A stretch of DNA of 61,280 bases, filler included, from Jimgerdemannia flammicorona (taxonomy: Eukaryota): assembly GCA_003990765.1 (NCBI GenBank). It is 2 parts of 2 records of this genome, joined end to end, with 100 filler letters (N's around TTAATTAATTAA, not from the genome) between each part and the next. Parts side by side here need not be neighbours in the genome. Positions count along the whole stretch, not along the records: positions 30,691 to 61,280 come from RBNJ01000437.1; 1 more part is not named here. One strand, 5' to 3'. Positions 1 through 61,280 of the stretch are shown one piece after another. The notes under the pieces were generated by a model. It did not search any database and was not told the DNA's origin. It saw only the letters and a list, made by a program, of their open reading frames with translations. Within the stretch, counting starts at the first letter, position 1. The number at the start of each line of letters is the position of its first letter. Position numbers and translations under genes: made by a program.

Positions 1-18
1 AAAAAAAAAAAAAAAAAA

Positions 19-389
19 TGATACCAAGAACATTAAAATCGGATTACGTGTTGCCGAGATATTAAGGAAAACGTTCCATTTGACGAAATTTCCAAAATTG
101 GCAAATCGAAGAATTTCCAAAATCGGCAATTCAGACGTTTTCCTTCATAACTCAGCAACGCATGATCCAATTTCAATGTTCTTGGTATCATTAGATAGGC
201 CTTATTAAAGGCTTTCAAATGACACCATGATCATCAAATTTGGATGATTATTCATCGAGGTATTGATGTAAACATTTAATTGTCTAATTTGGAAATCAAA
301 ACAATGGTTGATTCGAATCCATCTGGATGGGATTCAATCCGAATCAATCTGAATCCAATCCGGATTAAATTGACTCGTTAGGAGCACTA
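19..389. mobile_element. Terminus of a hAT-like DNA transposon or MITE (ends GGAGCACTA)
   Basis: Clustered subterminal AATCCG/GATTCG-type motifs end in GGAGCACTA (reverse complement TAGTGCTCC). Similar ends lie at 33286-33294, 50343-50351 and 50702-50709. It truncates the gypsy sequence at 390. No transposase is seen. Confidence 0.45.
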
Positions 390-3300
390 ACCATATCATT
401 GATTTGGCTATAGGATGAGATAGTAACCATTTCAGTAGTAGTAACTCAGAGATAGAGAATAAAGATGCTATACTCAAAAAAGAGTTATCAGTACTTGTAA
501 GTGATGAGTTTCTAGTATTGAGACATCTGATTAATATCTATATCATAGTGATATTTGACCATATCTTCTAAAAGGTGGCCAATCTAATAGTAGCTTGAGA
601 TTTGTCTGATTTGGTGGGCTTCACTGAGCATATTCAGAGTATTCCATTAGGCTTCTATAAAGTAGAGAGGTACCAGGCTATGAATATTCATGAGAGGCAG
701 AGAAGGTGTGGCTCAGTTGATAATGGCATTCTAAATATCAGTACAGATATAGTTATAGATCTTGGTGGTACTAGTTGATATACTATAACTATTGTTCTTA
801 AGCTTAGGATAAATTCTTGATTGCAATCTGACTTAAATTTCATATTTATAATAAGAATTCTTCAACAGCTTCAATAGTAGAGGATTTATCAGTGGTTCTG
901 ATAAGTATCAAAAAGGTGTTCAGATTTTATCCTATATTGATAAAGAATGAGATCATTCTAAGAGAGACTTACTTGTTGTTATTGTAGATAAACTCAACTA
1001 TAGTAAGGTGTTTATACTAATTATCTTATCTATAGGAAATATAGTTCCTTAGTATTTGTTCTAGAGTTTAGTTTATTCTTTTAGTTTGACTATCAGTTTT
1101 AGGATGAAAGGCTGTAGATAGTACAAGTTTTGTTCTAAGGTATACATATAGGGCTTTCTAGAAGTAACTGGTGAACTTCAGATCTCAATTACTAATGATG
1201 ATCTTAGAAAGACCATGATAGTGAAAAATATTATTAAACAAGAGTGTGGCTATATCTAGTACTATTACAGTAGTAATAGTTGATACAAAGTAGACTTGTT
1301 TGCTAAGATAGTCTATAAAGACAATAATTATATCTTTCCCATTCTTGGTTTAGAGTAGTTATATAATGAAGTCTATAGAGATTTATTTCCAATTAGTAGA
1401 TGGTACTGGAATAGAGTAGAGTAGATTAGGTTTTGCTAGTATTGAGGACTTATTATATTGATAGGTATCACAGAAAGTAATATAGATCTTTAGCTGATCT
1501 GCCATATGGGGCCAATAGAAGTTTTAGGAGATAACTTCATAGTATTTGTCAAATCCTAAATATCTAGCTATAGGGATATCATGACATTCAAATAGAATAG
1601 TCCTTCAGAGATCTCAATTGTTTGGAACATACAATATGTCCTTATAGTAGATATATAGTATTGTCCTTCAGTTGGTATTGATGATATTAGGTGTACTTAT
1701 CAATATCATCACTGTTCAGAATTTCTCAGAGTGCTTGAGCTTCTTTATCATCAATATATACTATAATGATTTGTTCCATAATAAAGTTAGTCATCAGGGT
1801 GAGGGTTTGGATAACTTTTTTGATTAGTGGTCTGGAAATTACACTGGTAACAATATTCTCCTTACCAGAATGATACTGGATTTCAAGTTAACATTGGTGA
1901 GGACTTTCATCCATCTGGCTTGCTTTCAGAAAAAGGTAGCCTGGATCTTAATATTGACTGATGATTTGTGGTCTATTAAAATAGTAAAGTATACTCCTTC
2001 AAGATATAGTTGTTATTTGATCAGGGTGTCTATGATGGCTAGCATTTCCTTCTCATGAATTGTATAGTTGATTTTGATATCATTGAACTTGTGAGAATAA
2101 TAGGCCACAGGGTATCCTTCTTATATAAGTACTGTTCCAAGAGCTAGATCAGAGACATCAGTAGTAACTTTATAAGATAGGGCAGGGTTTGCTGCTTGAA
2201 GTACTAGAGTGGTTATCAAGGTAACTTTTAGTACTTAAAAGACTGTATCTTATTCAGATCCCTAATTTACAAGATTATTGAAGTCTTTTTCTTATTTTGT
2301 AGTCCAGAGCTGTTCTTCTTTCTTACTGTGCTTAGTTATTTGGATAAGAGCAGTAGTGATCTTGGTGAAGTTGATAACAAATTGCTGGTAATAGTTTACT
2401 AGTCCTAGGAATGACTGGAGGTCCTTCAACTTCTTGGGTCTTGGTCATTTCTTGATTGTAGAGATTTTGCTAGAGTTTACTTTAATTCTATTGAGAGTGA
2501 TAATATATCTAAGAAATTGAATTTTCTTCAGGAGAAATTCATATTTGCTGAGTTTTGCAAAGAGTTGGTTTTCTCAAAGCTTCAGTAGTACTAGTTCAAG
2601 ATGTTTGAGATATTTCTCCAGAGTTTTGCTGAAGACTAGAGTATTGTAAATATAGATAATAATAAATTTATCTAAGTACAGATATAGGATAGTATTCATC
2701 AGTATCTGGAAGATTGTAGGAGCATTAGTTAAGCCAAAAGACATAATCAAGAACTTGAAATATCTATAGTGAGTTCAGAAGGCAGTTTTGTAAATATCTT
2801 CTTCTTTTATGGCAATTTGTCAGTAACTGTTTTGTAGGTCAAAAGAGCTCATAAATTGTGAGTTGGTGAGCCTATTAAATATTTTATTGATTTGGAGTAG
2901 TGGGTAGCAGTTTTTGATAGTCTGTTCATTGAGATCTCAGTAATCAATATATATTCACAGATCTTCTCCTTTCTTGATAAAGAGGATTGGTGCACTATAT
3001 GGTAATATACTAGGTCTAATGAATTCTTGTTCTAGGAGTTCATCAATTTTCTTCTTAAGTATATCAATTTCTCTAAGAGATATGTAATAAATTGACTTGA
3101 AGACAGGCTTGGCATCTGAGATAGTCTTGATGGTATGGTCTACTACTTATTTAGGTAGTAGGCCTTTTGAGAGTTTCTTTGAAAATATGTCTCAGAATTT
3201 CTAAAGTAAGGATCTAATATGGCTGTCAACTTTGGAAAATTCTACTTCAAGATTCTTGGCTTTACCTTTAAATAGTCAGATGAAGATAGTAAAGAGAGGA

Positions 3301-6300
3301 TATTTCTTGGCTAGTTTCTTGAGTTGTAGCTTGTTGATATGGGTAATCTTTGGGTCAGAGTCACTAAAACTGAGTGGGTCTTTTTTACTTTACAATTTGA
3401 AATTATGGTATTCTTTCTTGATAGTCAGAGAATAGTTTATTCAATCAATCATAGGGTTCTCTTGTTTTAACCATAGGGTCTCAAGGATGATTTTATTATC
3501 AAGAAGTAATATGATCTAGAGTATAACATATACTCAGTAGTCACCAATTCAGAAGGATAGGTTGTAGACTTCCTTGCTAATAATATGAGAGGTTCTATCA
3601 GCTATAGTAACTGCTTGAGTCTATTATACTAGAGAAGTCAGGACCTTGAGTCTGTTGGCTGTTTCTTCATTAATGAGACTGCTTGAGGCATTGCTGTCTA
3701 TCATAATCTTGACAGATACTCAATTGATAAAAGCTTAGAGTATAAGCAGTTTTTCTGATCCAATAGTGATAATTTTAGTTGTAAGAGCTTTCCTTCTATT
3801 GGTTCTCCTTTAGGCCAGTTTATTGATACAAGAGAAGCAATCATTGATCATTCAGAAAGAATAAATTCCAATGCTATAAGAGTATTGGCCACTTGGTATA
3901 AATCTATCTTCAATTTTCTTATAGAATTATTCTTCCTTATTTATAGTAGATTGGGCTGGGGTCTTGTTTGATAAGCCAAATTCTTTGGATCTTCTGATAG
4001 TAGGCAGTAGTTCTGGGACTTTCTTAACTATCAGGGTTGACTCAATTTTTTCAAATAGAATTTGAGTAATACAAAAACTTGAATAGTGTCTAACTATAGT
4101 TTCAGATAAGAACAATAATTTCACCTGTGTAATCTTTATCAATGATTTCTCTTTCTACTGAGAGTCCTTTTAATGCTAGGCTACTACAACAATATATTCT
4201 TCCAATATATCTATCAGGGATTTGAATGCTGATTCCTATATAGACTTGCTTGACTTCTTAATTGAAAACTATAGCTTCTTCAGCTATATATAGGTCATAC
4301 ATATCTAGCTGTTTTTTGACTTTCTTTGCTTGGAGCTATAGCAGTAGATCTTAACTTGACAGAGTCTAATGTCATAGTAGTTAGATTATTGAGGTGATGT
4401 AGAGTGATAACAGTTACTTATATTACTGTTTAGGGTTTTTGATTGGAGCAGACACTGGCTATATATTCTGTCTTTCAGCAATAGAAGTATACTCTACTTC
4501 TTCAAAGTTTATTTCTTTCTTCTTCAGTGAGTTTCTTAAAGATACTTAGCTGAGTGGATTCAGAATTTCAAAGTATCTAAGAGATAGATATAGAGAGAGC
4601 TTGGAATACTTCATGCTTGAGTTCTTCTTTCTTGGTCCAAGCTTTTTCCTTATTGTTGAATTGTCTTTGAGGCAGAATTGGTCCAGCTATTAGAATTCAC
4701 TTAACCATAGTCTTGATTCTTACCAGATACCATTATTGGTAATTACAACTAACTGAGTATTCTTGTTCTCAGATCTTTCTTGTAAGTCATTCAGATAGTA
4801 TATCAAATAAATGGTCTACTCTTATACTATTCCGTATTTCATCATTAGCAATATATTCTAGACCAACAGTATTCAGGAGTAACTTAAGTTTTGTACAGAA
4901 AGTTTCAAATTTCTCCTTACTATATATATTAAATTTAAGGTTGCAAAGTTTAAATTGAGATTCAGCAATCAAGTTTTACTGCAATATTGAGCAATTATGA
5001 GTTATTTAAGTCTGAGGGCCACAAGATGGTCTCTATATCCAGGGGTATTATTTGCTGTATTTTGGACAATAACTATAAATTAGATATCCTATATGAGGAG
5101 TTTTTCAGAAAGAGTTCACCACCATCTTTGCCAGATCCTCAGAAGAATGTAACAACTCATTGAACATAAACTGTAGTAGTAGCAAAGAGTTGTTCCAGAG
5201 TATGGTCTTGATTATTTATCAGAAGACAGTAAGTAACTCACTTATTAGTCTATTGGTTGGCTTCAAAATTGGTATCAACTACACTAATAAAGCTTTGGAC
5301 TTTCTGTATAGTATTATTGAAGATAGGCAGGCTCAGACTTTTTGTTGATCAGATCTGTTCAGCTAAGATAATAATAGTTGCTGTCATTATGGCTACTTAG
5401 GCTGTGAGATCTAGAATCTGTTAGTTTGCTATATTGTTCACTGGAGATAGTTGGACTACTGGTAATAGTGTTACTGGTACAACTTGAGGTACTGGTGCAG
5501 AGTATGATGGTATTCTTTGAGTCTGTATAAGTTGCTAGAGTAACTGTTGTGAGTCTGGAGTAAGGGCTTAATAGATAACTATCTGTTGCTATGTAGGTGT
5601 GTTTTGTCCTGACAGAGATATATCTCCTTCAGTAGTGTACTATCTGAGATTAAATTCACTAAGATACTCCTCCTCCTCTTCACTTTGGTCTCCATATAGT
5701 TGGGTTTGCTCAGTGTCAAAGTAGATAGTATCAGTTGTATATTAGATTTCAGATGAGCTTAATTGAAAAGCTAGTTCTAGTTTAGTAGAGATTTCAGTTT
5801 CAGATAGAGTTTTAGCTGAGCCTACTTCTGATTCAGAGTTAGGTTATTGATGAAGGGTTTCTCTTACTTCTTCTTTCAGAATATAGCAGGTCTTATAATT
5901 TTAGAAGTAATAATATAAGGCAGTCTTGGTCCTGGTATGATGAAAGTCAGTAGAGTTGAGCTACTTAACTATAGAGACTTGGGTTTTATGAGAAACTAAG
6001 GCAAGGAAGATAGCTGCTGGTTATCCTAGATTGCTTGAGTTTATAGAGCTAACAAAACTCTTATTGAGAAGAGTAAAGAAGGCTTTTATTAATCCTTCTT
6101 CATCTTAACTTGTAGGGTGTAGAGTAAGGAGTTTAATATATAGAGTTTTGCTTATCTGCTGATTTAATTAGAGTACTTCTTTTTGTAGATAAAGTCTGTC
6201 CCACTTGTTGTAGGTGTGGAGGTCAAATTGTCCTTATATGTTAGATTCAATTCTATCCAGATTGTCAGATAGTTCAGAATGAATTCTAGTTCAGAAATTG

Positions 6301-6397
6301 GACTTAATACCAACTTATAGGAATTCTTATAAAGATTTATAGCAAAGTGAGAAAGCATCTTAAAGCAGAATTGGATTATAAACCACTGCTTCTAAGT
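390..6397 (-). mobile_element. Heavily degenerate Ty3/gypsy retrotransposon (gag-PR-RT-RH-IN relics plus 3' extra ORF relic)
   Basis: The minus strand reads KTAF*THYRYFKFLIMSFGL (RT, ~2730-2790), FYWPHM (integrase zinc finger region, ~1500-1520) and LSTAFHPKTDSQTKRIN (integrase core, ~1070-1125). Domain order is RT-RH-IN. Many stops. The right boundary is approximate. Confidence 0.85.
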
Positions 6398-6975
6398 TGT
6401 AAAAGAGTTACTTATAAAGTACCATTATGTAATTCTAGATGGGTTTTCTGGAAGTTCTGGATATTCTTAAAGACTGTTTTCTTAAGATCAAGATCAATTT
6501 CATATAGAGTATATTCTCTATACTTATTGATTTCAAGATCAGATTAATATCTCAATTAAAGTTCTTTTTTGGACTAGTTCTGGATATTCAGGAGTTTCTA
6601 TATTTTAGGAAGTTTAAGAAACTAAAACCAGCTTAGTTGAATTGACATAATGCTGCAGACAATACCTAATTAGAAAATTTCATAATATGGTTAGGAGTGA
6701 GACCTAACAGAGTGTAGATTTACTTAAGAGTGGTTTGTGGGTTATTAAATAGATTTATTTACTATTCATAATATTGCTATACTAGGAGTATGTAGTATAT
6801 AAAGAGATATTGTGGGAAAGTGTTCAGAAGTTGTTATATATTCAGATCTGTTCAAGTCTGAGTTTCTGAGATCTGAGAGAGAGGGTATTTATACTAATAG
6901 AAGACTATCTAGACTATACTAATATAGATGTAGTACTTAGTGTCTTACTGAGTCAGAATATGGTCACATAATATA
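6398..6975 (-). mobile_element. LTR (family B), left part, interrupted by the PLE palindrome
   Basis: Starts TGTAA and aligns with the LTR at 41980-42720. Minus-strand TATAAATA at ~6886-6893. Continues at 16050. Confidence 0.7.
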
Positions 6976-7468
6976 TATATATATATATATTTATTATAAA
7001 ATGAGTAGATAATAGAGGAATAGTTTAGAGTGAGATATGATACTATTATGGCGGATATGAAAGTCAGCAGTAAGAGGTCAAAACAGAGGAAGCAGTAATC
7101 TTATGTGAATTTTCATGACGGAACAAAAGTAAGCAGAATAAAGTGTTTTCTGAAGTAAGGTGCAATAGATCTGCAACCTGTCCTCAGTACCGCAATACGT
7201 GGTAGTCTTTATTCATTTTGAGAAACAAAGTTTGGGTAAACAAAGATATGGATCTAACCCCAGAATTCCGGAATTGGATAGGTGCATAAGTACCCAGACC
7301 TTGCCTCAATCCAAACAATGGTCTGAATCGGGCTTCATTAATCTACATATGTGACGGGCCATTAAAAAACCCGATATAGTAATGATCAGGAAAAAGGTTC
7401 CGGTCACATGATCTAATGTTACACATACAGTAAACAATACTAAAAACGGAACTAGACCAATGACACAT

Positions 7469-7488
7469 TTTTTTTTTTTTTTTATAGT
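7469..7488 (-). mobile_element. Extremely 5'-truncated LINE insertion (poly-A plus 5 nt)
   Basis: T15-ATAGT is flanked by a 17-bp duplication CTAGACCAATGACACAT (7452-7468 and 7489-7505). It matches the LINE 3' end GACTATA(A)n at 23527-23545 and 42787-42813. It is absent from the other pLTR copies. Confidence 0.75.
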
Positions 7489-7765
7489 CTAGACCAATGA
7501 CACATCATGTGTTGTCACATGATTGTCACTTATAGGTTTAAAAACCTAAAAATTGTCGGCACCCAAAGGCGCAGGTGTCAGGCCTAGAGCCTCGCAACTG
7601 GAGTGGAGTAGAGTCTTGGCACCAGAGCAAGTGAAGCGAGCAGAGGTAGACAGGTGTCATAGAGTGTAGATACGCAGGCATCAGGCCTAGAGTCTCGTGC
7701 CGGAGGTTGTCCAGCGATTTTTCACGTTTTTAAACATTGCATGGCATATATGAGCCATGCAGCCT

Positions 7766-9771
7766 TCAAGGAGGACTTAGAGCGAAGCTGGTATTTGAGA
7801 CGGCATTAAGAATGGTAAAACCATTCTTCCGGGCAATGATAGATTGCTGGGCAGTTGCAGGGAAACCAAAACGAAACAAAGCGGTACATAGAGTCTTGTG
7901 GGCTGTTGATATAGCCATCGGGCCATATCATACTAGATGACAAGTAATGGGAGAGGAAAAGCAGAGTGGGGAATAGGGGGGTGGGAAATAAGGGGAGGGG
8001 TAAGAAGTGAAGTTCGGACCTCAAGCCAATCAACCAAACTCAACTGAGCAGTTACAACATCAACAGGGTATCCTTTCCTGTAAACCAGGAACTCAGCTAG
8101 GAGCCGACACTCATCAAGCCAATCATGGCGAGATGAGCAGAGTAACGATAGGTGGTGGGCCTCATTCACAATGCATAGACGGAGCATTTTTCTAGGATGA
8201 TTACTCAACTAGTCAACAAACTGCGTACTACACATAAACTTAACAAAGCGGCCTGTGCAGAATGGTGCGACTCGGATTTTCAGGTCCAGATAATGGCATG
8301 GTCCAGCGGATAAGACTTCCCATTCAATACGATGATATGGGGGATATATGGCACCAAAGATTGCGGCCAAGTCCATAATCACAGGCGTAAAGACAATAAG
8401 ATCATCAATATACTGGCAGAACTTAAGCCCGGCTTTGATGGCTCGGCTTAGCAGATAGTCGGGCACTTGCAAGGCATGCAACTCATGAGCAAAACCAATG
8501 AGGTTGGCAAGATCCGGGGCACAATTTGTCCCCATAGCAACACCAGACACAGAGCAGAAGGAACCGATGGCGGATGTGAACATCATATGGGTCATGACAA
8601 TGCGGACAAGGCCGAGAATGGCTTCAAGCGATAAAGAGCCAGGGGGGAAGGCCACTGTTGATAAGTAGGTAAGGCAGTCGATGCACTCATCTAATGTAAT
8701 TCTGGTGTAGAAGGCAGCGAAATCCCCAGTAGCAACATAGTTACAATCTGACATGTCTAGGTAATCCGGTTGAACCAGCTGTAGCAGTTCAAGCATATCA
8801 TGTAGAGGTGAATAACGTGAATAACCCACATTATAGTGCAGATGGGCCAACCACAGGCAGAGAAAGTGAGATAGGAAATGTGAAATCTCAGTTGTGGGAG
8901 AGTTAAAAGCACCGATGATAGGACACCATGCCATGTGAGCCCCTTTGTGTACCTTGGGCAAAGCATGAAACACAGGCATCTTGCAATCGCTAGGCTCCAT
9001 GAGGTGTTCTCAAATCGGTATACAATTCTTGTCGCTAATGCAGAACTTGAGTAGACCCAACAGGTCTAACCTCACTGATTCCTTAACGTCATCAATCATA
9101 GAGGGATCATTCATGTATGCAGGATCATGAAGGAGAGACAGAAGACCATCGAGATAAAGAGCATGCAGAATTACAGCGAACCCCAGATTTTTGTCAGTAA
9201 GATAAACTGTAAAGTTGTCATGAGTATGGACACCTTCAAGAAGGTGTTGGAACTTCTTCGGTACAAGCGCACTGGACATATTCGTCATGGGTCAAATAGC
9301 TTGATTCAAAGTGGTACTCATATGGAGTATAATTTGCATATTTTCCATATAGTGTGGCAGTCGCCATTTAGATGGCACCCAGGCGGAGATCTCCAGGACA
9401 TCGTCAGGATTACCCATGGAGGTCCAGAAGGTGGCAAGGTCGAGACGCCATTGGAATGACAACAATGAAATCAGGTCAATGGTGCTGTTCATCGATGCCA
9501 ACCCAGGGAGAACAAACTTAGGACCAAAGTTCAGCATATATGTGAGCTTGGGGGTAAGCCAAGGTGGAGGTATATCTGTAACAAAGCCCTCCTCAGTAAA
9601 CATCTGAAACTGAGGGACAAAAAACTGACTTAAGTGAGAACCGGAAAGAGAAGACACAAAGGCAAAATCTTCAATTGGTGTCGAGGCCACTACCCTACAT
9701 GGAATGGAGACATTGGGGCCAAACCACGCTGCTGGGAAGTCATATAAGACATCCGGGCTGGGGACCTCTAG
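7766..9771 (-). pseudogene. PLE ORF2, reverse transcriptase (left copy; in-frame stops, one frameshift)
   Basis: ORF pieces 9292-9690, 9010-9288, 8209-9000 and 7933-8208 share one frame, separated by single stops. Confidence 0.85.
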
Positions 9772-10928
9772 TTTTTTGAAGCTAGAGGGCAGATGTCGCC
9801 GGTATTATGCCAGACAACATGATGTTTGGCGGTAGTACACTTGTTGCACTGTGGCACAAATGCCCTGGTAGTGCTCTTAGATGAGCAGCTTGAAGTCGAC
9901 GAGCGGCTGGTCCCAGTAGAAGCAGAAGAAATGGATGGGGAAGGCGAAGCCTTATGTACTCACTTGATCCCTTTTATAGAATCCACTGTCTCGGCAGGGG
10001 CTAGGGGGCAAGGACCCTGGTGGGCCTTTGCAGGTACACCAAGGCATCCAGAACAACTATGGCAGTTCGGCACGGCAGAGGCTGAAGTCACATCCACCAT
10101 CTTGGCCTTTCCCGTGACCCCCACAGGTGCAGCAGTAGAGGGTGGGGGGGTGGGGACACTCTTTTTCGGCTGGGCAGAACTGGCAGCAGCAGAAGCAAAC
10201 ATGCATTTAGCACCTGGAGTAACGATCTCAGGGTGCTTTCCAAGCTCCTCAACTATGGCCTTGCAGGTGGCAGCAGAAATCCCATCTTGCAGAGAGGAGG
10301 ATACAGGGACAGTCAGGCGGACTGTGGTGGCGGCGGCTTTGGCAGCAGTGGCAGCAGCAAGACAGCAAGATTGATGCACAACAACATCAAAACCATGGAG
10401 CAGAAACAAGTTTGTCTTGGCCCTGTCAGCAGCAGTGAGGGAGGCAATATTCTTGCTAACTCCTTGAGTAATATCAATGGATATCCCAAAGAAGTTATGA
10501 GCATCAGAAGACCCACCCATGGCCTTGTTGATTTTAGCATGCTGGTCCTTAGCGTGCTGGGTGGCGGCATCTTGATCAGAGACGGCAGCCTCGATCACGG
10601 CAGTGGTACGGTGCTTAGCTTCTGCCGAAGCAGTAGTAAGGGCGGCGTCATGCTGTTCCTCTGGGAGGAGGGCGATCGTAGCAGTGACCTTCTTGGAAGG
10701 AGTAAACTTCCAATCAGCAACTTGAGCTCTCAAAAAAGTAGCCCAGTGCTCACGCATAGCAGCAACCTCAAGAGTATGAAGTACTCTGGTGCAAGTAGCA
10801 TGGAAGCTAGCAGGGACCTTGGCAAGCAAAGCAGTCAAGAAGATGGCCAGGTCGTCGAAGTTCACCAAATCGGTGAAAGAAGCTTTGGGGACGGCAGTAT
10901 TGCCATCTACATTCATGTTATCTATCAT
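9768..10928 (-). pseudogene. PLE ORF1 (~386 aa; Ala-rich helical region, two CCHC-like knuckles)
   Basis: ATG at 10928, one internal TGA at 9960-9962 (CGA in the other arm). Ends ...CPLASKN-TAG. Confidence 0.75.
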
Positions 10929-12153
10929 GTTGTATATTATAAAACGAGTAGATAATAGAGGAATAGTTTAGAGTGAGATGTGATACTGTTACGACAGATA
11001 TGAAAGTCAGCGGTAAGAGGTCAAAACAGAGGAAGTAGTAATCTTATGTGAATTTTCATAATGGAACAAAAGCAAGTGGAATAAAGTGTTTTCCGAAGTA
11101 AGGTACAATAGATCTGCAACCCACCCTCAGCACCGCAATACGCAGTGGTCTTTATTCATTTTGAGAAACAAAGTTTGAGTAAACAAAGACACAGATCTAA
11201 CCCCAGAATTCCAGAATCGGATAGGTGCATAAGTACCCAGACCTTACCCTGATCCAAACAATGGTCTGAATCGGGCTTCATCGATCTATACACATGATAG
11301 ACCATTAAAAAACCCGATATAGTAACAATCGGGAAAAAGGTTCCGGTCATGTGATCTAATGTTACACATACAGTAAACAATGCTAAAAACAGAACTAGAC
11401 CAATGACACATCACATGTTGTCACGTAATTGTCACTTATAGGTTTAAAAACCTAAAAATCATTGGCACCCGAAGGCGCAGGTGTCAGGCCTAGAGCCTTG
11501 CCACCAGAGCAGAGTAGAGCCTCAGCACCGGAGCAAGCAAAGTGAGCAGAGGTAGACAGGCATCACAGAGTGTAGGTACGTAGGTGTCAGGCCTAGAGCC
11601 TCACGCCAGAGGTTGTCCAGCGATTTTTAGGTTTTTAAACCTATAAGTGACAATTACATGACAACATGTAATGTATCATTGGTCTAGTTCCGTTTTTGGC
11701 ATTGTTTACTGTATGTGTAACATTAGATCATGTGACCAGAACCTTTTTCCCAATCATTACTATATCGGGTTTTTTAATGGCCTGTCATATATGTAGATCG
11801 ATGAAGCCCAATTCAGACCATTGTTTGGATCGGGGCAAGGTCTGGGTACTTATGCACCTATCCGATTCCGGAATTCTGGGGTTAGATCCATGTCTTTGTT
11901 TACTCAAACTTTATTTCTCAAAATGAATAAAGACCACCGCGTATTGCGGTGCTGAGGGTGGGTTGCAGATCTATTGCACCTTGCTTTGGAAAACACTTTA
12001 TTCCGCTTGCTTTTGTTCTGTCGTGAAAATTCACATAAGATTACTGCTTCCTCTGTTTTGACCTCTTACTGCCCACTTTCATATCCACCATAACAGTATT
12101 ACATCTTGCTCTAAACTATTCCTCTATTATCTACTCGTTTTATAATATACAAC

Positions 12154-13314
12154 ATGATAGATAACATGAATGTAGATGGCGATGCTGCTGTCCCCAAAGC
12201 TTCTTTCACCGATTTGGTAAACTTCGATAACCTGGCCATCTTCTTGACTACTTTGCTTGCTGAGGTCCCTGCTAGCTTCCGTACTGCTTGCACCAGAGTG
12301 CTTCATACTCTCAAGGTTACCACTATGCATGAGTACCAAGCTACTTTTTTGAGAGCTCAAGTTGCCGATTAGAAGTTTACTCCTTCCAAGAAGGTTGCTG
12401 CTGCAATCGCCCTCCTTCCAGAGGAACAGCGTGACACCACCCTTACTACTGCTTCAGCAGAAGCTAAGCACCACACCACTGCCACAATTGAGGCTGCCAT
12501 CTCCGATCAAGATGCCGCTGCCCAGCATGCTAAGGACCAGCATGCTAAAATTGACAAGGCTATGGGTGGGTCTTCCAATGCCCATAACTTCTTTGGGATA
12601 TCCATTGATATCACTTAAGGGGTTGGCAAGAATACTGCCTCCCTTGCTGCTGCTGACAGGGCCAAGACAAACTTGTTTCTGCTCTATGGTTTTGACATTG
12701 TCATGCGTCAATCTTGCCATCTTACTGCTACTGCCGCTGCCAAAGCCACCGCCGCCGCAGTCTGCCCAACTGTCCCTGCATCCTCCTCCCTACAAGATGG
12801 GATTTCTGCTGCCACCCGCAAGGCCGTAGTCAAGGAGCTTGGAAAGCACCCCGAGATCGTTACTCCGGGTACCAACCACATGTTTGCTTCTGCTGCTGCC
12901 GGTTCCGCCCAGCTGAAAAAGAGTGTCCCCACCCCCCCACTCTCTACCGCCACACCTGTGGGGGCCATGGGAAAGGCCAAGGTGGTGGATGTGACTTTGG
13001 CCTCTGCCACGCCGAACTGCCGTAGTTGTTCTGGATGCCTTAGTGTGCCTGTGAAGGCCCACCAGGGTCCTTGCCCCCTAGCCCCTGCCGAGACAGTGGA
13101 TTCTGTAAAAGGGGTCAAGCGAGCATGTAAGGCTTTGCCTTCCCCATCTATTTCTTCTGCATCTACTGGGACCAGCTGCTCATCGACTTCAAGCTGCTCA
13201 TCTAAGAGCACCGCCAGGGCATTTGTGCTGTAGTGCAACAAGTGTACTGCCACCAAATGGCATGTTGTCTGGCATAATGCTAGCAACATCTGCCCTCTAG
13301 CTTCAAAAAACTAG
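12154..13314 (+). pseudogene. PLE ORF1 (right copy)
   Basis: MIDNMNVDG... homologous to 9768-10928, with stops at 12370, ~12616 and 13231. Confidence 0.75.
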
Positions 13315-15316
13315 AGGTCCCCAGCCTGGAATCTTATATGACTTTCCAGCAGTGTGGTTTGGCCCTGATGTCCCCATTCCATGTGAGGTAGCAGCCTCGA
13401 CACCAATTGAGAATTTTGCCTTTGTGTCTTCTTTTCCCAGTTCTCGCTTAAGTCAGTTTTTCGTCCCTCAGTTTCAGATGTTTACTGAGGAGGACTTTGT
13501 TACAGATATACCTCCGCCTTGGCTTACCCCCGAGCTCACGTATATGCTGAACTTTGGCCCTAAGTTTGTTCTCCCTGGGTCAGCATCGATGAATAGCACT
13601 ATTGACCTGATTTCATTGTTGTCGTTCCAACAGTATCTTGACCTTGCTACCTTCTGGACCTCCATGGGTAATCCTGACGATGTCCCAGAGATCTCCGCCT
13701 AGGTGCCATCTAAATGGCAACCACTGCACTGTATGGAAAATATGCAAATTATGCTCCATATGAGTGCCGCTTTGAATCAAGCTGTCTGACCCATGATGAA
13801 TGTGTCTGGCGTACTTGTACTGAAGAAGTTCTGATGCCTTCTTAAAGGTGTCCATACTCATGATGACTTTACAGTCTGTCTTACTGACAAAAATCTAGGG
13901 TTCACTGTAATTCCGCGTGCTCTTTATCTCGATGGTCTTCGGTCTCTCCTTCACGATCCTGTATACATGAATGATCCCTCTACAATTGATGACATTAAGG
14001 AATCAGTGAGGTTAGACCTGTTGGGTCTACTCAAGTTCTGCATTGGCGACAAGAATTGTATGCTGATTTGGGAACACCTCATGGAGCCTAGCAATTGCAA
14101 GATGCCTGTGTTTCATGCTTTGCCCAAGGTACACAAAGGAGCTCGCGTGGTATGGTATCCTATCGTTGGTGCTTTTAACTCTCCCATGACTGAGATTTCA
14201 CATTTCCTATCTCGCTTTCTCCACCTGTGGTCAGTCCATCTGCACCATAATGTGGATTATTCGTGTTATTCACCTCTACGTGATATGCTTGAACTGCTAC
14301 AGCTAGTTCGATCAGATTACCTAGACATGTCAGATTGTAACTACATCGCTACTGGGGATTTTGCCACCTTCTACACCAGGATTACATTAGATGAGTGTAT
14401 CAACTGCCTTACCTACTTATTAACAGTGGCCTTCCCCCCTGGCTCTTTGTTACTTGAAGCCGTTCTCGGCCTTGTCTGCATTGTCATAACCTGTATGACA
14501 TTCACATCTGCTATTGGTTCCTTCTGCTCTGTATCTGGTGTTGCTATGGGGACAAATTATACCCCGGATCTTGCCAACCTCATTGGTTTCGCTCATGAGT
14601 TGCATGCCTTGCATGTGCCCGACCATCTGCTAAACCGAGCCGTTGAAGCCGGACTTAAGTTCTACTGGTATATTGATGATCTTATTGTCTTTACACCTGC
14701 AATTATGGACTTGGCTGCAATCTTTGGTGCTATATATCTCCTGCATCATTGTATTGAATGGGAAGTCTTGTCCGCCAGACTGTGCCATTATTCGGACCTG
14801 GAAATCCGAGTCATACCATTCCGCATAGGCTGCTTTGCTAAGTTCCCGCATAGTACGCAGTTTGTCGACTAGTTGAGTAATCATCCTAGGAAGGTGCTCC
14901 ATCTATGCATTGTAAATGAGGCCTGCCACCTATCGTTACTCTGCTCATCTCGCCGTGATTGGCTTGATGAGTGTCGGCTCCTAGCTGAGTTCCTGGTTTA
15001 CAGGAAAGAATACCCTATTGATGTTGTAACTGCTCAGTTGAGTTTGGTTGATTGGCTTGAGGTCCGAACTTCACTTCTCACCCCTCCCCTTATTTCCCAC
15101 CCCCCTATTCCCCACTCCACTTTTCCTCCCCCATTACTTGTTGTCCAGTACAACATGGCCTGATGGCTACATCAACAGCCCAACAAGACTCTATGTACCG
15201 CTTTGTTTCATTTTGGTTTCCCTGTGACTGTCTGGCGACCTATCATTGCCCAGAAGAACGGTTTTACCGTTCTTAATGCTGTCTCAAATACCAGCTTTGC
15301 TCTAAGTCCTCCTTGA
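13311..15316 (+). pseudogene. PLE ORF2 reverse transcriptase (right copy)
   Basis: YIDDL RT and SNHP thumb. Ends PIIAQKNGFTVLNAV...PP-TGA with no endonuclease domain. Confidence 0.85.
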
Positions 15317-16049
15317 AGGCCGCATGACTCGTACATGCCATGTGATGTTTAAAAACATGAAAAATCGCCAGACAACCTCCGGCGTGAGACTCTAGGCCTG
15401 ATGCCTGCATACCTATGCTCCGTGATGCCTGTCTACCTCCGCTCGCTTCGCTCGCTCTGGTACCGAGGCTCTACTCTGCTCCGGTCATGAGGCTCTAGGC
15501 CTGATGCCTGCACCTTCGGGTACTGATGATTTTTAGGTTTTTAAACCTATAAGTGACAATCACATGACAACATGTGATGTATCATTGGTCTAGTTCCGTT
15601 TTTAGCATTGTTTACTGTATGTGTAACATTAGATCACGTGACCAGAACCTTTTTCCCAATTGTTACTATATCAGGTTTTTTAATGGCCTGTCATGTGTGT
15701 AGATCGATGAAGCCCAATTCAGACCATTGTTTGGATCAGGGCAAGGTCTGAGTACTTATGCACCTATCCGATTCCAGAATTCTGGGGTTAGATCTATGTC
15801 TTTGTTTACCCAAACTTTGTTTCTCAAAATAAATAAAGACCACCACGTATTGCGGTGCTGAGGGCGGGTTGCAGATCTATTGCACCTTGCTTTGGAAAAC
15901 ACTTTATTCCACTTGCTTTTGTTCCGTTGTGAAAATTTACATAAGATTACTGCTTCCTCTGTTTTGACCTCTTACCACCGACTTTCATATCTGCCATAAC
16001 AGTATCACATCTCACTCTAAACTATTCCTCTATTATCTACTCGTTTTAT

Positions 16050-16515
16050 AATACCTAATTAGAAAATTTCATAATATGGTTAGGAGTGAGACCTAACAGA
16101 GTGTAGATTTACTTAAGAGTGGTTTGTGGGTTATTAAATAGATTTATTTACTATTCATAATATTGCTATACTAGGAGTAGTATATAAAGAGATATTGTAG
16201 AAAAGTGTTCAGAAGTTGTTATATATTCAGATCTGTTCAAGTCTGAGTTTCTGAGATCTGAGAGAGAGGGTATTTATACTAATAGAAGGCTATCTAGACT
16301 ATACTAATATAGATGTAGTACTTAGTGTCTAACTGAGTCAGAATATGGTCACATAATATAAGTGTGAACTAATATATCAAGAGATTGTCTAACTACTGAG
16401 TCAGTATGCAGTCATATCATATAAGGCTAATCTAACTATACTAATGACTGCTAAGCTATTTATAGTATTAGATAGTCTTTGATGATATCACTATCAATGA
16501 TATTATCTCTGATAA
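16050..16515 (-). mobile_element. LTR (family B), right part, including the duplicated target segment 16050-16360
   Basis: 16050-16360 is nearly identical to 6661-6975. 16361-16510 aligns with ~42561-42720. Confidence 0.75.
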
Positions 16516-17552
16516 AATAGTTATCTAGAAAGAGTGATTCTTAGATTACTTCTCTCTGTTTACTTAGGTAATAATATATTGAGACCAAATTACTATTCTA
16601 TAAGATAGCATCATCTGTTTCATATGCTAGATAAGATGTTGGTAGACAGAGAAGAGGTACATTATCTTTACTTTCATCAGATTTACTATCTGCATATCTT
16701 CTATAAGTAATGGTGCTATAAGTTACTGGGTTATAGTAAGCTGGTAGCTATTCTTTATATGTATCACTTATACTTGGGTGATAGAGTTGTCAGTTCAATC
16801 TCAAGAGTTGTCTAGAGGTATAGATTATATTCTCCAGTTTTCTCATTATAGTTGAAGTAATTGGATATGAATACAGGTTGATACTTATATCAGTGGTCAT
16901 TATCTCAATAGGTCTCATAGATAGTTATAAACTATTATAAGTTTATTGACAAAGTTGATAGTGTGATCAGAGCTGATAGAGATCCTTAGCTGAAGGTTAT
17001 GTTAGTATTAGAGAGATCATTATCTTCTACTTTATCATTATCAAACTGGATTATATCATAGACATTCTTTATAGTATATCCAACTTAGGATATTTGCAGA
17101 ATGTGGTCATTAGGATATAGGAAGATTCTGTCTGTAATTTGGATATACTCAATATACTTGTAGTTGAGTTCTTATATTATATCATTGTTTTGGCCATAGG
17201 ACAGAGTGGCAATTATTTCAGTAGTAGTAACTCAGTAGAGAATAAAGGTACTGTACTTTTAAAAAAGTTCTCAGTACTTGCAGGTGATGAGTTTCTAGTG
17301 TTGAAACATCTGGGTAATATCTGTATTATAGTGATATTTAACTATATCTTCTAAGAGGTGGCTGATCTAATAGTAGCTTGAGATTTATCTGATTTGATAT
17401 ACTTTACTAAGCATGTTTAGGGCATTCCATTGGACTTCCATGAAGTAGAGAGGTGCTAGGCTATGGATATTCATGAGGGGTAGGAGAGATATAGCTTAGT
17501 TAATAATTATATTCAAATATCAGTACAGATGCAGTTGTAGAACTTGATGGTC
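16516..17552 (-). mobile_element. Fragment of gypsy 3' extra-ORF region (paralog of 391-770)
   Basis: ~17176-17552 aligns with 391-770. Degenerate frame MNIHSLAPLYFMEVQWNAL... Confidence 0.65.
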
Positions 17553-17672
17553 ATGGTTATATATATGTTTGAGAGTTATAGTTGTTTGTTTGGTTTGTTA
17601 TAGTTCTCTATTTTGATATGTCTAGATACTTGGTATATATATATTTGGTCCTGATTGATAAGATTCTATTTG

Positions 17673-20600
17673 CGCATCTCTTTCCAGTACCATTCAGGTT
17701 ACACAACCTTTGGAAGGTACTTTCGACATCGTTTTCGGCAAAAAGAGACTAACAACATGGCAACCGACAGGCAATCTGAGGTGCGTACTGGGCAGGGCGG
17801 CCCAAGTGCTTTCGGCTGGCAGTAGGTGGGGAGGGGGCCAGGCCTGGGGGGAGGTATGAGGGGCCTGCTGGCAGGTGGATGTGGAAGGGGTGGAGGAGGT
17901 GGTGGAGGATCAGGATCTGGGAGAGCAAGCTTCGTAGAGATGGTGAAGGGGAGACAGCAGGTGTCAGGGCTGGAGGGCTGGCTGAGGAAGGGCAAGGAGA
18001 CCGAGAAGGCGATAGAGCCAGGGGGTGCGGCCCTTGGAAGGGGGGGCAGTGGGGCTGCGGGAGTAGTGGCTGGGGGGGTGTGACTGCTGATGGTGTTGGG
18101 ACTGTTAATCTGGAAAAAAATCCAGATGTGATGGCTGATGGCGAGGCTGAGCAGCTAAGGCTTAGAAGACAAGGGGACTTGGCAGATAGTGTAATGGGTC
18201 TGGCGGTGGCCCCATTACTCAAGAAATCGATTTCGGCATTCGCGGTCACACTATGCTTCCAGGGCCTGGCGGTGATGGCAAAAATGGTGCTGGGGCTCAT
18301 CGCTAAGCAGGTGGCAGGTGTAGCATCTGTGAAGTTTTTGAAGGGACTGGAAGGAGTGGAGGTGGGTTTTGAGGAGGCGGCACTGCTGGAGGAGGTACTG
18401 AAGGTTGGATTGGTGGTTGGGGAGGTATGTATTCTGATGGCGCGGTGCCTGAAGTGGGACTCCAGGGTGGTCCAACTGCTGGTGAAGGGAGTGCCGACAG
18501 TGACAGCAATAGAGACAAGGAAGAGAGTTGGGGATTTCATGGCGGAATATGGTGAGGTGATAGATATCAGGTTCAGGGTCTGGGAAGGGACCTCGCTCAG
18601 GACTGGTGACGTGGATGTGAGGATTTGGCTGGCTGGGAAGGAAGCCACTGGGAAGGCAAGGGATTGGCCTTCAGCGATGGTCTGGGGAGCAATCCTATGT
18701 AAGGTGACAAGGGTGAAGGAGAGTAAGGAGGAGGAGGAGGATTTACTGGAAGCACTCGAAATGCTGGGGGGTGCTGTGGAGAGGTGAGCGAAGGCTTGGG
18801 AGGCTTTTGAAGAGGCGACACACTTGGAGGTGGTGGATGGAAAGTGGATTCGAGTGACCAAGGAGCAGTGGGAAAGGGCTCAGGGGCGTAAGAGGCAGAA
18901 GGAGTTGCTGGCCAAGCTGGATAGCGGACCACTGGGGGAGGTGAGCAAGGTGAAGGGCACAGGGGGAGCTGGAGCGAGTGTCTGGGCTGGCAAGGGGGAG
19001 GGGAAGGACAAGAAGGAGGTGGGGGAGGATAAGAAGAAGGCTGGGAAGGACCCGTATGCGGATAGTACACTGGAGGTGTGGGAGGAGGACTGGGTGGGCT
19101 CCCCTACCCCTACCCCTCTCATCAGGCATGGTCTGGCTTCCCAGAATAGGGTGGTAGAAGATGTGTCAATGCGAGGGGCCCAGAGGGTGCAATTCGGAGT
19201 TCCAGAGGTGGCATATGGGGGACAGGTGGAGGCGGATGGCGAGGAGGAACTGGTGGATGTCCCGGAAGTATGGGATGAGTCTACAAGTGCTGGAGCTGAC
19301 ACCACAATGTTGGATGGAGGGAGGCCGGCAACTCTGGGGGGGAAAGAGGTGGGGAACTTGCTTTAGATGTGCCAGATGATGAATAACCTGGTGGCGGAAG
19401 AGTTGGGGGAAGTGGACTTGCGAGTGATGAGTGATGAGCATTAGGCAGGAATACTGCAGAGGGATGGCATGATGAAGGCATTGAAGGTGGAAATTCTTGC
19501 AGTGTACCTGGAGGAGGAAGGATATGAGGTGGATAAGGAGAGGGAGGAGGAGATGGCGGTTGTTGCTGGAGAAAGGGCTGAATACTGCTGGAACAAGTGA
19601 CATAGACTATAGCTCTGGCAGAAAGCATGTATCGAATACTGAGAGGAGTTTGAGGAGAAGGCCGATGGTGAGATGAATGAACTGCTGGCTGGATTGGAGG
19701 CTCAGAGGGCTGAAGAGGAGGAGGTGGCTATGGAACATAATTTGGACAGGGCACAGGAGGAGATGAGCATGGAGCAGTAGAGGCAGATTGACGACATCAC
19801 ATATATCATCAATATAAACAGTACAACCAACATTTTCGCTTTGAATGTAAATGGGTTACGGGGCGCTTCTTGACGTAGGAACATTTTTACTTGGATGAAG
19901 GGATTGGAGGCCGATCTCTTCCTCTTGCAGGATGTCCGGTGTGAAGATGACTCTGATAGGTTAGAATGGACAAAGGAATGGGGAGGTGCAGCAATTTGGA
20001 AGGGCAAGGTTGGGATTTTGGTTAGGAAAGGCAGAGGGGAGATACAGAATGTGCAGTACTGGGGGGAGAGACTGGTCTGGGGAGAGTGGATTTGGGCAGG
20101 CTGGGAGCCAGTTACAGTTGGTTCCTGCTATTGCCCTGCAGTACGGAGTGAGAGGGTCGATTGGGTGAAAGGCTTACAGGAGAGTGGATTACTTGCAGAG
20201 GCCGGGGTGGATGTGCTAGGGGGAGATTTCAATATGGTTAGGGATATACTGCTGGATAGATCAGATGGAGGACAAGGTGCTGAGAGCAGGAGTGGAGGGC
20301 TGGTGGCATGGGAGGAAGTAGAGAGGCTAAGTACGCTATTGGATGCTGGAAGGGAGTGCTGGGGGAGTAGGAGGGTCTATACACATTGGGCAGGGGGTCT
20401 AGGGACTAGAATCGATTGGATTTTGACAGTCTGCTGCTGGGGACTAGATGTTTGGAAATCATTGGAGGTGGAATGGTGTCCATGGTCGGATCACTGGGGG
20501 CTTTTGGGACAGGGGTGCTTTGGGGGAAGTGGGGATGGGCCTGGACATTGGCGCCTCAATTCCTCTTTGTTAGATGACAAGACCTGGTGGGATGAGTGGG

Positions 20601-23545
20601 CTAAAGACATTCAGCTGAGGGTGGAGAACTGGAGGCAGGAAGGGGCCGCAGTTGGGACTCAGTGGATAAGGATGAAGGAAATGGCCAGGATTTACTGGAA
20701 GGAGGCTGGCAAGGAGGCAGGGAAGCAGCGAAAACAAAGAGTGCGCTGGGCCTCTGCTAGATTGATGAGGCTCCTGGAGGAGTGGGCAAGGCTGATGATA
20801 TTGGAGGGAGAAGAAGATTGGAGATTAATGAGGGCGAAAATGGAGGTTGGGGAACTTCAACAGGTGCTGCAGGAGGAGGAAGAGGCAAGGGTACAGATCT
20901 TGGCAGCACGGCTTCATTGGCAGGATCTGGAGGAAGGAGAGAGGCCTTCCAAGCTTCTTACAAGGGCCCTTAGGGCGAGGCGGGTCCAGCAACAGTGGGA
21001 AGGGGTATTGGACTCTGATGGTGTACTGGTGCATGGTGTACAGGACATTCTTGGATCGCTGAAGGAGAGATGGAGTGGATTGTGGAGTGAGGAGGAAGGT
21101 GGGGCAGATGCCACTACAATTGAATGAACATTGGAGGATTGGTACCCACCACAAGTCAAAGGGCTAGGGGACCTGATGATGCCTGTACAGGAGGATGAGA
21201 TCCACCAGGTTCTTGCCGCGACAACGTCCGGTATGGCACCTGGGGAGGATGGGCTGCCCTGGGACTTTTGGAAGCAAATGGTTGAAGTCCCAAGGGTGAT
21301 GGGAGAGATGACAGCGTTGTGTGACCTTATTCTACAGACAGGAAGATGGGTGGGGGAGCAGGACCTTGGGCTGGTGACGCTGCTCTACAAAAACAAAGGA
21401 AGGTGGGAGGATTGGAAGAACTGGCAGCCGATAATGCTGCTAGCTATGGACAGAAAGTTGGTAACTAAGGTAGTGGTGGCAAGACTACAGAAGGTGGCTC
21501 AGTAAGTCGTGGGTTTTGAGCAGAGGGGATTTGTGGGTGGTCGGCTCATCAGGGATGGCACTGCCTGGGTGTATAGCATCATCGAAGGGGCAAGGGCATG
21601 TGGACTGGATGGGCATCTAGTTTTCTTGGACCAGGAGAAGGCTTACGACCAGGTGCGGAGAGTCTGGCTGGAGAAAGTTTTGGATAGAATGGGGGTACTG
21701 CATCAATTCCAGTCAACAATGGTCAGCCTACTGGAAGGGAGTAGGGCTGCACTCATGTGTAATGGACATAGAGGGGTAGCATTCCTCTTGGGAAGGGGAG
21801 TGCCCCAGGGGGATCCATTGTCCCCCATTTTGTATGCTCTTTCCCTGGAACCACTTATGGACCGGATTAGGCGGAGGATAGTGGGGCTCTCTGTCTTTGG
21901 CATAGGATGGAAGGTTGGGGCCTTTGCTGATGATATGGTGGTGGGCTTGGGTTTGATTGCTGATGTTGAGGAGTTCAAGAGGACTGTGGAGTGGTATGAG
22001 GAGCATTCTGGAGCTAAGCTGAATTGGCATAAGTGTGAGATGATGGTGCTTGGTAATGGCCTGGTGGGAGGGGAGGTTATAGGAACAATTGTCCCTACCG
22101 GTGAAGTAGTGCAGTACTTAGGTATCTACTTGTCAGTCTATGGGTCAGTTCAGCCTAAGCTTTGGTGGGAGCAGAGGATTGGAATCTGGGAGGAGGCTCT
22201 GTGGAGTTGGGGGGGAAGACATTTTTCTCTGGCAGGGTGGGTCTCGATTTTGAATGTCTACTGGCTGCTAAAGTTGTGGTACCTGGCGTATCATCTGGAC
22301 TTCCCAGCCTAGATAGTGAAGAGATTGATGAAGTCGGCAAAGGGATAGATTTGGGCTGGCAGGCGGAGTCAGATTAGTTGGGAGACCTTGTCCCTACCAG
22401 TGACAAGAGGTGGTCTTGGGCTGGTTGACTTCCCAAAATAGTTACACTGCTTGAGAGCATGGTGGCTGAAGAGGGTGGTGGAGTTGAGAGGAGGTGGATG
22501 GGTTCCTCTGTTACAGAAGATATGGGAGAGGTGGGCATTGCCAAGGGGCTCAACTGGTGATCTCCTCTCCTTGGTTGGGCTTCAGAACACTGCCCAACTA
22601 TGATATAAAGGATTTTGTTGGGGAATTGCAGAAGGAGCGCACCGCATTGGCATTTGTTGGCAGGGGAATAAAGGTGAGGAGGATTGGGACCCAGTAATGT
22701 GGAGATGGGACCGTATACTGCTGGGTGGTGCTCCTTTAGTTGAGTTCGACATTGGTGATAGAATGGAATGCCAAAGGGGACCAGGCCAGGATCTGTGGCC
22801 TAGTGGTTGGCAAGGAGTTGGAATTGGTGAAGAGTGGAACTGGCATAGTATTTGGACCTGGTGCGCTACAGTGAGAGCATGGCTGCCACCAAAGTACTGG
22901 GTGGTCTGGTGGCGCATGCTGTGGAGGAATGTTATGCTCAATTTTCGCTCAGGGCACCTGGTTGTAGGGGGTTGCTTCGACTGTGAGGAGTGCCATAATG
23001 TAGGGCAGGAGGGGGGTTACGTACAGATGCCGGAACATTGGCTGGGAGAGTGTGAGGTGTTGGGGGATTTTTGGCAGACAATTGGAAATCACCTAGGGGT
23101 ACGGGGTAGGAGTGATGAAGTACAGGGGTGATGGGAGGACTTGAGGGTTAGATTGGTAGGGGGGATAGGGAAGGAGTGGCTTACTTTAGGTTGGGCTTTG
23201 GCAATTTGGGTGGGGTTGGCCAGTCATTGGCTATTTGTTTTTGAGGATGAGAGGAGGCAGAGCTTGGGGGACTGGCTGCTGTGATGGCATAGGCTTATGG
23301 AGGATACCTTAACAGGCTGGTGGCTGGGTTGGGGGATGCGGGGTGGTCGGAGGCACCGCTTGGTGGAGAAAATCTGTGGGCAAAGTGGGGGGAGAGTGGG
23401 GGTGGTTGGTGAAAGGGTGATTTTCATTCGTGAGGAAGTAGGGAGGGGCCCCCTGGTGGGGATTGGATAGTGGGTCAGAATGATGTATATTTATTCATAG
23501 ACTGGTAATAAAGACGGAGTCCAAGTGACTATAAAATAAAAAAAA
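17673..23545 (+). mobile_element. Full-length L1/Tx1-like non-LTR retrotransposon (~5.9 kb), decayed
   Basis: ORF1 from ATG 17757 to ~19780. ORF2 has APE motifs (LNVNGL, GGDFN, RIDWIL, SDH), RT motifs (APGEDGLP, FLDQEKAYD, GVPQGDPLSP, AFADD) and a C-terminal CEEC..H..C. Poly-A tail. 16-bp TSD GATAAGATTCTATTTG at 17657-17672 and 23546-23561. Confidence 0.95.
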
Positions 23546-23561
23546 GATAAGATTCTATTTG

Positions 23562-25080
23562 TATAAATCTTATATTCTATGACTTTGAGTTGACTCAGCT
23601 TTGTATTCTGTAACTTTAATTTAACTTAGCTTTGTAATCTTTCATGTGATTTCTAGATTTATTCAGAGGGTGATGTGTGATTTTGGTGGCTTGAAGATTG
23701 TGTACTTACAGGAATATAGACAGGACTTAAAAGGAACTAAGTATAAGAGTTTGGAGATACTGATCAATTCTCTAATTTATAGTATAGAGGGAGATATAGC
23801 TTGAGGTAATTGATGTATACTAGTGTCCTCAGGATATATTTATCTATACTTCTTATATAGATACTAGTTTCTCTGATATTATATATAAGATAAGATTCTT
23901 CTCATTTGGGCTCCAGTTTGGTAATAAAGTTTATTTCAATCATACTTCTTCAAACTAGAACTTGATCTCTAATTTTGATCTTCTAATCCTTTTTGTTTTG
24001 ATTGTAGTATTTCTTTTGTCTTTCTTAGATCTTGATTATTTGAGCTCAGACCTGATTACTTAATTGTTCTGTCTTTTTGAGAAGTTCTCTGAGGTTCTTA
24101 TAGTCAATAGTTCTGGTATTCTTGATGAACATTATTTCAAATAACTTTTGTTTAATAGAGATAGCAGGGGTATTTGGAATTTCCCATAGGATCTCAGGTA
24201 AACAGATATCCCAGTTAGTAAAATTAACTTGGACAAGTTCTTTTTTAATAGACTGGTTCATTTATTCTGTCATATCATTGGTTTGTGGATAGTGTAATAT
24301 AGTTTATTTGAGGAACTTATAATTATATTATTGATGAATTCTGTACCTTGATCAGAGATAAATTCTTCTGAGAGTTCATATCAGAGTGTGAGTCTATAGA
24401 AGAGACCAATAATGATTAAGACATTAGTAATTTCTATTGGGAAAGCTTTAGGCCATTTGGTCAGATATTCCACAAATACTAAGATATACTTATTCCTTCT
24501 TAGTATAACTGATAGAGGTCCAATAACATCTACTCTCTATCTTTGAAAGTATCTTCTGGTGACATAATTAATTATAGTAGTACTTGGTAGTTCTTCTTTT
24601 CTTAGTACTTCTGACAGATGTCACATTTATTGAATATGTTCTAGACTTATATTCTGTGATTGAGTCAATATTAATATATTGTTTATAGCTTTTCTCCTAT
24701 ATATACCTGTCCTTGGTGAGCTTTCTGATATTCTTTTTAAATGAGATCTTCTTGTACCTTAGTGGTCAGAGAGACTTCCTTTAGAGAGTAGTTTCTCAGT
24801 ATACCCTTCTTCTGGTTTATTGGAGTTGGCAGAAAAGTATATGAACATTATTGTGAACTTTTCTTACTTTATAGATAAAGGTAATTTTATAATTCTGTAG
24901 AATAAGGATCTAGTGAGTCAGAATTCCAGTGGGTTTCTTATAGTTAAATAGCTATTTGAGAGTAGCATAGTCAGTTATTAGGATGAATTTTTTTTTGATG
25001 AGATAATGTTTGAATAAGGTAACTACTCATATGACTACAAGATATTCAAGTTTGGTATTACTATAATTAGCTTACTGCTA
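23562..25080 (-). mobile_element. Degenerate Ty3/gypsy RNaseH-integrase fragment (LINE target)
   Basis: The minus strand gives VFVEYLTKWP, SDQGTEFI and an RNase H end (TKLEYLVVI...KKFILITDY). Confidence 0.75.
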
Positions 25081-26074
25081 TATTGAAATATCTTAGTTAT
25101 ATGATGAAAAAATAATTCAGTTCTAAGTATAATTATCAGAGATCTATAAATTCTAATATATATTTATAATAGTATATTACAAACTTGAATACATTTTACA
25201 GATATAAATATATATATTGTGGCATTGGTTATGTATAATGAACTTCGACTGCATGACTCAATGTGTGCTACTGGTGAAGTGCGCAATGTATAACTGAATG
25301 CATTCGCGATGATTACAGGTTGATGGTCACGTGACAGGTTGTTTGATTCATGTGGTAATAATAATAGTGGGAGATCGTTCGACGATGGTGGCTCAATTGT
25401 TTAGTGGATGAGGTCGTTTGATTGTTCAATGGCTCAATATCCAGTGGAAAAGGGCATTCCTGGCGGCGAACTTGAATTTATGCGGTGACGACGGGCTTGG
25501 CTTTAAGCGGTTTGTGGCGCAGTAGGTCGGGAATCGGAGAAGCGGAGGTTGACGGCTCGCTCGTCCGTCTAACTTGTTAACTTGAGAGTGGGTTTACTGG
25601 GGTCCTTGGCGGTTGTTCTTGCTAGCTGGTGGGTCTTGTACTGGTATCCTTGAGTTCCTTGGCTTTTCGGGGTCTTGAATCTCGAATGGCAGCAAATGGC
25701 GGTCTCGAATGGTGGCGGTTCTTGAATCCTTGGCTGGGTCACTTGGGTCTCGAATGGCAGTTGAATGGCGGTGGTTGGGTAACGTTTTCTTTCCGTGGCA
25801 AGAGAAAATTCTTTAACTCAAATCTCGAGTGATCGTTGCTCTAGTTATCTTGTTCTCAGAATTTATCTGGTCTCTTGGAGGCAGTGGTTTCTTTGTAAAC
25901 TAGAACTGGCTGAGGTTTATTCACTCTAAGAATATGGGTTATTTATACAAGTTTGCTAGCTATGGGGGGGGGACACGACTAAGGCTAAGGTATACTACGT
26001 TGTGGCGAACTTATGCTATTGGTTTGCACGATGCGAGGTGCAGGCTATTGTTTACTATGGATTGGGTTGTAGGG

Positions 26075-26395
26075 GATAGCAACGCTGGATTTGGATGAGC
26101 TGACAAAATGCTGAAAACGGTGGTACTGGGTAGCAATGCTGGATTCAGATGAGCTGACAAAATGCTGAAAACGGTGGTACTGGGTAGCAATGCTGGATTC
26201 AGATGAGCTGACAAAATGCTGAAAATGGTGGTACTGGGTAGCAATGCTGGATTCGGATGAGCTGACATGATAAGATGATTGTTGCCAGAAACAGTTGTGG
26301 AGGGTGGCAATACTGAATTCGGACCTGCTGACAAAATGCTGAAAATAGTAGTACTGGGTAGCAACACTGGAAACAGACTTGCTGACAAAAGCTGG
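26075..26395. repeat. 54-bp tandem repeat, ~5-6 units
   Basis: Unit GCTGGATTCAGATGAGCTGACAAAATGCTGAAAACGGTGGTACTGGGTAGCAAT. Confidence 0.9.
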
Positions 26396-26420
26396 GTTCT
26401 CACAGCTGATGGGTGGTACT

Positions 26421-27482
26421 CTAGAGGAAATAGTACCCTTCGTCCATGGTGGGCAAATCTTGCTGGGTTGTGATTTTTTCTTCATCATATCTCTCCTCAA
26501 AGAGGGGAAGCGCCGGCCAAGAGGTGAGGGGGTAGAAAAGTGGCCAGTCATCTTCAACAACATTCTCCAACCCTTGAACAGCTTGAATGCAGACAGAGGA
26601 CTGGTAGACTCTCTGTTGCTCCTCTTCTTCTTCTGAAGACTCGTCAGTTTCAGTGTCAGAGGGGGTTTCTTCAGGGGCAGGGCCTTGGAGTTCTTGGGCC
26701 TCCTCTTCAAAGACAGGAACTTCTTGGACTTCTTCTTGATTTGGTTCCCAAATGATGAGGTGTGAATTGTGGCTGACAGGGTGGTGGGTGGTTGGGGTAG
26801 CTCCAACGAGTGCCTCTATAGTGATGGGCAGTCCTTCAAATATCTCCATAAGACTCATTAGGTGACCTTGATGGTTGTCTTGGAGTGGGGTGGTGTGGAA
26901 ACCTGGCTGAGTTGGTTCGGTTTGTTGGCTTCCTACAGCGATGCAGTTGCTGCCAATAGCATTGGCTACTTCGGATTCTATCCAGTCAGCATCTTTGGTT
27001 GATAGGCAGGAGAGGCTACCAGCTGTTACTCCTTGCAAGTATGCTATAGCCCAGGGAATATGGCAGAAGATTTGGTGGACACAGAGGGCTCTCTTGATTA
27101 GCCGGCTGGTGGTTAACATTTCAGCAATGAGGTCTTCTTGGTCGTCTTCTTGAGTCTCATTGCGAAGGCGGTGTCCGATTTCATAGTCATGCCAGAGGGT
27201 CATTCGTTCGGTAGTGTCTTTGAGCTGTTGGGTCATTATATACCGGTAGTTGATGAAGTGTCCAAGGTCCTCAGTGTAGAAGTTCAAGTGTTCGGAAGTA
27301 TCTGGGCGCCAGATGGCCTTCTTGATAGCTTCAAAGATCAGGGTCTTTGGGCCAGGCAAAGGGGTAGAGTGGTGGGAGGTCTGGTTGGTTCGGCGAATGG
27401 GAGGCATTGTATGGTGGGTACTTGGTTCTTTGGTGCCGATCCTTGAGGTAGAGTATAGTTCCTTAAATAATGTGGTCTTCAT
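26421..27482 (-). CDS. Extra ORF downstream of gypsy pol (353 aa, unknown function, acidic C-terminus)
   Basis: Uninterrupted ORF, co-oriented with pol, between integrase and the 3' repeat/LTR region. Confidence 0.65.
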   Translation of the reverse strand: MKTTLFKELYSTSRIGTKEPSTHHTMPPIRRTNQTSHHSTPLPGPKTLIFEAIKKAIWRPDTSEHLNFYTEDLGHFINYRYIMTQQLKDTTERMTLWHDYEIGHRLRNETQEDDQEDLIAEMLTTSRLIKRALCVHQIFCHIPWAIAYLQGVTAGSLSCLSTKDADWIESEVANAIGSNCIAVGSQQTEPTQPGFHTTPLQDNHQGHLMSLMEIFEGLPITIEALVGATPTTHHPVSHNSHLIIWEPNQEEVQEVPVFEEEAQELQGPAPEETPSDTETDESSEEEEEQQRVYQSSVCIQAVQGLENVVEDDWPLFYPLTSWPALPLFEERYDEEKITTQQDLPTMDEGYYFL

Positions 27483-30400
27483 TTTGGCTCAGATCATCTT
27501 GTCTTCTTTTGGGATGATCATCTAATGGGTCAGGTTGTCTATTTGATTATCACGCCATTATGTCGTCTGATCTTAGCAGTCACCAGTACTCCATTGTCAA
27601 TTGTGTACATCACATCTGCCCCTTGCAAAATTAGAGCCATCCACGGCAGTGAGGGTTACACAGAGTTGGGTGGTCTTAACTCCAGGGATGAGCAGAATGC
27701 TGGTGCATTTGTGAGGACTGGCCATCCTTGTCTAGGGCGAGGGCTCCCATAGTCATGGCTGGGGGTTCGAACCCATCGAAAATAGTATTACTTATAATCT
27801 GAGGCAATTTCTTAGTAACAATGTCTGTCACGTGGATGGGCTTGAGTCTGGTTCCAACATTGTTGGCTTTCTTGAGTTTCGAGTGAAATGTCTGTCATAT
27901 CTCCAGCGGAGACGACACAGACAGAGTGAACAGGATTGTTCAAATGTGTTTTGCTTCTCTTGAGTAGTAGAGTCTTATATGGTTGCGATGTATCTTGGTC
28001 TTGAGTATAACTCCATCCAAGGTCTTGAGTTGATAAGTGTGGTTCGAGAATACTTGGTGTATGAGATAGGGGCCTTCCCATTTTGGTTCAAGCTTGGCAC
28101 TCTAATTTCCTTCTATGATGGTACAGTACACCAGAACCTTTTGTCCAATGAGCAGGGGTTCGAGGTCAGCTTTGCAGTCATAGTACCTCTTTTGTCATTC
28201 TTGTGCCTTGGCGATAAATCCTTGTACTTGCTGGCGTATGTTGTGTAACCGGGTGATCTCTTCTGTGACTCGTTTTGACAGATCTAGCTGGACTGGTTCA
28301 GTAGGATCTTGTGCTTCTCAGCCATACACCAAATAGAAGGGGGTCTGTTGGGTAGCGGTTGCCTTAGAGGTACGGATGCTGAACAGAATTGCCGATAGAT
28401 AGATGTCCCAGTTTAGTTGATCTCCGGTTCTACTGAGACCTCGCTTGATGGTCTGGTTCATTCATTCAGTAAGTCCATTTACCTGTAGGTGGTAGACTGT
28501 TGTTGGTTGTAGCTTGATCTTGAAGTTGCTTGCAAAGGTCTTCATGGCTTGGTTGACAAATTCTCGACCTTGGTCTATAATGATTTCCTTGGGCACACTA
28601 TGGCGGCTGAAAATTTCATCATACAGGATCCCAATAATTGTCTGGGCATCGGCAGTCTCAATGGCAAAGGCTTCGGGCCATTTTGTCAGGTGGTCTTTGA
28701 TAGTGAGGATGTAGCATCTTCCTCGGCTGGTTACTGGTAGGGGTCTAATAATGTCTATTCCTAGTCTTTGAAAGGCTCCAGCTGGTGCTGCGATTGGTAT
28801 TAATGGTGCTCTGTCGGTAGGCTTTTGTCAGTATCTTTGGCAGGTATCACATTGTTGAATGTGCGTTGAAATTTGTTTTCTCATCTTGGGCCACCAGTAT
28901 CGCTTCTTGATTCTTGCAATTATGGTGCCAATTCCTCGGTGTGCATTTTGGTCATAATTTGTTGTCAGGATCTTCAATATTTCTTCTTCTCTTGGAACTC
29001 GGGTATACTGCTCTCCTTTTACTCTCCAAAGTTCACCATCGCCTTCTTGGAATTTCTTGAAATTCCTTTGGATAAACAACTTGTGGGCTGGTTGGATTTC
29101 TTTCTTGAAGCTTCTATGGTGCAGACTCCAGGTGAGGGCGAGGCGCAATTCTTGGTTCATTTGGGTGAGCGGGAAGCAGCCTTCTCTTGTAGGGGCTCCT
29201 TCCCTTCTTGTTGGTTTCACGGGATTCTTGACAGGGTATCGATATTGGAATTCTTAGCACCTTTCTTGTAGACAATAGTGAACTGATATTCTTGCAGAGA
29301 CATGATCCATCTAGTGAAGATTCCTGAGGGCTCTGGCTTGTTAAACAACCATTGTAGAGCTTGATGGTCAGTAATGAGGGCGAATCTCTTTCCCAAGAGA
29401 TAGTGTCGGAAGTGGTCTACAGCCCAAACTACTGCTAGGCATTCCAACTTAGTGGCTCCATAGTTCACTTGTGTTTCATTCATGGCCTTGCTAGCATATT
29501 CAATAACATGCTCTCTCTTCTGGTCATCTTGCTGAGACAGAATTAATCCAAGTCCTAAGGCTGAGGCATCAGTTGCCAGGATGAATGGTTTGCCAAAGTC
29601 TAGTCACACCAGGACAGGGGCTTTAGTAAGGGCCTTTTTGAGTAGGTCGAATGACTTTTGTTGTTCCTTTTTCCAGTAGAATGGTTGGTCCTTCTTGAAG
29701 ATATCTTGGAGAGATGCTGCCTTATCCAAAAACCTTGGGATAAATTGTCGATAGTAGGATGCCAGCATAAGGAAGGATAGGGTCTCCTTTGCTGAGGTCG
29801 GGGTTGAGTAGTTCTTGACTTTCTCCACCTTGCAGGGGTTGGCATGTATTCCTTGAGCTGAGACAACATATCCCAAATATTCAACTTGATGTTTTCTGAA
29901 GAAGCACTTCTTGGCATTGAGTCTGAGTTCTGAATTTCGAATGGTATTGAATACTTCACGGAGGTCTTGCAAATGCTGCTTGAATGTCTCAGAGTAGATG
30001 ATGACATCATCTATGTACACTAGTACATTTCTTCTAATGAGGTCCCAGTAGACATAGTTCATCATTCGTTGGAATGAGGCGGGTGCATTGCAGAGTCCAA
30101 AGGGCATTCATAGGTATTCATACTGTCCTCGTCTGGTGATGAAGGCTGTCTTGCAGATATCTTCTTTGGTAATGAGTATTACTTGGAATCCTTAGAACTG
30201 GTCAGTAGTGGTCATGTATTTGGCTTTTCCGAAGGCATTGATGAGATCATCAATTCTTGGCAGTGGATAGACATCTTCTGTGGTGACTTTGTTGAGTTTT
30301 CTGAAATCCACGACTAATCTCCATCCTCCTTTCTTTGGTACTATGATTGCTGGTGAGGCCCAGGGGCTTGATGATGGTCTGATGACTCCATTTCATAGCA

Positions 30401-30590
30401 TTTCGTCTATGTGTTGTTGTTTGAATTCAATCAGATGATGTGGTGTTCAGTAGAGTCGTTGTCGGATTGGTCTTGCATCTCCAGTATGTATAGGGTGTTC
30501 TCCATATTGATATGGTGGGAAGTTATCATATGTGGTGGTAAATATATCTTTGTACTCCTCTATCAACTCCTGTATTTGTTGTTGCTGGTC

Positions 30591-30690
30591 NNNNNNNNNN
30601 NNNNNNNNNNNNNNNNNNNNNNNNNNNNNNNNNNTTAATTAATTAANNNNNNNNNNNNNNNNNNNNNNNNNNNNNNNNNNNNNNNNNNNN
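30591..30690. other. Assembly gap or artificial linker
   Basis: Ns flanking TTAATTAATTAA, which has stops in all six frames. Confidence 0.95.
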
Positions 30691-32874
30691 AAAAAAAAAA
30701 AAAAAAGAGTTCAATCTAGAGTATAAGGTAGTAGATAAGAGAGTATGCCAGAGTTTGTAACTTCTTATTAGCTACAGGGGGGCTATCTTGAATAGTCTGA
30801 GTAGAGCAAAGACTAGCAGAGTTAGCAGAGGAAGTATACAGAATTTGCAGCCCTCTACTAGCAGTAAGGAATAATCTCAAGCTATCAGTTGATGAGAAAG
30901 TCTAGGTTAAAGAGAGTATATAAAATTTGTAGCCCAATAACTTACTGTGAGAAGTAGCTTCAAGCAGTTAGATTCTAATATAAATTTGAGCCCCATAGAT
31001 ACTCTGGTTCCACAAGCATCCTGGTCCTATACTATAGTACTATACTAGCAGTACTATAAAGTAGAGTCAAGAGGCTGATAGAGTCTGGCAAAAAGCTAAA
31101 CTAATACTATAAAAAGAGGTACCTGACTGCTTACCTAACCTTCACAAAAGACTGTCTAACCCTTACAAAACTGCTCTATCTGCTGATCTCAGGCCTTGAT
31201 GAGCCTATTATCTATTATAAGTATAATAACTATAGTATCTGAGCTCTTCTTAAAGGTAATAGTACTATAGAGGTCATGTGGTTAGAATAGGATAGTTGTG
31301 TTGACTGCAAACAGAACTCTGAAACTATAAGTAAAGTTGTATTAGATACTACTACCATTCTCTCAAGTTGGGTTCTTTCTTTCTGGAATATAAAATATTA
31401 TCAGAGTAATATTATTATCTGTATATATAAATAGAGAAATATTATACCTAATATATCCTAATATGATATAAGTATATAGTTGGGTAAACTCTTAGCTCAG
31501 AACCTCATATTGTCAGATAGTACTGAAGAATATCTACTCTTCATCAAGCCCTAGAAGTCTCAGCTTAGAAATCTGCTAAAATAGACAGTATTTAGTCAAA
31601 TTCTTCCTTTTTATATATAAGAGACAGAAACTCTTGAGTTGCATAAAAAAAAAAGTCAAGCTCCTCACTTTATATAGTATACTAAATTATATCAAGAATG
31701 TATATATATAGCTATACTAAGAATACCACTAAGCTGATCTACTGTTTAGTCTAGCAATCTACTCAAAGAGTCCCAAATCATGGCCACCATTACTGTATAG
31801 ATCATATCATACTAATATATAGCTTATTCTTCAACAGTACTTTTAAAGTTCTAATAAGAAAATAGAATCTTATATATCTCTGAAAATTTAACAAGAATAG
31901 GTTAGTAAAAAAAATATCAAAAAAGAAGAGACAAATATAGAGGATTTCAGAAAAACCAATATTATGATATATCTAATTTCTGTCTAAACCCCCCCCCTCT
32001 TTACTTTTTATACTCTCTCTTTCTCACTACTTAGTATTTGATACAATCCTTACAAATCTTATTAATATAGTGATGAAGCTTATCACTATAGAGATTCTTT
32101 ATCACTATTACAACTACCTCTTTATAATTATTAACAATGATATAGTTCTCTTCATTATTAAATACTCCAGTAGGCCAATAGGCTTCTTGATCAAGAATCA
32201 TTAATTTCAATTTAAATGTAGACTCCAAAGCTTTGATAGTAATGCTAGTATTACTCATACTGAATAACTTGTTCTTAAACTTCTCTATTTGATCAGATAC
32301 TAGATATGATTGAACTTGAGTAACTTTGAACTCTCCTCTGTAGTGAAACTGAGTCTTGATCTGAGTAGTGAGCTAAGTTAAGTATGTGGATAAATTATAT
32401 ATAAGTATTGTATAGAAATTTTTAGAGAAAAATATATAAAAATGAAGTTAAATAAAATATAAAGTAAGTATTCAGAAAAGAGCATAAAAATGAGTTATAT
32501 ATAGATGAGTTATATAAGATTGCTCACAAAGGCTTACTTCTGATCCTTTTGAGATCTCTGCCATATAATATATTGACTCAATAGCTCAACTACTAAAGAT
32601 ATGTCTCATAATATTTTCCAGCCTTTTGTCATCTTGACCAGATATTATAAATAAAGTTAGCAGATCTTACTGTAGAGCTGTGAATCCTAAGAAAAAGAGA
32701 ATAGTATAAAATAAATTTAGTCATATTGTGAAAATTTAAATATAGTGGCAAAAAGGTAACTTATATCTACTATCAGCTATTCTAAAAAGACTACTATATA
32801 TATAGCTATAAGGTCTATAAATTCTGAGATCTGAAGGGTTATCATAAGTTGTTGCCAGAATTCTCTCTCATTCT

Positions 32875-32925
32875 CATCATCACTATTACTATTACTATTA
32901 CTATTACTATTACTACTACTACTTT
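32875..32925. repeat. (ACTATT)n/(ACT)n microsatellite
   Basis: Directly visible. Confidence 0.85.
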
Positions 32926-33164
32926 AGCTTTTAATGAGCAGCTTGTATATTGCCTATATGAGAAAGAATTTAACATTATCAGCAGAGAGTACTTTTTTAT
33001 CTTGAATATTCTCTCTTTTGACAATTATTAGATAAAAAAATAAGTAGACCAATCTATTATTAAGAGTTGCTATTTATTTATTTATAATACAGTAGGAGAA
33101 ATAAAAAGAAGCATTAGAGAATAAAGAAAGAGAGAACAAAGAAAGAGTGATATTACTAAATATT

Positions 33165-33294
33165 TTAAGTAATCTGGATTAATCCAGATCAATCCAGATT
33201 AGATCATAAGATTAATCTGAGTTGATTCAAATCTATTATATGATGAATCTGAATCAAATCTCATCTAGATAAATTATATCCATTTGGAGTACTA
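33165..33294. mobile_element. Degenerate hAT-like terminus
   Basis: AATCCAG/GATTCA subterminal motifs ending GGAGTACTA. Confidence 0.4.
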
Positions 33295-33858
33295 GTAATA
33301 GCAGATCACTCTATGGCACCTCTCTATCTAAGGAGAATGAGACCCCCTAATATCTATTTATCAGAATAGCTATCTAACTCTCCTCTAACAGACTAATCAA
33401 AAACTATTAGAATCTCTAAAAAAAACTCTAATATATTTTAGTACTCTCTTCAGCTATACTCATCACCAGCTTGCAATTTATATCCAGAAGCATGATTGGC
33501 TTCCAGTTCTTCCTCTTCTTGTCTTTATATAATAAAACTACCAGTCTCAGATATTATCCTCCAATCCAAGCTCCAGAGCTAATAACTTCATCATATATCT
33601 ATAACATCTTCTCCAATACCACCTCATCACCTGCCATTCTCTTCCAGAAATCCCAGGGCAAGCCATTCTCCCCCAGTACCATCCTGAGACTCATCATTGC
33701 CAATATCTGAAGAATCTCCTCCCCTTGGCAAGTTCACCCAGACCCTCTGCTGGATCTGGGTACCAGTCCTCTAGTTGCCACTCAATGACTAGTGCATCCT
33801 CCCCACCCTCCTCCTCACTCCACAATAGCCCCCAACGCCCACTCAACTGTCCCAAGAT
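33295..33858 (-). mobile_element. LINE RT fragment related to the full-length LINEs
   Basis: Aligns with ~44520-45290 (GLPWDFWKR, LWSEEEGG). Confidence 0.8.
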
Positions 33859-34703
33859 GCGAAAAGTTCCAACGTTTCTGTCTACATTTCAAGTTGCTTA
33901 ACGCGAGCTTTACACAAACGATTGTGGGACGTAAGCTCCTCACGTGATTAATTTTTTCTTGTTAAACTGGTCTCTCCCGCCTGTCGCCTGTTTCAATCCA
34001 CGAATGCCACCAGAACAGTCTACAACAATACCATCTACACCGGATATAACAAGTGTACCTTATTGACTTCGGCAATCCAATCCACATAACAAATTAATTT
34101 ACAGCCGTCGGCCGGACTCTTCTCCGAGCATACGCGGCGCACTTGCATCGCCCTATTTCACTGTCGATGAACATTTTAAGAGATAATTGGTCAGTATGTT
34201 TTGGTGAAACGTTGATGGAACCAAATCTACGAGGGTGCTTCAATGGCACGGTTATAAAACTCGGCATATCTCTGATCGCCATCACGTAGCAACATGCCAT
34301 GCTTCTGAGGCTCTGTCCTGTTTGAATGTAGATGGTTTGGCCAGTACAACGCTAAATGGGATTCCTTAAGAATGGCTTTCAACTGGACGTTTCGACTCTG
34401 CGCGCATGTAGCCATCTTTTGTGGGTGCGGCGTGGAAATCTACTTCCAAAAGAGAGACTCAAAGATCACATTCCGTTTCTGCTCATACTAGACACATGTC
34501 TCGGCGTTGGGCACTGAAATATACATTATATTGAGTTTTCTAATGTAGAATTCGGCATTGATCACAAACCTGTAATCATCAAAGTTCGACGAATAGATGG
34601 CCCATCCGTGTTTTGGTGTCGCGTGGCCATAACGGCGGTTTATTCAATAACTGGCATACAATACTTAGGGTTGGTGTGAATAACACGACTCTCAAAATTT
34701 CAC

Positions 34704-35153
34704 TCATTGATCCTCCAACCTAGGCCTCCGCCTCCTCGTCGTCCCAATGCCCCTGTGGAACCAGCCCACAATTCCCGCCGGGGACCTCAGCACCTGAATG
34801 AAATAGGAGCCGAGGAAAAGCAAGGCCAGCGACCCGAGTACGACCCAGAACAAGATGATAACTGCCTCGGCTCTCGCCTCTGATTGGATGAAGTGGTCAA
34901 TCCCATCCCAGGTCTTGTTGTTGGCGACGAAGACGCCGGCCTTCGCCCAGATTACCTGCTCGTAGGCAATCATGAACCCCGCTATCCCAATGCACACCAG
35001 CATCACCGCGTTCGTGTAGTGGAACTCGGGCAGGTCCTCGTCAGAGTCGTACTCACGTTTTCTGTACGTTTCGGTCTGCAGAGGCTGTATGTCATTAGTT
35101 CCTGATATGATGTATTGATACGGTGAAGGAGAGGAGGTGGAGGAACGTACCAT
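34704..35153 (-). CDS. Orphan 149-aa protein with two predicted TM helices
   Basis: Intronless ORF with two hydrophobic segments. TATAAA about 50 nt upstream and AATAAA downstream (~34639-34644). Confidence 0.55.
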   Translation of the reverse strand: MVRSSTSSPSPYQYIISGTNDIQPLQTETYRKREYDSDEDLPEFHYTNAVMLVCIGIAGFMIAYEQVIWAKAGVFVANNKTWDGIDHFIQSEARAEAVIILFWVVLGSLALLFLGSYFIQVLRSPAGIVGWFHRGIGTTRRRRPRLEDQ

Positions 35154-38100
35154 GCTTACAGAGCTATCGCAGACGGGGGCGAGGGACGATGATTCGAGCC
35201 TGTTTATAAGGAGAATGAAGGTCAGGATATTTCGGTCATCTGTATTTGATTAAAGAAATGAGATACATTACAAAATCTCTTGTAACCCGTACTCGGTATA
35301 TTTCGACTGCGAAACCTTTTCATTATCATCCATTTTGAATCGCGTATGAGAGCGTATGGGAAAGAACCCAGCAAGCCCGCTAGAAACGGAAAATGAGCTC
35401 CTTGACAGTGCACCCCCCGTTGATGACAAACATGTCAGATCACGACATCCAGTATGCTGCAAATATATCAGCTGTGCTACTTTTCCCATGCCAAGCATAC
35501 CTAATAAATTCAGTTCCCAGACCAAGAAAACCTACGCTGATCACAAGGGTGGTCGATAATTTAATCTTTTGGTTGAAAATACAAAGGTGAATTCAAGCTG
35601 AAAACGGCGACCAACGTAGAAATACGACCACGACAAGCTCAGATTTGATAAAAACCTGTCTCGGATATTCAAATGGTTTTTCTCAACGCTACGTTGCTCT
35701 CCAATCTGATGAAGAATGTGGAACACAACTAGAGGCACATGTCACTTTGATTTGGCCATCTGCATAATCGTCTTAATCTGGCTTTCCGAAAACCCATTCC
35801 GTTTAGAGGGCCGGAAAACAACGCTCTGGTTCAGCACCGCAGTTACCAGAGCCCGCGTAGTACTCACAAAACAAGGCCACCCAGGTTGTCATGTGAGGCA
35901 GCTTCAGCAAACGCGCTCAGATTCACGGCATCTGATTTTGATACATACCCAAATGTCCCAACACGGATTTTGTTACCAAAAGCAAATTTCGTACGAGCAC
36001 AGGAAAGCGCTTGTGGTGAAGACCTCTGGTGGAACTGAGGCCCACAGATATTTTAGAGATCCATTGGTTTACCCTCCCGCGCGTGGGACTTCCTGTACTT
36101 ACCTAGGACCCGCTCGCAAATTCACATCCCAATCAAGGGTTAAGGATGGTAACAGAAACACCAGCAATAGAGATGGCGATAGAAGAGGGAACTATGTGGA
36201 AGAGAGACGTAATTGCGGCACGATAATATGGTATACATCTCAAGGTCATGTCTGCGACACCCAATTTTGGCAGCCATCTTCTGTGATATACGTGAGCAAA
36301 AACAGGCCCACTGAGAGTTTCGAGGTCGTAGGAGAAGGGAAGAGAGGGAAGATCCTGTCATTTATTTTATTGAAACGTGGGGGCTATCACGAGGCCTGAA
36401 GTCACCATAGTAGAAGCTGGCGCTCAAGCAAACCTAGCTATGCCAATCGCGGCTAAGGCGCCGAGATGTCGCCTAATAAGGTTCAATTTTTTCAACGCAA
36501 CCGAATTGGTTTCGTCGTATACCTTTGTTCAAGTTCCTTAAGTAGCGCCAAGAGCCAGAGCAGGGTCCCCGCTTCGGCATCGTCGCAGGAACGCCTTTTC
36601 TTCTCCCACCTCCACTTCCGGAACGTCTGAGCCGACGTCTGGCACTCAGAAGTTGCTCGGCGGTGAGAGTTAGATGCTGCCTCCGGGATTTGGATTGTCG
36701 GTAAAAAATAACTTCCTCTTTCTTCATGGGAGGGAGCGGGATGGGGAGCAGAGGTGCGGGCGCAGCGGCGGAGGAACGAAGTTGAGCAATATTAATTGTT
36801 ACTGGCTGTCCTTTCACGCAAAATTCGAAGCCCTAGAACCTAGCCTTTCTTATTGACCAGCTGACTTGATTTTCATGTTATAATTACGTTTGGGATAGAG
36901 CAAAAAAGTTTCCACAAAAAATTACCCTTCTATATCCACGACGACGATCTCCTGATTTGGCAATCCCACAATCGCAATGTCCTTCGTGGATAGTATATAG
37001 TCACTTTCAGTGGGCCCTGCTATTTCTCTTCAAAAAGGGCGTATGGTGGGGTTCCGCAAGGGATTCCCAATACCACGTGGGCATTTGCCTGTGCGGAATC
37101 GTCATCCAGAGATTTCGGGCGCATAATATTTGTAAACCGGCGGCTCAGGCTTCGCTTCAAGCTGGAGCCGCCCCCAAATCAACGAAAAATGTGTTTTAAA
37201 GTAATATGGTGACGTTATACCTAGTTATACGTCACGTCATTAGCCGATCTGTCACGAGGAAAACGATTCCTTTTTCGATCTGAACGATGACGGCGAAGGA
37301 CTTTCAACTTTCATCTCCGGCGAATTTTTGACTTGACCAGCACACTCCGATCCGCAGACGAACAGGATCCACTCACCAACCAGGACAGCGACGAGGCCGG
37401 CCTCTGCCTCCGTAATGAATGTCCCTGCAACAATGCTTTAAACCCAGCAGGGCTCCGCACACCAACCTGACCTACTTCTATGTCATTTTTGACGGCATAA
37501 CACGCAAACCCCAATTCGTTGACCTATCGCTCTCCTTTGCCGAACTTTTCGAAAGCCGGCAACTTTTCCCAGGTAGCTCGATCTGGCCGACCTGATCAAA
37601 ATCTACTCGAACGGGGTGTACACCTGATCCTCAATCAGCCAAGCGTTTCAAGTGTGGATACCGTCGAGGAACTCGCCCGCGAACTCCGCGGTCATTCGCG
37701 CGCCATTCTCCTCTCGCTGACCCCAATCCAAACGTCCCGAGCGCATATATATTGAAAAAGTCATGCCTCGTGAAGTGTCACAGGACTGCCGTAACGATCA
37801 ATCAGACTCAGGATGGGAGTGATTGCTTTGTCGTTGGGGATTATTCCCCGAACTCGAAAGAATCCATCAAGTGATCGTCACGCCCGAATCCGTGTCTACA
37901 ACGCTTCCAGTTCATTCCCTCTTGTTTAGACACGATTTGTACCTGGTTCTGCTGCAGCATTTGTTGGTGGAGTCGGGTGAGCCTTTTGAGAACTTCTAGC
38001 ATTCAAAAGCATATTATTGTCTGGACAATAATTTGAATCATTATGCTGGAGTATCCTTGGTTATGAAATAACAGTGCATGTTGTTCCATTAATAAACGAT

Positions 38101-40844
38101 GGTTATATGATCAATATAGGTTGTATTTTCTATATTAAGTTAATTATTAATATATATATTTATTTATTTATTTATTAAAGCTTTTATAAATATAGTAAAG
38201 CTATAAATAATACAATTATATTTATTTATATAGTATATTTTAGCTATAGTTTTTTTATTTATAAGTTTGATTTTAAATATCTACTACAAACTAGTTTTAA
38301 AAGATAAAATTTATAATATAATTATATTATTATATTTAAAATAAATTCTTCAATTAGTTTAAATTTAATATTAGAACATTAATCTATATTCAAATATAAT
38401 ATTATAAATTATATATTTACTTAAATTAATATGTATATAACTTAAAAGAATATTTTAACTATATATATATTAACAATTATATAATTTAAGCCATTTTGAA
38501 GTTTCTATCTATTACTTTATAATTTAATTTAATTATATTTAGCTATAAATTAAGGAATCTCAAATTGAATCTAAATATTGTTGAGCTTTTTTAATAAAAA
38601 TATTTAAAGTGATAGTATATGAGACTGTTGAAAGAACACTTGGTGTTACGTCTTCAGATATATGTATCTTAGCTCACACTAAGCATACACTTGACATATT
38701 ACAACCCTTTAGAGCGTAACTACTCGATATGTATTGAGCCCCTTGAACAGCAGATCAATTTTTGGTTAGAAAACCGCATGAAGAGTATTGCGTCGAGTGA
38801 TGAAACCGCGCATTTTCCAATGAAGAAATAGGATGCCGAGCACCTCCGAACGCGATTTCATACAAAGAAGGTAGTCTGAGCCGCAAAGTCATCCGAAAAT
38901 ATATCGCGTAGTATATATAATAGGTTGATGAAGCGTGCCTTACCCTTATCCAACTAGTAAGGGCCGCTTGTGGCGTAGAAACGGAGAACTGAGGAAATCA
39001 TTTCTCGGTTTTCCTTTTCCCAGGATTCAGCCAGGGGAATACCGTATCTTGGCAACAGATTTATGGATGTTCGACATGTCAATGATCGGCTGTTTCTTTT
39101 GCTCGGACGGTGTCTTGCTAACAAATACCAGAACACTTTGCTGGTAAACGAACAATACAACGCCACTTTTTATATTTGTTAAATAACATCCACCATCTGG
39201 GAGGGACGTGAATATGAGATCAATGAGCAGGATTTTGATGAGAGTAAGTTGTGTTAAGAGGAGGCGGCGTCTTGCGGAATCATATTACCTTTTCTAGGCG
39301 TTCTCATAACTACGGTAAGATTCGTAAAACCTCATTAACAACCGAATTCATATATATATCACGGAGTTCCTAGCAGAGCTTCCATAGGTAGATGCCAAGG
39401 TCAGAAATATGAAAACTACAAGCTTTGCTTGTTGTCTCGCTGATATGCCTCGTCCTCTCCATTTCGGAGGTCTACGGTGGTAAGTCGAGCAAGCAGTCGT
39501 TCTTTTGGATTCCTCCGCGTTGAATACCCAATTCCGCGTTACTTGCAAATACCAATCTCATCCCTTTAATTTGCGTCCTTTGAACAGGTTGTACAAGCTA
39601 TTGGGAACCTTATTAAACGTAGCAAATGTAGCAATGGTGGATGTTGCTGGTCGGGAACCAAACCTCTATGCGAGAGATGTAAGTACACAGTATCATTTAA
39701 GTTTTGAAAAAGATTCTGTGAACATAGACTCAACCATCTATTCTCACAGGTGATACGCTTGCTTGCGTACCGACGGAACCGAAGACGAAGTGTTACGGTT
39801 TTGTTCTTGTCTGCAAGAACATTCGCCATGGGCCTGGCCCGTGTTCGAAATATGCTTGCGTGGGGCTATAGTTTTGATCGTGGTTTGCCACGCGGATGTA
39901 ACGAATCGATCAACACAACGCAGAGCCACCGAACAAGGCGTGGTTCTATTAGTTTCGTTCGTCATTAGCCAGGGCATTTGCCAATATTTTTCACTATTAT
40001 TACCAATTTGGTCTGAATTTGTTTTCTTTCAATTATTTGTAAGACGTCCTAACAGTAAAACATGAAATTGTGCGTTTCTCAAACAGCTGTATCCCTTAGC
40101 ATTTCCGTTCCTTTTATCGTGAATAAATATCTGATGGAATAAAGTTCGGATTTTATCTCACACCGTGCCTTGAATCAAGAGGTCGCTCTCACCTGCTAAG
40201 CTCCTACAGGATTCCTGTATATTCTGATCTAGACTTCATACACACGTCACCAAACCTGTCAAGTAACACCCACCACTGTCTCGTACATCATCTTTATTGT
40301 CACAATTATGGGCGTTAGGGGAACGAGGAAGTGTCCAAGCTCCACAACAAGGACCAAATCTACCACGAGGTAATTGGAGAACATTGGCCGTCAATAAACT
40401 GTCATTCCTGAACATGGGACTGATCAGCGGAGTGAAGAGCCTGGTGGAGGCATTATTGGAAGAGGTAAGTGTGGGAAGGGGCCTTGTGTTTGGGTAGGGG
40501 ATCCCTAGGCTTCACATTTAGTGGCTATATATCGACGTATCAGTTCACAAAAAAAAAAAAAGGCGCACGCGCATGCTCAAGTCGATATCTATCAGAGTTG
40601 AGTAATTTTTACCCTTGAGGATTTACTCATCCAAGATTAACTATGATTGAGACCCTTCCGATACGATTGCGAGCGGGGGTTACTGGAATGAAGACTAGCC
40701 ACTTTATTCCGCGGAGAATTTACGTGTCCTGGCTAAGCTGCGTAATGAGAAATCTCGTAGAGTGCACAAGTAAAGCACCGTACCCAAGGAATACTAAGCC
40801 AACATGTACGCAAGATGGTAGCGTAACTTTGAGGTGATCTGACT

Positions 40845-41365
40845 AGCCAGGATATGGTGGAGCTCGACAAGATTGTTCGGCGATGATGCTGTGTCCAAAT
40901 GCTCAGATCCCAACCCCTCGTTGGCACAGCGGTTCCGCCTCGTCGTACTTGGCCTGGCTTTCGTCAACTACAGGAATGGATCCGTTGATTGTGTCACCAG
41001 CTGTTGTGTGAAAGGTGACTCCGAAGGTAGCTTCTCTTCGCCTGCTAGCTTGGGGTTTCTCTTGGCTTCATCGTTTGCAAAAGATTCTGTACTTAATCCA
41101 GAGAGAAGTCAGATCGTTCGCAATGACATTTGGTTGCTCTTGCTAGGAATCCAACATCGGTGCGGTACCAAGCCATTGGCGTTTACATCTGCACCGATTG
41201 CATCCTTGAGAAACATCGCCACTTTATGGGCAGCAATGCGAAGCGGCGTTGGTCTTGGCGTTGCCGTCCGTTCCCAAGTCCATCCATATTTTTGTTTGGC
41301 GTCCCGAAGAGTGTCTTCACAACCTCGAGTGCCCGTTATTCGCAGCGATGTCCATCCACCTTTTT
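40845..41365 (-). pseudogene. Ankyrin-repeat plus TPR (kinesin-light-chain type) relic
   Basis: TPLRIAAHKVAMFLKDAIGADVNA (ankyrin-like). QAKYDEAEPLCQRGVGI and DTASSPNNLVEL (TPR_10/12-like). Stops and frameshifts present. Confidence 0.6.
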
Positions 41366-41979
41366 GCTAGAGCAGCGTTGTAAAGCGGCGTCCTACTGTT
41401 TCTTTGCTAATATTAGCTTCAATATATTACATTAACCTTTTTTTATCTTATATTCATATATTTAGAAGTAGTGGCTGACTTAAGGCTGCAGTTCAAATTT
41501 GTTTTGGAAGGTTAGTGCAAATTAACTGAAAAAAGTCCTTTTGATGATTAAAACTCAAAAATATGCACATTTTATGGAAATTCAGCAGGCCTCAGCTGTT
41601 CATTGCTTTTGTCACTCACTTAAAGATCTCTGACACTGCATCCCTATGGCTGCTCATATACAATGTGATGGTCTGAAGGTTACATAGAGTATTGATATCT
41701 CTGTTCCAGACTATTGTATAGTTTTTATAGCTGAGTATAGTATATAGAGTATTGCTGCCATCATGGATATATATCTTTATAATGAAAGCACATCTGTGAT
41801 GATCAGAACTCAGATATACTAATAAGTATAAGATGATAGAGATAGTTATATCACTATAGTATATATAATAGTCTATGTGAGATATCTGCTATCTTATCTC
41901 TTATATATCATTGATAAGAATAATATATTACCAAAGCCAACTACTGTGTACTTTTAATTATTATTATATAGGGTAGCAC

Positions 41980-44900
41980 TGTAAGAGGGTTTACTTTTTA
42001 GGGTAACTGTTACATAGTTCTGGAAGGGTTTTCTGGAAGTTCTGGATATTCTGAAAGACTGTTTTCTTAAGGTCAAGATCAATTTTATATGGAGTATGTC
42101 CTCTATGCTTATTAATTTCAAGATCAGGTTGATGTCTCAACCAAAGTCCTTTTTCAGACTAGTTCTGGATGTTCAGGATTTTCCATATTTCAGGAAGTTC
42201 AAGAAACTAAGACCAGCTTAGTTGAATTAGTGTATCACTATAGACAATACCCAATTAGAAAATTTTATGATAGGGTTAGGAGTGGGATCTAATAGAGAGC
42301 AGATTTACTTAAGAGTGGTTTGTGGGTTATTAAATAGTTTTATTCGCTATTTATGATATTGCTTTACTAGAAGTAGTTGTGTGAAGGGATATTGTAGAGA
42401 AGTGCTCAGGAGTTGTGTTCGAATTGTTCAAGTATTTAAGTCTGAGATTTTGAGATCTGGGGGAGGGGGTATTTATACTAGTGAGGGGCTATCTGGACTA
42501 TGCTAGATATAGATGTAACACTTAGTATCTTGCTGAGTCAGAATGCAGTCATATAGTACAAGTGTGATCTGACATATCAAGAGATCATCTGACTGCTGAG
42601 TCAGTTCATAGTTATATTATACAAGACTAATCTAACTATACTATGACTGCTAAGCTATTTATAGATTTAGATGCTGTCTGGTTAGTCCTTGATTATATCA
42701 CTATTGATGACATCATCACTGGCAAGTCTGAGCAGTTTTCTGACTTCTGACATCATCAGTTTCAAAGGTATCATCACTTCTATCTCTTTTTTTTTTTTTT
42801 TTTTTTTATAGTCCCTTGGACTCCGTCTTTATTACCAGTCTATGAATAAGTATACAATAACACCCCCCTCTACCATATCCCTATCATGGGACCCCTCCCC
42901 ACCTCTTTATGTGTAAAGACCACTCTTTCACCAATAACTCCAACTCTCCCACCACTCTGACCACAGATTTTCACCACCAAGTGGTGCCTCCGACCCCCCT
43001 GCAGCCCCCAACCAAGCCACCAGCCTGTCAAGGTATCCTCCATAAGGCACTGCCATCATGATAACCAGCTCTCCAAGCCCTGTCACCTCCCCTCCTCAAA
43101 TACAAATAGCCAGTGACTGGCCAGCCCAACCAAATAGCCAATGCCCAGCCTAGAGTAATCCACTCCTCTCCTACCCCTCCTATCAATCGATCCCTCAAAT
43201 CCTCCCACCTCCTCTGTACATCATCACCCCTATGCCTTACCCCCAAGCAGTCCCCAATGGCCTGCCAAAAGTCACCCAACATCTCACACTCCCTAAGCTA
43301 ATATTCTGGTGTCTGTACAAATCCCCCTTCCTGCCCTACATTATGGTACTCCTTACAGTCAAAGCAGCCCCCTACAATAAGGTGTCCTGAGCAGAAGTTA
43401 AGCATCACATTCCTCCTCAGCACATGCCACCAGACCATCCAGTACTTCGGTGGCATCCAATTTTTCACCATGGCACTCCAGGTCCAAACCCCCTGCCAGT
43501 CCCACTCCTCACCAATTCCGACTCCTTGCCAACCACTTGGCCACAAATCCTGGCCTGGTCCCCTTTGGCATTCGATTCCATCACCAATATTGAACTCCAG
43601 TAAAGGCATGCCTCTCAGAAGAATGCTGTCCCATCCCCACATTGCTGGGCCCCAAGCTCTCTCCCCCTTATTCCCTTGCCAGTGAATACCAATGCGGTGT
43701 ACCCCCTCAGCTATCCCCCACCAGAAGCCTTTATATCGCAGTTGCCCAGTATTCTGAAGCCCAACTAATGAAAGGAGATCACCAGTCAAGCCTCTCAGTG
43801 ATGTCCGCCTCTCCTATACCTTCTACAGCAGGGGAATCTAACCCCCTCTACACAACTCCACCGCCCTTCTAAGCCACCATGCCCTCAAACAGTGTAGTCT
43901 TTTGGGGAAGTCCACCAGCCCAAGACCACCTCTTGCCACTGGTAGGGATAGTGTCTCCCAACCAATCTGACTCTGTCTGCCAGCCCAAATCCATCCCTTG
44001 GCCACCTTTACCAATCACTTCACTACCCAGGCTGGGAAGTCCAGATGATAAGCCAAATACCACAGTTTCGGCAGCCAGTATATATTCAAAATCGAGACCC
44101 TTCCTGCCAGAGAGAAGTGTCTTCCCCCCCAACCCCACAGGTCCTCCTCCCAAATTCCAATCCTCTGCTCCCACCACTGCCTAGGCAGAACAGACCCATA
44201 AACTGACAAATATATGCCCAAGTACTGCACTGCCTCTTCGGTGGGGACAATTGTTCCAATAACCTCTCCGCCCACCAGTCTATTGTCCAGTACCATCGTT
44301 TCACACTTGTGCCAATTCAGCTTTGCCCCAGAGTTCTCCTCATACTACTCCACTGTCTTCTTGAGCTCCTCGACATCTGCAGTTACTCCCAAACCAATCA
44401 CCATGTCATCTGCAAAGGCTCTAACTTTTCAGCCAATTCCATAAATAGAAAGCCCCACAATCCTCCGCCAAATTCGGTCCATTAGAGGCTCCAAGGAAAG
44501 TGCATACAGAATGGGGGACAGCGGGTCCCCCTGGGGCACTCCCCTATCCAGAGGGAATGCTACCCCTCTATGCCCATTACACATGAGCACAGCCCTACTC
44601 CTTTCCAGTAGGCTGACCATCGCTGCCTGAAATGGGACCAGAACCCCAATCCTATCCAACACTTTCGCCAGCCAGACTCGCCACACCCGGTCATAAGCCT
44701 TCTTCTGGTCCAAGAAGACAAGATGCCCATCCAGTCCACAGGCTCAAGCACCTTCAATAACTCCAATACCCAGGCTGTGCCATCTCGAATAAGCCGACCT
44801 CCTATGAAGCCCCTCTGCTCAATACCCACATTTTGCTGGGCCACCTTCTGCAGCCTTGTGACCACCACCTTAGTCACCAACTTTCTGTCCATATCTAGCA

Positions 44901-47900
44901 ACATTATCAGCTGCCAGTTCTTCCAATTCTCTCGCCTTCTCTTGTTCTTATAAAGCAGTATCACCAGCCCAAGATCCTGCTCCCCCACCCATCTCCCTGA
45001 CTGTAAAATGGAGTCACACAGTGCCGTCAACTCTCCCAATATACCCGGAACTCCAACCATTCTCTTCCAGAAGTCCCAGGGGAGGCCATCCTCCCCAGGC
45101 GCCATACCCAAGGCTATTGCAGCAAGAACCTGGTGGATCTCATCCTCCTTTACAGGCATCACCAGGTCACCTAATCCCTCAGCTCATAGAGGGTGCCAAT
45201 CTTCTAATGTTTGGTCAATGGCTGTAGCATCTGCCCCACCCTCCTCCTCACTCCACAATCCACTCTATTACGCCTTCAGTGTTCCAAGGATATCCTGTAC
45301 ACTATGCACTAGTCTACCATCTGAGTCAAGTACCTCTTCTCACTGCTGCTGTACCCTCCTCACTCGAAACTTTCTCATAAGAAACTTGGAAGGCCTCTCC
45401 CCTTCCTCCAGCCCCTGCCAACAAAGCCATGCCACCAGGCCTTGCACTCTTGACTCTTCCTCTTCCCGCAGCACCTGTTGTAGTTCCCCAACCTCCATCT
45501 TCACCCTTATTATTCTCCAATCCTCTTCTCCCTCCACTACTGCCAGACTCACCCACTCCTCCAGAAGCCTAGCCAATCTAGTAGAAGCCCAATGCACTCT
45601 CTGCTTTTGCTGCCTCCCAGCCACTCTGCCAGCCTCACTCCAATACATCCTGGCCATCTCTTTCATCCTCCTCCACCAAACCCCAATTGTGGCCCCTTCC
45701 TGCCTCCAGTTCACCACCTTCATCTGAATGTTGTTTGCCCACACCTTCCACTGGGACTCGTCATCCAACAAGGAGAAATTCAGGTGCTAATGTCCAGACC
45801 CATCACTACTTCCCCCAAAACACCCCTGTCCCAAAAGGCCCCAGTGATCGGACCACGGACACCATTCTACCTCTAGTATCTTCCAAACATTGCGGCCCCA
45901 ACAGTCGGCCATCAGAATCTAGTCAATTCTTGTCCCTAGACCTCCAGCCCAATGCATATATACTCTCCTGTCCCCCCAGTACTCCCTACCAGCATCCACC
46001 AGTGCTCCTAGCCTTTCGACCTCCACCCACATTGCCAGCCCCCCACTCCTGCTCTCAGTACCTCATCCTCCATCAGTTCTATCCATCCGTACATCCCGAA
46101 CCATATTGAAATCTCCTCCAAGTATATCCAACCCAGCTTCAGCAAGGATCCCACTCTCCAGGAGCCCTTTCACCCAATCCACATACTCCCCCCACACAGC
46201 AGGGCAGTAACAGGAGCCAACTGTAACTGGCTCCCAACCTGCATGAATCCACTCACCTCAGACCAGTCTTTCCCCCTAGCTCCTCACATTCTGTATCTCC
46301 CCTCTACCTTTCCGAACCAGAATCCCAACCTTACTGTTCCAAATCACCATGCCACCTCATTCCCTAGTCCATTCCATCCTATCAGAATCATCCTCGCACC
46401 TGACATCCTGCAAGAGGAAGAGATCAGCCTCCAATCCCTTCAACTAAATAAAAATGTTCCTGCATCTAACTACACCCCTTAGCCCATTCACGTTCAAAGA
46501 AAAAATGTTAGTTGTACTGTTCATAATAAATTATAGTTTGTTTGTAATCAATCCCTATTACTCCATATCTATCTCCTCCTGTGTCATGTCCAGATTATGT
46601 TCAGCCATCACCTCCTCCTCTTCAGCCCTCTGAGCCTCCAGTCCAGCCAACAGCTCATTCATCTCCTCATCAGCCTTCTCCTCAAACTCCTCTCTATACT
46701 CGATGCAAGCCTCCTGCCACAGCTGCAGTCCATGATGCCTGTTCCAACAGTACTCAGTCTTCTCCCCAGCGACAACTGCCAACTCTGCCTCCCTCTCCTT
46801 GTCCACCTCATACCCTTCCTCCTCTAGATACACCATGAGAATTTCCACCTTCAGTGCCATCGCCACTCCTTCTCTCTGCAAAATTCTCACCCAGTGCTCG
46901 TCACCCATCCCACACAAGTCTACCTTCCCCAGCTCTTCTGCCACCAGGTTGTTCATCATCTGGCACATCCAAAGTAGGTTCCCCACCTCCTTCCCACCAG
47001 GGGTCGCCGGCCTCCCTCTGTCCAGCATCGTGGTGTCAGCTCCAGCACTCATGTCCTTATCCCACACCTCCGGGATATCCACCAGTTCCTCCTCCCCAGC
47101 CACCACTACCTGGTCCCCATTCATTACCTCCAGAATGCTGAATTTCACCTGCTGGGTCCCCAGTATTGTCACGTTCTCCCCAGATTTGTTCCTGGAGGCC
47201 AGGCCATGCCTGATGAGAGGGGAAGGGGTGGGGGAGTTCTCCCAGACTTCCTCCCAAACCTCCAAGGTGCCATCCGCATATGGGTCGCCAATCATCATCT
47301 CTTTTGCCTTCCCTGTCTTTGCCCCATCATTCCCACTCCTCTCACCAGCCCAGACACTTGCTTTGGCCCCTTCTGCACCCATCATCATGCTTGCACCCTT
47401 CTGTGGTCCACCCCCCAGTTTAGCCAGCAAATCCTTCTGTCTCTTCCGCCCCTGAGCCCTTTCCTACTACACCTTGTCTACATGAATCCTCTTTCCATCC
47501 ACTACCTCCAGGTGCGTCGACTCCTCAAAAGTCTTCCAGGCCTTGGCATGCCATTCCACAGCCCCATCCAGCTCCTCCAGCGCTTCCAACAAATCCTCCT
47601 CCTCTTCTTCACTTCCTTTCACCCACGTCACCTTACACAGGAATGCACCCCACACTATCACTGAAGGCCAGTCCCTCGTCTTCCCAGTAGCCTCTTTTCT
47701 GACCAGCTGAATTCTCACATCTATGTCCCCAGTCCTGAGTGTGGTCCCTTCCCAGACCCTGAATCCAATATCTACCACCTCGCCATACTCCGCCATGACA
47801 TCCTCTACTCTCTTCCTCATCTCCATCACTGTCACTGTGGGGACCCCTTTCACCAGCAGTTGGATCACTCTTGGATCCCATTTCAAACACCTTGCCATCA

Positions 47901-49330
47901 GAACACACACCTCCCCAACCACCAACCCAACCCTCAGTGCCTCCTCCAGTGGTTTGACCTCCTCAAAACCCACTTCTACTCCCTCCAGTCACTTCAGGAA
48001 CTTCACCAAAGCTGCTCCAGCCACCTGCTTAGCGATAAGCCCCAACACCATTTTTGCCATCACTGCTAAGCCCTGGAAACACAGTATGACTGTGAATACC
48101 AAGATCGACTTCTTGAGTAATAGAGCCACTGCCAGTTCCGTTACACTATCCGCCAGGTCCCCAGGCCTCATACCCTTCCCACCACTCGGCTTGCCATCAG
48201 CAGTCCCATCTAGATTTTTTTCCAGATTGCCCATTACACCCCCATCAGCAGTCCCCGCCCCAGCTGCTATCCCCCCAGCTCCACCCCTATGACCTTTCAG
48301 AGAGGTGCCCTCAAGAGGTTGCTGCCTGGTAGCCTTCACCGGTACCTTTCCCCCTCACAGCCAGCTCTCCAGTCCAGCCCCTTGCTGACCCCCCTTCACC
48401 TTCTCCGCAAAGCTCACTCTGCCAGACCCTTGACCTCCAGCTCTGCCCCTTCCTCCACTATAGCCTCCCACCAGTAGGCCCCTCATACTACTCTCTAAGC
48501 CAGGGCCTCTCCCCACTTACTGCCATTCAAATGCTCCAGGGCTACCCTGCCCAGTACGCACCTCCAGATGCTCGTTAGTTGCCATAATACTAGTAGCTTT
48601 TCTCTAGAAACTGTGTCGAAAGTGTTGCCCAAAGATTGTATAACCTGAATATTACCGGAGAAAGGTCTGTTGTCACTTCTATCTCTTGCAAGATTAAGGC
48701 TGTCCTTGGTAGTGGTAGTTGTACAAGGATAACAGGTCTTGGTTCTCTTTTTTTTTTGGTCTGCTGGCACATTTGCAAGGACTGGCCATCCTTGTCTAGG
48801 GCAAGGACTCCCAATATCGCAGCTGGGGGTTTGAACCTCTCAGAAATAATATTTTCTATAATCCAAGACAATTTTTAGTAGTAATATCTATCATATAGAT
48901 AGCTTGAGATTGGTTTCAACAATGTCAGCTTTCTTGAGTTCAGATGAAGCATCTGTCACTCTCCAATGAAGATAACACAGATAGAGCGAACAGAGTTGTT
49001 CAAATATATTTTGCTTCTGCTAAGTAATGAGATCTTATATAGTCATAGTGTATCTTGGTCTTAAGTTGATAAGTACAATTCATGAACCTTTTGATGGATG
49101 AGATAGGGTTCTTCTTGTCTTGATTTGAGTTTGGTACTTTCGGTTTCCTTTTGTAATAGTACAGTATACCAAACTAGTTATAGAGGTTCAAAGTCAGTCT
49201 TATGGTTATAGTACTTCTTCTGGTATTCTTGTATCTTGGCAGAGAGTTCTTGTGCTTGCTGACATATTTTGTGTAACCAGATGATCTCTTCAGTAACTTG
49301 TTTTGTAGTCTTACATGTGGTTTCCAAATT
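41980..49330 (-). mobile_element. Gypsy 3' LTR (family B) plus integrase-end fragment, interrupted by a LINE
   Basis: Starts TGTAA and aligns with 6398-6975 and 16050-16510. ~48765-49310 aligns with ~27700-28290. Confidence 0.7.
42789..48669 (-). mobile_element. Second full-length L1/Tx1-like LINE (same family as 17673-23545)
   Basis: Homologous ORF1, EN and RT. Poly-T at 42787-42807. TSD TCACTTCTATCTCTT at 42774-42788 and 48673-48687. 5' end matches the first copy. Confidence 0.95.
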
Positions 49331-50029
49331 AGTTCTGAGGATAACATATGATTTTGGTGGCTTAGAGGTTGTATGCTTACAAGCATACTTCTATTTTATA
49401 TAGGCTAGAGATAGTTATTTCAAAAATGTTTAAATATTAGTCATCTTTATTAAATCTAATTTCTTACTATATTTTCTGTTTTCTATTATGAACTATCAGC
49501 ATAGCTTACTGAATGTCTTCTGCTGTCTCTAATAGTACTGAAATAGTAGTCTCTACTATTTTTCATTAAAAAACTATATAATTATCTTATAGTTTAAGAG
49601 AATATATATAATAAAATAAGTCAAATATAGTAGTGCTCAGAGTCTTAGATGATAACATATGATCAAGCATAGCTTATACATATTTATAAATTCTTAGCTA
49701 TCTATATTTCCTATAGATACTATATGTAATTTCACTCTATTATATAGTAGAAATTTTATATTAATATATTATACTTTATATATTATAACTATTATCACCT
49801 ACTATAATAAATATATCTATTATATCTAGATTAATATTTTATAAATAGTTATAGAATAGATCTAGTCTAATATCTATAGCTATCTTTAGTATTATAAGTT
49901 CATTAGTATACTTAGGCTGGCTAAAGAGAAAGTTGATATATAGCTGCTCTATATATTACTTTTGACAATATTGTAGAAGTAATACATATTATATTATCTA
50001 TATTATAGTCATTAAGCTAATACTTATAC

Positions 50030-50910
50030 TCTTAATGAATTAAATCAAAGATCTAATTCAATTTGATTCAAATTAAATTAAAGTTAAAATATAATAACTT
50101 GACAAAAATACATCTAAATTTAATAACTTTTAGCTTATTAAATTTCTCTATATATATAAGAGAAATCTAATAAGCTAAAGATTATTAAATTTGAATATAT
50201 TTTTATTAAGTTATTATATTTTGAAAAATATAATTTAAATCAGATCCTTAATTTAATTTGAATTTGATTCAATTTGAACTTTATTTAAATTAAAAAATTC
50301 TTAATTCAATTTGATTTGATTCAAATTGATTTAATTTATTTAGGAGTACTAGCTGATACTAATTTTTGAGAAGTCAAATATTACTCAGAAGAGCTCTTTA
50401 GTTATGAAATACTTATTCTTATATCTGATATATTAGAAGAGACAGATAAGTATCTGTTTGTCAATCTTGATATATATACTACTGCTAAAAGAAAAAGAGT
50501 AGATAAAATATATATAGATAAGTACTTGATACATAATATTATATATATCTTAGAGTAAAAAGTTTAGCTTAGATTTTTATTCATATATTTTAGATAAGCT
50601 TATATAGATAAGTATAAGATATCTTTAAGAGTTTTTAGATATAAATCTCAATAAAGGTAAGTTAAATAGTAATTTAGAATATAGTTATATATATATATAG
50701 TTAGTGCTCTGAATGAGTCAGTTCAAACTTATTCAAATTGTGACTATTCCTAATTTGAACTGATTTAAATTAATCATATGATCAATTCAAATAAGTTTGA
50801 ATTGTGACTGCTCTGATCCAAACCTCCAAACTGGTAATTTATATTACCAAATTCAAATCACTAAATTTGAATTACTAAATTTAAATCATCTAATTTAAAT
50901 TCTGTAAATA
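50030..50910. mobile_element. Degenerate hAT-like termini (GGAGTACTA at 50343-50351; TAGTGCTC at 50702)
   Basis: TTCAAAT/TTTGAA-rich subterminal repeats adjoin the terminal motif. Confidence 0.4.
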
Positions 50911-51013
50911 AATAAAACTTATTATATAATTTACTTATATATATAAATAGAGAAATGTGAGAGAAAAATATTCATTAATATATTTACAAATACAAATGTG
51001 AATATATATATAT

Positions 51014-51014
<1 letters not shown>

Positions 51015-51060
<46 letters not shown>

Positions 51061-52249
51061 GACTCAGAGTCCTGCAGATTTTTATTAGAAGAAAACCTAA
51101 ACTATATAGGCAAAAACTCTCCTCTATCATCTATTGAGCACTGCTCTCTCATTAAATCTAGGCTAGCTATTATCTAGTAGCTTAACTATACTAGGTATAG
51201 TAGGGCCTAATATGATCCATATCTTATTCTGTATACTATGCTCTCCCTACTACTAGAGAGAACTCAAATATATACCAACAACTGAAAATATATATCCAAA
51301 ACTCCAACATATATGCAAGGCCATATTTGAGCTAAATAGAATAGCCTCTGCTACTCTAAGTAGAATAATAGGTAAATAAAAACCCTCCTCAAAGTACAGA
51401 ATAGTAGATAAGACCTAGTTTTCTTAAGTGAGATAAGTTAGTAAGCTTCTTAGTGAGTATAGTTTTGACATAAGTGACTATTTTTGGATAGTATTGGATT
51501 AGAAGAAGAGATGACTATTATAAAGAGATAAAAGGGTAATTATAATAAATTAGTTAAATATTAAACTAGTAATAGTTATTAGAGTACTATAAGTACTATC
51601 TTAGTAAGGTCTTTTTATTGGCTGACTGAGAGTGGAGTAGTATAGGAACTGGTATTTTGACTATACTCAACTAAAATTAGAAGCTAATATGATAATATAA
51701 TTGAGGTCTATAGACTTAAAGAGTGAGATATTCTTTTTAAGATAGTACCTAATCAGAACTAAGAGCTAATATAGCAATATAATTGAGGTCTATAAGCTTA
51801 GAGAGTAAGATTGGGATCTTTTCAGACCTTAGCTCATATATATATCAGTTCTTTTAGAGGGGGGGGGTTTCATATAAGTTTTTACTTATCTATCTTAAAT
51901 CTATTTTACTTTTTATTAGTTAGTTAAGAGTTTTTTTTTTATCTTTAGCTTTGATTTGAAGTCTAGAGAACTATTTTTTATTCAGTTTCAACATTACTAA
52001 ATCTGATATATAGGTGTGCTCTCATAGTAAATGGGCTAATAATTTAGCCCTAGTGAGTAGATAAGTCTGATCTATATATATATAATGAGAGAGTATATAT
52101 CTATTATATATAGCTAAAATAATAGAACTATTAAATAATTTGATATCTTAGATTAATAGAAGGATAATACTCAAGAGGAGGAGTGGGGGAGGGTTTTGGC
52201 CTATATAGTCTAGGATTCCTTCTAATAAAAATTTGTGAAAACTTAATTC

Positions 52250-52288
<39 letters not shown>
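51015..52288. mobile_element. Two diverged poly-A retroposon 3' ends in opposite orientation
   Basis: The reverse complement of 51058-51120 resembles ~52190-52253 (GCCTATATAGT.TAGG.TT.CTTCTAATAAAA). Poly-T at left, poly-A at right. Confidence 0.6.
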
Positions 52289-52290
<2 letters not shown>

Positions 52291-53034
52291 ATAATTTAAT
52301 ATATTATATAAATTAAAAAAAGTTCTTTATAACTTTAAAGTCAGAGTATTGCTATATTTATATATTAATATATATTGTGAAGAAATAGAAATTCAAAAAA
52401 GGAGATAAAAATGAAACATAGTCATGTGATCATATCTAAGCCACAATTCCTCGGATTTGGTGAGAATTTGTTTAAAAAAATTAATTACTATAAATATAAA
52501 AGAGAATAATAATAAAATCTCTCTGTAAGATTAATATCAAAAGGGGTTTCTGTTGATCTATGGATTTTTTTAAACTCATTGCTAGAAATAGAATTTTTAA
52601 TGATTATAGACGTGGAGCACTAGTCTAGCGAGTTTGACAGTCCCTCCCCAAGCCATATTGGGCGAAATGAATTGGACTGTTGGAAAAGTCACCCCTTCTC
52701 TCATACCATGGAAACCTCTCAAGGGCTCGGGGCCGACAACATATTCAATACACCCCAACGACAAGACCCTGCCAGTGTCGCCGGCCAGAAATGTGAGTTC
52801 AGCTTCACTAACATTCTTGCAACCTGGAGAACAAAACAAAACCGACGGCTCTCGTTACTCACCTTTCACAGTCGCGGCTTCTTTTAGCCCCCGGTTAGAA
52901 CCCATCTCCTTCTCATCAAACAATACTCTTTCGCCCTTGCCCCTACCACGCTCACCAACACCAACAATACTCCTTCCACCCCGCTCTCGCTCCCCTCCTT
53001 TTCCCCCTTCTCCCCTTCATCTCTGCCACCAACA

Positions 53035-54642
53035 ATGCTAGCGCTTATCCCAAAACCTGTGTCGACCCCCATGTTTGGCTCCAAAATCAATTTCTCACCA
53101 CCCGCCTTCACACCCGCCTCACCACCCGCCTCACCACCCGCCTCCCCAACAGCCTCCGTCATGTTTGCGTCGCCGGGATCCTCGTCCGCGCACGATTTTA
53201 GGAAACCAAAAATGCGCCACGCAGAGACGTGGCCACGCAGGTCAAGATCAAAACCGAGGTCGAGGTCACGCAGTCGATCAAGAAGGATGAACAAAAGCGA
53301 TATGGATGAAAGTGGCACAAGCGAAAACAAGATTGGTTTGTGCATGTACGCCCTAAAAACGATCGCAGGATATGGTCGCAGTTTTCTGACTCACATTTGT
53401 GCCTCTTCATACACAATTGCTAGGTATATTTTTTAGGCGATTAGGGGAGATTGGCGATAGGGTGGTGTGAGGGGGATGGGATGGTAATATAAATGTAATG
53501 TACCATTTCGTTCTTTTTCTTCTCGTACGCGCCTTCCTTTTTCTAGCTACGTCGTCCCTCCGATTATGGTTATGCTATTATTTATAATAATTCGGAGGGA
53601 TTTTTACGTGAAGGTCGAGGAGCAATCGAGCGGTATATATACTTATTAAAGCTACGTACTCAAAAAGGGCATGTTTTTGTTATTTACCTTTCCTTATCAA
53701 ACCATTTCTCCTACATACATATATATATATATATATTGCGCACCAAAATCAAGAGATTCTTCAAAATATCGCTCGGTGCTCCAAGAACTACTTGGAAAAT
53801 GAATGTGCTAATTCCCCCGTGCCGGGTATGAAAGAAAAATGCAGTAGGTGGGCTTCCTGTATGGAACAGGACCCGACTAACGTGAAGTGGTATGTATTTT
53901 TAATGCAGCTCGTCTGGCTACCCCTCCAACCACATGTCTGGTTTTTCGATTCGATCTGTATTCAGTTGACAATGCAAATTCTGTTGCTTTGATTGTCGCA
54001 GGGCCAAGGCGTTGTTTGAGACCTTTGGGGAAATTATCAACGGCTTCGTCGAGCCTATGTCCAAGAAGACCATGGTGAGCTTTCGTCGTTTTTTGACTCC
54101 CGGTATTAATCCTCTTTTTATCCATCATACCCAAGCAATCTCGCGGAATTCTGACTCTCTCTCTCTCCTTCCCGGTATTTAAAAAAACACTACAGATTTT
54201 TTCCTTCCTTCTCCTCATTTGCTATATCGCATTCCGTATCTTCCGCTCGTGGCATTATTCCCATGGGAGCGCCAGCTACCACCCCCCAAATAACATGCAC
54301 GGTGGCATGGGCTCTGGCATGCATATAGCGGGGACGCCGGTAGGGACGCCGATGGGGATGCCGGTGGGGACGCTTATGGGGGCGCCGATGGGGACGCCGA
54401 TGGGGACGCCGGTGAGAACGCCGATGGGGACGCCGGTGCATAACTACAAGGGTGAGCTGCTCACGAGGTGCCAGCGCGCGGGCATACCGGACCCAAAGTA
54501 TACCGTTAATAAGGAGGGACTGCAGCATGCGCCGCAGTTCGAAGCGGAGTGTAGGGTTGGCAACTATATAGGCAGAGGCATCGGGAAGAAGAAAATTGAG
54601 GCCGAGCAGTGTGCCGCAAAAGATGTGTTGCAGACTTGGTAG
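53035..54642 (+). CDS. Brr6/Brl1-family nuclear-envelope protein fused to a C-terminal dsRNA-binding motif; 5 exons, ~376 aa
   Basis: Exons 53035-53423, 53547-53632, 53754-53889, 54002-54074 and 54196-54642, all GT-AG with consistent phases. Spliced product: TM - RDFYVKVEEQSSEILQNIARCSKNYLENEC..PVPGMKEKCSRWASCMEQDP..AKALFETFGEIINGFVEPMSKKTM - TM - (GTPM/V)9 - NYKGELLTRCQRAGIPDPKY..G..HAPQF...GKKKIEAEQCAAKDVL. Confidence 0.85.
54331..54438 (+). repeat. 12-bp coding minisatellite, 9 units (GTP[M/V])
   Basis: GGGACGCCG(A/G)TG units in the linker before the dsRBD. Confidence 0.9.
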
Positions 54643-57600
54643 ACGGGGTGCCGGTGCTAATGAGTATATCTAGTTCATCAATACCACTTTGTTATCTGAG
54701 CTAAACAGTCACGCAATTCAGTTTGCTTCCTAAGTATACCCATATTTATTTACTGTTCAATGTGGCTAATAATGGCTGACGGTCCCTCTGGTTATTGATG
54801 TCAATGTGCACGTCTTGACGAACATTACTCTTTGTCCTCTTTGTCCTTTTTATCCTGTCTTGTGTTGCTCCCTTTTTTCCTTGCTTTGCGTTTCTCCTTA
54901 TCATTTTGCAAGGTTCCTTTTCATCTTGCCTCGCAATGTTCTATTTCATATTACCTTGCCTGATTCCTTTTCATCCTGAGATTCTATAAAAATCCTATCT
55001 CCAAACTCTTCTTTCTCCCATCAAGCATACTTGGTCGCTGACACAGCGGCGTTCATCCATCTCTACAATATCAATCATGTTAACCCAGGCCTCCACCCGA
55101 GCAATATCACAAGAATATAAACACACAGAAACAATGGACAGTCATCTGGGTCTACGAGAAGGACGCGATTACCTCCTGCGATAACTAGATAGGAGGCCTC
55201 AACGTCTGCTCCCTAAATCCTGGCGTCCACTATGGAGTCAAGATAGAGATATTAATGATGTCCGCGGGGTCGTTCTCCGGGCTTTACTGGATGGAGCTGT
55301 CCCTAGGGACACCAGTTCAACATATGATGATTAGGTAGTATGGACTAGTAATGGCCAATTATATCCATATGAGTCTGACTCAGACTATAAGTGTGTCCAC
55401 AAGTGACATCATAAAACCTCGTTCTTGGTACTAAACCAGACACAACTGGTGCAGATTTGCATTTCGGTTGTTCTTGTAATGAGTAATATGAGTCATGATT
55501 ATATTTCACGGGAATACATGAATCATCCACTGAGTTGAACTCGAAATCAATTGTGGAAAATTAATTTGGAGGTTTGGGTTCTTGTCATTGATTATTTTCC
55601 AAGCCTTTCCTCTCATATCTCTAAAAAAATTACAATACTTCTTATGAACTTTGCCACTTGGTGAAAACGTGCTTCTCATTGCTGCGGTTGAGTTCGTCGA
55701 TTGCAGCCAACTTGTTTTTGCAGAAGTCAAGGCATCTCATTTGTAGGCAATTTTTGTGGAGTCCATAAGGTTGCGAGCTGAGAGGGTCGTCATTTCTTCA
55801 TGTTGCAGACCCCACCGCCATATCAGAGTGCCAAATCCCCCAAATCATATTGACCGAACGCGAGAAAAAATGGCTGTTCTGGCTATTACACTTCTCACGT
55901 GGCCAAATTCCGACGTAGTTCTATCGTTTTGCTCTTCCGTGTACAACGATTCATTTGCGGAGCATGGGGCCCGCCTCCGGGTCCCGTTCCCAGTTTATAT
56001 TGTTGATAGGGTGCATAAGTGGTTTATATGTTTACCAGGCATTCTATCGTCATTCGGCATAAGACATTCCCCTATCGACGTATGCGAGACCATATTTCGC
56101 ATAATTAGTGATTGTATAGGCGATACCGCTAGGCCAAGAAACGTATTATTTTGTTTCAGGAGTAGAATTACTACGTGGAAGTATTTGAAAAGCCTAGATA
56201 CTACTGTCAATCCCTTTGGGGGAGCACGAGATGCACTAAAAATGAGATGCATCGTCAGCTTAGGCGCTCGAACTACAGGTAATAAACAAGGCTACGCATA
56301 CACAAATAAGTATAGCAACGATGTGAGCCACACTTTCATTGGCGCGATGAACAACACTCCCCAATGTTGTAGCGGAGAACAGGCTCCTCGTTGACTAGAA
56401 CTCTGGCTGCCAGTTTGGAAAAGTACCGAGAGATCCCAACACCAATATGCTTCTGCTTGCTGTCACCCTTGGCGAAGGGAGAATGATAATTCAATGGCCA
56501 AGATGTATAAATCATAAATCACGCCACGTGCTGCTGTCAAAATCCTGGGGTTGTGTATCCGTCGCTCATCTTGTGTTCATCCTAAGCAGGCAATATTGTT
56601 ATGGGCAACTCAACTTTGAGAAGTGACGGGAGGTCCAAGGAATGGGTCCCACGCCCTCGTTATTTGACCGGAGCAGACAATTCTGGCACAGTTGTGCAAT
56701 AATGTATTAACTAAGCAAAGCAGGTGGTCTGCAAATACCAAGTGACCGGGAGGGGCGGCAAAAGGAACTATTCCTCCCCAATCCCTTAGCATTCGTTACT
56801 GGTATATATATATTGGCCCCATTTTGAAGGCAAAAAACATTGGCAGTGAGATTACAACCTATTGCAATGAAAGCCCCTATCCCCAAACCTCCCACTCACT
56901 CCGGCGGTCAATGGTGAGTTTGATAAGATTCTTCTGAGATCGATGTTGACAAAGTTCTATCAATGGAACTTAACTTGCAGCTCCTTGCATTTTTCTCCAT
57001 ATTTTTTAGCACATGGTGCGGAAAGTATGGCCATACGCGCAACAACTGCGCGTTGCTAAAGTCTAAGTAGCACGATGTGGCCGATCATTCAATACAAGAC
57101 TTCACAAACACGAGAGTCACTACAAACTTTCAATCAACAAGGAATCGGTGATTTAGGGAAAAAAATAAAAAAGAGAGGTCAAATTCTCTTGGTTTGCCCA
57201 CGCAACCACACCTTTGAAGAATCCAAGACCGACCCATGTATGAATTCTTCAAGCTGTAGCTAGTTACTCTTTACCCCAAATAAATGACAGTTGACGTAAG
57301 ACATAAATCGCCCTGTCGTTTAGATATTCTCACGCCAGAGAACCAAATATTCTGTAAGAAATATATCATGCTGGAGGAGCAATAAAGAGCGAGAGTGAAA
57401 ATGACATTAAACAGATCTCTGGTTGAGCTTAAGGTCAAGGGACTATCGGTGGGTTGGAGATAAACTCAGAGGGGATTATTGCAGAGTGCGGAGGGTTTAA
57501 GACATAGGCGACGTAGAAGCGGTGCGCCTTAGTAAGTGGCATGTTGCAAGATGAGGAGCTATGGCCTTGTAGAACAATGGGGCTTCGCCTTCTGAGATGC

Positions 57601-58560
57601 ATCATGAACTTGGGACAAAGCACGTTGGGAGGGGGATCAGAGGTTATAACACTCCGCTTTTATCATCTACCCCTATTTGAGTGCATAGGCCGCAAAAGAG
57701 CGCCGCGAGCGGAGGATGAGGTAGAGAGAAAGGAGGAGGAGAGGTAGATGCACAGCCGAAAGCGCAACCGTGACGATGTTTATGGAAAAGGGGGCGAGCG
57801 TGGTGGTCCAGGTAAGTGGGGTGTGCGCGCTGATAGAAATAAAAGGTTCAAGGACAGCAGTAAACGCCACCATACGGGCGATGTTGGTATGGCCAAGAAA
57901 AGAACGAGAGGATGTGGAGGCGAGTGAACAGAGCGTGAGCGGTGACATTTCTATGAGGTTAGGTTAGTATGATTTATGTAGTAGGATATATGTTCTGGAA
58001 GCTATGTCTAACAGTTATATTTTCAATAGCAAAAGCGGGATGGAAGAAGTGGAGATATTTCTTCGGTGACCGCCACGCACGGATATAAGTATCTGCAGAC
58101 GGTGACGAACCTCGCGGGCGTTCCGTAGCACTGAACATTACCTTTTTCACCGGTTCGGTCCATACATTAGATCCATCACTACAAATATATAAACAAGTTA
58201 ATAAGTCCACTAACAGATATTCAAGCAGGTTTTGGGTAGGCAATGCAGAGCTTGTGTGAAAATTTTCACTTTATATAGAGGAAGTGAAGCCATTGTGCAG
58301 ACTGGAACCAAAGTGAATGTATTGCATTACGCTTATGTATATAACGAGTTGTCGTATTCCTCGAGGTTAGAGCGAGGTTGCGACGAAGAGCACTACAGCA
58401 ACTTAGGTAATGCCGTTGTTTGGAATTGCATACAGTAGCGTGAAACGGAGCGAGGGTTCCTAACACTAGGGTTCGTAATTTGAATTTTTTGTACTATACA
58501 CTCACTCTAAAGCGAGAACAAAATAAAACGATATATGACAACTACAAAACCAAACCCCTC

Positions 58561-60281
58561 TCACTCTAGATCTGCAAAAAAACCTCCCATGTCCCTGGTC
58601 TTACCCTTCTTCCCCTTCTTCCCTCTCTTTCCACCCTTCTCCTCTTCCTCCGTCGTCTTCCCCTTTCTCTTCTTCCTCCCTTTATCCTCGTCTGAATCCC
58701 AATCACTATCGTTCTTCACCCTCGCTTTCCCACTCGCCTGCGCCGACGCGGGAACACGTTCCTCCTCTTCTTCCCCCCCCTCCGGATCCTCCTCTTCCTC
58801 CTTCTCCTCTCCCTCCTCAAACAACCATCCCACATCCCAAAATCTAACCGACAAATCATGCGAGCAACTCCCCAAAAACCTCCGATCGTGCGACAGCCTC
58901 ACCCTCTCAATCGGGAAATCCTCCCCGTGATCACCTACCACCCCGTGGAACGAGTTCGGCAGCACCCCTAGGATCCGAATCAGCCCGTCCGACGACCCCG
59001 TCGCCACCGTGTCCTCGTCTAGTCGGCACACCGTGTCCACCGAGCTAGGGTGGCCCAGGAACCGATCTGACACGTCGCCCCAGTCGCCCCATGTCCATAG
59101 GCTTAGAACGCCTTCCTGCGAACCTACAACGGCTTTTTTGCCGGATTTGAGGAGTGTGACTGATAGAAGCTCATCGTCTTGATTGTCGGACATGGCAACT
59201 AGTTTCGGTTTACGGATGTCCCAGACAGAAAGGAAGCCATCGCCGCTGTAGTGTTGAGAGGACGGCGGAGGGGAAAGTAATGTGGGTACATGGAGGGTAA
59301 GTGATGGCAAGAGTGTTTGGGAGAGATGACATGTGGGGTTCATCAGGCTGTCTTAGCCTAGTACCAAGAGAGGTCAGCACCCAAAACAAGGCGTAATCCG
59401 ACAAAGGTAAGACAAGTACTTACCCGACGGCCACCAATGTCTTCTTCTCTGGCGAGAACGTCATATCCGCGATGAAGTCCTCGTGCTCCGTATACGTCTG
59501 GACTTCCGTCTCCTTGCGCGCGTCCCAAAGCTTTATGTCAATTGTCAAATCGCGCTGTCAATATCGAGATCAAGAGTATGAGGACGCATATCATTAAAGA
59601 AATTCGAACCTTTATGACACCCGCGTCGTCGCCTGTCGCAATCATGTACTCATTGAGGCAGAGGAAGGAGTTGATGGGGTTCCTGAGGAAGTGGCATGGT
59701 ATACATGGGTTAGGGAATTGTGAGGCGAGGGGGGAGGTTAATATAAAAACCGGATGAACGAGGATAACTCACTCATGGGCGTCGGTTCTCTTGATTGTAA
59801 CTTTGCCTGTGTCAACATCGATGGATTGGAGGGATTTGTCTTTGGATATGCTGAAAAGAGCTAATGGGGCAAAGTGGACAGAAGACTGCATGCTCAGTCT
59901 GGGTCGTACGTTTTGAAACTCGGGATCAAGACCGAGAGGAGAGGTACCTCCGTCAAAGAGAGAAGAGACTTGCCTGCACCGTCATGGCTGAACTCCAACC
60001 CCCGGCACGATTTTTTGTGCGGCCGTACTGAGAAAAGCTCGACAGTTTCGTCGATGCCATATCGATAGCTTTGTCGATGATGTAGAGGGAAAAGGTCGAT
60101 GTTGGTTTCGGCGAGCTTCGGAAAGAGACAGTGCTAGGTGTGACGAATGGACTCACCAGTGAACATGGCCATTGATGAGTCCGGCAGCTATAATGTTGTC
60201 TGCGGGATGGAAAGCGAAGTCAAAAACGTGGTCCTTGAATTCGAGGTTCGGGGGTTGGGTCGGTTCTGCGGGATCAGCCAT
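58561..60281 (-). CDS. JIP5: WD40 protein JIP5/WDR55 (ribosome biogenesis), 6 exons
   Basis: Exons 60281-60157, 60068-59974, 59860-59773, 59682-59610, 59530-59424 and 59245-58561. Motifs FDFAFHP, HKKSCRG, ATGDDAG, SDNQDDELLS, WGDVSDRFLGHP and C-terminal FFADL. Confidence 0.93.
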
Positions 60282-60417
60282 GTACGGTGTTTTTCGAAGG
60301 GAGAACCCTTTGCAGACGCATGATTGGCTGCTTCTTTTTTCGATGCCGAGAAAAGCCACCGAAACTGTTTCTTTTTCTTCCGCCGACCTGTAAATACATA
60401 ATTACAAACACATCATA
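60282..60417. promoter_or_regulatory. Short bidirectional promoter region
   Basis: Only 136 bp separate two divergent ATGs. Confidence 0.7.
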
Positions 60418-61243
60418 ATGGATACCTCCATGGCACTAGCCTATCCCGCCTCCAAGTTTGAGGCTGACAACAACCTCGCCGACCAGAACGTTCTGCTCAA
60501 ATATAGGACAGCTGCCGACATCGTAAATGGTACAACTGGAATTGAATGCTCCATGGGTATCCTCATGGCTCCACTTGAACGCGTTATTGACCTTCGCCCA
60601 ACCCAATCTGGAATCTGATCATTTGCAGAGACGCTAAAGCTGGTTCTCAACAGAGTCGCTGCCGGCGCATCAGTGCAGGACCTCTGCCAATACGGTGACG
60701 ACCTGATCGAGGCATATGTACATATTCCGGTTTCTCCTCTTCGGTATGAACTCAATACTTGATAGTAGATCGCTCATATCCTCTTTACGACATCGATCCA
60801 AAACATAAATTATAGACATCCAAAATCTTCAATAAGGGCAAGGTCGAGAAGGGCATTGCCTTTCCCACCAGCGTATGTCTCAATAATCTTGTCCAGTACT
60901 TTTCCCCACAAGCTGAGGAGTCCGACGTACTTAAACCGGGGGATCTGGTGAAGATGTAATTTCTTATTTCCAAATGTTCACGGATGGAATCGGAAATTCG
61001 AATCGGGTTTTATGCTGGTGTAGTCGCACGTATATACGAAATGTCGCCTGACGAAACCTATCCCATTACCCTCTACATAGCGAGCTCGGCGTTCACATCG
61101 ATGGATACATCGCCACCGCCGCCCACACTACAACCCTCAACCACGACCCCGCTCAACCCGTCACCAGCCGCCAGGCCGACGCCATCTGCGCCGCCCATTA
61201 CGCCGCCGAGACTGCGCTACGACTTGCCAAACCCGGCGTCAAG
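60418..61243 (+). CDS. PA2G4/EBP1/ARX1-family (non-catalytic M24 fold) protein, 5' part
   Basis: Exons 60418-60529, 60629-60717, 60816-60955 and 61081-61243. Motifs KYRTAADIVN, KGIAFPTSV, GDLVKIELGVHIDGY and ADAICAAHYAAETALRL. The gene runs off the window. ARX1 versus PA2G4 is not resolved. Confidence 0.9.
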
Positions 61244-61280
61244 GTACGGTAGCCTCCAGGATTTCACTATTCATCTTTTT

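Follow-up and report, generated by a model that had tools for sequence, protein, structure and literature searches.

Organisation of the locus

The window analyzed here is a stretch of 61,280 nt from Jimgerdemannia flammicorona (GCA_003990765.1), which contains a 9.1-kb inverted repeat at 6992-16053. A repeat search and blastn of the window against itself resolve this repeat into a long block (7489-11460 versus 15593-11622, 3975 bp, 89.2%) and an outer block (6992-7468 versus 16053-15577, 477 bp, 90.6%). The RT ORFs point outward from the palindrome centre (left arm 8209-9009, minus strand; right arm 13835-14872, plus strand), so the two element copies lie 5'-to-5' and both outer ends are element 3' ends; each of them reads ...TTTTATAATA. 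A sequence-only reading had described a palindrome of two EN-less PLE copies joined 5'-to-5', with the 3' end at both host junctions, and the self-comparison and ORF directions agree with that description. No further copy of the PLE was found in the 61-kb window and no relatives of the element were found in metagenome contigs. The only N run of the window is at 30591-30690, and none lies within 14 kb of the palindrome. Host genes are 37 kb from the insertion site, which is located inside a dispersed repeat. A LINE with an AP-endonuclease domain is found 1.6 kb from the PLE pair.

The host repeat, a putative LTR named here LTR-B, is present in two parts around the palindrome, and one segment of it, S, is found on both sides:

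6392-6660, plus strand: LTR-B part A, upstream of S; begins TGT... and aligns to 41978-42245 of the paralogue
6661-6975, plus strand: S, left copy, 315 bp
16050-16360, plus strand: S, right copy, 311 bp
16361-16520, plus strand: LTR-B part B, downstream of S; aligns to 42561-42721
41978-42730, plus strand: paralogous LTR-B copy with S present once, the stand-in empty site

The two S copies are in direct orientation and 97.46% identical over 315 columns (blastn); they differ by three transitions, one transversion and one 4-bp indel (1.3% of 311 aligned bases). Both sides also align by blastn to the paralogue, 6430-6959 to 42015-42544 at 83% and 16050-16473 to 42246-42672 at 82%, and a three-way alignment shows that the paralogue carries a single S. 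The direct host repeat and the single S of the paralogue, both part of the earlier description, are thus confirmed.

At the right junction the 4 nt AATA (16050-16053) are common to the element 3' end and to the start of S. At the left junction the target ends in ...ATAATATA, followed by a filler that neither the right S copy nor the paralogue contains:

6976-6991, no strand: (TA)7TT, 16 nt, between host and left element 3' end; left junction only

Tandem TTAGGG/CCCTAA was not found anywhere in the window, where one lone CCCTAA occurs at 13558; the earlier description of a site without telomeric repeats holds. The element 3' end reads as given above, and the telomeric position with reverse-complement telomeric repeats that is a trait of Athena and Coprina is not seen. 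Both junctions are 3' ends, the S flanks are direct and S is single in the paralogue; this arrangement can only come from attachment at two points on opposite strands about 311 bp apart.

Partial tandems and the central joint

Each arm is a partial tandem, a 1.13- to 1.18-mer, in which 706 or 526 nt of a preceding unit are followed by a full unit of ~3.9 kb:

6992-10934, minus strand: left arm, complete element unit of 3943 bp; 3' end at 6992
10935-11640, minus strand: left upstream partial copy (pseudo-LTR), last 706 nt of the unit, with ...TTTTATAATA directly before the unit start; 90.9% to 16053-15347
11461-11619, no strand: asymmetric palindrome centre, loop part of the native pseudo-LTR hairpin; in left arm only
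11620-12147, plus strand: right upstream partial copy (pseudo-LTR), last ~526 nt of the unit; 94.3% to 15528-16053
12148-16053, plus strand: right arm, complete element unit of 3906 bp that begins TACAACATGA... and ends ...TTTTATAATA

At about 7469-7505 the left unit is lengthened by an insertion of 37 bp that contains an A-run. The upstream partial copies abut the unit start at ...TTTTATAATA|TACAACATGA..., and the first 21 nt of the right one, which overlap the left-arm end, are one arm of an inverted repeat native to the element. The joint of the palindrome coincides with this 21-nt repeat, which is the base of a ~200-nt pseudo-LTR hairpin. RNA folding of the segment 15340-15555 gives -69.9 kcal/mol (z = -3.58, none of 200 shuffles as good). 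The palindrome centre is asymmetric over about 155 nt with 151 nt between the perfect arms, and its fold (z = -6.48) is closed by a perfect stem of 24 bp.

One possible option is that the assembler fused two loci, each with a PLE copy in LTR-B, inside the PLE pseudo-LTR, and tandem and inverted PLE structures are indeed said to trouble assembly (PMC8557442). Yet, the arms differ by 10.6% and the S copies by 1.3% and an indel, so nothing was collapsed, and the neighbouring 14 kb are free of gaps. Had a read folded back, the arms would be identical and the flanks inverted, and neither is the case. Real PLE insertions described in PMC3846280 resemble this locus in having the joint at a native inverted repeat whose loop is asymmetric. 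We therefore regard an assembly artefact as very unlikely.

The partial tandems, the position of the joint on the native inverted repeat and the C-to-T basis of the arm divergence, described below, were not part of the sequence-only reading.

Coding capacity and identity of the element

Two ORFs can be followed in each arm:

9960-10928, minus strand: left ORF1, gag-like, carries a Cys/His knuckle; reading frame open from an ATG where the unit begins
8020-9804, minus strand: left ORF2 (DKN motif, RT, thumb), one frame with 4 in-frame stops
12154-13233, plus strand: right ORF1 frame, 3 transition-derived stops
13301-15307, plus strand: right ORF2, with DKN motif, RT motifs and thumb; a single frame without frameshift, interrupted by 5 in-frame stops

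Both ORFs keep their frame. There are nine private stop positions (five in ORF2, four in ORF1), and each differs from the sense codon of the other arm by transitions only. The stop of left ORF1 is CGA in the right arm and is thus probably not the natural end of ORF1, which matched no Pfam family at E<=0.1. Two ORF2 stops are common to both arms; they could reflect a source element that was defective beforehand, or parallel mutations.

Against a profile of 23 relatives, left ORF2 (9549-8020) scores 350 bits and right ORF2 (13532-15307, profile positions 7-587 of 602) scores 372 bits. ORF2 contains the motifs TDKNLG, PKVHK, AMGT and YIDD; all 23 aligned relatives share the D and K of the first, and the N is kept in at least 90%. 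The DKG/DKN motif is described as diagnostic of PLEs (PMC8557442), and it occurs as DKN in PMC13159263. At E<=1e-3 there are 508 relatives. The nearest Atlas clusters, from animals including rotifers, carry DUF8422/HTH_animal/RVT_1, and we take this as a lead only. The match to Pfam RVT_1 is weak (17-22 bits, below the threshold of 29.6), and a profile search of solved structures returned generic RTs only (Drt3a, group II intron, retron) and no TERT.

None of nine read-through frames (three sense frames per arm and three antisense frames of the right arm) matched an endonuclease family at E<=1, and GIY-YIG was found in none of the 36 relatives scanned. Canonical hammerheads are described in all PLEs except Naiads and most Chlamys (PMC8557442). 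Here, over 9.8 kb (9801 bases), neither of the two weak Rfam matches at E<=10 was a hammerhead ribozyme, and one CTGATGA box is found at 15523, in the right arm only. By our estimate ~63% of the CpGs in each copy are mutated, so a hammerhead motif could have been destroyed. Judged from its sequence, with a DKN motif, two ORFs, no detected endonuclease domain and no telomeric repeats, the element looks like an EN-less PLE.

Arm divergence and C-to-T load

Outside the centre, the arms show 472 differences over 4431 aligned positions (10.6%), of which 465 are transitions and 7 are transversions; there are also 39 gap columns, 37 of them from one insertion. An older LINE pair taken for comparison gives a transition to transversion ratio of 847:396, versus 465:7 in the PLE arms. 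The four pseudo-LTR copies form a star, as their 2:2 splits of 9, 11 and 4 favour no grouping clearly, and 45 of their 53 polarisable singletons are C>T or G>A. The star shape, together with differences that are nearly all C-to-T, indicates that the four copies were near-identical at the start.

The transitions are found first in CpG (139, with 176 double sites), followed by CpA (106), CpC (34) and CpT (9), and the composite RIP index is negative in both arms (-0.56 and -0.63). Such a C-to-T load may come from RIP, for which restriction to duplicated DNA, a CpA preference and positive indices are expected, or from methylated CpG that was deaminated while the inverted repeat was silenced, which fits as well. 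In the account of PMC8647823, RIP signatures are said to be undetected in Mucoromycotina.

Another question that is raised by these numbers is how arms that differ by 10.6% can be flanked by S copies that differ by 1.3%. As read from the substitution pattern, this is explained by C-to-T hypermutation, so that the arms and the S repeat can share one age. S has no CpG (CpG o/e 0.00). It has 1 transversion in 311 bases, versus 7 in 4431 in the arms; our Poisson estimate expects 0.5 in S, which makes the two ages compatible. Non-CpG C-to-T changes per G/C are, by our estimate, ~3x rarer in S (3 of ~187 versus roughly 170 of ~3500 in the arms), hence S could be somewhat younger or less exposed than the arms.

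These data also bear on a history with two independent, facing PLE insertions in near-identical LTR-B copies, one at the right and the other at the left border of S, followed by a deletion between their 5' regions through microhomology-mediated joining at the 21-nt repeat. The LTR-B pair could be both LTRs of one LTR retrotransposon, as the S copies are 98.7% alike and only 82-83% similar to the paralogue and as LTR-B begins TGT, and the 21-nt arms on the plus strand are imperfect direct repeats that could support the deletion. However, LTR-B is only a putative LTR, and neither an internal region of an LTR element nor a target duplication was found adjoining it. A rare element, with no other copy in 61 kb, would have to strike one ~750-bp repeat pair twice and in the inward-facing orientation, and both endpoints of the deletion would have to coincide with the native hairpin, one in each pseudo-LTR. 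A single source and a single time fit the arm comparison, with only 7 transversions over 4431 positions, as well as the pseudo-LTR star, and we find this history improbable.

A model for the integration

The explanation that we favour, and which we hold to be rather probable, is that a head-to-head dimer of an EN-less PLE with Coprina/Athena-like organisation arose in a single integration event at an interior, AT-rich site of a dispersed repeat, with C-to-T decay taking place later. The sequence itself shows the anatomy, the junctions with their microhomologies, the hairpin, arms that are nearly identical but for C-to-T changes, and neither an endonuclease domain nor telomeric repeats. We infer the single event, the order of its steps, the source of the 3'-OH ends and the independence from an endonuclease in trans. 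In this model, the RT would have extended chromosomal 3'-OH ends that were paired by short AT-rich microhomology to the RNA 3' end ...UUUUAUAAUA. Each cDNA would cover the whole unit and continue into the terminally redundant upstream pseudo-LTR, and the two antiparallel copies would be joined at the native 21-nt inverted repeat by strand transfer or self-priming. Joining at the hairpin base would leave 706 nt of pseudo-LTR in one arm and 526 nt in the other, with an asymmetric centre, and the ~311 bp of host DNA between the attachment points would be copied twice. A heavy C-to-T load, much more in CpG than in CpA, would later have killed both copies of the inverted dimer.

Two routes could lead to the S duplication. 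In the first, two 3' ends ~310 nt apart would both be used as primers; in the second, priming would take place once, the growing strand would snap back at the pseudo-LTR hairpin, and the AATA microhomology of 4 nt would let it re-enter the target 311 bp upstream. The earlier proposal that the RT primed from two 3' ends is consistent with the geometry and with the microhomologies at the junctions, but it has an alternative, as snap-back and re-entry give the same product. An endonuclease may also have been supplied in trans, the nearby LINE having an AP-endonuclease.

If the head-to-head dimer was pre-formed and copied whole from elsewhere, through a read-through transcript across both arms or as DNA, then the centre is uninformative on integration at this locus. 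Head-to-head PLEs are described as common and transcribable from either side (PMC3846280), and both unit ends would be 3' ends. Yet, an RNA that forms a perfect hairpin of 4.5 kb would hardly serve well as a template, the length of the target duplication would have to be explained separately, and no second copy of the dimer was found in the window or in metagenome contigs; we assign a low probability to this origin.

A broader reading, which is tentative and which we consider doubtful as a whole, is that the RT of an EN-less PLE colonises chromosome interiors without telomeric repeats by extending two 3' ends ~310 nt apart, for example break ends each lengthened by repair synthesis, and that the head-to-head form arises by strand transfer at the pseudo-LTR hairpin. 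The locus would be the natural footprint of that intermediate, and the inverted dimer would then have drawn repeat-targeted C-to-T hypermutation in a Mucoromycotina fungus.

The build-up of tandem and inverted PLE structures is described as still undefined (PMC8557442). At this one interior EN-less PLE locus the joint can be read together with both junctions and a stand-in for the empty site, and three constraints on the mechanism follow: microhomology of 4 nt or (TA)n for the attachment, the pseudo-LTR hairpin as the place of strand transfer, and a distance of ~311 nt between the two attachment points. The evidence for the PLE pair comes from a single, decayed locus and is a lead, not a demonstration. 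If the pattern recurs across the family, it would show that EN-less PLEs can use internal DNA lesions and would supply a concrete model for the inverted repeats. The pair is a rare trace of one way in which elements of this kind can reach the interior of a chromosome.

Comparison with known systems

In LINE-1 twin priming a second chromosomal 3'-OH primes during target-primed reverse transcription, which results in an inverted segment, as in our model. There, the second primer anneals in the same RNA, so that only one host junction is a 3' end, whereas in the PLE pair both junctions are full 3' ends. Endonuclease-independent LINE-1 insertion likewise uses pre-existing DNA lesions, but it usually lacks target duplications.

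Among PLEs, partial tandems, an adjacent inverted copy, most commonly head to head, and palindromes at the inverted junction with a 15-bp overlap have been described (PMC3846280, PMC8557442). The head-to-head form is thus a known habit of the class and is not new. As in Pen2a_Av of Adineta vaga and canonical PLEs, the pseudo-LTR is a partial tandem that contains the ORF start (PMC3846280, PMC8557442), the second copy is head to head, the junction overlap here being 21 nt long, AT-rich or (TA)n sequence serves as the target and extra bases are found at one end only (PMC3846280). In the canonical elements as described there, the inverted copy is usually a truncated pseudo-LTR, the tail is a one-sided, element-derived sequence of 30-40 bp and a GIY-YIG endonuclease is present, whereas here both copies are full length, the extra bases are a (TA)7TT run and no endonuclease is detectable. 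The target duplications given in PMC3846280 are 8-10 bp or absent, and the one of about 311 bp is without precedent among them. This duplication, the two full-length copies and the interior, telomere-free site for an EN-less element are new.

By motif and organisation, the element resembles Coprina/Athena (PMC8557442; Coprina-1_Alen, PMC13159263), which have no endonuclease and a DKN before the RT and thumb; two ORFs are shared with Athena and Coprina-1_Alen, and a terminal repeated sequence and a fungal host are further common traits. Their 3' ends are described with reverse-complement telomeric repeats and a hammerhead, while here no tandem telomeric repeat and no hammerhead was detected. 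EN-less PLEs are described as confined, in general, to the ends of chromosomes, and Coprina/Athena are located there between telomeric repeats, whereas the pair described here lies inside a dispersed repeat.

Anatomy of the dimer

By comparing the window with itself we found an inverted repeat of 9.1 kb, and each element of the sequence-only reading, which had described an endonuclease-less Penelope-like element (PLE) palindrome with a target duplication of ~311-315 bp, was matched at its coordinates. The repeat is a dimer (6992-16053) of two PLE copies, its left and right arms. RVT_1 gives weak matches in both arms, minus-strand in the left one and plus-strand in the right one, so the copies are joined 5'-to-5' and the two outer ends are both 3' ends. 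The 3' end sequence at both outer ends is ...TTTTATAATA.

Parts of the dimer
7489-11460 against 15593-11622: inverted-repeat pair 1, 3975 bp, 89.2% identity
6992-7468 against 16053-15577: inverted-repeat pair 2, 477 bp, 90.6% identity
12148-16053: full unit of the right arm, 3906 bp, TACAACATGA... to ...TTTTATAATA
6992-10934: full unit of the left arm, 3943 bp, TACAACATGA... to ...TTTTATAATA, including a 37-bp insertion
11622-12147: upstream partial copy of the right arm, 526 nt, the 3' part of another unit
10935-11640: upstream partial copy of the left arm, 706 nt, the 3' part of another unit

In each arm the boundary between the partial copy and the unit reads ...TTTTATAATA followed directly by TACAAC, and this partial tandem is the 'pseudo-LTR' of Penelope-like elements. 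The 37-bp insertion (7469-7505) is seen only in the left outer pseudo-LTR and consists of a ~17-nt local duplication and an A-run of ~16.

The joint at the centre is asymmetric, with about 151-159 nt (11461-11619) carried by the left arm only. It coincides with a native 21-nt inverted repeat that lies, in every copy, ~706 and ~526 nt from the 3' end and forms the base of a long, imperfect hairpin. In the right arm itself this hairpin (15340-15555) folds as RNA with -69.9 kcal/mol (z = -3.58, 0 of 200 shuffles as good), and the centre of the dimer folds as DNA with a perfect closing stem of 24 bp (z = -6.48). The sequence-only reading had missed both this joint structure and the fact that the arms are longer than one unit.

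Nature of the element

The reverse transcriptase (RT) ORF of 345 aa was used in a library-wide HMMER search, which gave 508 proteins at E<=1e-3, of which 17 reached E<=1e-10 and one E<=1e-30; the best named protein is from the glomeromycete Racocetra fulgida (33% identity). When the ORF is aligned with 22 relatives, the consensus reads TDKNLG ... PKxHK ... RPIV ... DVxSxYTN ... GxAMGT ... RYIDD, in which the D and K of the DK motif are invariant. According to the account in PMC8557442, this motif is diagnostic for PLEs, as DKG with the variants DKA, DKT and DK. The fungal Coprina-1_Alen, as described in PMC13159263, likewise has the motif as DKN, together with two ORFs, RT, thumb and terminal repeats. 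With stops read as X, a profile built from these 23 sequences runs through a single frame of the right arm (13532-15307, positions 7-587 of 602, 372 bits) and also matches 9549-8020 in the left arm (350 bits), and these matches show no frameshift in the RT frame of either arm. Upstream and in a different frame lies ORF1, a gag-like frame with a Cys/His knuckle that begins at the first ATG of the unit.

No GIY-YIG or other endonuclease family was detected in any of the 9 read-through frames at E<=1, and none of the 36 relatives scanned has an endonuclease. The whole window contains no tandem telomeric repeat. A search of 6600-16400 against Rfam gave no hammerhead at E<=10, the sole matches being whalefall-1 and Ocean-VII, both weak and unrelated. 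Among solved structures the profile of 23 relatives finds generic RTs only, which is uninformative for classification; word-indexed protein searches with the RT gave 1 and 5 matches, none with an informative name, and a single-protein scan of metagenome contigs matched 38 patterns and no relative. In a protein atlas the RT adjoins DUF8422/HTH_animal/RVT_1 clusters from nematodes, arthropods, chordates and rotifers, which we take as a lead only. We file the element as a putative endonuclease-less PLE of Coprina/Athena-like organisation.

The target duplication and host junctions

The dimer is flanked by a direct repeat of a host segment, here called S, at 6661-6975 and 16050-16360. The two copies are 97.46% identical over 315 columns and differ by 3 transitions, 1 transversion and one 4-bp indel. 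S belongs to LTR-B, a dispersed host repeat, and a paralogue of LTR-B (41978-42730) can be used as a stand-in for the empty site. On this paralogue the left flank aligns through 42544 and the right flank from 42246; the two alignments overlap, and S is thus carried once there. At the right junction 4 nt, AATA (16050-16053), are common to the element end and the target. At the left junction the target ends in ...ATAATATA (6975) and is followed by 16 nt, (TA)7TT, before the element starts. That the whole arrangement is a chimera of the assembly is unlikely, since the arms have diverged, the S copies are distinct and the joint is biologically typical.

Divergence of the arms

The arms diverge by 10.6% whereas the flank repeat S diverges by 1.3%. 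Outside the asymmetric centre, 4431 aligned positions of the arms hold 472 differences, which are 465 transitions and 7 transversions, and 37 of the 39 gap columns are one insertion. Among the four pseudo-LTR copies, C>T or G>A makes up 45 of 53 singleton changes, there is one transversion site in 526 columns, and neither arm nor position groups the copies (2:2 splits of 9, 11 and 4). The base after the changed C in the arms is G at 139 sites, A at 106, C at 34 and T at 9; at a further 176 sites it varies between A and G, as when a CpG is mutated on one strand in one copy and on the other strand in another. CpG loss per copy is estimated at ~63% from the ratio of one-copy to no-copy changes. 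Stops in ORF2 number 5 in the right arm and 4 in the left, with 2 common to both, and in ORF1 3 and 1, respectively; each of the 9 stop positions found in one arm only differs solely by transitions from the sense codon at that place in the other arm. An older LINE pair in the window shows 847 transitions, 396 transversions and no CpA preference; the C-to-T hypermutation is limited to the young inverted dimer, at CpG far more often than at CpA, followed by CpC and then CpT.

The transition-dominated spectrum, the star-like pseudo-LTRs and the stops made by transitions indicate that the arms were near-identical and coding when the dimer formed and later underwent C-to-T hypermutation. The reading of the arms as two old, independently diverged copies was rejected, since the 465:7 ratio, the star-like pseudo-LTR tree (n=4) and the intact frames speak against it. 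One rival explanation is that two independent insertions entered two near-identical LTR-B copies and the DNA between them was then lost. Such a history would also yield this structure, with the 21-nt repeats as possible mediators of the deletion, but it needs several coincidences and is a poor match to the one-source, one-time signal in the arms; we consider it unlikely.

S has a CpG o/e of 0.00 and 1 transversion in 311 bases, versus 7 in 4431 for the arms. The dimer and its flank repeat could thus be equally old. Non-CpG C-to-T changes are estimated to be about three times as frequent in the arms as in S, which is in mild tension with equal age.

The RIP indices of the arms are negative and do not support classical RIP as the only source of the mutations, so methyl-CpG decay of a silenced hairpin locus stands as an equal reading of the mutations in the dimer. 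In the account of PMC8647823, RIP signatures were not detected in Mucoromycotina. Elsewhere in the window, the left LTR-B (6392-6975) differs from its paralogue by 85 transitions and 22 transversions with a CpA bias (next base A at 43 sites, C at 15, T at 6); its CpG o/e is 0.00 and its composite RIP index +0.32. The repeat pair 393-786 and 17179-17566 has a similarly CpA-biased surplus of transitions, 62:10 over transversions (next base A 35, C 10, T 4). CpG o/e is 0.91 across 52000-61280, which includes host genes, versus 0.0-0.5 in repeats; CpG depletion is therefore repeat-specific.

How the dimer could have arisen

The two direct copies of S, each of which adjoins an element 3' end, imply that the element was attached at two points, to the top strand at the right edge of S and to the bottom strand at the left edge, and that the S between these points was copied twice. 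Two routes lead to an identical product, and one or the other is the most likely origin. In the first, both 3'-OH ends would prime reverse transcription on RNA 3' ends (...UUUUAUAAUA), and the two cDNAs would anneal at the hairpin repeat. In the second, a single 3'-OH would prime a cDNA that extends to the far hairpin arm, snaps back or switches strands at the hairpin and copies itself back to the 3' end, and the target would be re-entered 311 bp upstream via the AATA microhomology. The one-primer route gives, with no extra assumption, arms that were identical at the start, a pseudo-LTR of 706 nt in one arm and 526 nt in the other, and the extra 16 nt at one junction only. The two-primer route needs two lesions, and fits a break whose two ends were each lengthened by repair synthesis. 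Priming by the RT from both 3' ends was the model of the sequence-only reading, an interpretation that is supported in part: its product fits, but the one-primer route gives the same product.

Another hypothesis is that a pre-formed head-to-head dimer was copied in as one unit, to which we give little weight. We also rejected, as unlikely, that one older insertion was duplicated by fold-back at the DNA level: re-entry on a template already bearing the element is expected to leave a third copy, and none is present. A hairpin-capped or fold-back palindrome was also rejected: its flanks are expected to be inverted, and here they are direct.

Neighbouring features

Other features of the window
58564-59352: host gene, 100% identity over 81% of the query to a Jimgerdemannia flammicorona protein, 90% to an Endogone species protein
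53612-59352: host genes with a Brr6-like domain, a dsRNA-binding motif and a WDR55/JIP5-like WD40 protein
37032-37172 (+): full-length U11 snRNA gene between repeats, 65.4 bits (gathering score 39), E = 1.5e-9
17692-23545 (+) and 42795-48650 (-): inverted LINE pair, 5.9 kb, AP endonuclease and RVT_1, 79% alike
28465-30107 (-): Ty3/gypsy-type pol remnant with RVT_1, RNase H, and integrase zinc-binding and core domains, in several stop-bounded ORFs
26066-26394: short tandem array of ~55-bp units, 78-96% alike, adjoining the gypsy-like region

The protein matches of the gene at 58564-59352 place the window in an Endogonales fungus (Mucoromycotina). The U11 gene agrees with this placement and is consistent with a fungus that retains the minor spliceosome. 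The poly-T of the second LINE copy, its minus-strand tail, lies ~60 bp past the end of the LTR-B paralogue. N runs occur in the window only at 30591-30690. Two of exactly 44 bases each (30591-30634 and 30647-30690), with 12 bases between them, are placed inside the gypsy-like region; they could be gaps, or sequence that was masked or withheld.

Comparison with known Penelope-like elements

The locus is a single, decayed and unusually legible footprint of PLE integration, and C-to-T hypermutation in a Mucoromycotina fungus is a side lead. The description of Penelope in PMC3846280 gives as the 'typical Penelope structure' an ORF between two pseudo-LTRs with an adjacent inverted pseudo-LTR. In that description the inverted and direct copies overlap by 15 bp, the pseudo-LTR 5' ends hold palindromes of 18-38 bp, the commonest arrangement is head-to-head, and target duplications are of 8, 9 or 10 bp, or absent. 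As PLEs are described in PMC8557442, a tail is possible at one end, microsatellites, (TA)n among them, are favoured targets, and endonuclease-less families depend on other 3'-OH ends. Going by these two descriptions, a head-to-head arrangement, pseudo-LTRs and a joint at a palindrome were already known for the class. In a non-exhaustive literature search we saw no PLE with a target duplication hundreds of bases long. Compared with the described PLEs, the dimer differs in having two full-length copies and a target duplication of ~311 bp, and in that the element is endonuclease-less and lies in a chromosome interior with no telomeric repeats.

Follow-up and report, generated by a model that had tools for sequence, protein, structure and literature searches.

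Brl1 and Brr6 are now regarded as membrane fusogens of nuclear pore assembly (PMC9402233, PMC13043894, bioRxiv 10.1101/2025.07.21.665908), and the cytoplasmic or nucleoplasmic tails of these proteins have so far been thought to be short or nucleoporin-binding. A locus of Jimgerdemannia flammicorona (assembly GCA_003990765.1) raises the question of whether such a tail can carry a double-stranded RNA-binding domain (dsRBD) and whether the complete protein is produced. The locus lies on the + strand of record RBNJ01000437.1, within a stretch of 61,280 nucleotides that was analysed as a whole and is called here the window. An initial annotation, made from the sequence alone, had described a Brl1/Brr6 domain fused to a dsRBD at this place. 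The family features used below were taken from the parts of the three reports cited above that describe Brl1 and Brr6.

Gene structure and transcripts

With ATG 53035 and the stop codon at 54642 as fixed ends, and with splice sites near the expected ones, 24 combinations of GT..AG introns leave an open frame. The exon set of the initial annotation (53035-53423, 53547-53632, 53754-53889, 54002-54074 and 54196-54642) is one of these 24 and gives a product of 376 aa. Its introns measure 123, 121, 112 and 121 nt and have a GC content of 0.28-0.42 versus 0.53 for the exons, which are translated without any stop or frameshift.

Two public runs, X1 and X2, have contigs from which three GT..AG introns are missing with exact boundaries, and were treated as RNA on this ground. 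Each run contains one long contig (2/2 runs; 1481 and 1301 nt) composed of 53153-53631, 53753-53888, 54001-54073 and 54195-54800; contig coordinates are offset by 1 and, with a +1 shift, the junctions are those of the GT..AG introns 2, 3 and 4 exactly. In both runs, this single contig extends from the N-terminal exon through the exons of the Brr6 domain and of the dsRBD into the 3' untranslated region, with three introns removed. Four GT-AG introns had been proposed; introns 2, 3 and 4 are confirmed by exact contig junctions in 2/2 runs and intron 1 (53424-53546) in none (0/2).

The 5' end is alternatively spliced. In short contigs, 52792 is spliced either to 53153 or, by way of 52888-52893, to 53042, so that ATG 53035, originally taken as the start codon, lies inside an intron and has to be replaced by ATG 52708 (context ccATGg). 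The first coding exon (52708..52792) is directly followed by a GTGAGT donor, the closest in-frame stop 5' of its ATG is at 52621, and the sequence ending at 52792 is found on loose contig ends at 53153 and 53041. An alternative micro-exon of 6 nt (52888..52893), paired with the acceptor before 53042, preserves the frame: a loose contig end of X2 has the last letters of the exon that ends at 52792, followed by 52888-52893 and by the sequence from 53042 on, and a contig of X1 connects 52893 to 53042. ATG 52708 is in frame with both 5' splice forms, giving 365 or 404 aa. Another candidate start, ATG 52667, was rejected: it is in frame in neither of the splice forms, and its product would end after 87 or 126 aa.

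The N-terminal exon has a long form (53042..53423) and a short form that begins at 53153, and contig pieces begin accordingly at 53041/53042 and 53153. It encodes a Pro-rich stretch, present in the long form only and corresponding to a 12-nt tandem repeat (53094-53156), a basic stretch rich in RS (about 53236-53286) and, at its 3' end, the first residues of the first membrane helix (TM1); no Pfam family was found on 53035-53421. Since both alternative 5' forms keep the frame from ATG 52708 to the Brr6 part, this N-terminal open reading frame can be argued to be coding and meant to continue. A spacer of about 3.7 kb with 17-29% GC precedes the gene and was counted in favour of an independent gene.

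With respect to the wider surroundings, a WDR55 gene is a neighbour, and retroelement ORFs are present in the window.

The Brl1/Brr6 part and the dsRNA-binding domain

The second exon of the initial set (53547..53632) encodes most of TM1 (VVPPIMVMLLFIII), with hydropathy values of up to 2.37 per window, and the start of a long luminal helix. The third exon (53754..53889), whose two flanking junctions are bridged in X1 and X2, contains all four luminal Cys residues, which in the family form two disulfide pairs (CSKNYLENEC, then 11 residues, then CSRWASC). This exon alone matches PF10104 Brr6_like_C_C with an E value of 1.2e-12 and 48.2 bits (cut-off 25) over profile positions 42-84 of 133, and exon 4 matches the same profile with 22.9 bits over positions 90-112. 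Pfam scans were run exon by exon, not on the spliced whole; exon 2, the retained-intron frame, the end of exon 1 and TM2 alone, pieces that are too short, gave no match.

The spacing C-x8-C-x11-C-x5-C, the YL.N.C residues and the Trp after the third Cys parallel the motif that bioRxiv 10.1101/2025.07.21.665908 gives for Brl1 of S. cerevisiae, in which 12 residues instead of 11 stand between the two pairs (C-x8-C, 12 residues, C-x5-C). Exon 4 (54002..54074; joints 53888>54001 and 54073>54195 in both runs) encodes a luminal amphipathic helix with a hydrophobic moment of 0.56, the second highest of any 18-residue window in the protein, and a mean hydrophobicity of 0.34. Its position directly before TM2 is common to the window protein and to Brl1 as described in PMC9402233. 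In a by-eye alignment to the quoted Brl1 motif, the luminal tip loop reads P-G-M, within ANSPVPGMKEK, at the place equivalent to the PAL motif of the yeast Brl1/Brr6 tip loop (bioRxiv 10.1101/2025.07.21.665908), a motif that is reported to be essential in yeast (PMC13043894).

The last exon starts with TM2 (54196..54264; hydropathy 1.5-1.9), modelled by AlphaFold2 as helical over residues 2-23 of the translated exon. It continues with a linker of GTPM/GTPV units (54330..54435), for which 8.8 copies of a 12-nt unit in tandem code (score 142 in Tandem Repeats Finder). The linker is predicted to be disordered, the AlphaFold2 model of residues 21-80 having a mean pLDDT of 49-66 per 10-residue block and 17 residues in runs below 50. 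A canonical alpha-beta-beta-beta-alpha dsRBD (54445..54633) is followed by the stop codon (54640-54642) and by a 3' untranslated region (54643..54800 and further 3'), the contigs covering 54195-54800 and running past the compared stretch. TM2, the repeat linker and the dsRBD occupy one stop-free exon (54196-54642), and the fusion therefore needs no splice; this point of the initial annotation is borne out by the sequence and by the contigs of both runs, which cover the exon unbroken. The two domains follow each other in this order in one frame, behind three observed splice junctions and an alternatively spliced 5' end.

Exon 5 matches PF00035 dsrm with an E value of 7.7e-12 and 46.1 bits (cut-off 23) over profile positions 1-64 of 66, at residues 84-146. 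Both of the families that had been expected, Brr6_like_C_C and dsrm, are thus found above their cut-offs (48.2 and 46.1 bits). Sequence matches in the PDB are Staufen1, Loquacious and TARBP2 (E 4e-6 to 3e-4). The AlphaFold2 model has the fold of a dsRBD, with helices at 84-95 and 133-147, strands at 101-109, 112-121 and 124-130, and pLDDT values of 95-98. Foldseek gave 76 PDB matches to it at E <= 0.001; all the matches listed are dsRBDs, and the top ones are dsRBDs bound to dsRNA (e.g. 1di2_A, TMt 0.89, rmsd 0.8). H111, the His of the beta1-beta2 loop, is nearly invariant in an alignment of 33 sequences, and helix 2 opens with KKKIEAEQ, to which KKIEAEQ corresponds in the relatives, the KK..AE stretch being conserved. 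This His and the two Lys that open helix 2 are taken to be dsRNA-contact positions. A role of the basic residues of dsRBD 'region 3' is described in PMC8136814.

Among the matches listed, this dsRBD is closest in sequence to the dsRBDs at the C-terminus of RNase III-domain proteins from Endogonales, namely J. flammicorona RUS14784.1, RUO95691.1 and RUO95477.1, together with close relatives from public assemblies. Identity to these domains is 41-57% over about 75 residues, with NYKG..LT.CQR, HAP.F and KKIEAEQ.AAKD as shared stretches. The relatives P0026 (26.3 bits, just below the 27-bit cut-off) and P0044 (35.4 bits) match Ribonuclease_3 and end in dsrm. Unlike them, the window gene lacks an RNase III domain: no exon translation has a Ribonuclease_3 Pfam match, and in tblastn searches with P0026, P0044 and P0003 the match to the window was limited to the dsRBD (54433-54633). 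The most likely source of the domain is the lineage's own set of RNase III-domain proteins ending in a dsRBD. These proteins resemble Mucor R3B2 in architecture; the name R3B2 was rejected for them, since that family is restricted to Mucorales according to the account in PMC8136814.

The combination of both domains was searched for elsewhere. An exhaustive HMMER search with exon 5 gave 248 matches at E <= 0.001, of which the best 150 are listed. The Brr6 part was found by phmmer in 0/152 dsRBD relatives (the best 150 of 248 plus two cluster members; best E 2.9), and in a search among longer proteins none of 361 candidates scored with exon 5, while for exon 3 no candidate shared enough words. 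Metagenome scans gave 169 pattern matches with exon 5 and 185 with exon 3 plus four flanking codons on each side, none of them confirmed, and the ESM Atlas gave generic PF10104 and dsrm clusters only (scores 0.75-0.78), not the fusion. No sequence relative of the Cys-loop exon was found in the PDB, and no second copy of either domain within the window. The literature searched contained no description of a Brl1/Brr6-dsRBD architecture either, and the earlier statement that none has been described agrees with the sequence, metagenome, cluster and literature searches. The gene is real and transcribed; it belongs to a family that was already known, and the addition of the dsRBD was not found elsewhere in these searches.

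The retained intron and the protein product

The proposed architecture stands for the Brl1/Brr6 domain, TM2, the (GTPM)n linker and the dsRBD, on HMM scores, predicted fold and spliced contigs, and falls short at TM1. This helix reaches about 20 hydrophobic residues only across 53423|53547, a junction absent from the contigs of both runs. The predicted GT..AG intron of 123 nt at this place (53424..53546) is contiguous within 53153-53631 of one contig in X1 and in X2, and no contig joins across it (0/2 runs). The frame of the retained form stops at 53437-53439, after 122 aa, ahead of TM1, the Brr6 domain and the dsRBD. A downstream start on the intron-retaining mRNA was also considered and discarded: the first ATG of the exon-2 frame, which is open from 53488, falls inside TM1.

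Removal of 53424-53546 would complete a TM1 of about 20 residues. The retained intron has a GTATAT donor identical to that of the confirmed next intron, a similar length and, like the confirmed introns, a lowered GC content; a YTRAY branch-point is absent from it, and equally from confirmed intron 2. Since the 5' alternative junctions survived as separate contigs, the spliced 53423|53547 form is at best minor in both runs, with contigs showing the majority path only and being able to lose rare variants. The transcripts thus speak for the annotation in that the long contigs contain the dsRBD exon and the 3' untranslated region, and against it in that intron 1 is kept, with its premature stop at 53437. 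We infer that a productive fusion mRNA is formed, and retention of the intron probably limits the amount of full-length protein. X2 differs from the window at four exonic positions, three of them residue-changing; their number is too small to weigh, but they give no sign of purifying selection.

On balance we lean towards a genuine, transcribed Mucoromycota gene whose productive mRNA yields a nuclear-envelope protein of the Brl1/Brr6 family with a tethered dsRBD, of 365 or 404 aa. Such a protein would begin with a basic, RS-rich and unstructured N-terminus; TM1 would lead to a helical perinuclear domain with four Cys and the amphipathic helix, and TM2, the linker and the dsRBD would follow in this order. 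The N- and C-termini of Brl1/Brr6 are extraluminal (PMC9402233, PMC13043894), in agreement with the topology initially proposed, and by analogy the dsRBD would face the cytoplasm or the nucleoplasm, hanging from the nuclear or pore membrane on a flexible tether formed by the disordered (GTPM)n linker of about 60 residues. The membrane core would most likely work as in Brl1/Brr6, in the fusion of inner and outer membranes at pore-assembly sites, and the dsRBD would keep double-stranded RNA, or a partner that binds dsRBDs, at that membrane. For this protein we infer a location at the nuclear envelope, binding of RNA and any part it may have in RNA surveillance; the functions initially suggested (surveillance of dsRNA or TE transcripts, control of export, coupling to RNAi) are hypothetical.

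Rather unlikely, though not remote, is that the gene is a chimeric paralogue of recent origin, restricted to the lineage and for the most part non-productive. In this case a duplicated Brl1/Brr6 gene would have captured a dsRBD piece in a transposon-rich genome, and mostly intron-retaining mRNA would give little or no fusion protein, without a selected function. Retention of 53424-53546 in the long contigs (kept in 2/2 runs, joined across in 0/2), with its stop after 122 aa, is what such a gene would show; however, contigs display the majority path, and intron retention is frequent in fungi. The absence of an orthologue from all searches and the three non-synonymous differences out of the four exonic ones of X2 also suit this origin, whereas the Brr6 core keeps 48 bits over 43 profile positions with its four Cys intact, and the dsRBD is intact and retains the conserved contact residues. 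Similarly, the retroelement ORFs of the window and the two tandem repeats within the coding sequence speak for a recent chimera, but the exons are free of frameshift or stop and both alternative 5' forms keep the frame. Finally, most fungi possess a single BRL1/BRR6 gene, as stated in bioRxiv 10.1101/2025.07.21.665908; if this holds here, the fusion gene could be the sole, essential copy. If it were a rarely spliced paralogue found in this lineage only, it would illustrate an oddity in the birth of a gene rather than a new mechanism.

It is less probable still that the fusion protein is made and that its dsRBD, rather than binding RNA, serves as a protein-contact or localisation module. Its target might for instance be a nucleoporin or an import factor, or else a partner of the RNase III or Dicer kind. 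There are precedents in the human Dicer dsRBD, which acts as a nuclear localisation signal (PMC3753931), and in S. pombe Dcr1, which is at pores via contacts with pore components (PMC7464478); the closest relatives among the matches listed, moreover, are terminal domains of RNase III-domain proteins. Yet this dsRBD keeps the positions usually in contact with dsRNA, namely the His of the loop and the KK that opens helix 2, and its best structural matches were solved on dsRNA.

Returning to a tethered dsRBD as the preferred reading, a stronger version of it can be formulated, which we regard as a slightly longer shot than a protein-contact dsRBD. The protein would be the organism's only Brl1/Brr6-type pore-assembly fusogen, with a permanent dsRBD on a long tether; pore biogenesis or the pore membrane would be coupled to the capture of dsRNA (from transposons, viruses or the RNAi pathway) leaving the nucleus, and regulated intron removal would act as an on/off switch. 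An artefact, in which two neighbouring genes (one Brr6-like, one with the dsRBD) or an assembly join were misread as one, is hardly credible: the initial model was made by eye and its start codon and first intron have no transcript support, but TM2, the last element of the Brr6 domain, shares an exon with the dsRBD with no stop between them, and this last exon and its splice to the amphipathic-helix exon are spanned unbroken by contigs of both runs, although one run has five differences from the window.

Comparison with known systems

If the tethered dsRBD is real, this would be the first integral nuclear-envelope protein of the Brl1/Brr6 family with a nucleic-acid-binding module, and it would give direct access to the question of whether early-diverging fungi can link RNA surveillance to the pore membrane. 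The gene is also a probable case of the recruitment of a domain from the RNase III-type proteins of the lineage.

The closest known system is that of Brl1 and Brr6 in S. cerevisiae and of Brr6 in S. pombe, where it is the only member. With these the window protein shares, following the family descriptions cited above, an unstructured N-terminus, a perinuclear domain with four Cys in the same spacing class and a membrane helix behind it. The family's other membrane helix, TM1, exists in the window protein only if the intron retained in the contigs (53424-53546) is removed, and the N-terminus of the window protein is RS-rich. The tails behind TM2 differ: about 125 residues ending in a folded dsRBD here, and 42 aa (Brl1) and 15 aa (Brr6) in yeast, described as domain-free in PMC13043894. 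According to the same report, these yeast extensions can be swapped with function kept, and being both short and swappable they make an added C-terminal module plausible.

CLCC1, the metazoan structural counterpart of Brl1/Brr6, likewise takes part in pore assembly and has a luminal amphipathic helix enclosed by two membrane helices (bioRxiv 10.1101/2025.07.21.665908). The account of CLCC1 in that report describes no dsRBD.

With respect to the dsRBD, S. pombe Dcr1 offers a functional analogy only. It is an RNAi enzyme with a C-terminal dsRBD-type domain that is placed at the nuclear envelope or pore, where its location matters for silencing, as described in PMC7464478. Dcr1 is soluble and binds pore components, whereas the dsRBD of the window protein would be carried covalently by an integral membrane protein, without a nuclease.

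Gene structure and transcripts

The fusion gene lies in an island richer in GC (52,600–55,000), and directly upstream of it extends a spacer of about 3.7 kb (approximately 48900–52600) with 17–29% GC and long T runs. Stop-to-stop ORFs across the gene are broken pieces. When ATG 53035 and the stop at 54642 were taken as fixed ends and the GT donors and AG acceptors around the anticipated sites were enumerated, 24 GT..AG combinations were open. The set proposed in the initial annotation is among them: five exons on the plus strand (53035–53423, 53547–53632, 53754–53889, 54002–54074 and 54196–54642; 376 aa) separated by introns of 123, 121, 112 and 121 nt, whose GC content is 0.28–0.42 versus 0.53 in exons. 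Hydropathy analysis detects two segments the size of a membrane helix, one (TM1) spanning the junction of exons 1 and 2 and the other (TM2) opening the last exon. An antisense open frame of 159 codons (54190–54669, minus strand), with abundant HRRP repeats, overlies the coding sequence of the dsRBD and of its repeat linker, most likely as a tandem-repeat by-product and not as a gene.

Contigs from two public sequencing runs, X1 and X2, which are presumed to be RNA, match this region. One long contig per run (1481 and 1301 nt) contains 53153–53631, 53753–53888, 54001–54073 and 54195–54800 as adjacent pieces. Once the +1 shift of the tool is applied, introns 2, 3 and 4 are removed exactly at the predicted GT..AG borders in both runs. 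Since these pieces are adjacent in single contigs, one spliced molecule carries the N-terminal exon together with the Brr6 and dsRBD exons and the 3' UTR. The Brl1/Brr6-dsRBD fusion really exists in the DNA and in transcripts. Its gene model required a revised start, and one of its introns is kept in the observed transcripts. Relative to the window, the X2 contig has five differing positions and one indel, indicating that X2 comes from another strain.

The start at ATG 53035 did not hold. In short contigs, sequence ending at 52792 (donor GTGAGT) is joined to 53153 or, by an alternative route, to a 6-nt micro-exon (52888–52893) and then to 53042, the junction between 52893 and 53042 being present in one X1 contig; according to these junctions, ATG 53035 is intronic. 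ATG 52708 (ccATGg) is in frame with both 5' forms, with an in-frame stop upstream at 52621, and gives products of 365 aa (short form) and 404 aa (long form). The long form adds a Pro-rich repeat of about 39 residues, coded by a 12-nt tandem repeat (53094–53156) that the short form skips. One contig retains the 52793–52887 intron, which holds an in-frame stop. ATG 52667 was discarded as the start because its frame is wrong in both splice forms; this upstream ATG (52667–52669) could open an overlapping uORF of 87 or 126 codons, depending on the transcription start.

Other features are present in the window. LINE-like retroelement ORFs at 19874–22312 (plus strand) code for an Exo_endo_phos endonuclease followed by an RVT_1 reverse transcriptase (E 1.2e-21), and a weaker RVT_1 fragment is found on the opposite strand (8212–9009, minus). 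A WDR55/JIP5-type WD40 gene neighbours the fusion gene; its exon at 58564–59352 (minus) has its closest named relatives in Bifiguratus adelaidae (54% identity) and Linnemannia zychae (67%, over part of the length). Together with the relatives of the dsRBD, this makes a Mucoromycota fungus the likely source.

The retained predicted intron 53424–53546

The initial annotation joined the exons in phase through four introns; contigs bridge introns 2–4, but 53424–53546, between exons 1 and 2, is kept unspliced in the long contigs of both runs, and no contig of either run joins across it. Its retention leads to a stop at 53437 after 122 aa, and the exon-2 frame has no ATG ahead of the middle of TM1. 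Therefore, the majority transcript observed cannot encode the Brr6-dsRBD protein. The main rival reading is that the gene is a young chimeric paralogue, mostly non-productive.

We nevertheless judge 53424–53546 to be a real intron, its spliced junction being inferred only, for several reasons. It shares the GTATAT donor with the confirmed next intron and is similar to it in length and GC, and its removal completes TM1. Because exon 3 begins at position 42 of the Pfam profile, about 12 positions are estimated to be left for sequence upstream of exon 2. Finally, both 5' splice forms stay in the same frame through an N-terminal ORF which, without this splice, would have no continuation. Retention of this intron would limit the output of fusion protein.

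The Brl1/Brr6 and dsRBD domains

A Pfam scan carried out one exon at a time gave the HMM support expected for both domains. Exon 3 matches PF10104 (Brr6_like_C_C; E 1.2e-12, 48.2 bits with a cut-off of 25, profile 42–84 of 133) and exon 4 matches the same profile at 90–112 (22.9 bits). Four Cys in exon 3 show the spacing C-x8-C-x11-C-x5-C. The Saccharomyces cerevisiae Brl1 motif is C-x8-C, 12 residues, C-x5-C; it likewise has a Trp following the third Cys and a comparable YL.N.C (bioRxiv 10.1101/2025.07.21.665908). The exon-4 segment just ahead of TM2 has a positive mean hydrophobicity and a hydrophobic moment of 0.56, the second highest 18-residue window of the protein, which is consistent with a luminal amphipathic helix such as the essential one of Brl1 (PMC9402233). 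By eye, P-G-M seems to occupy the place of the essential yeast PAL tip motif (PMC13043894). One X2 difference, at 53814, changes Ser to Phe at the place of the PAL motif, in the part of the luminal tip loop that separates the second Cys from the third.

The last exon matches PF00035 (dsrm; E 7.7e-12, 46.1 bits with a cut-off of 23) at exon residues 84–146. In an AlphaFold2 model of this exon, built from a 33-row alignment, residues 2–23 form a helix (TM2), a linker of low confidence follows, and residues 84–147 fold into an alpha-beta-beta-beta-alpha domain (pLDDT 95–98). A 12-nt tandem repeat (8.8 copies, 54330–54435) codes for the linker. The Foldseek matches listed from the PDB are dsRBDs, many of them solved on dsRNA (for instance 1di2_A, TMt 0.89 and rmsd 0.8, Loquacious, TRBP and Aquifex RNase III), and a PDB sequence search agrees. 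Conservation with relatives extends to the His of the loop and to the two Lys that open helix 2.

Relatives and possible role of the fusion

An exhaustive HMMER search with the dsRBD (1.84 billion representatives) gave 248 matches. The best relatives among the matches listed, which include J. flammicorona proteins, carry a dsRBD at their end with 41–57% identity to this domain. For two relatives, P0044 and P0026, an RNase III domain is matched as well (for P0026 just below the cut-off), an architecture like that of Mucor R3B2; they are not equated with R3B2, since it is reported as limited to Mucorales (PMC8136814). The bacterial relatives P0006 and P0010 each have a pair of RNase III domains as well as two dsRBD stretches. 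Another relative, P0110 (142 aa), has an N-terminal hydrophobic segment before the dsRBD and is possibly another membrane-tethered dsRBD.

A Brr6 part was present in none of the 152 dsRBD relatives examined, which were the best 150 of the 248 matches and two further cluster members. A word-based protein search from the Brr6 side, a weak test of that direction, gave no match. Metagenome scans for the fusion or its relatives confirmed no match, and no description of the architecture was found in the literature searched. Among these searches, the gene is a previously undescribed variant within the known Brl1/Brr6 family.

The best-supported reading is that of a Brl1/Brr6-type envelope protein that would, at the membrane, also bind either dsRNA or a partner of the dsRBD, a function inferred. 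Behind TM2, a disordered tether of roughly 60 residues would place the dsRBD on the cytoplasmic or nucleoplasmic side of the nuclear membrane or the pore membrane. Presumably, the RS-rich N-terminus forms a second extraluminal feature, possibly related to RNA or import. Both termini of Brl1/Brr6 are extraluminal (PMC9402233, PMC13043894), and the short C-terminal tails of the yeast proteins (42 and 15 aa) are interchangeable, with function retained (PMC13043894). According to a preprint, most fungi have a single BRL1/BRR6-type gene (bioRxiv 10.1101/2025.07.21.665908). For a membrane-held dsRBD, Schizosaccharomyces pombe Dcr1, which is present at pores, provides a functional analogy (PMC7464478).
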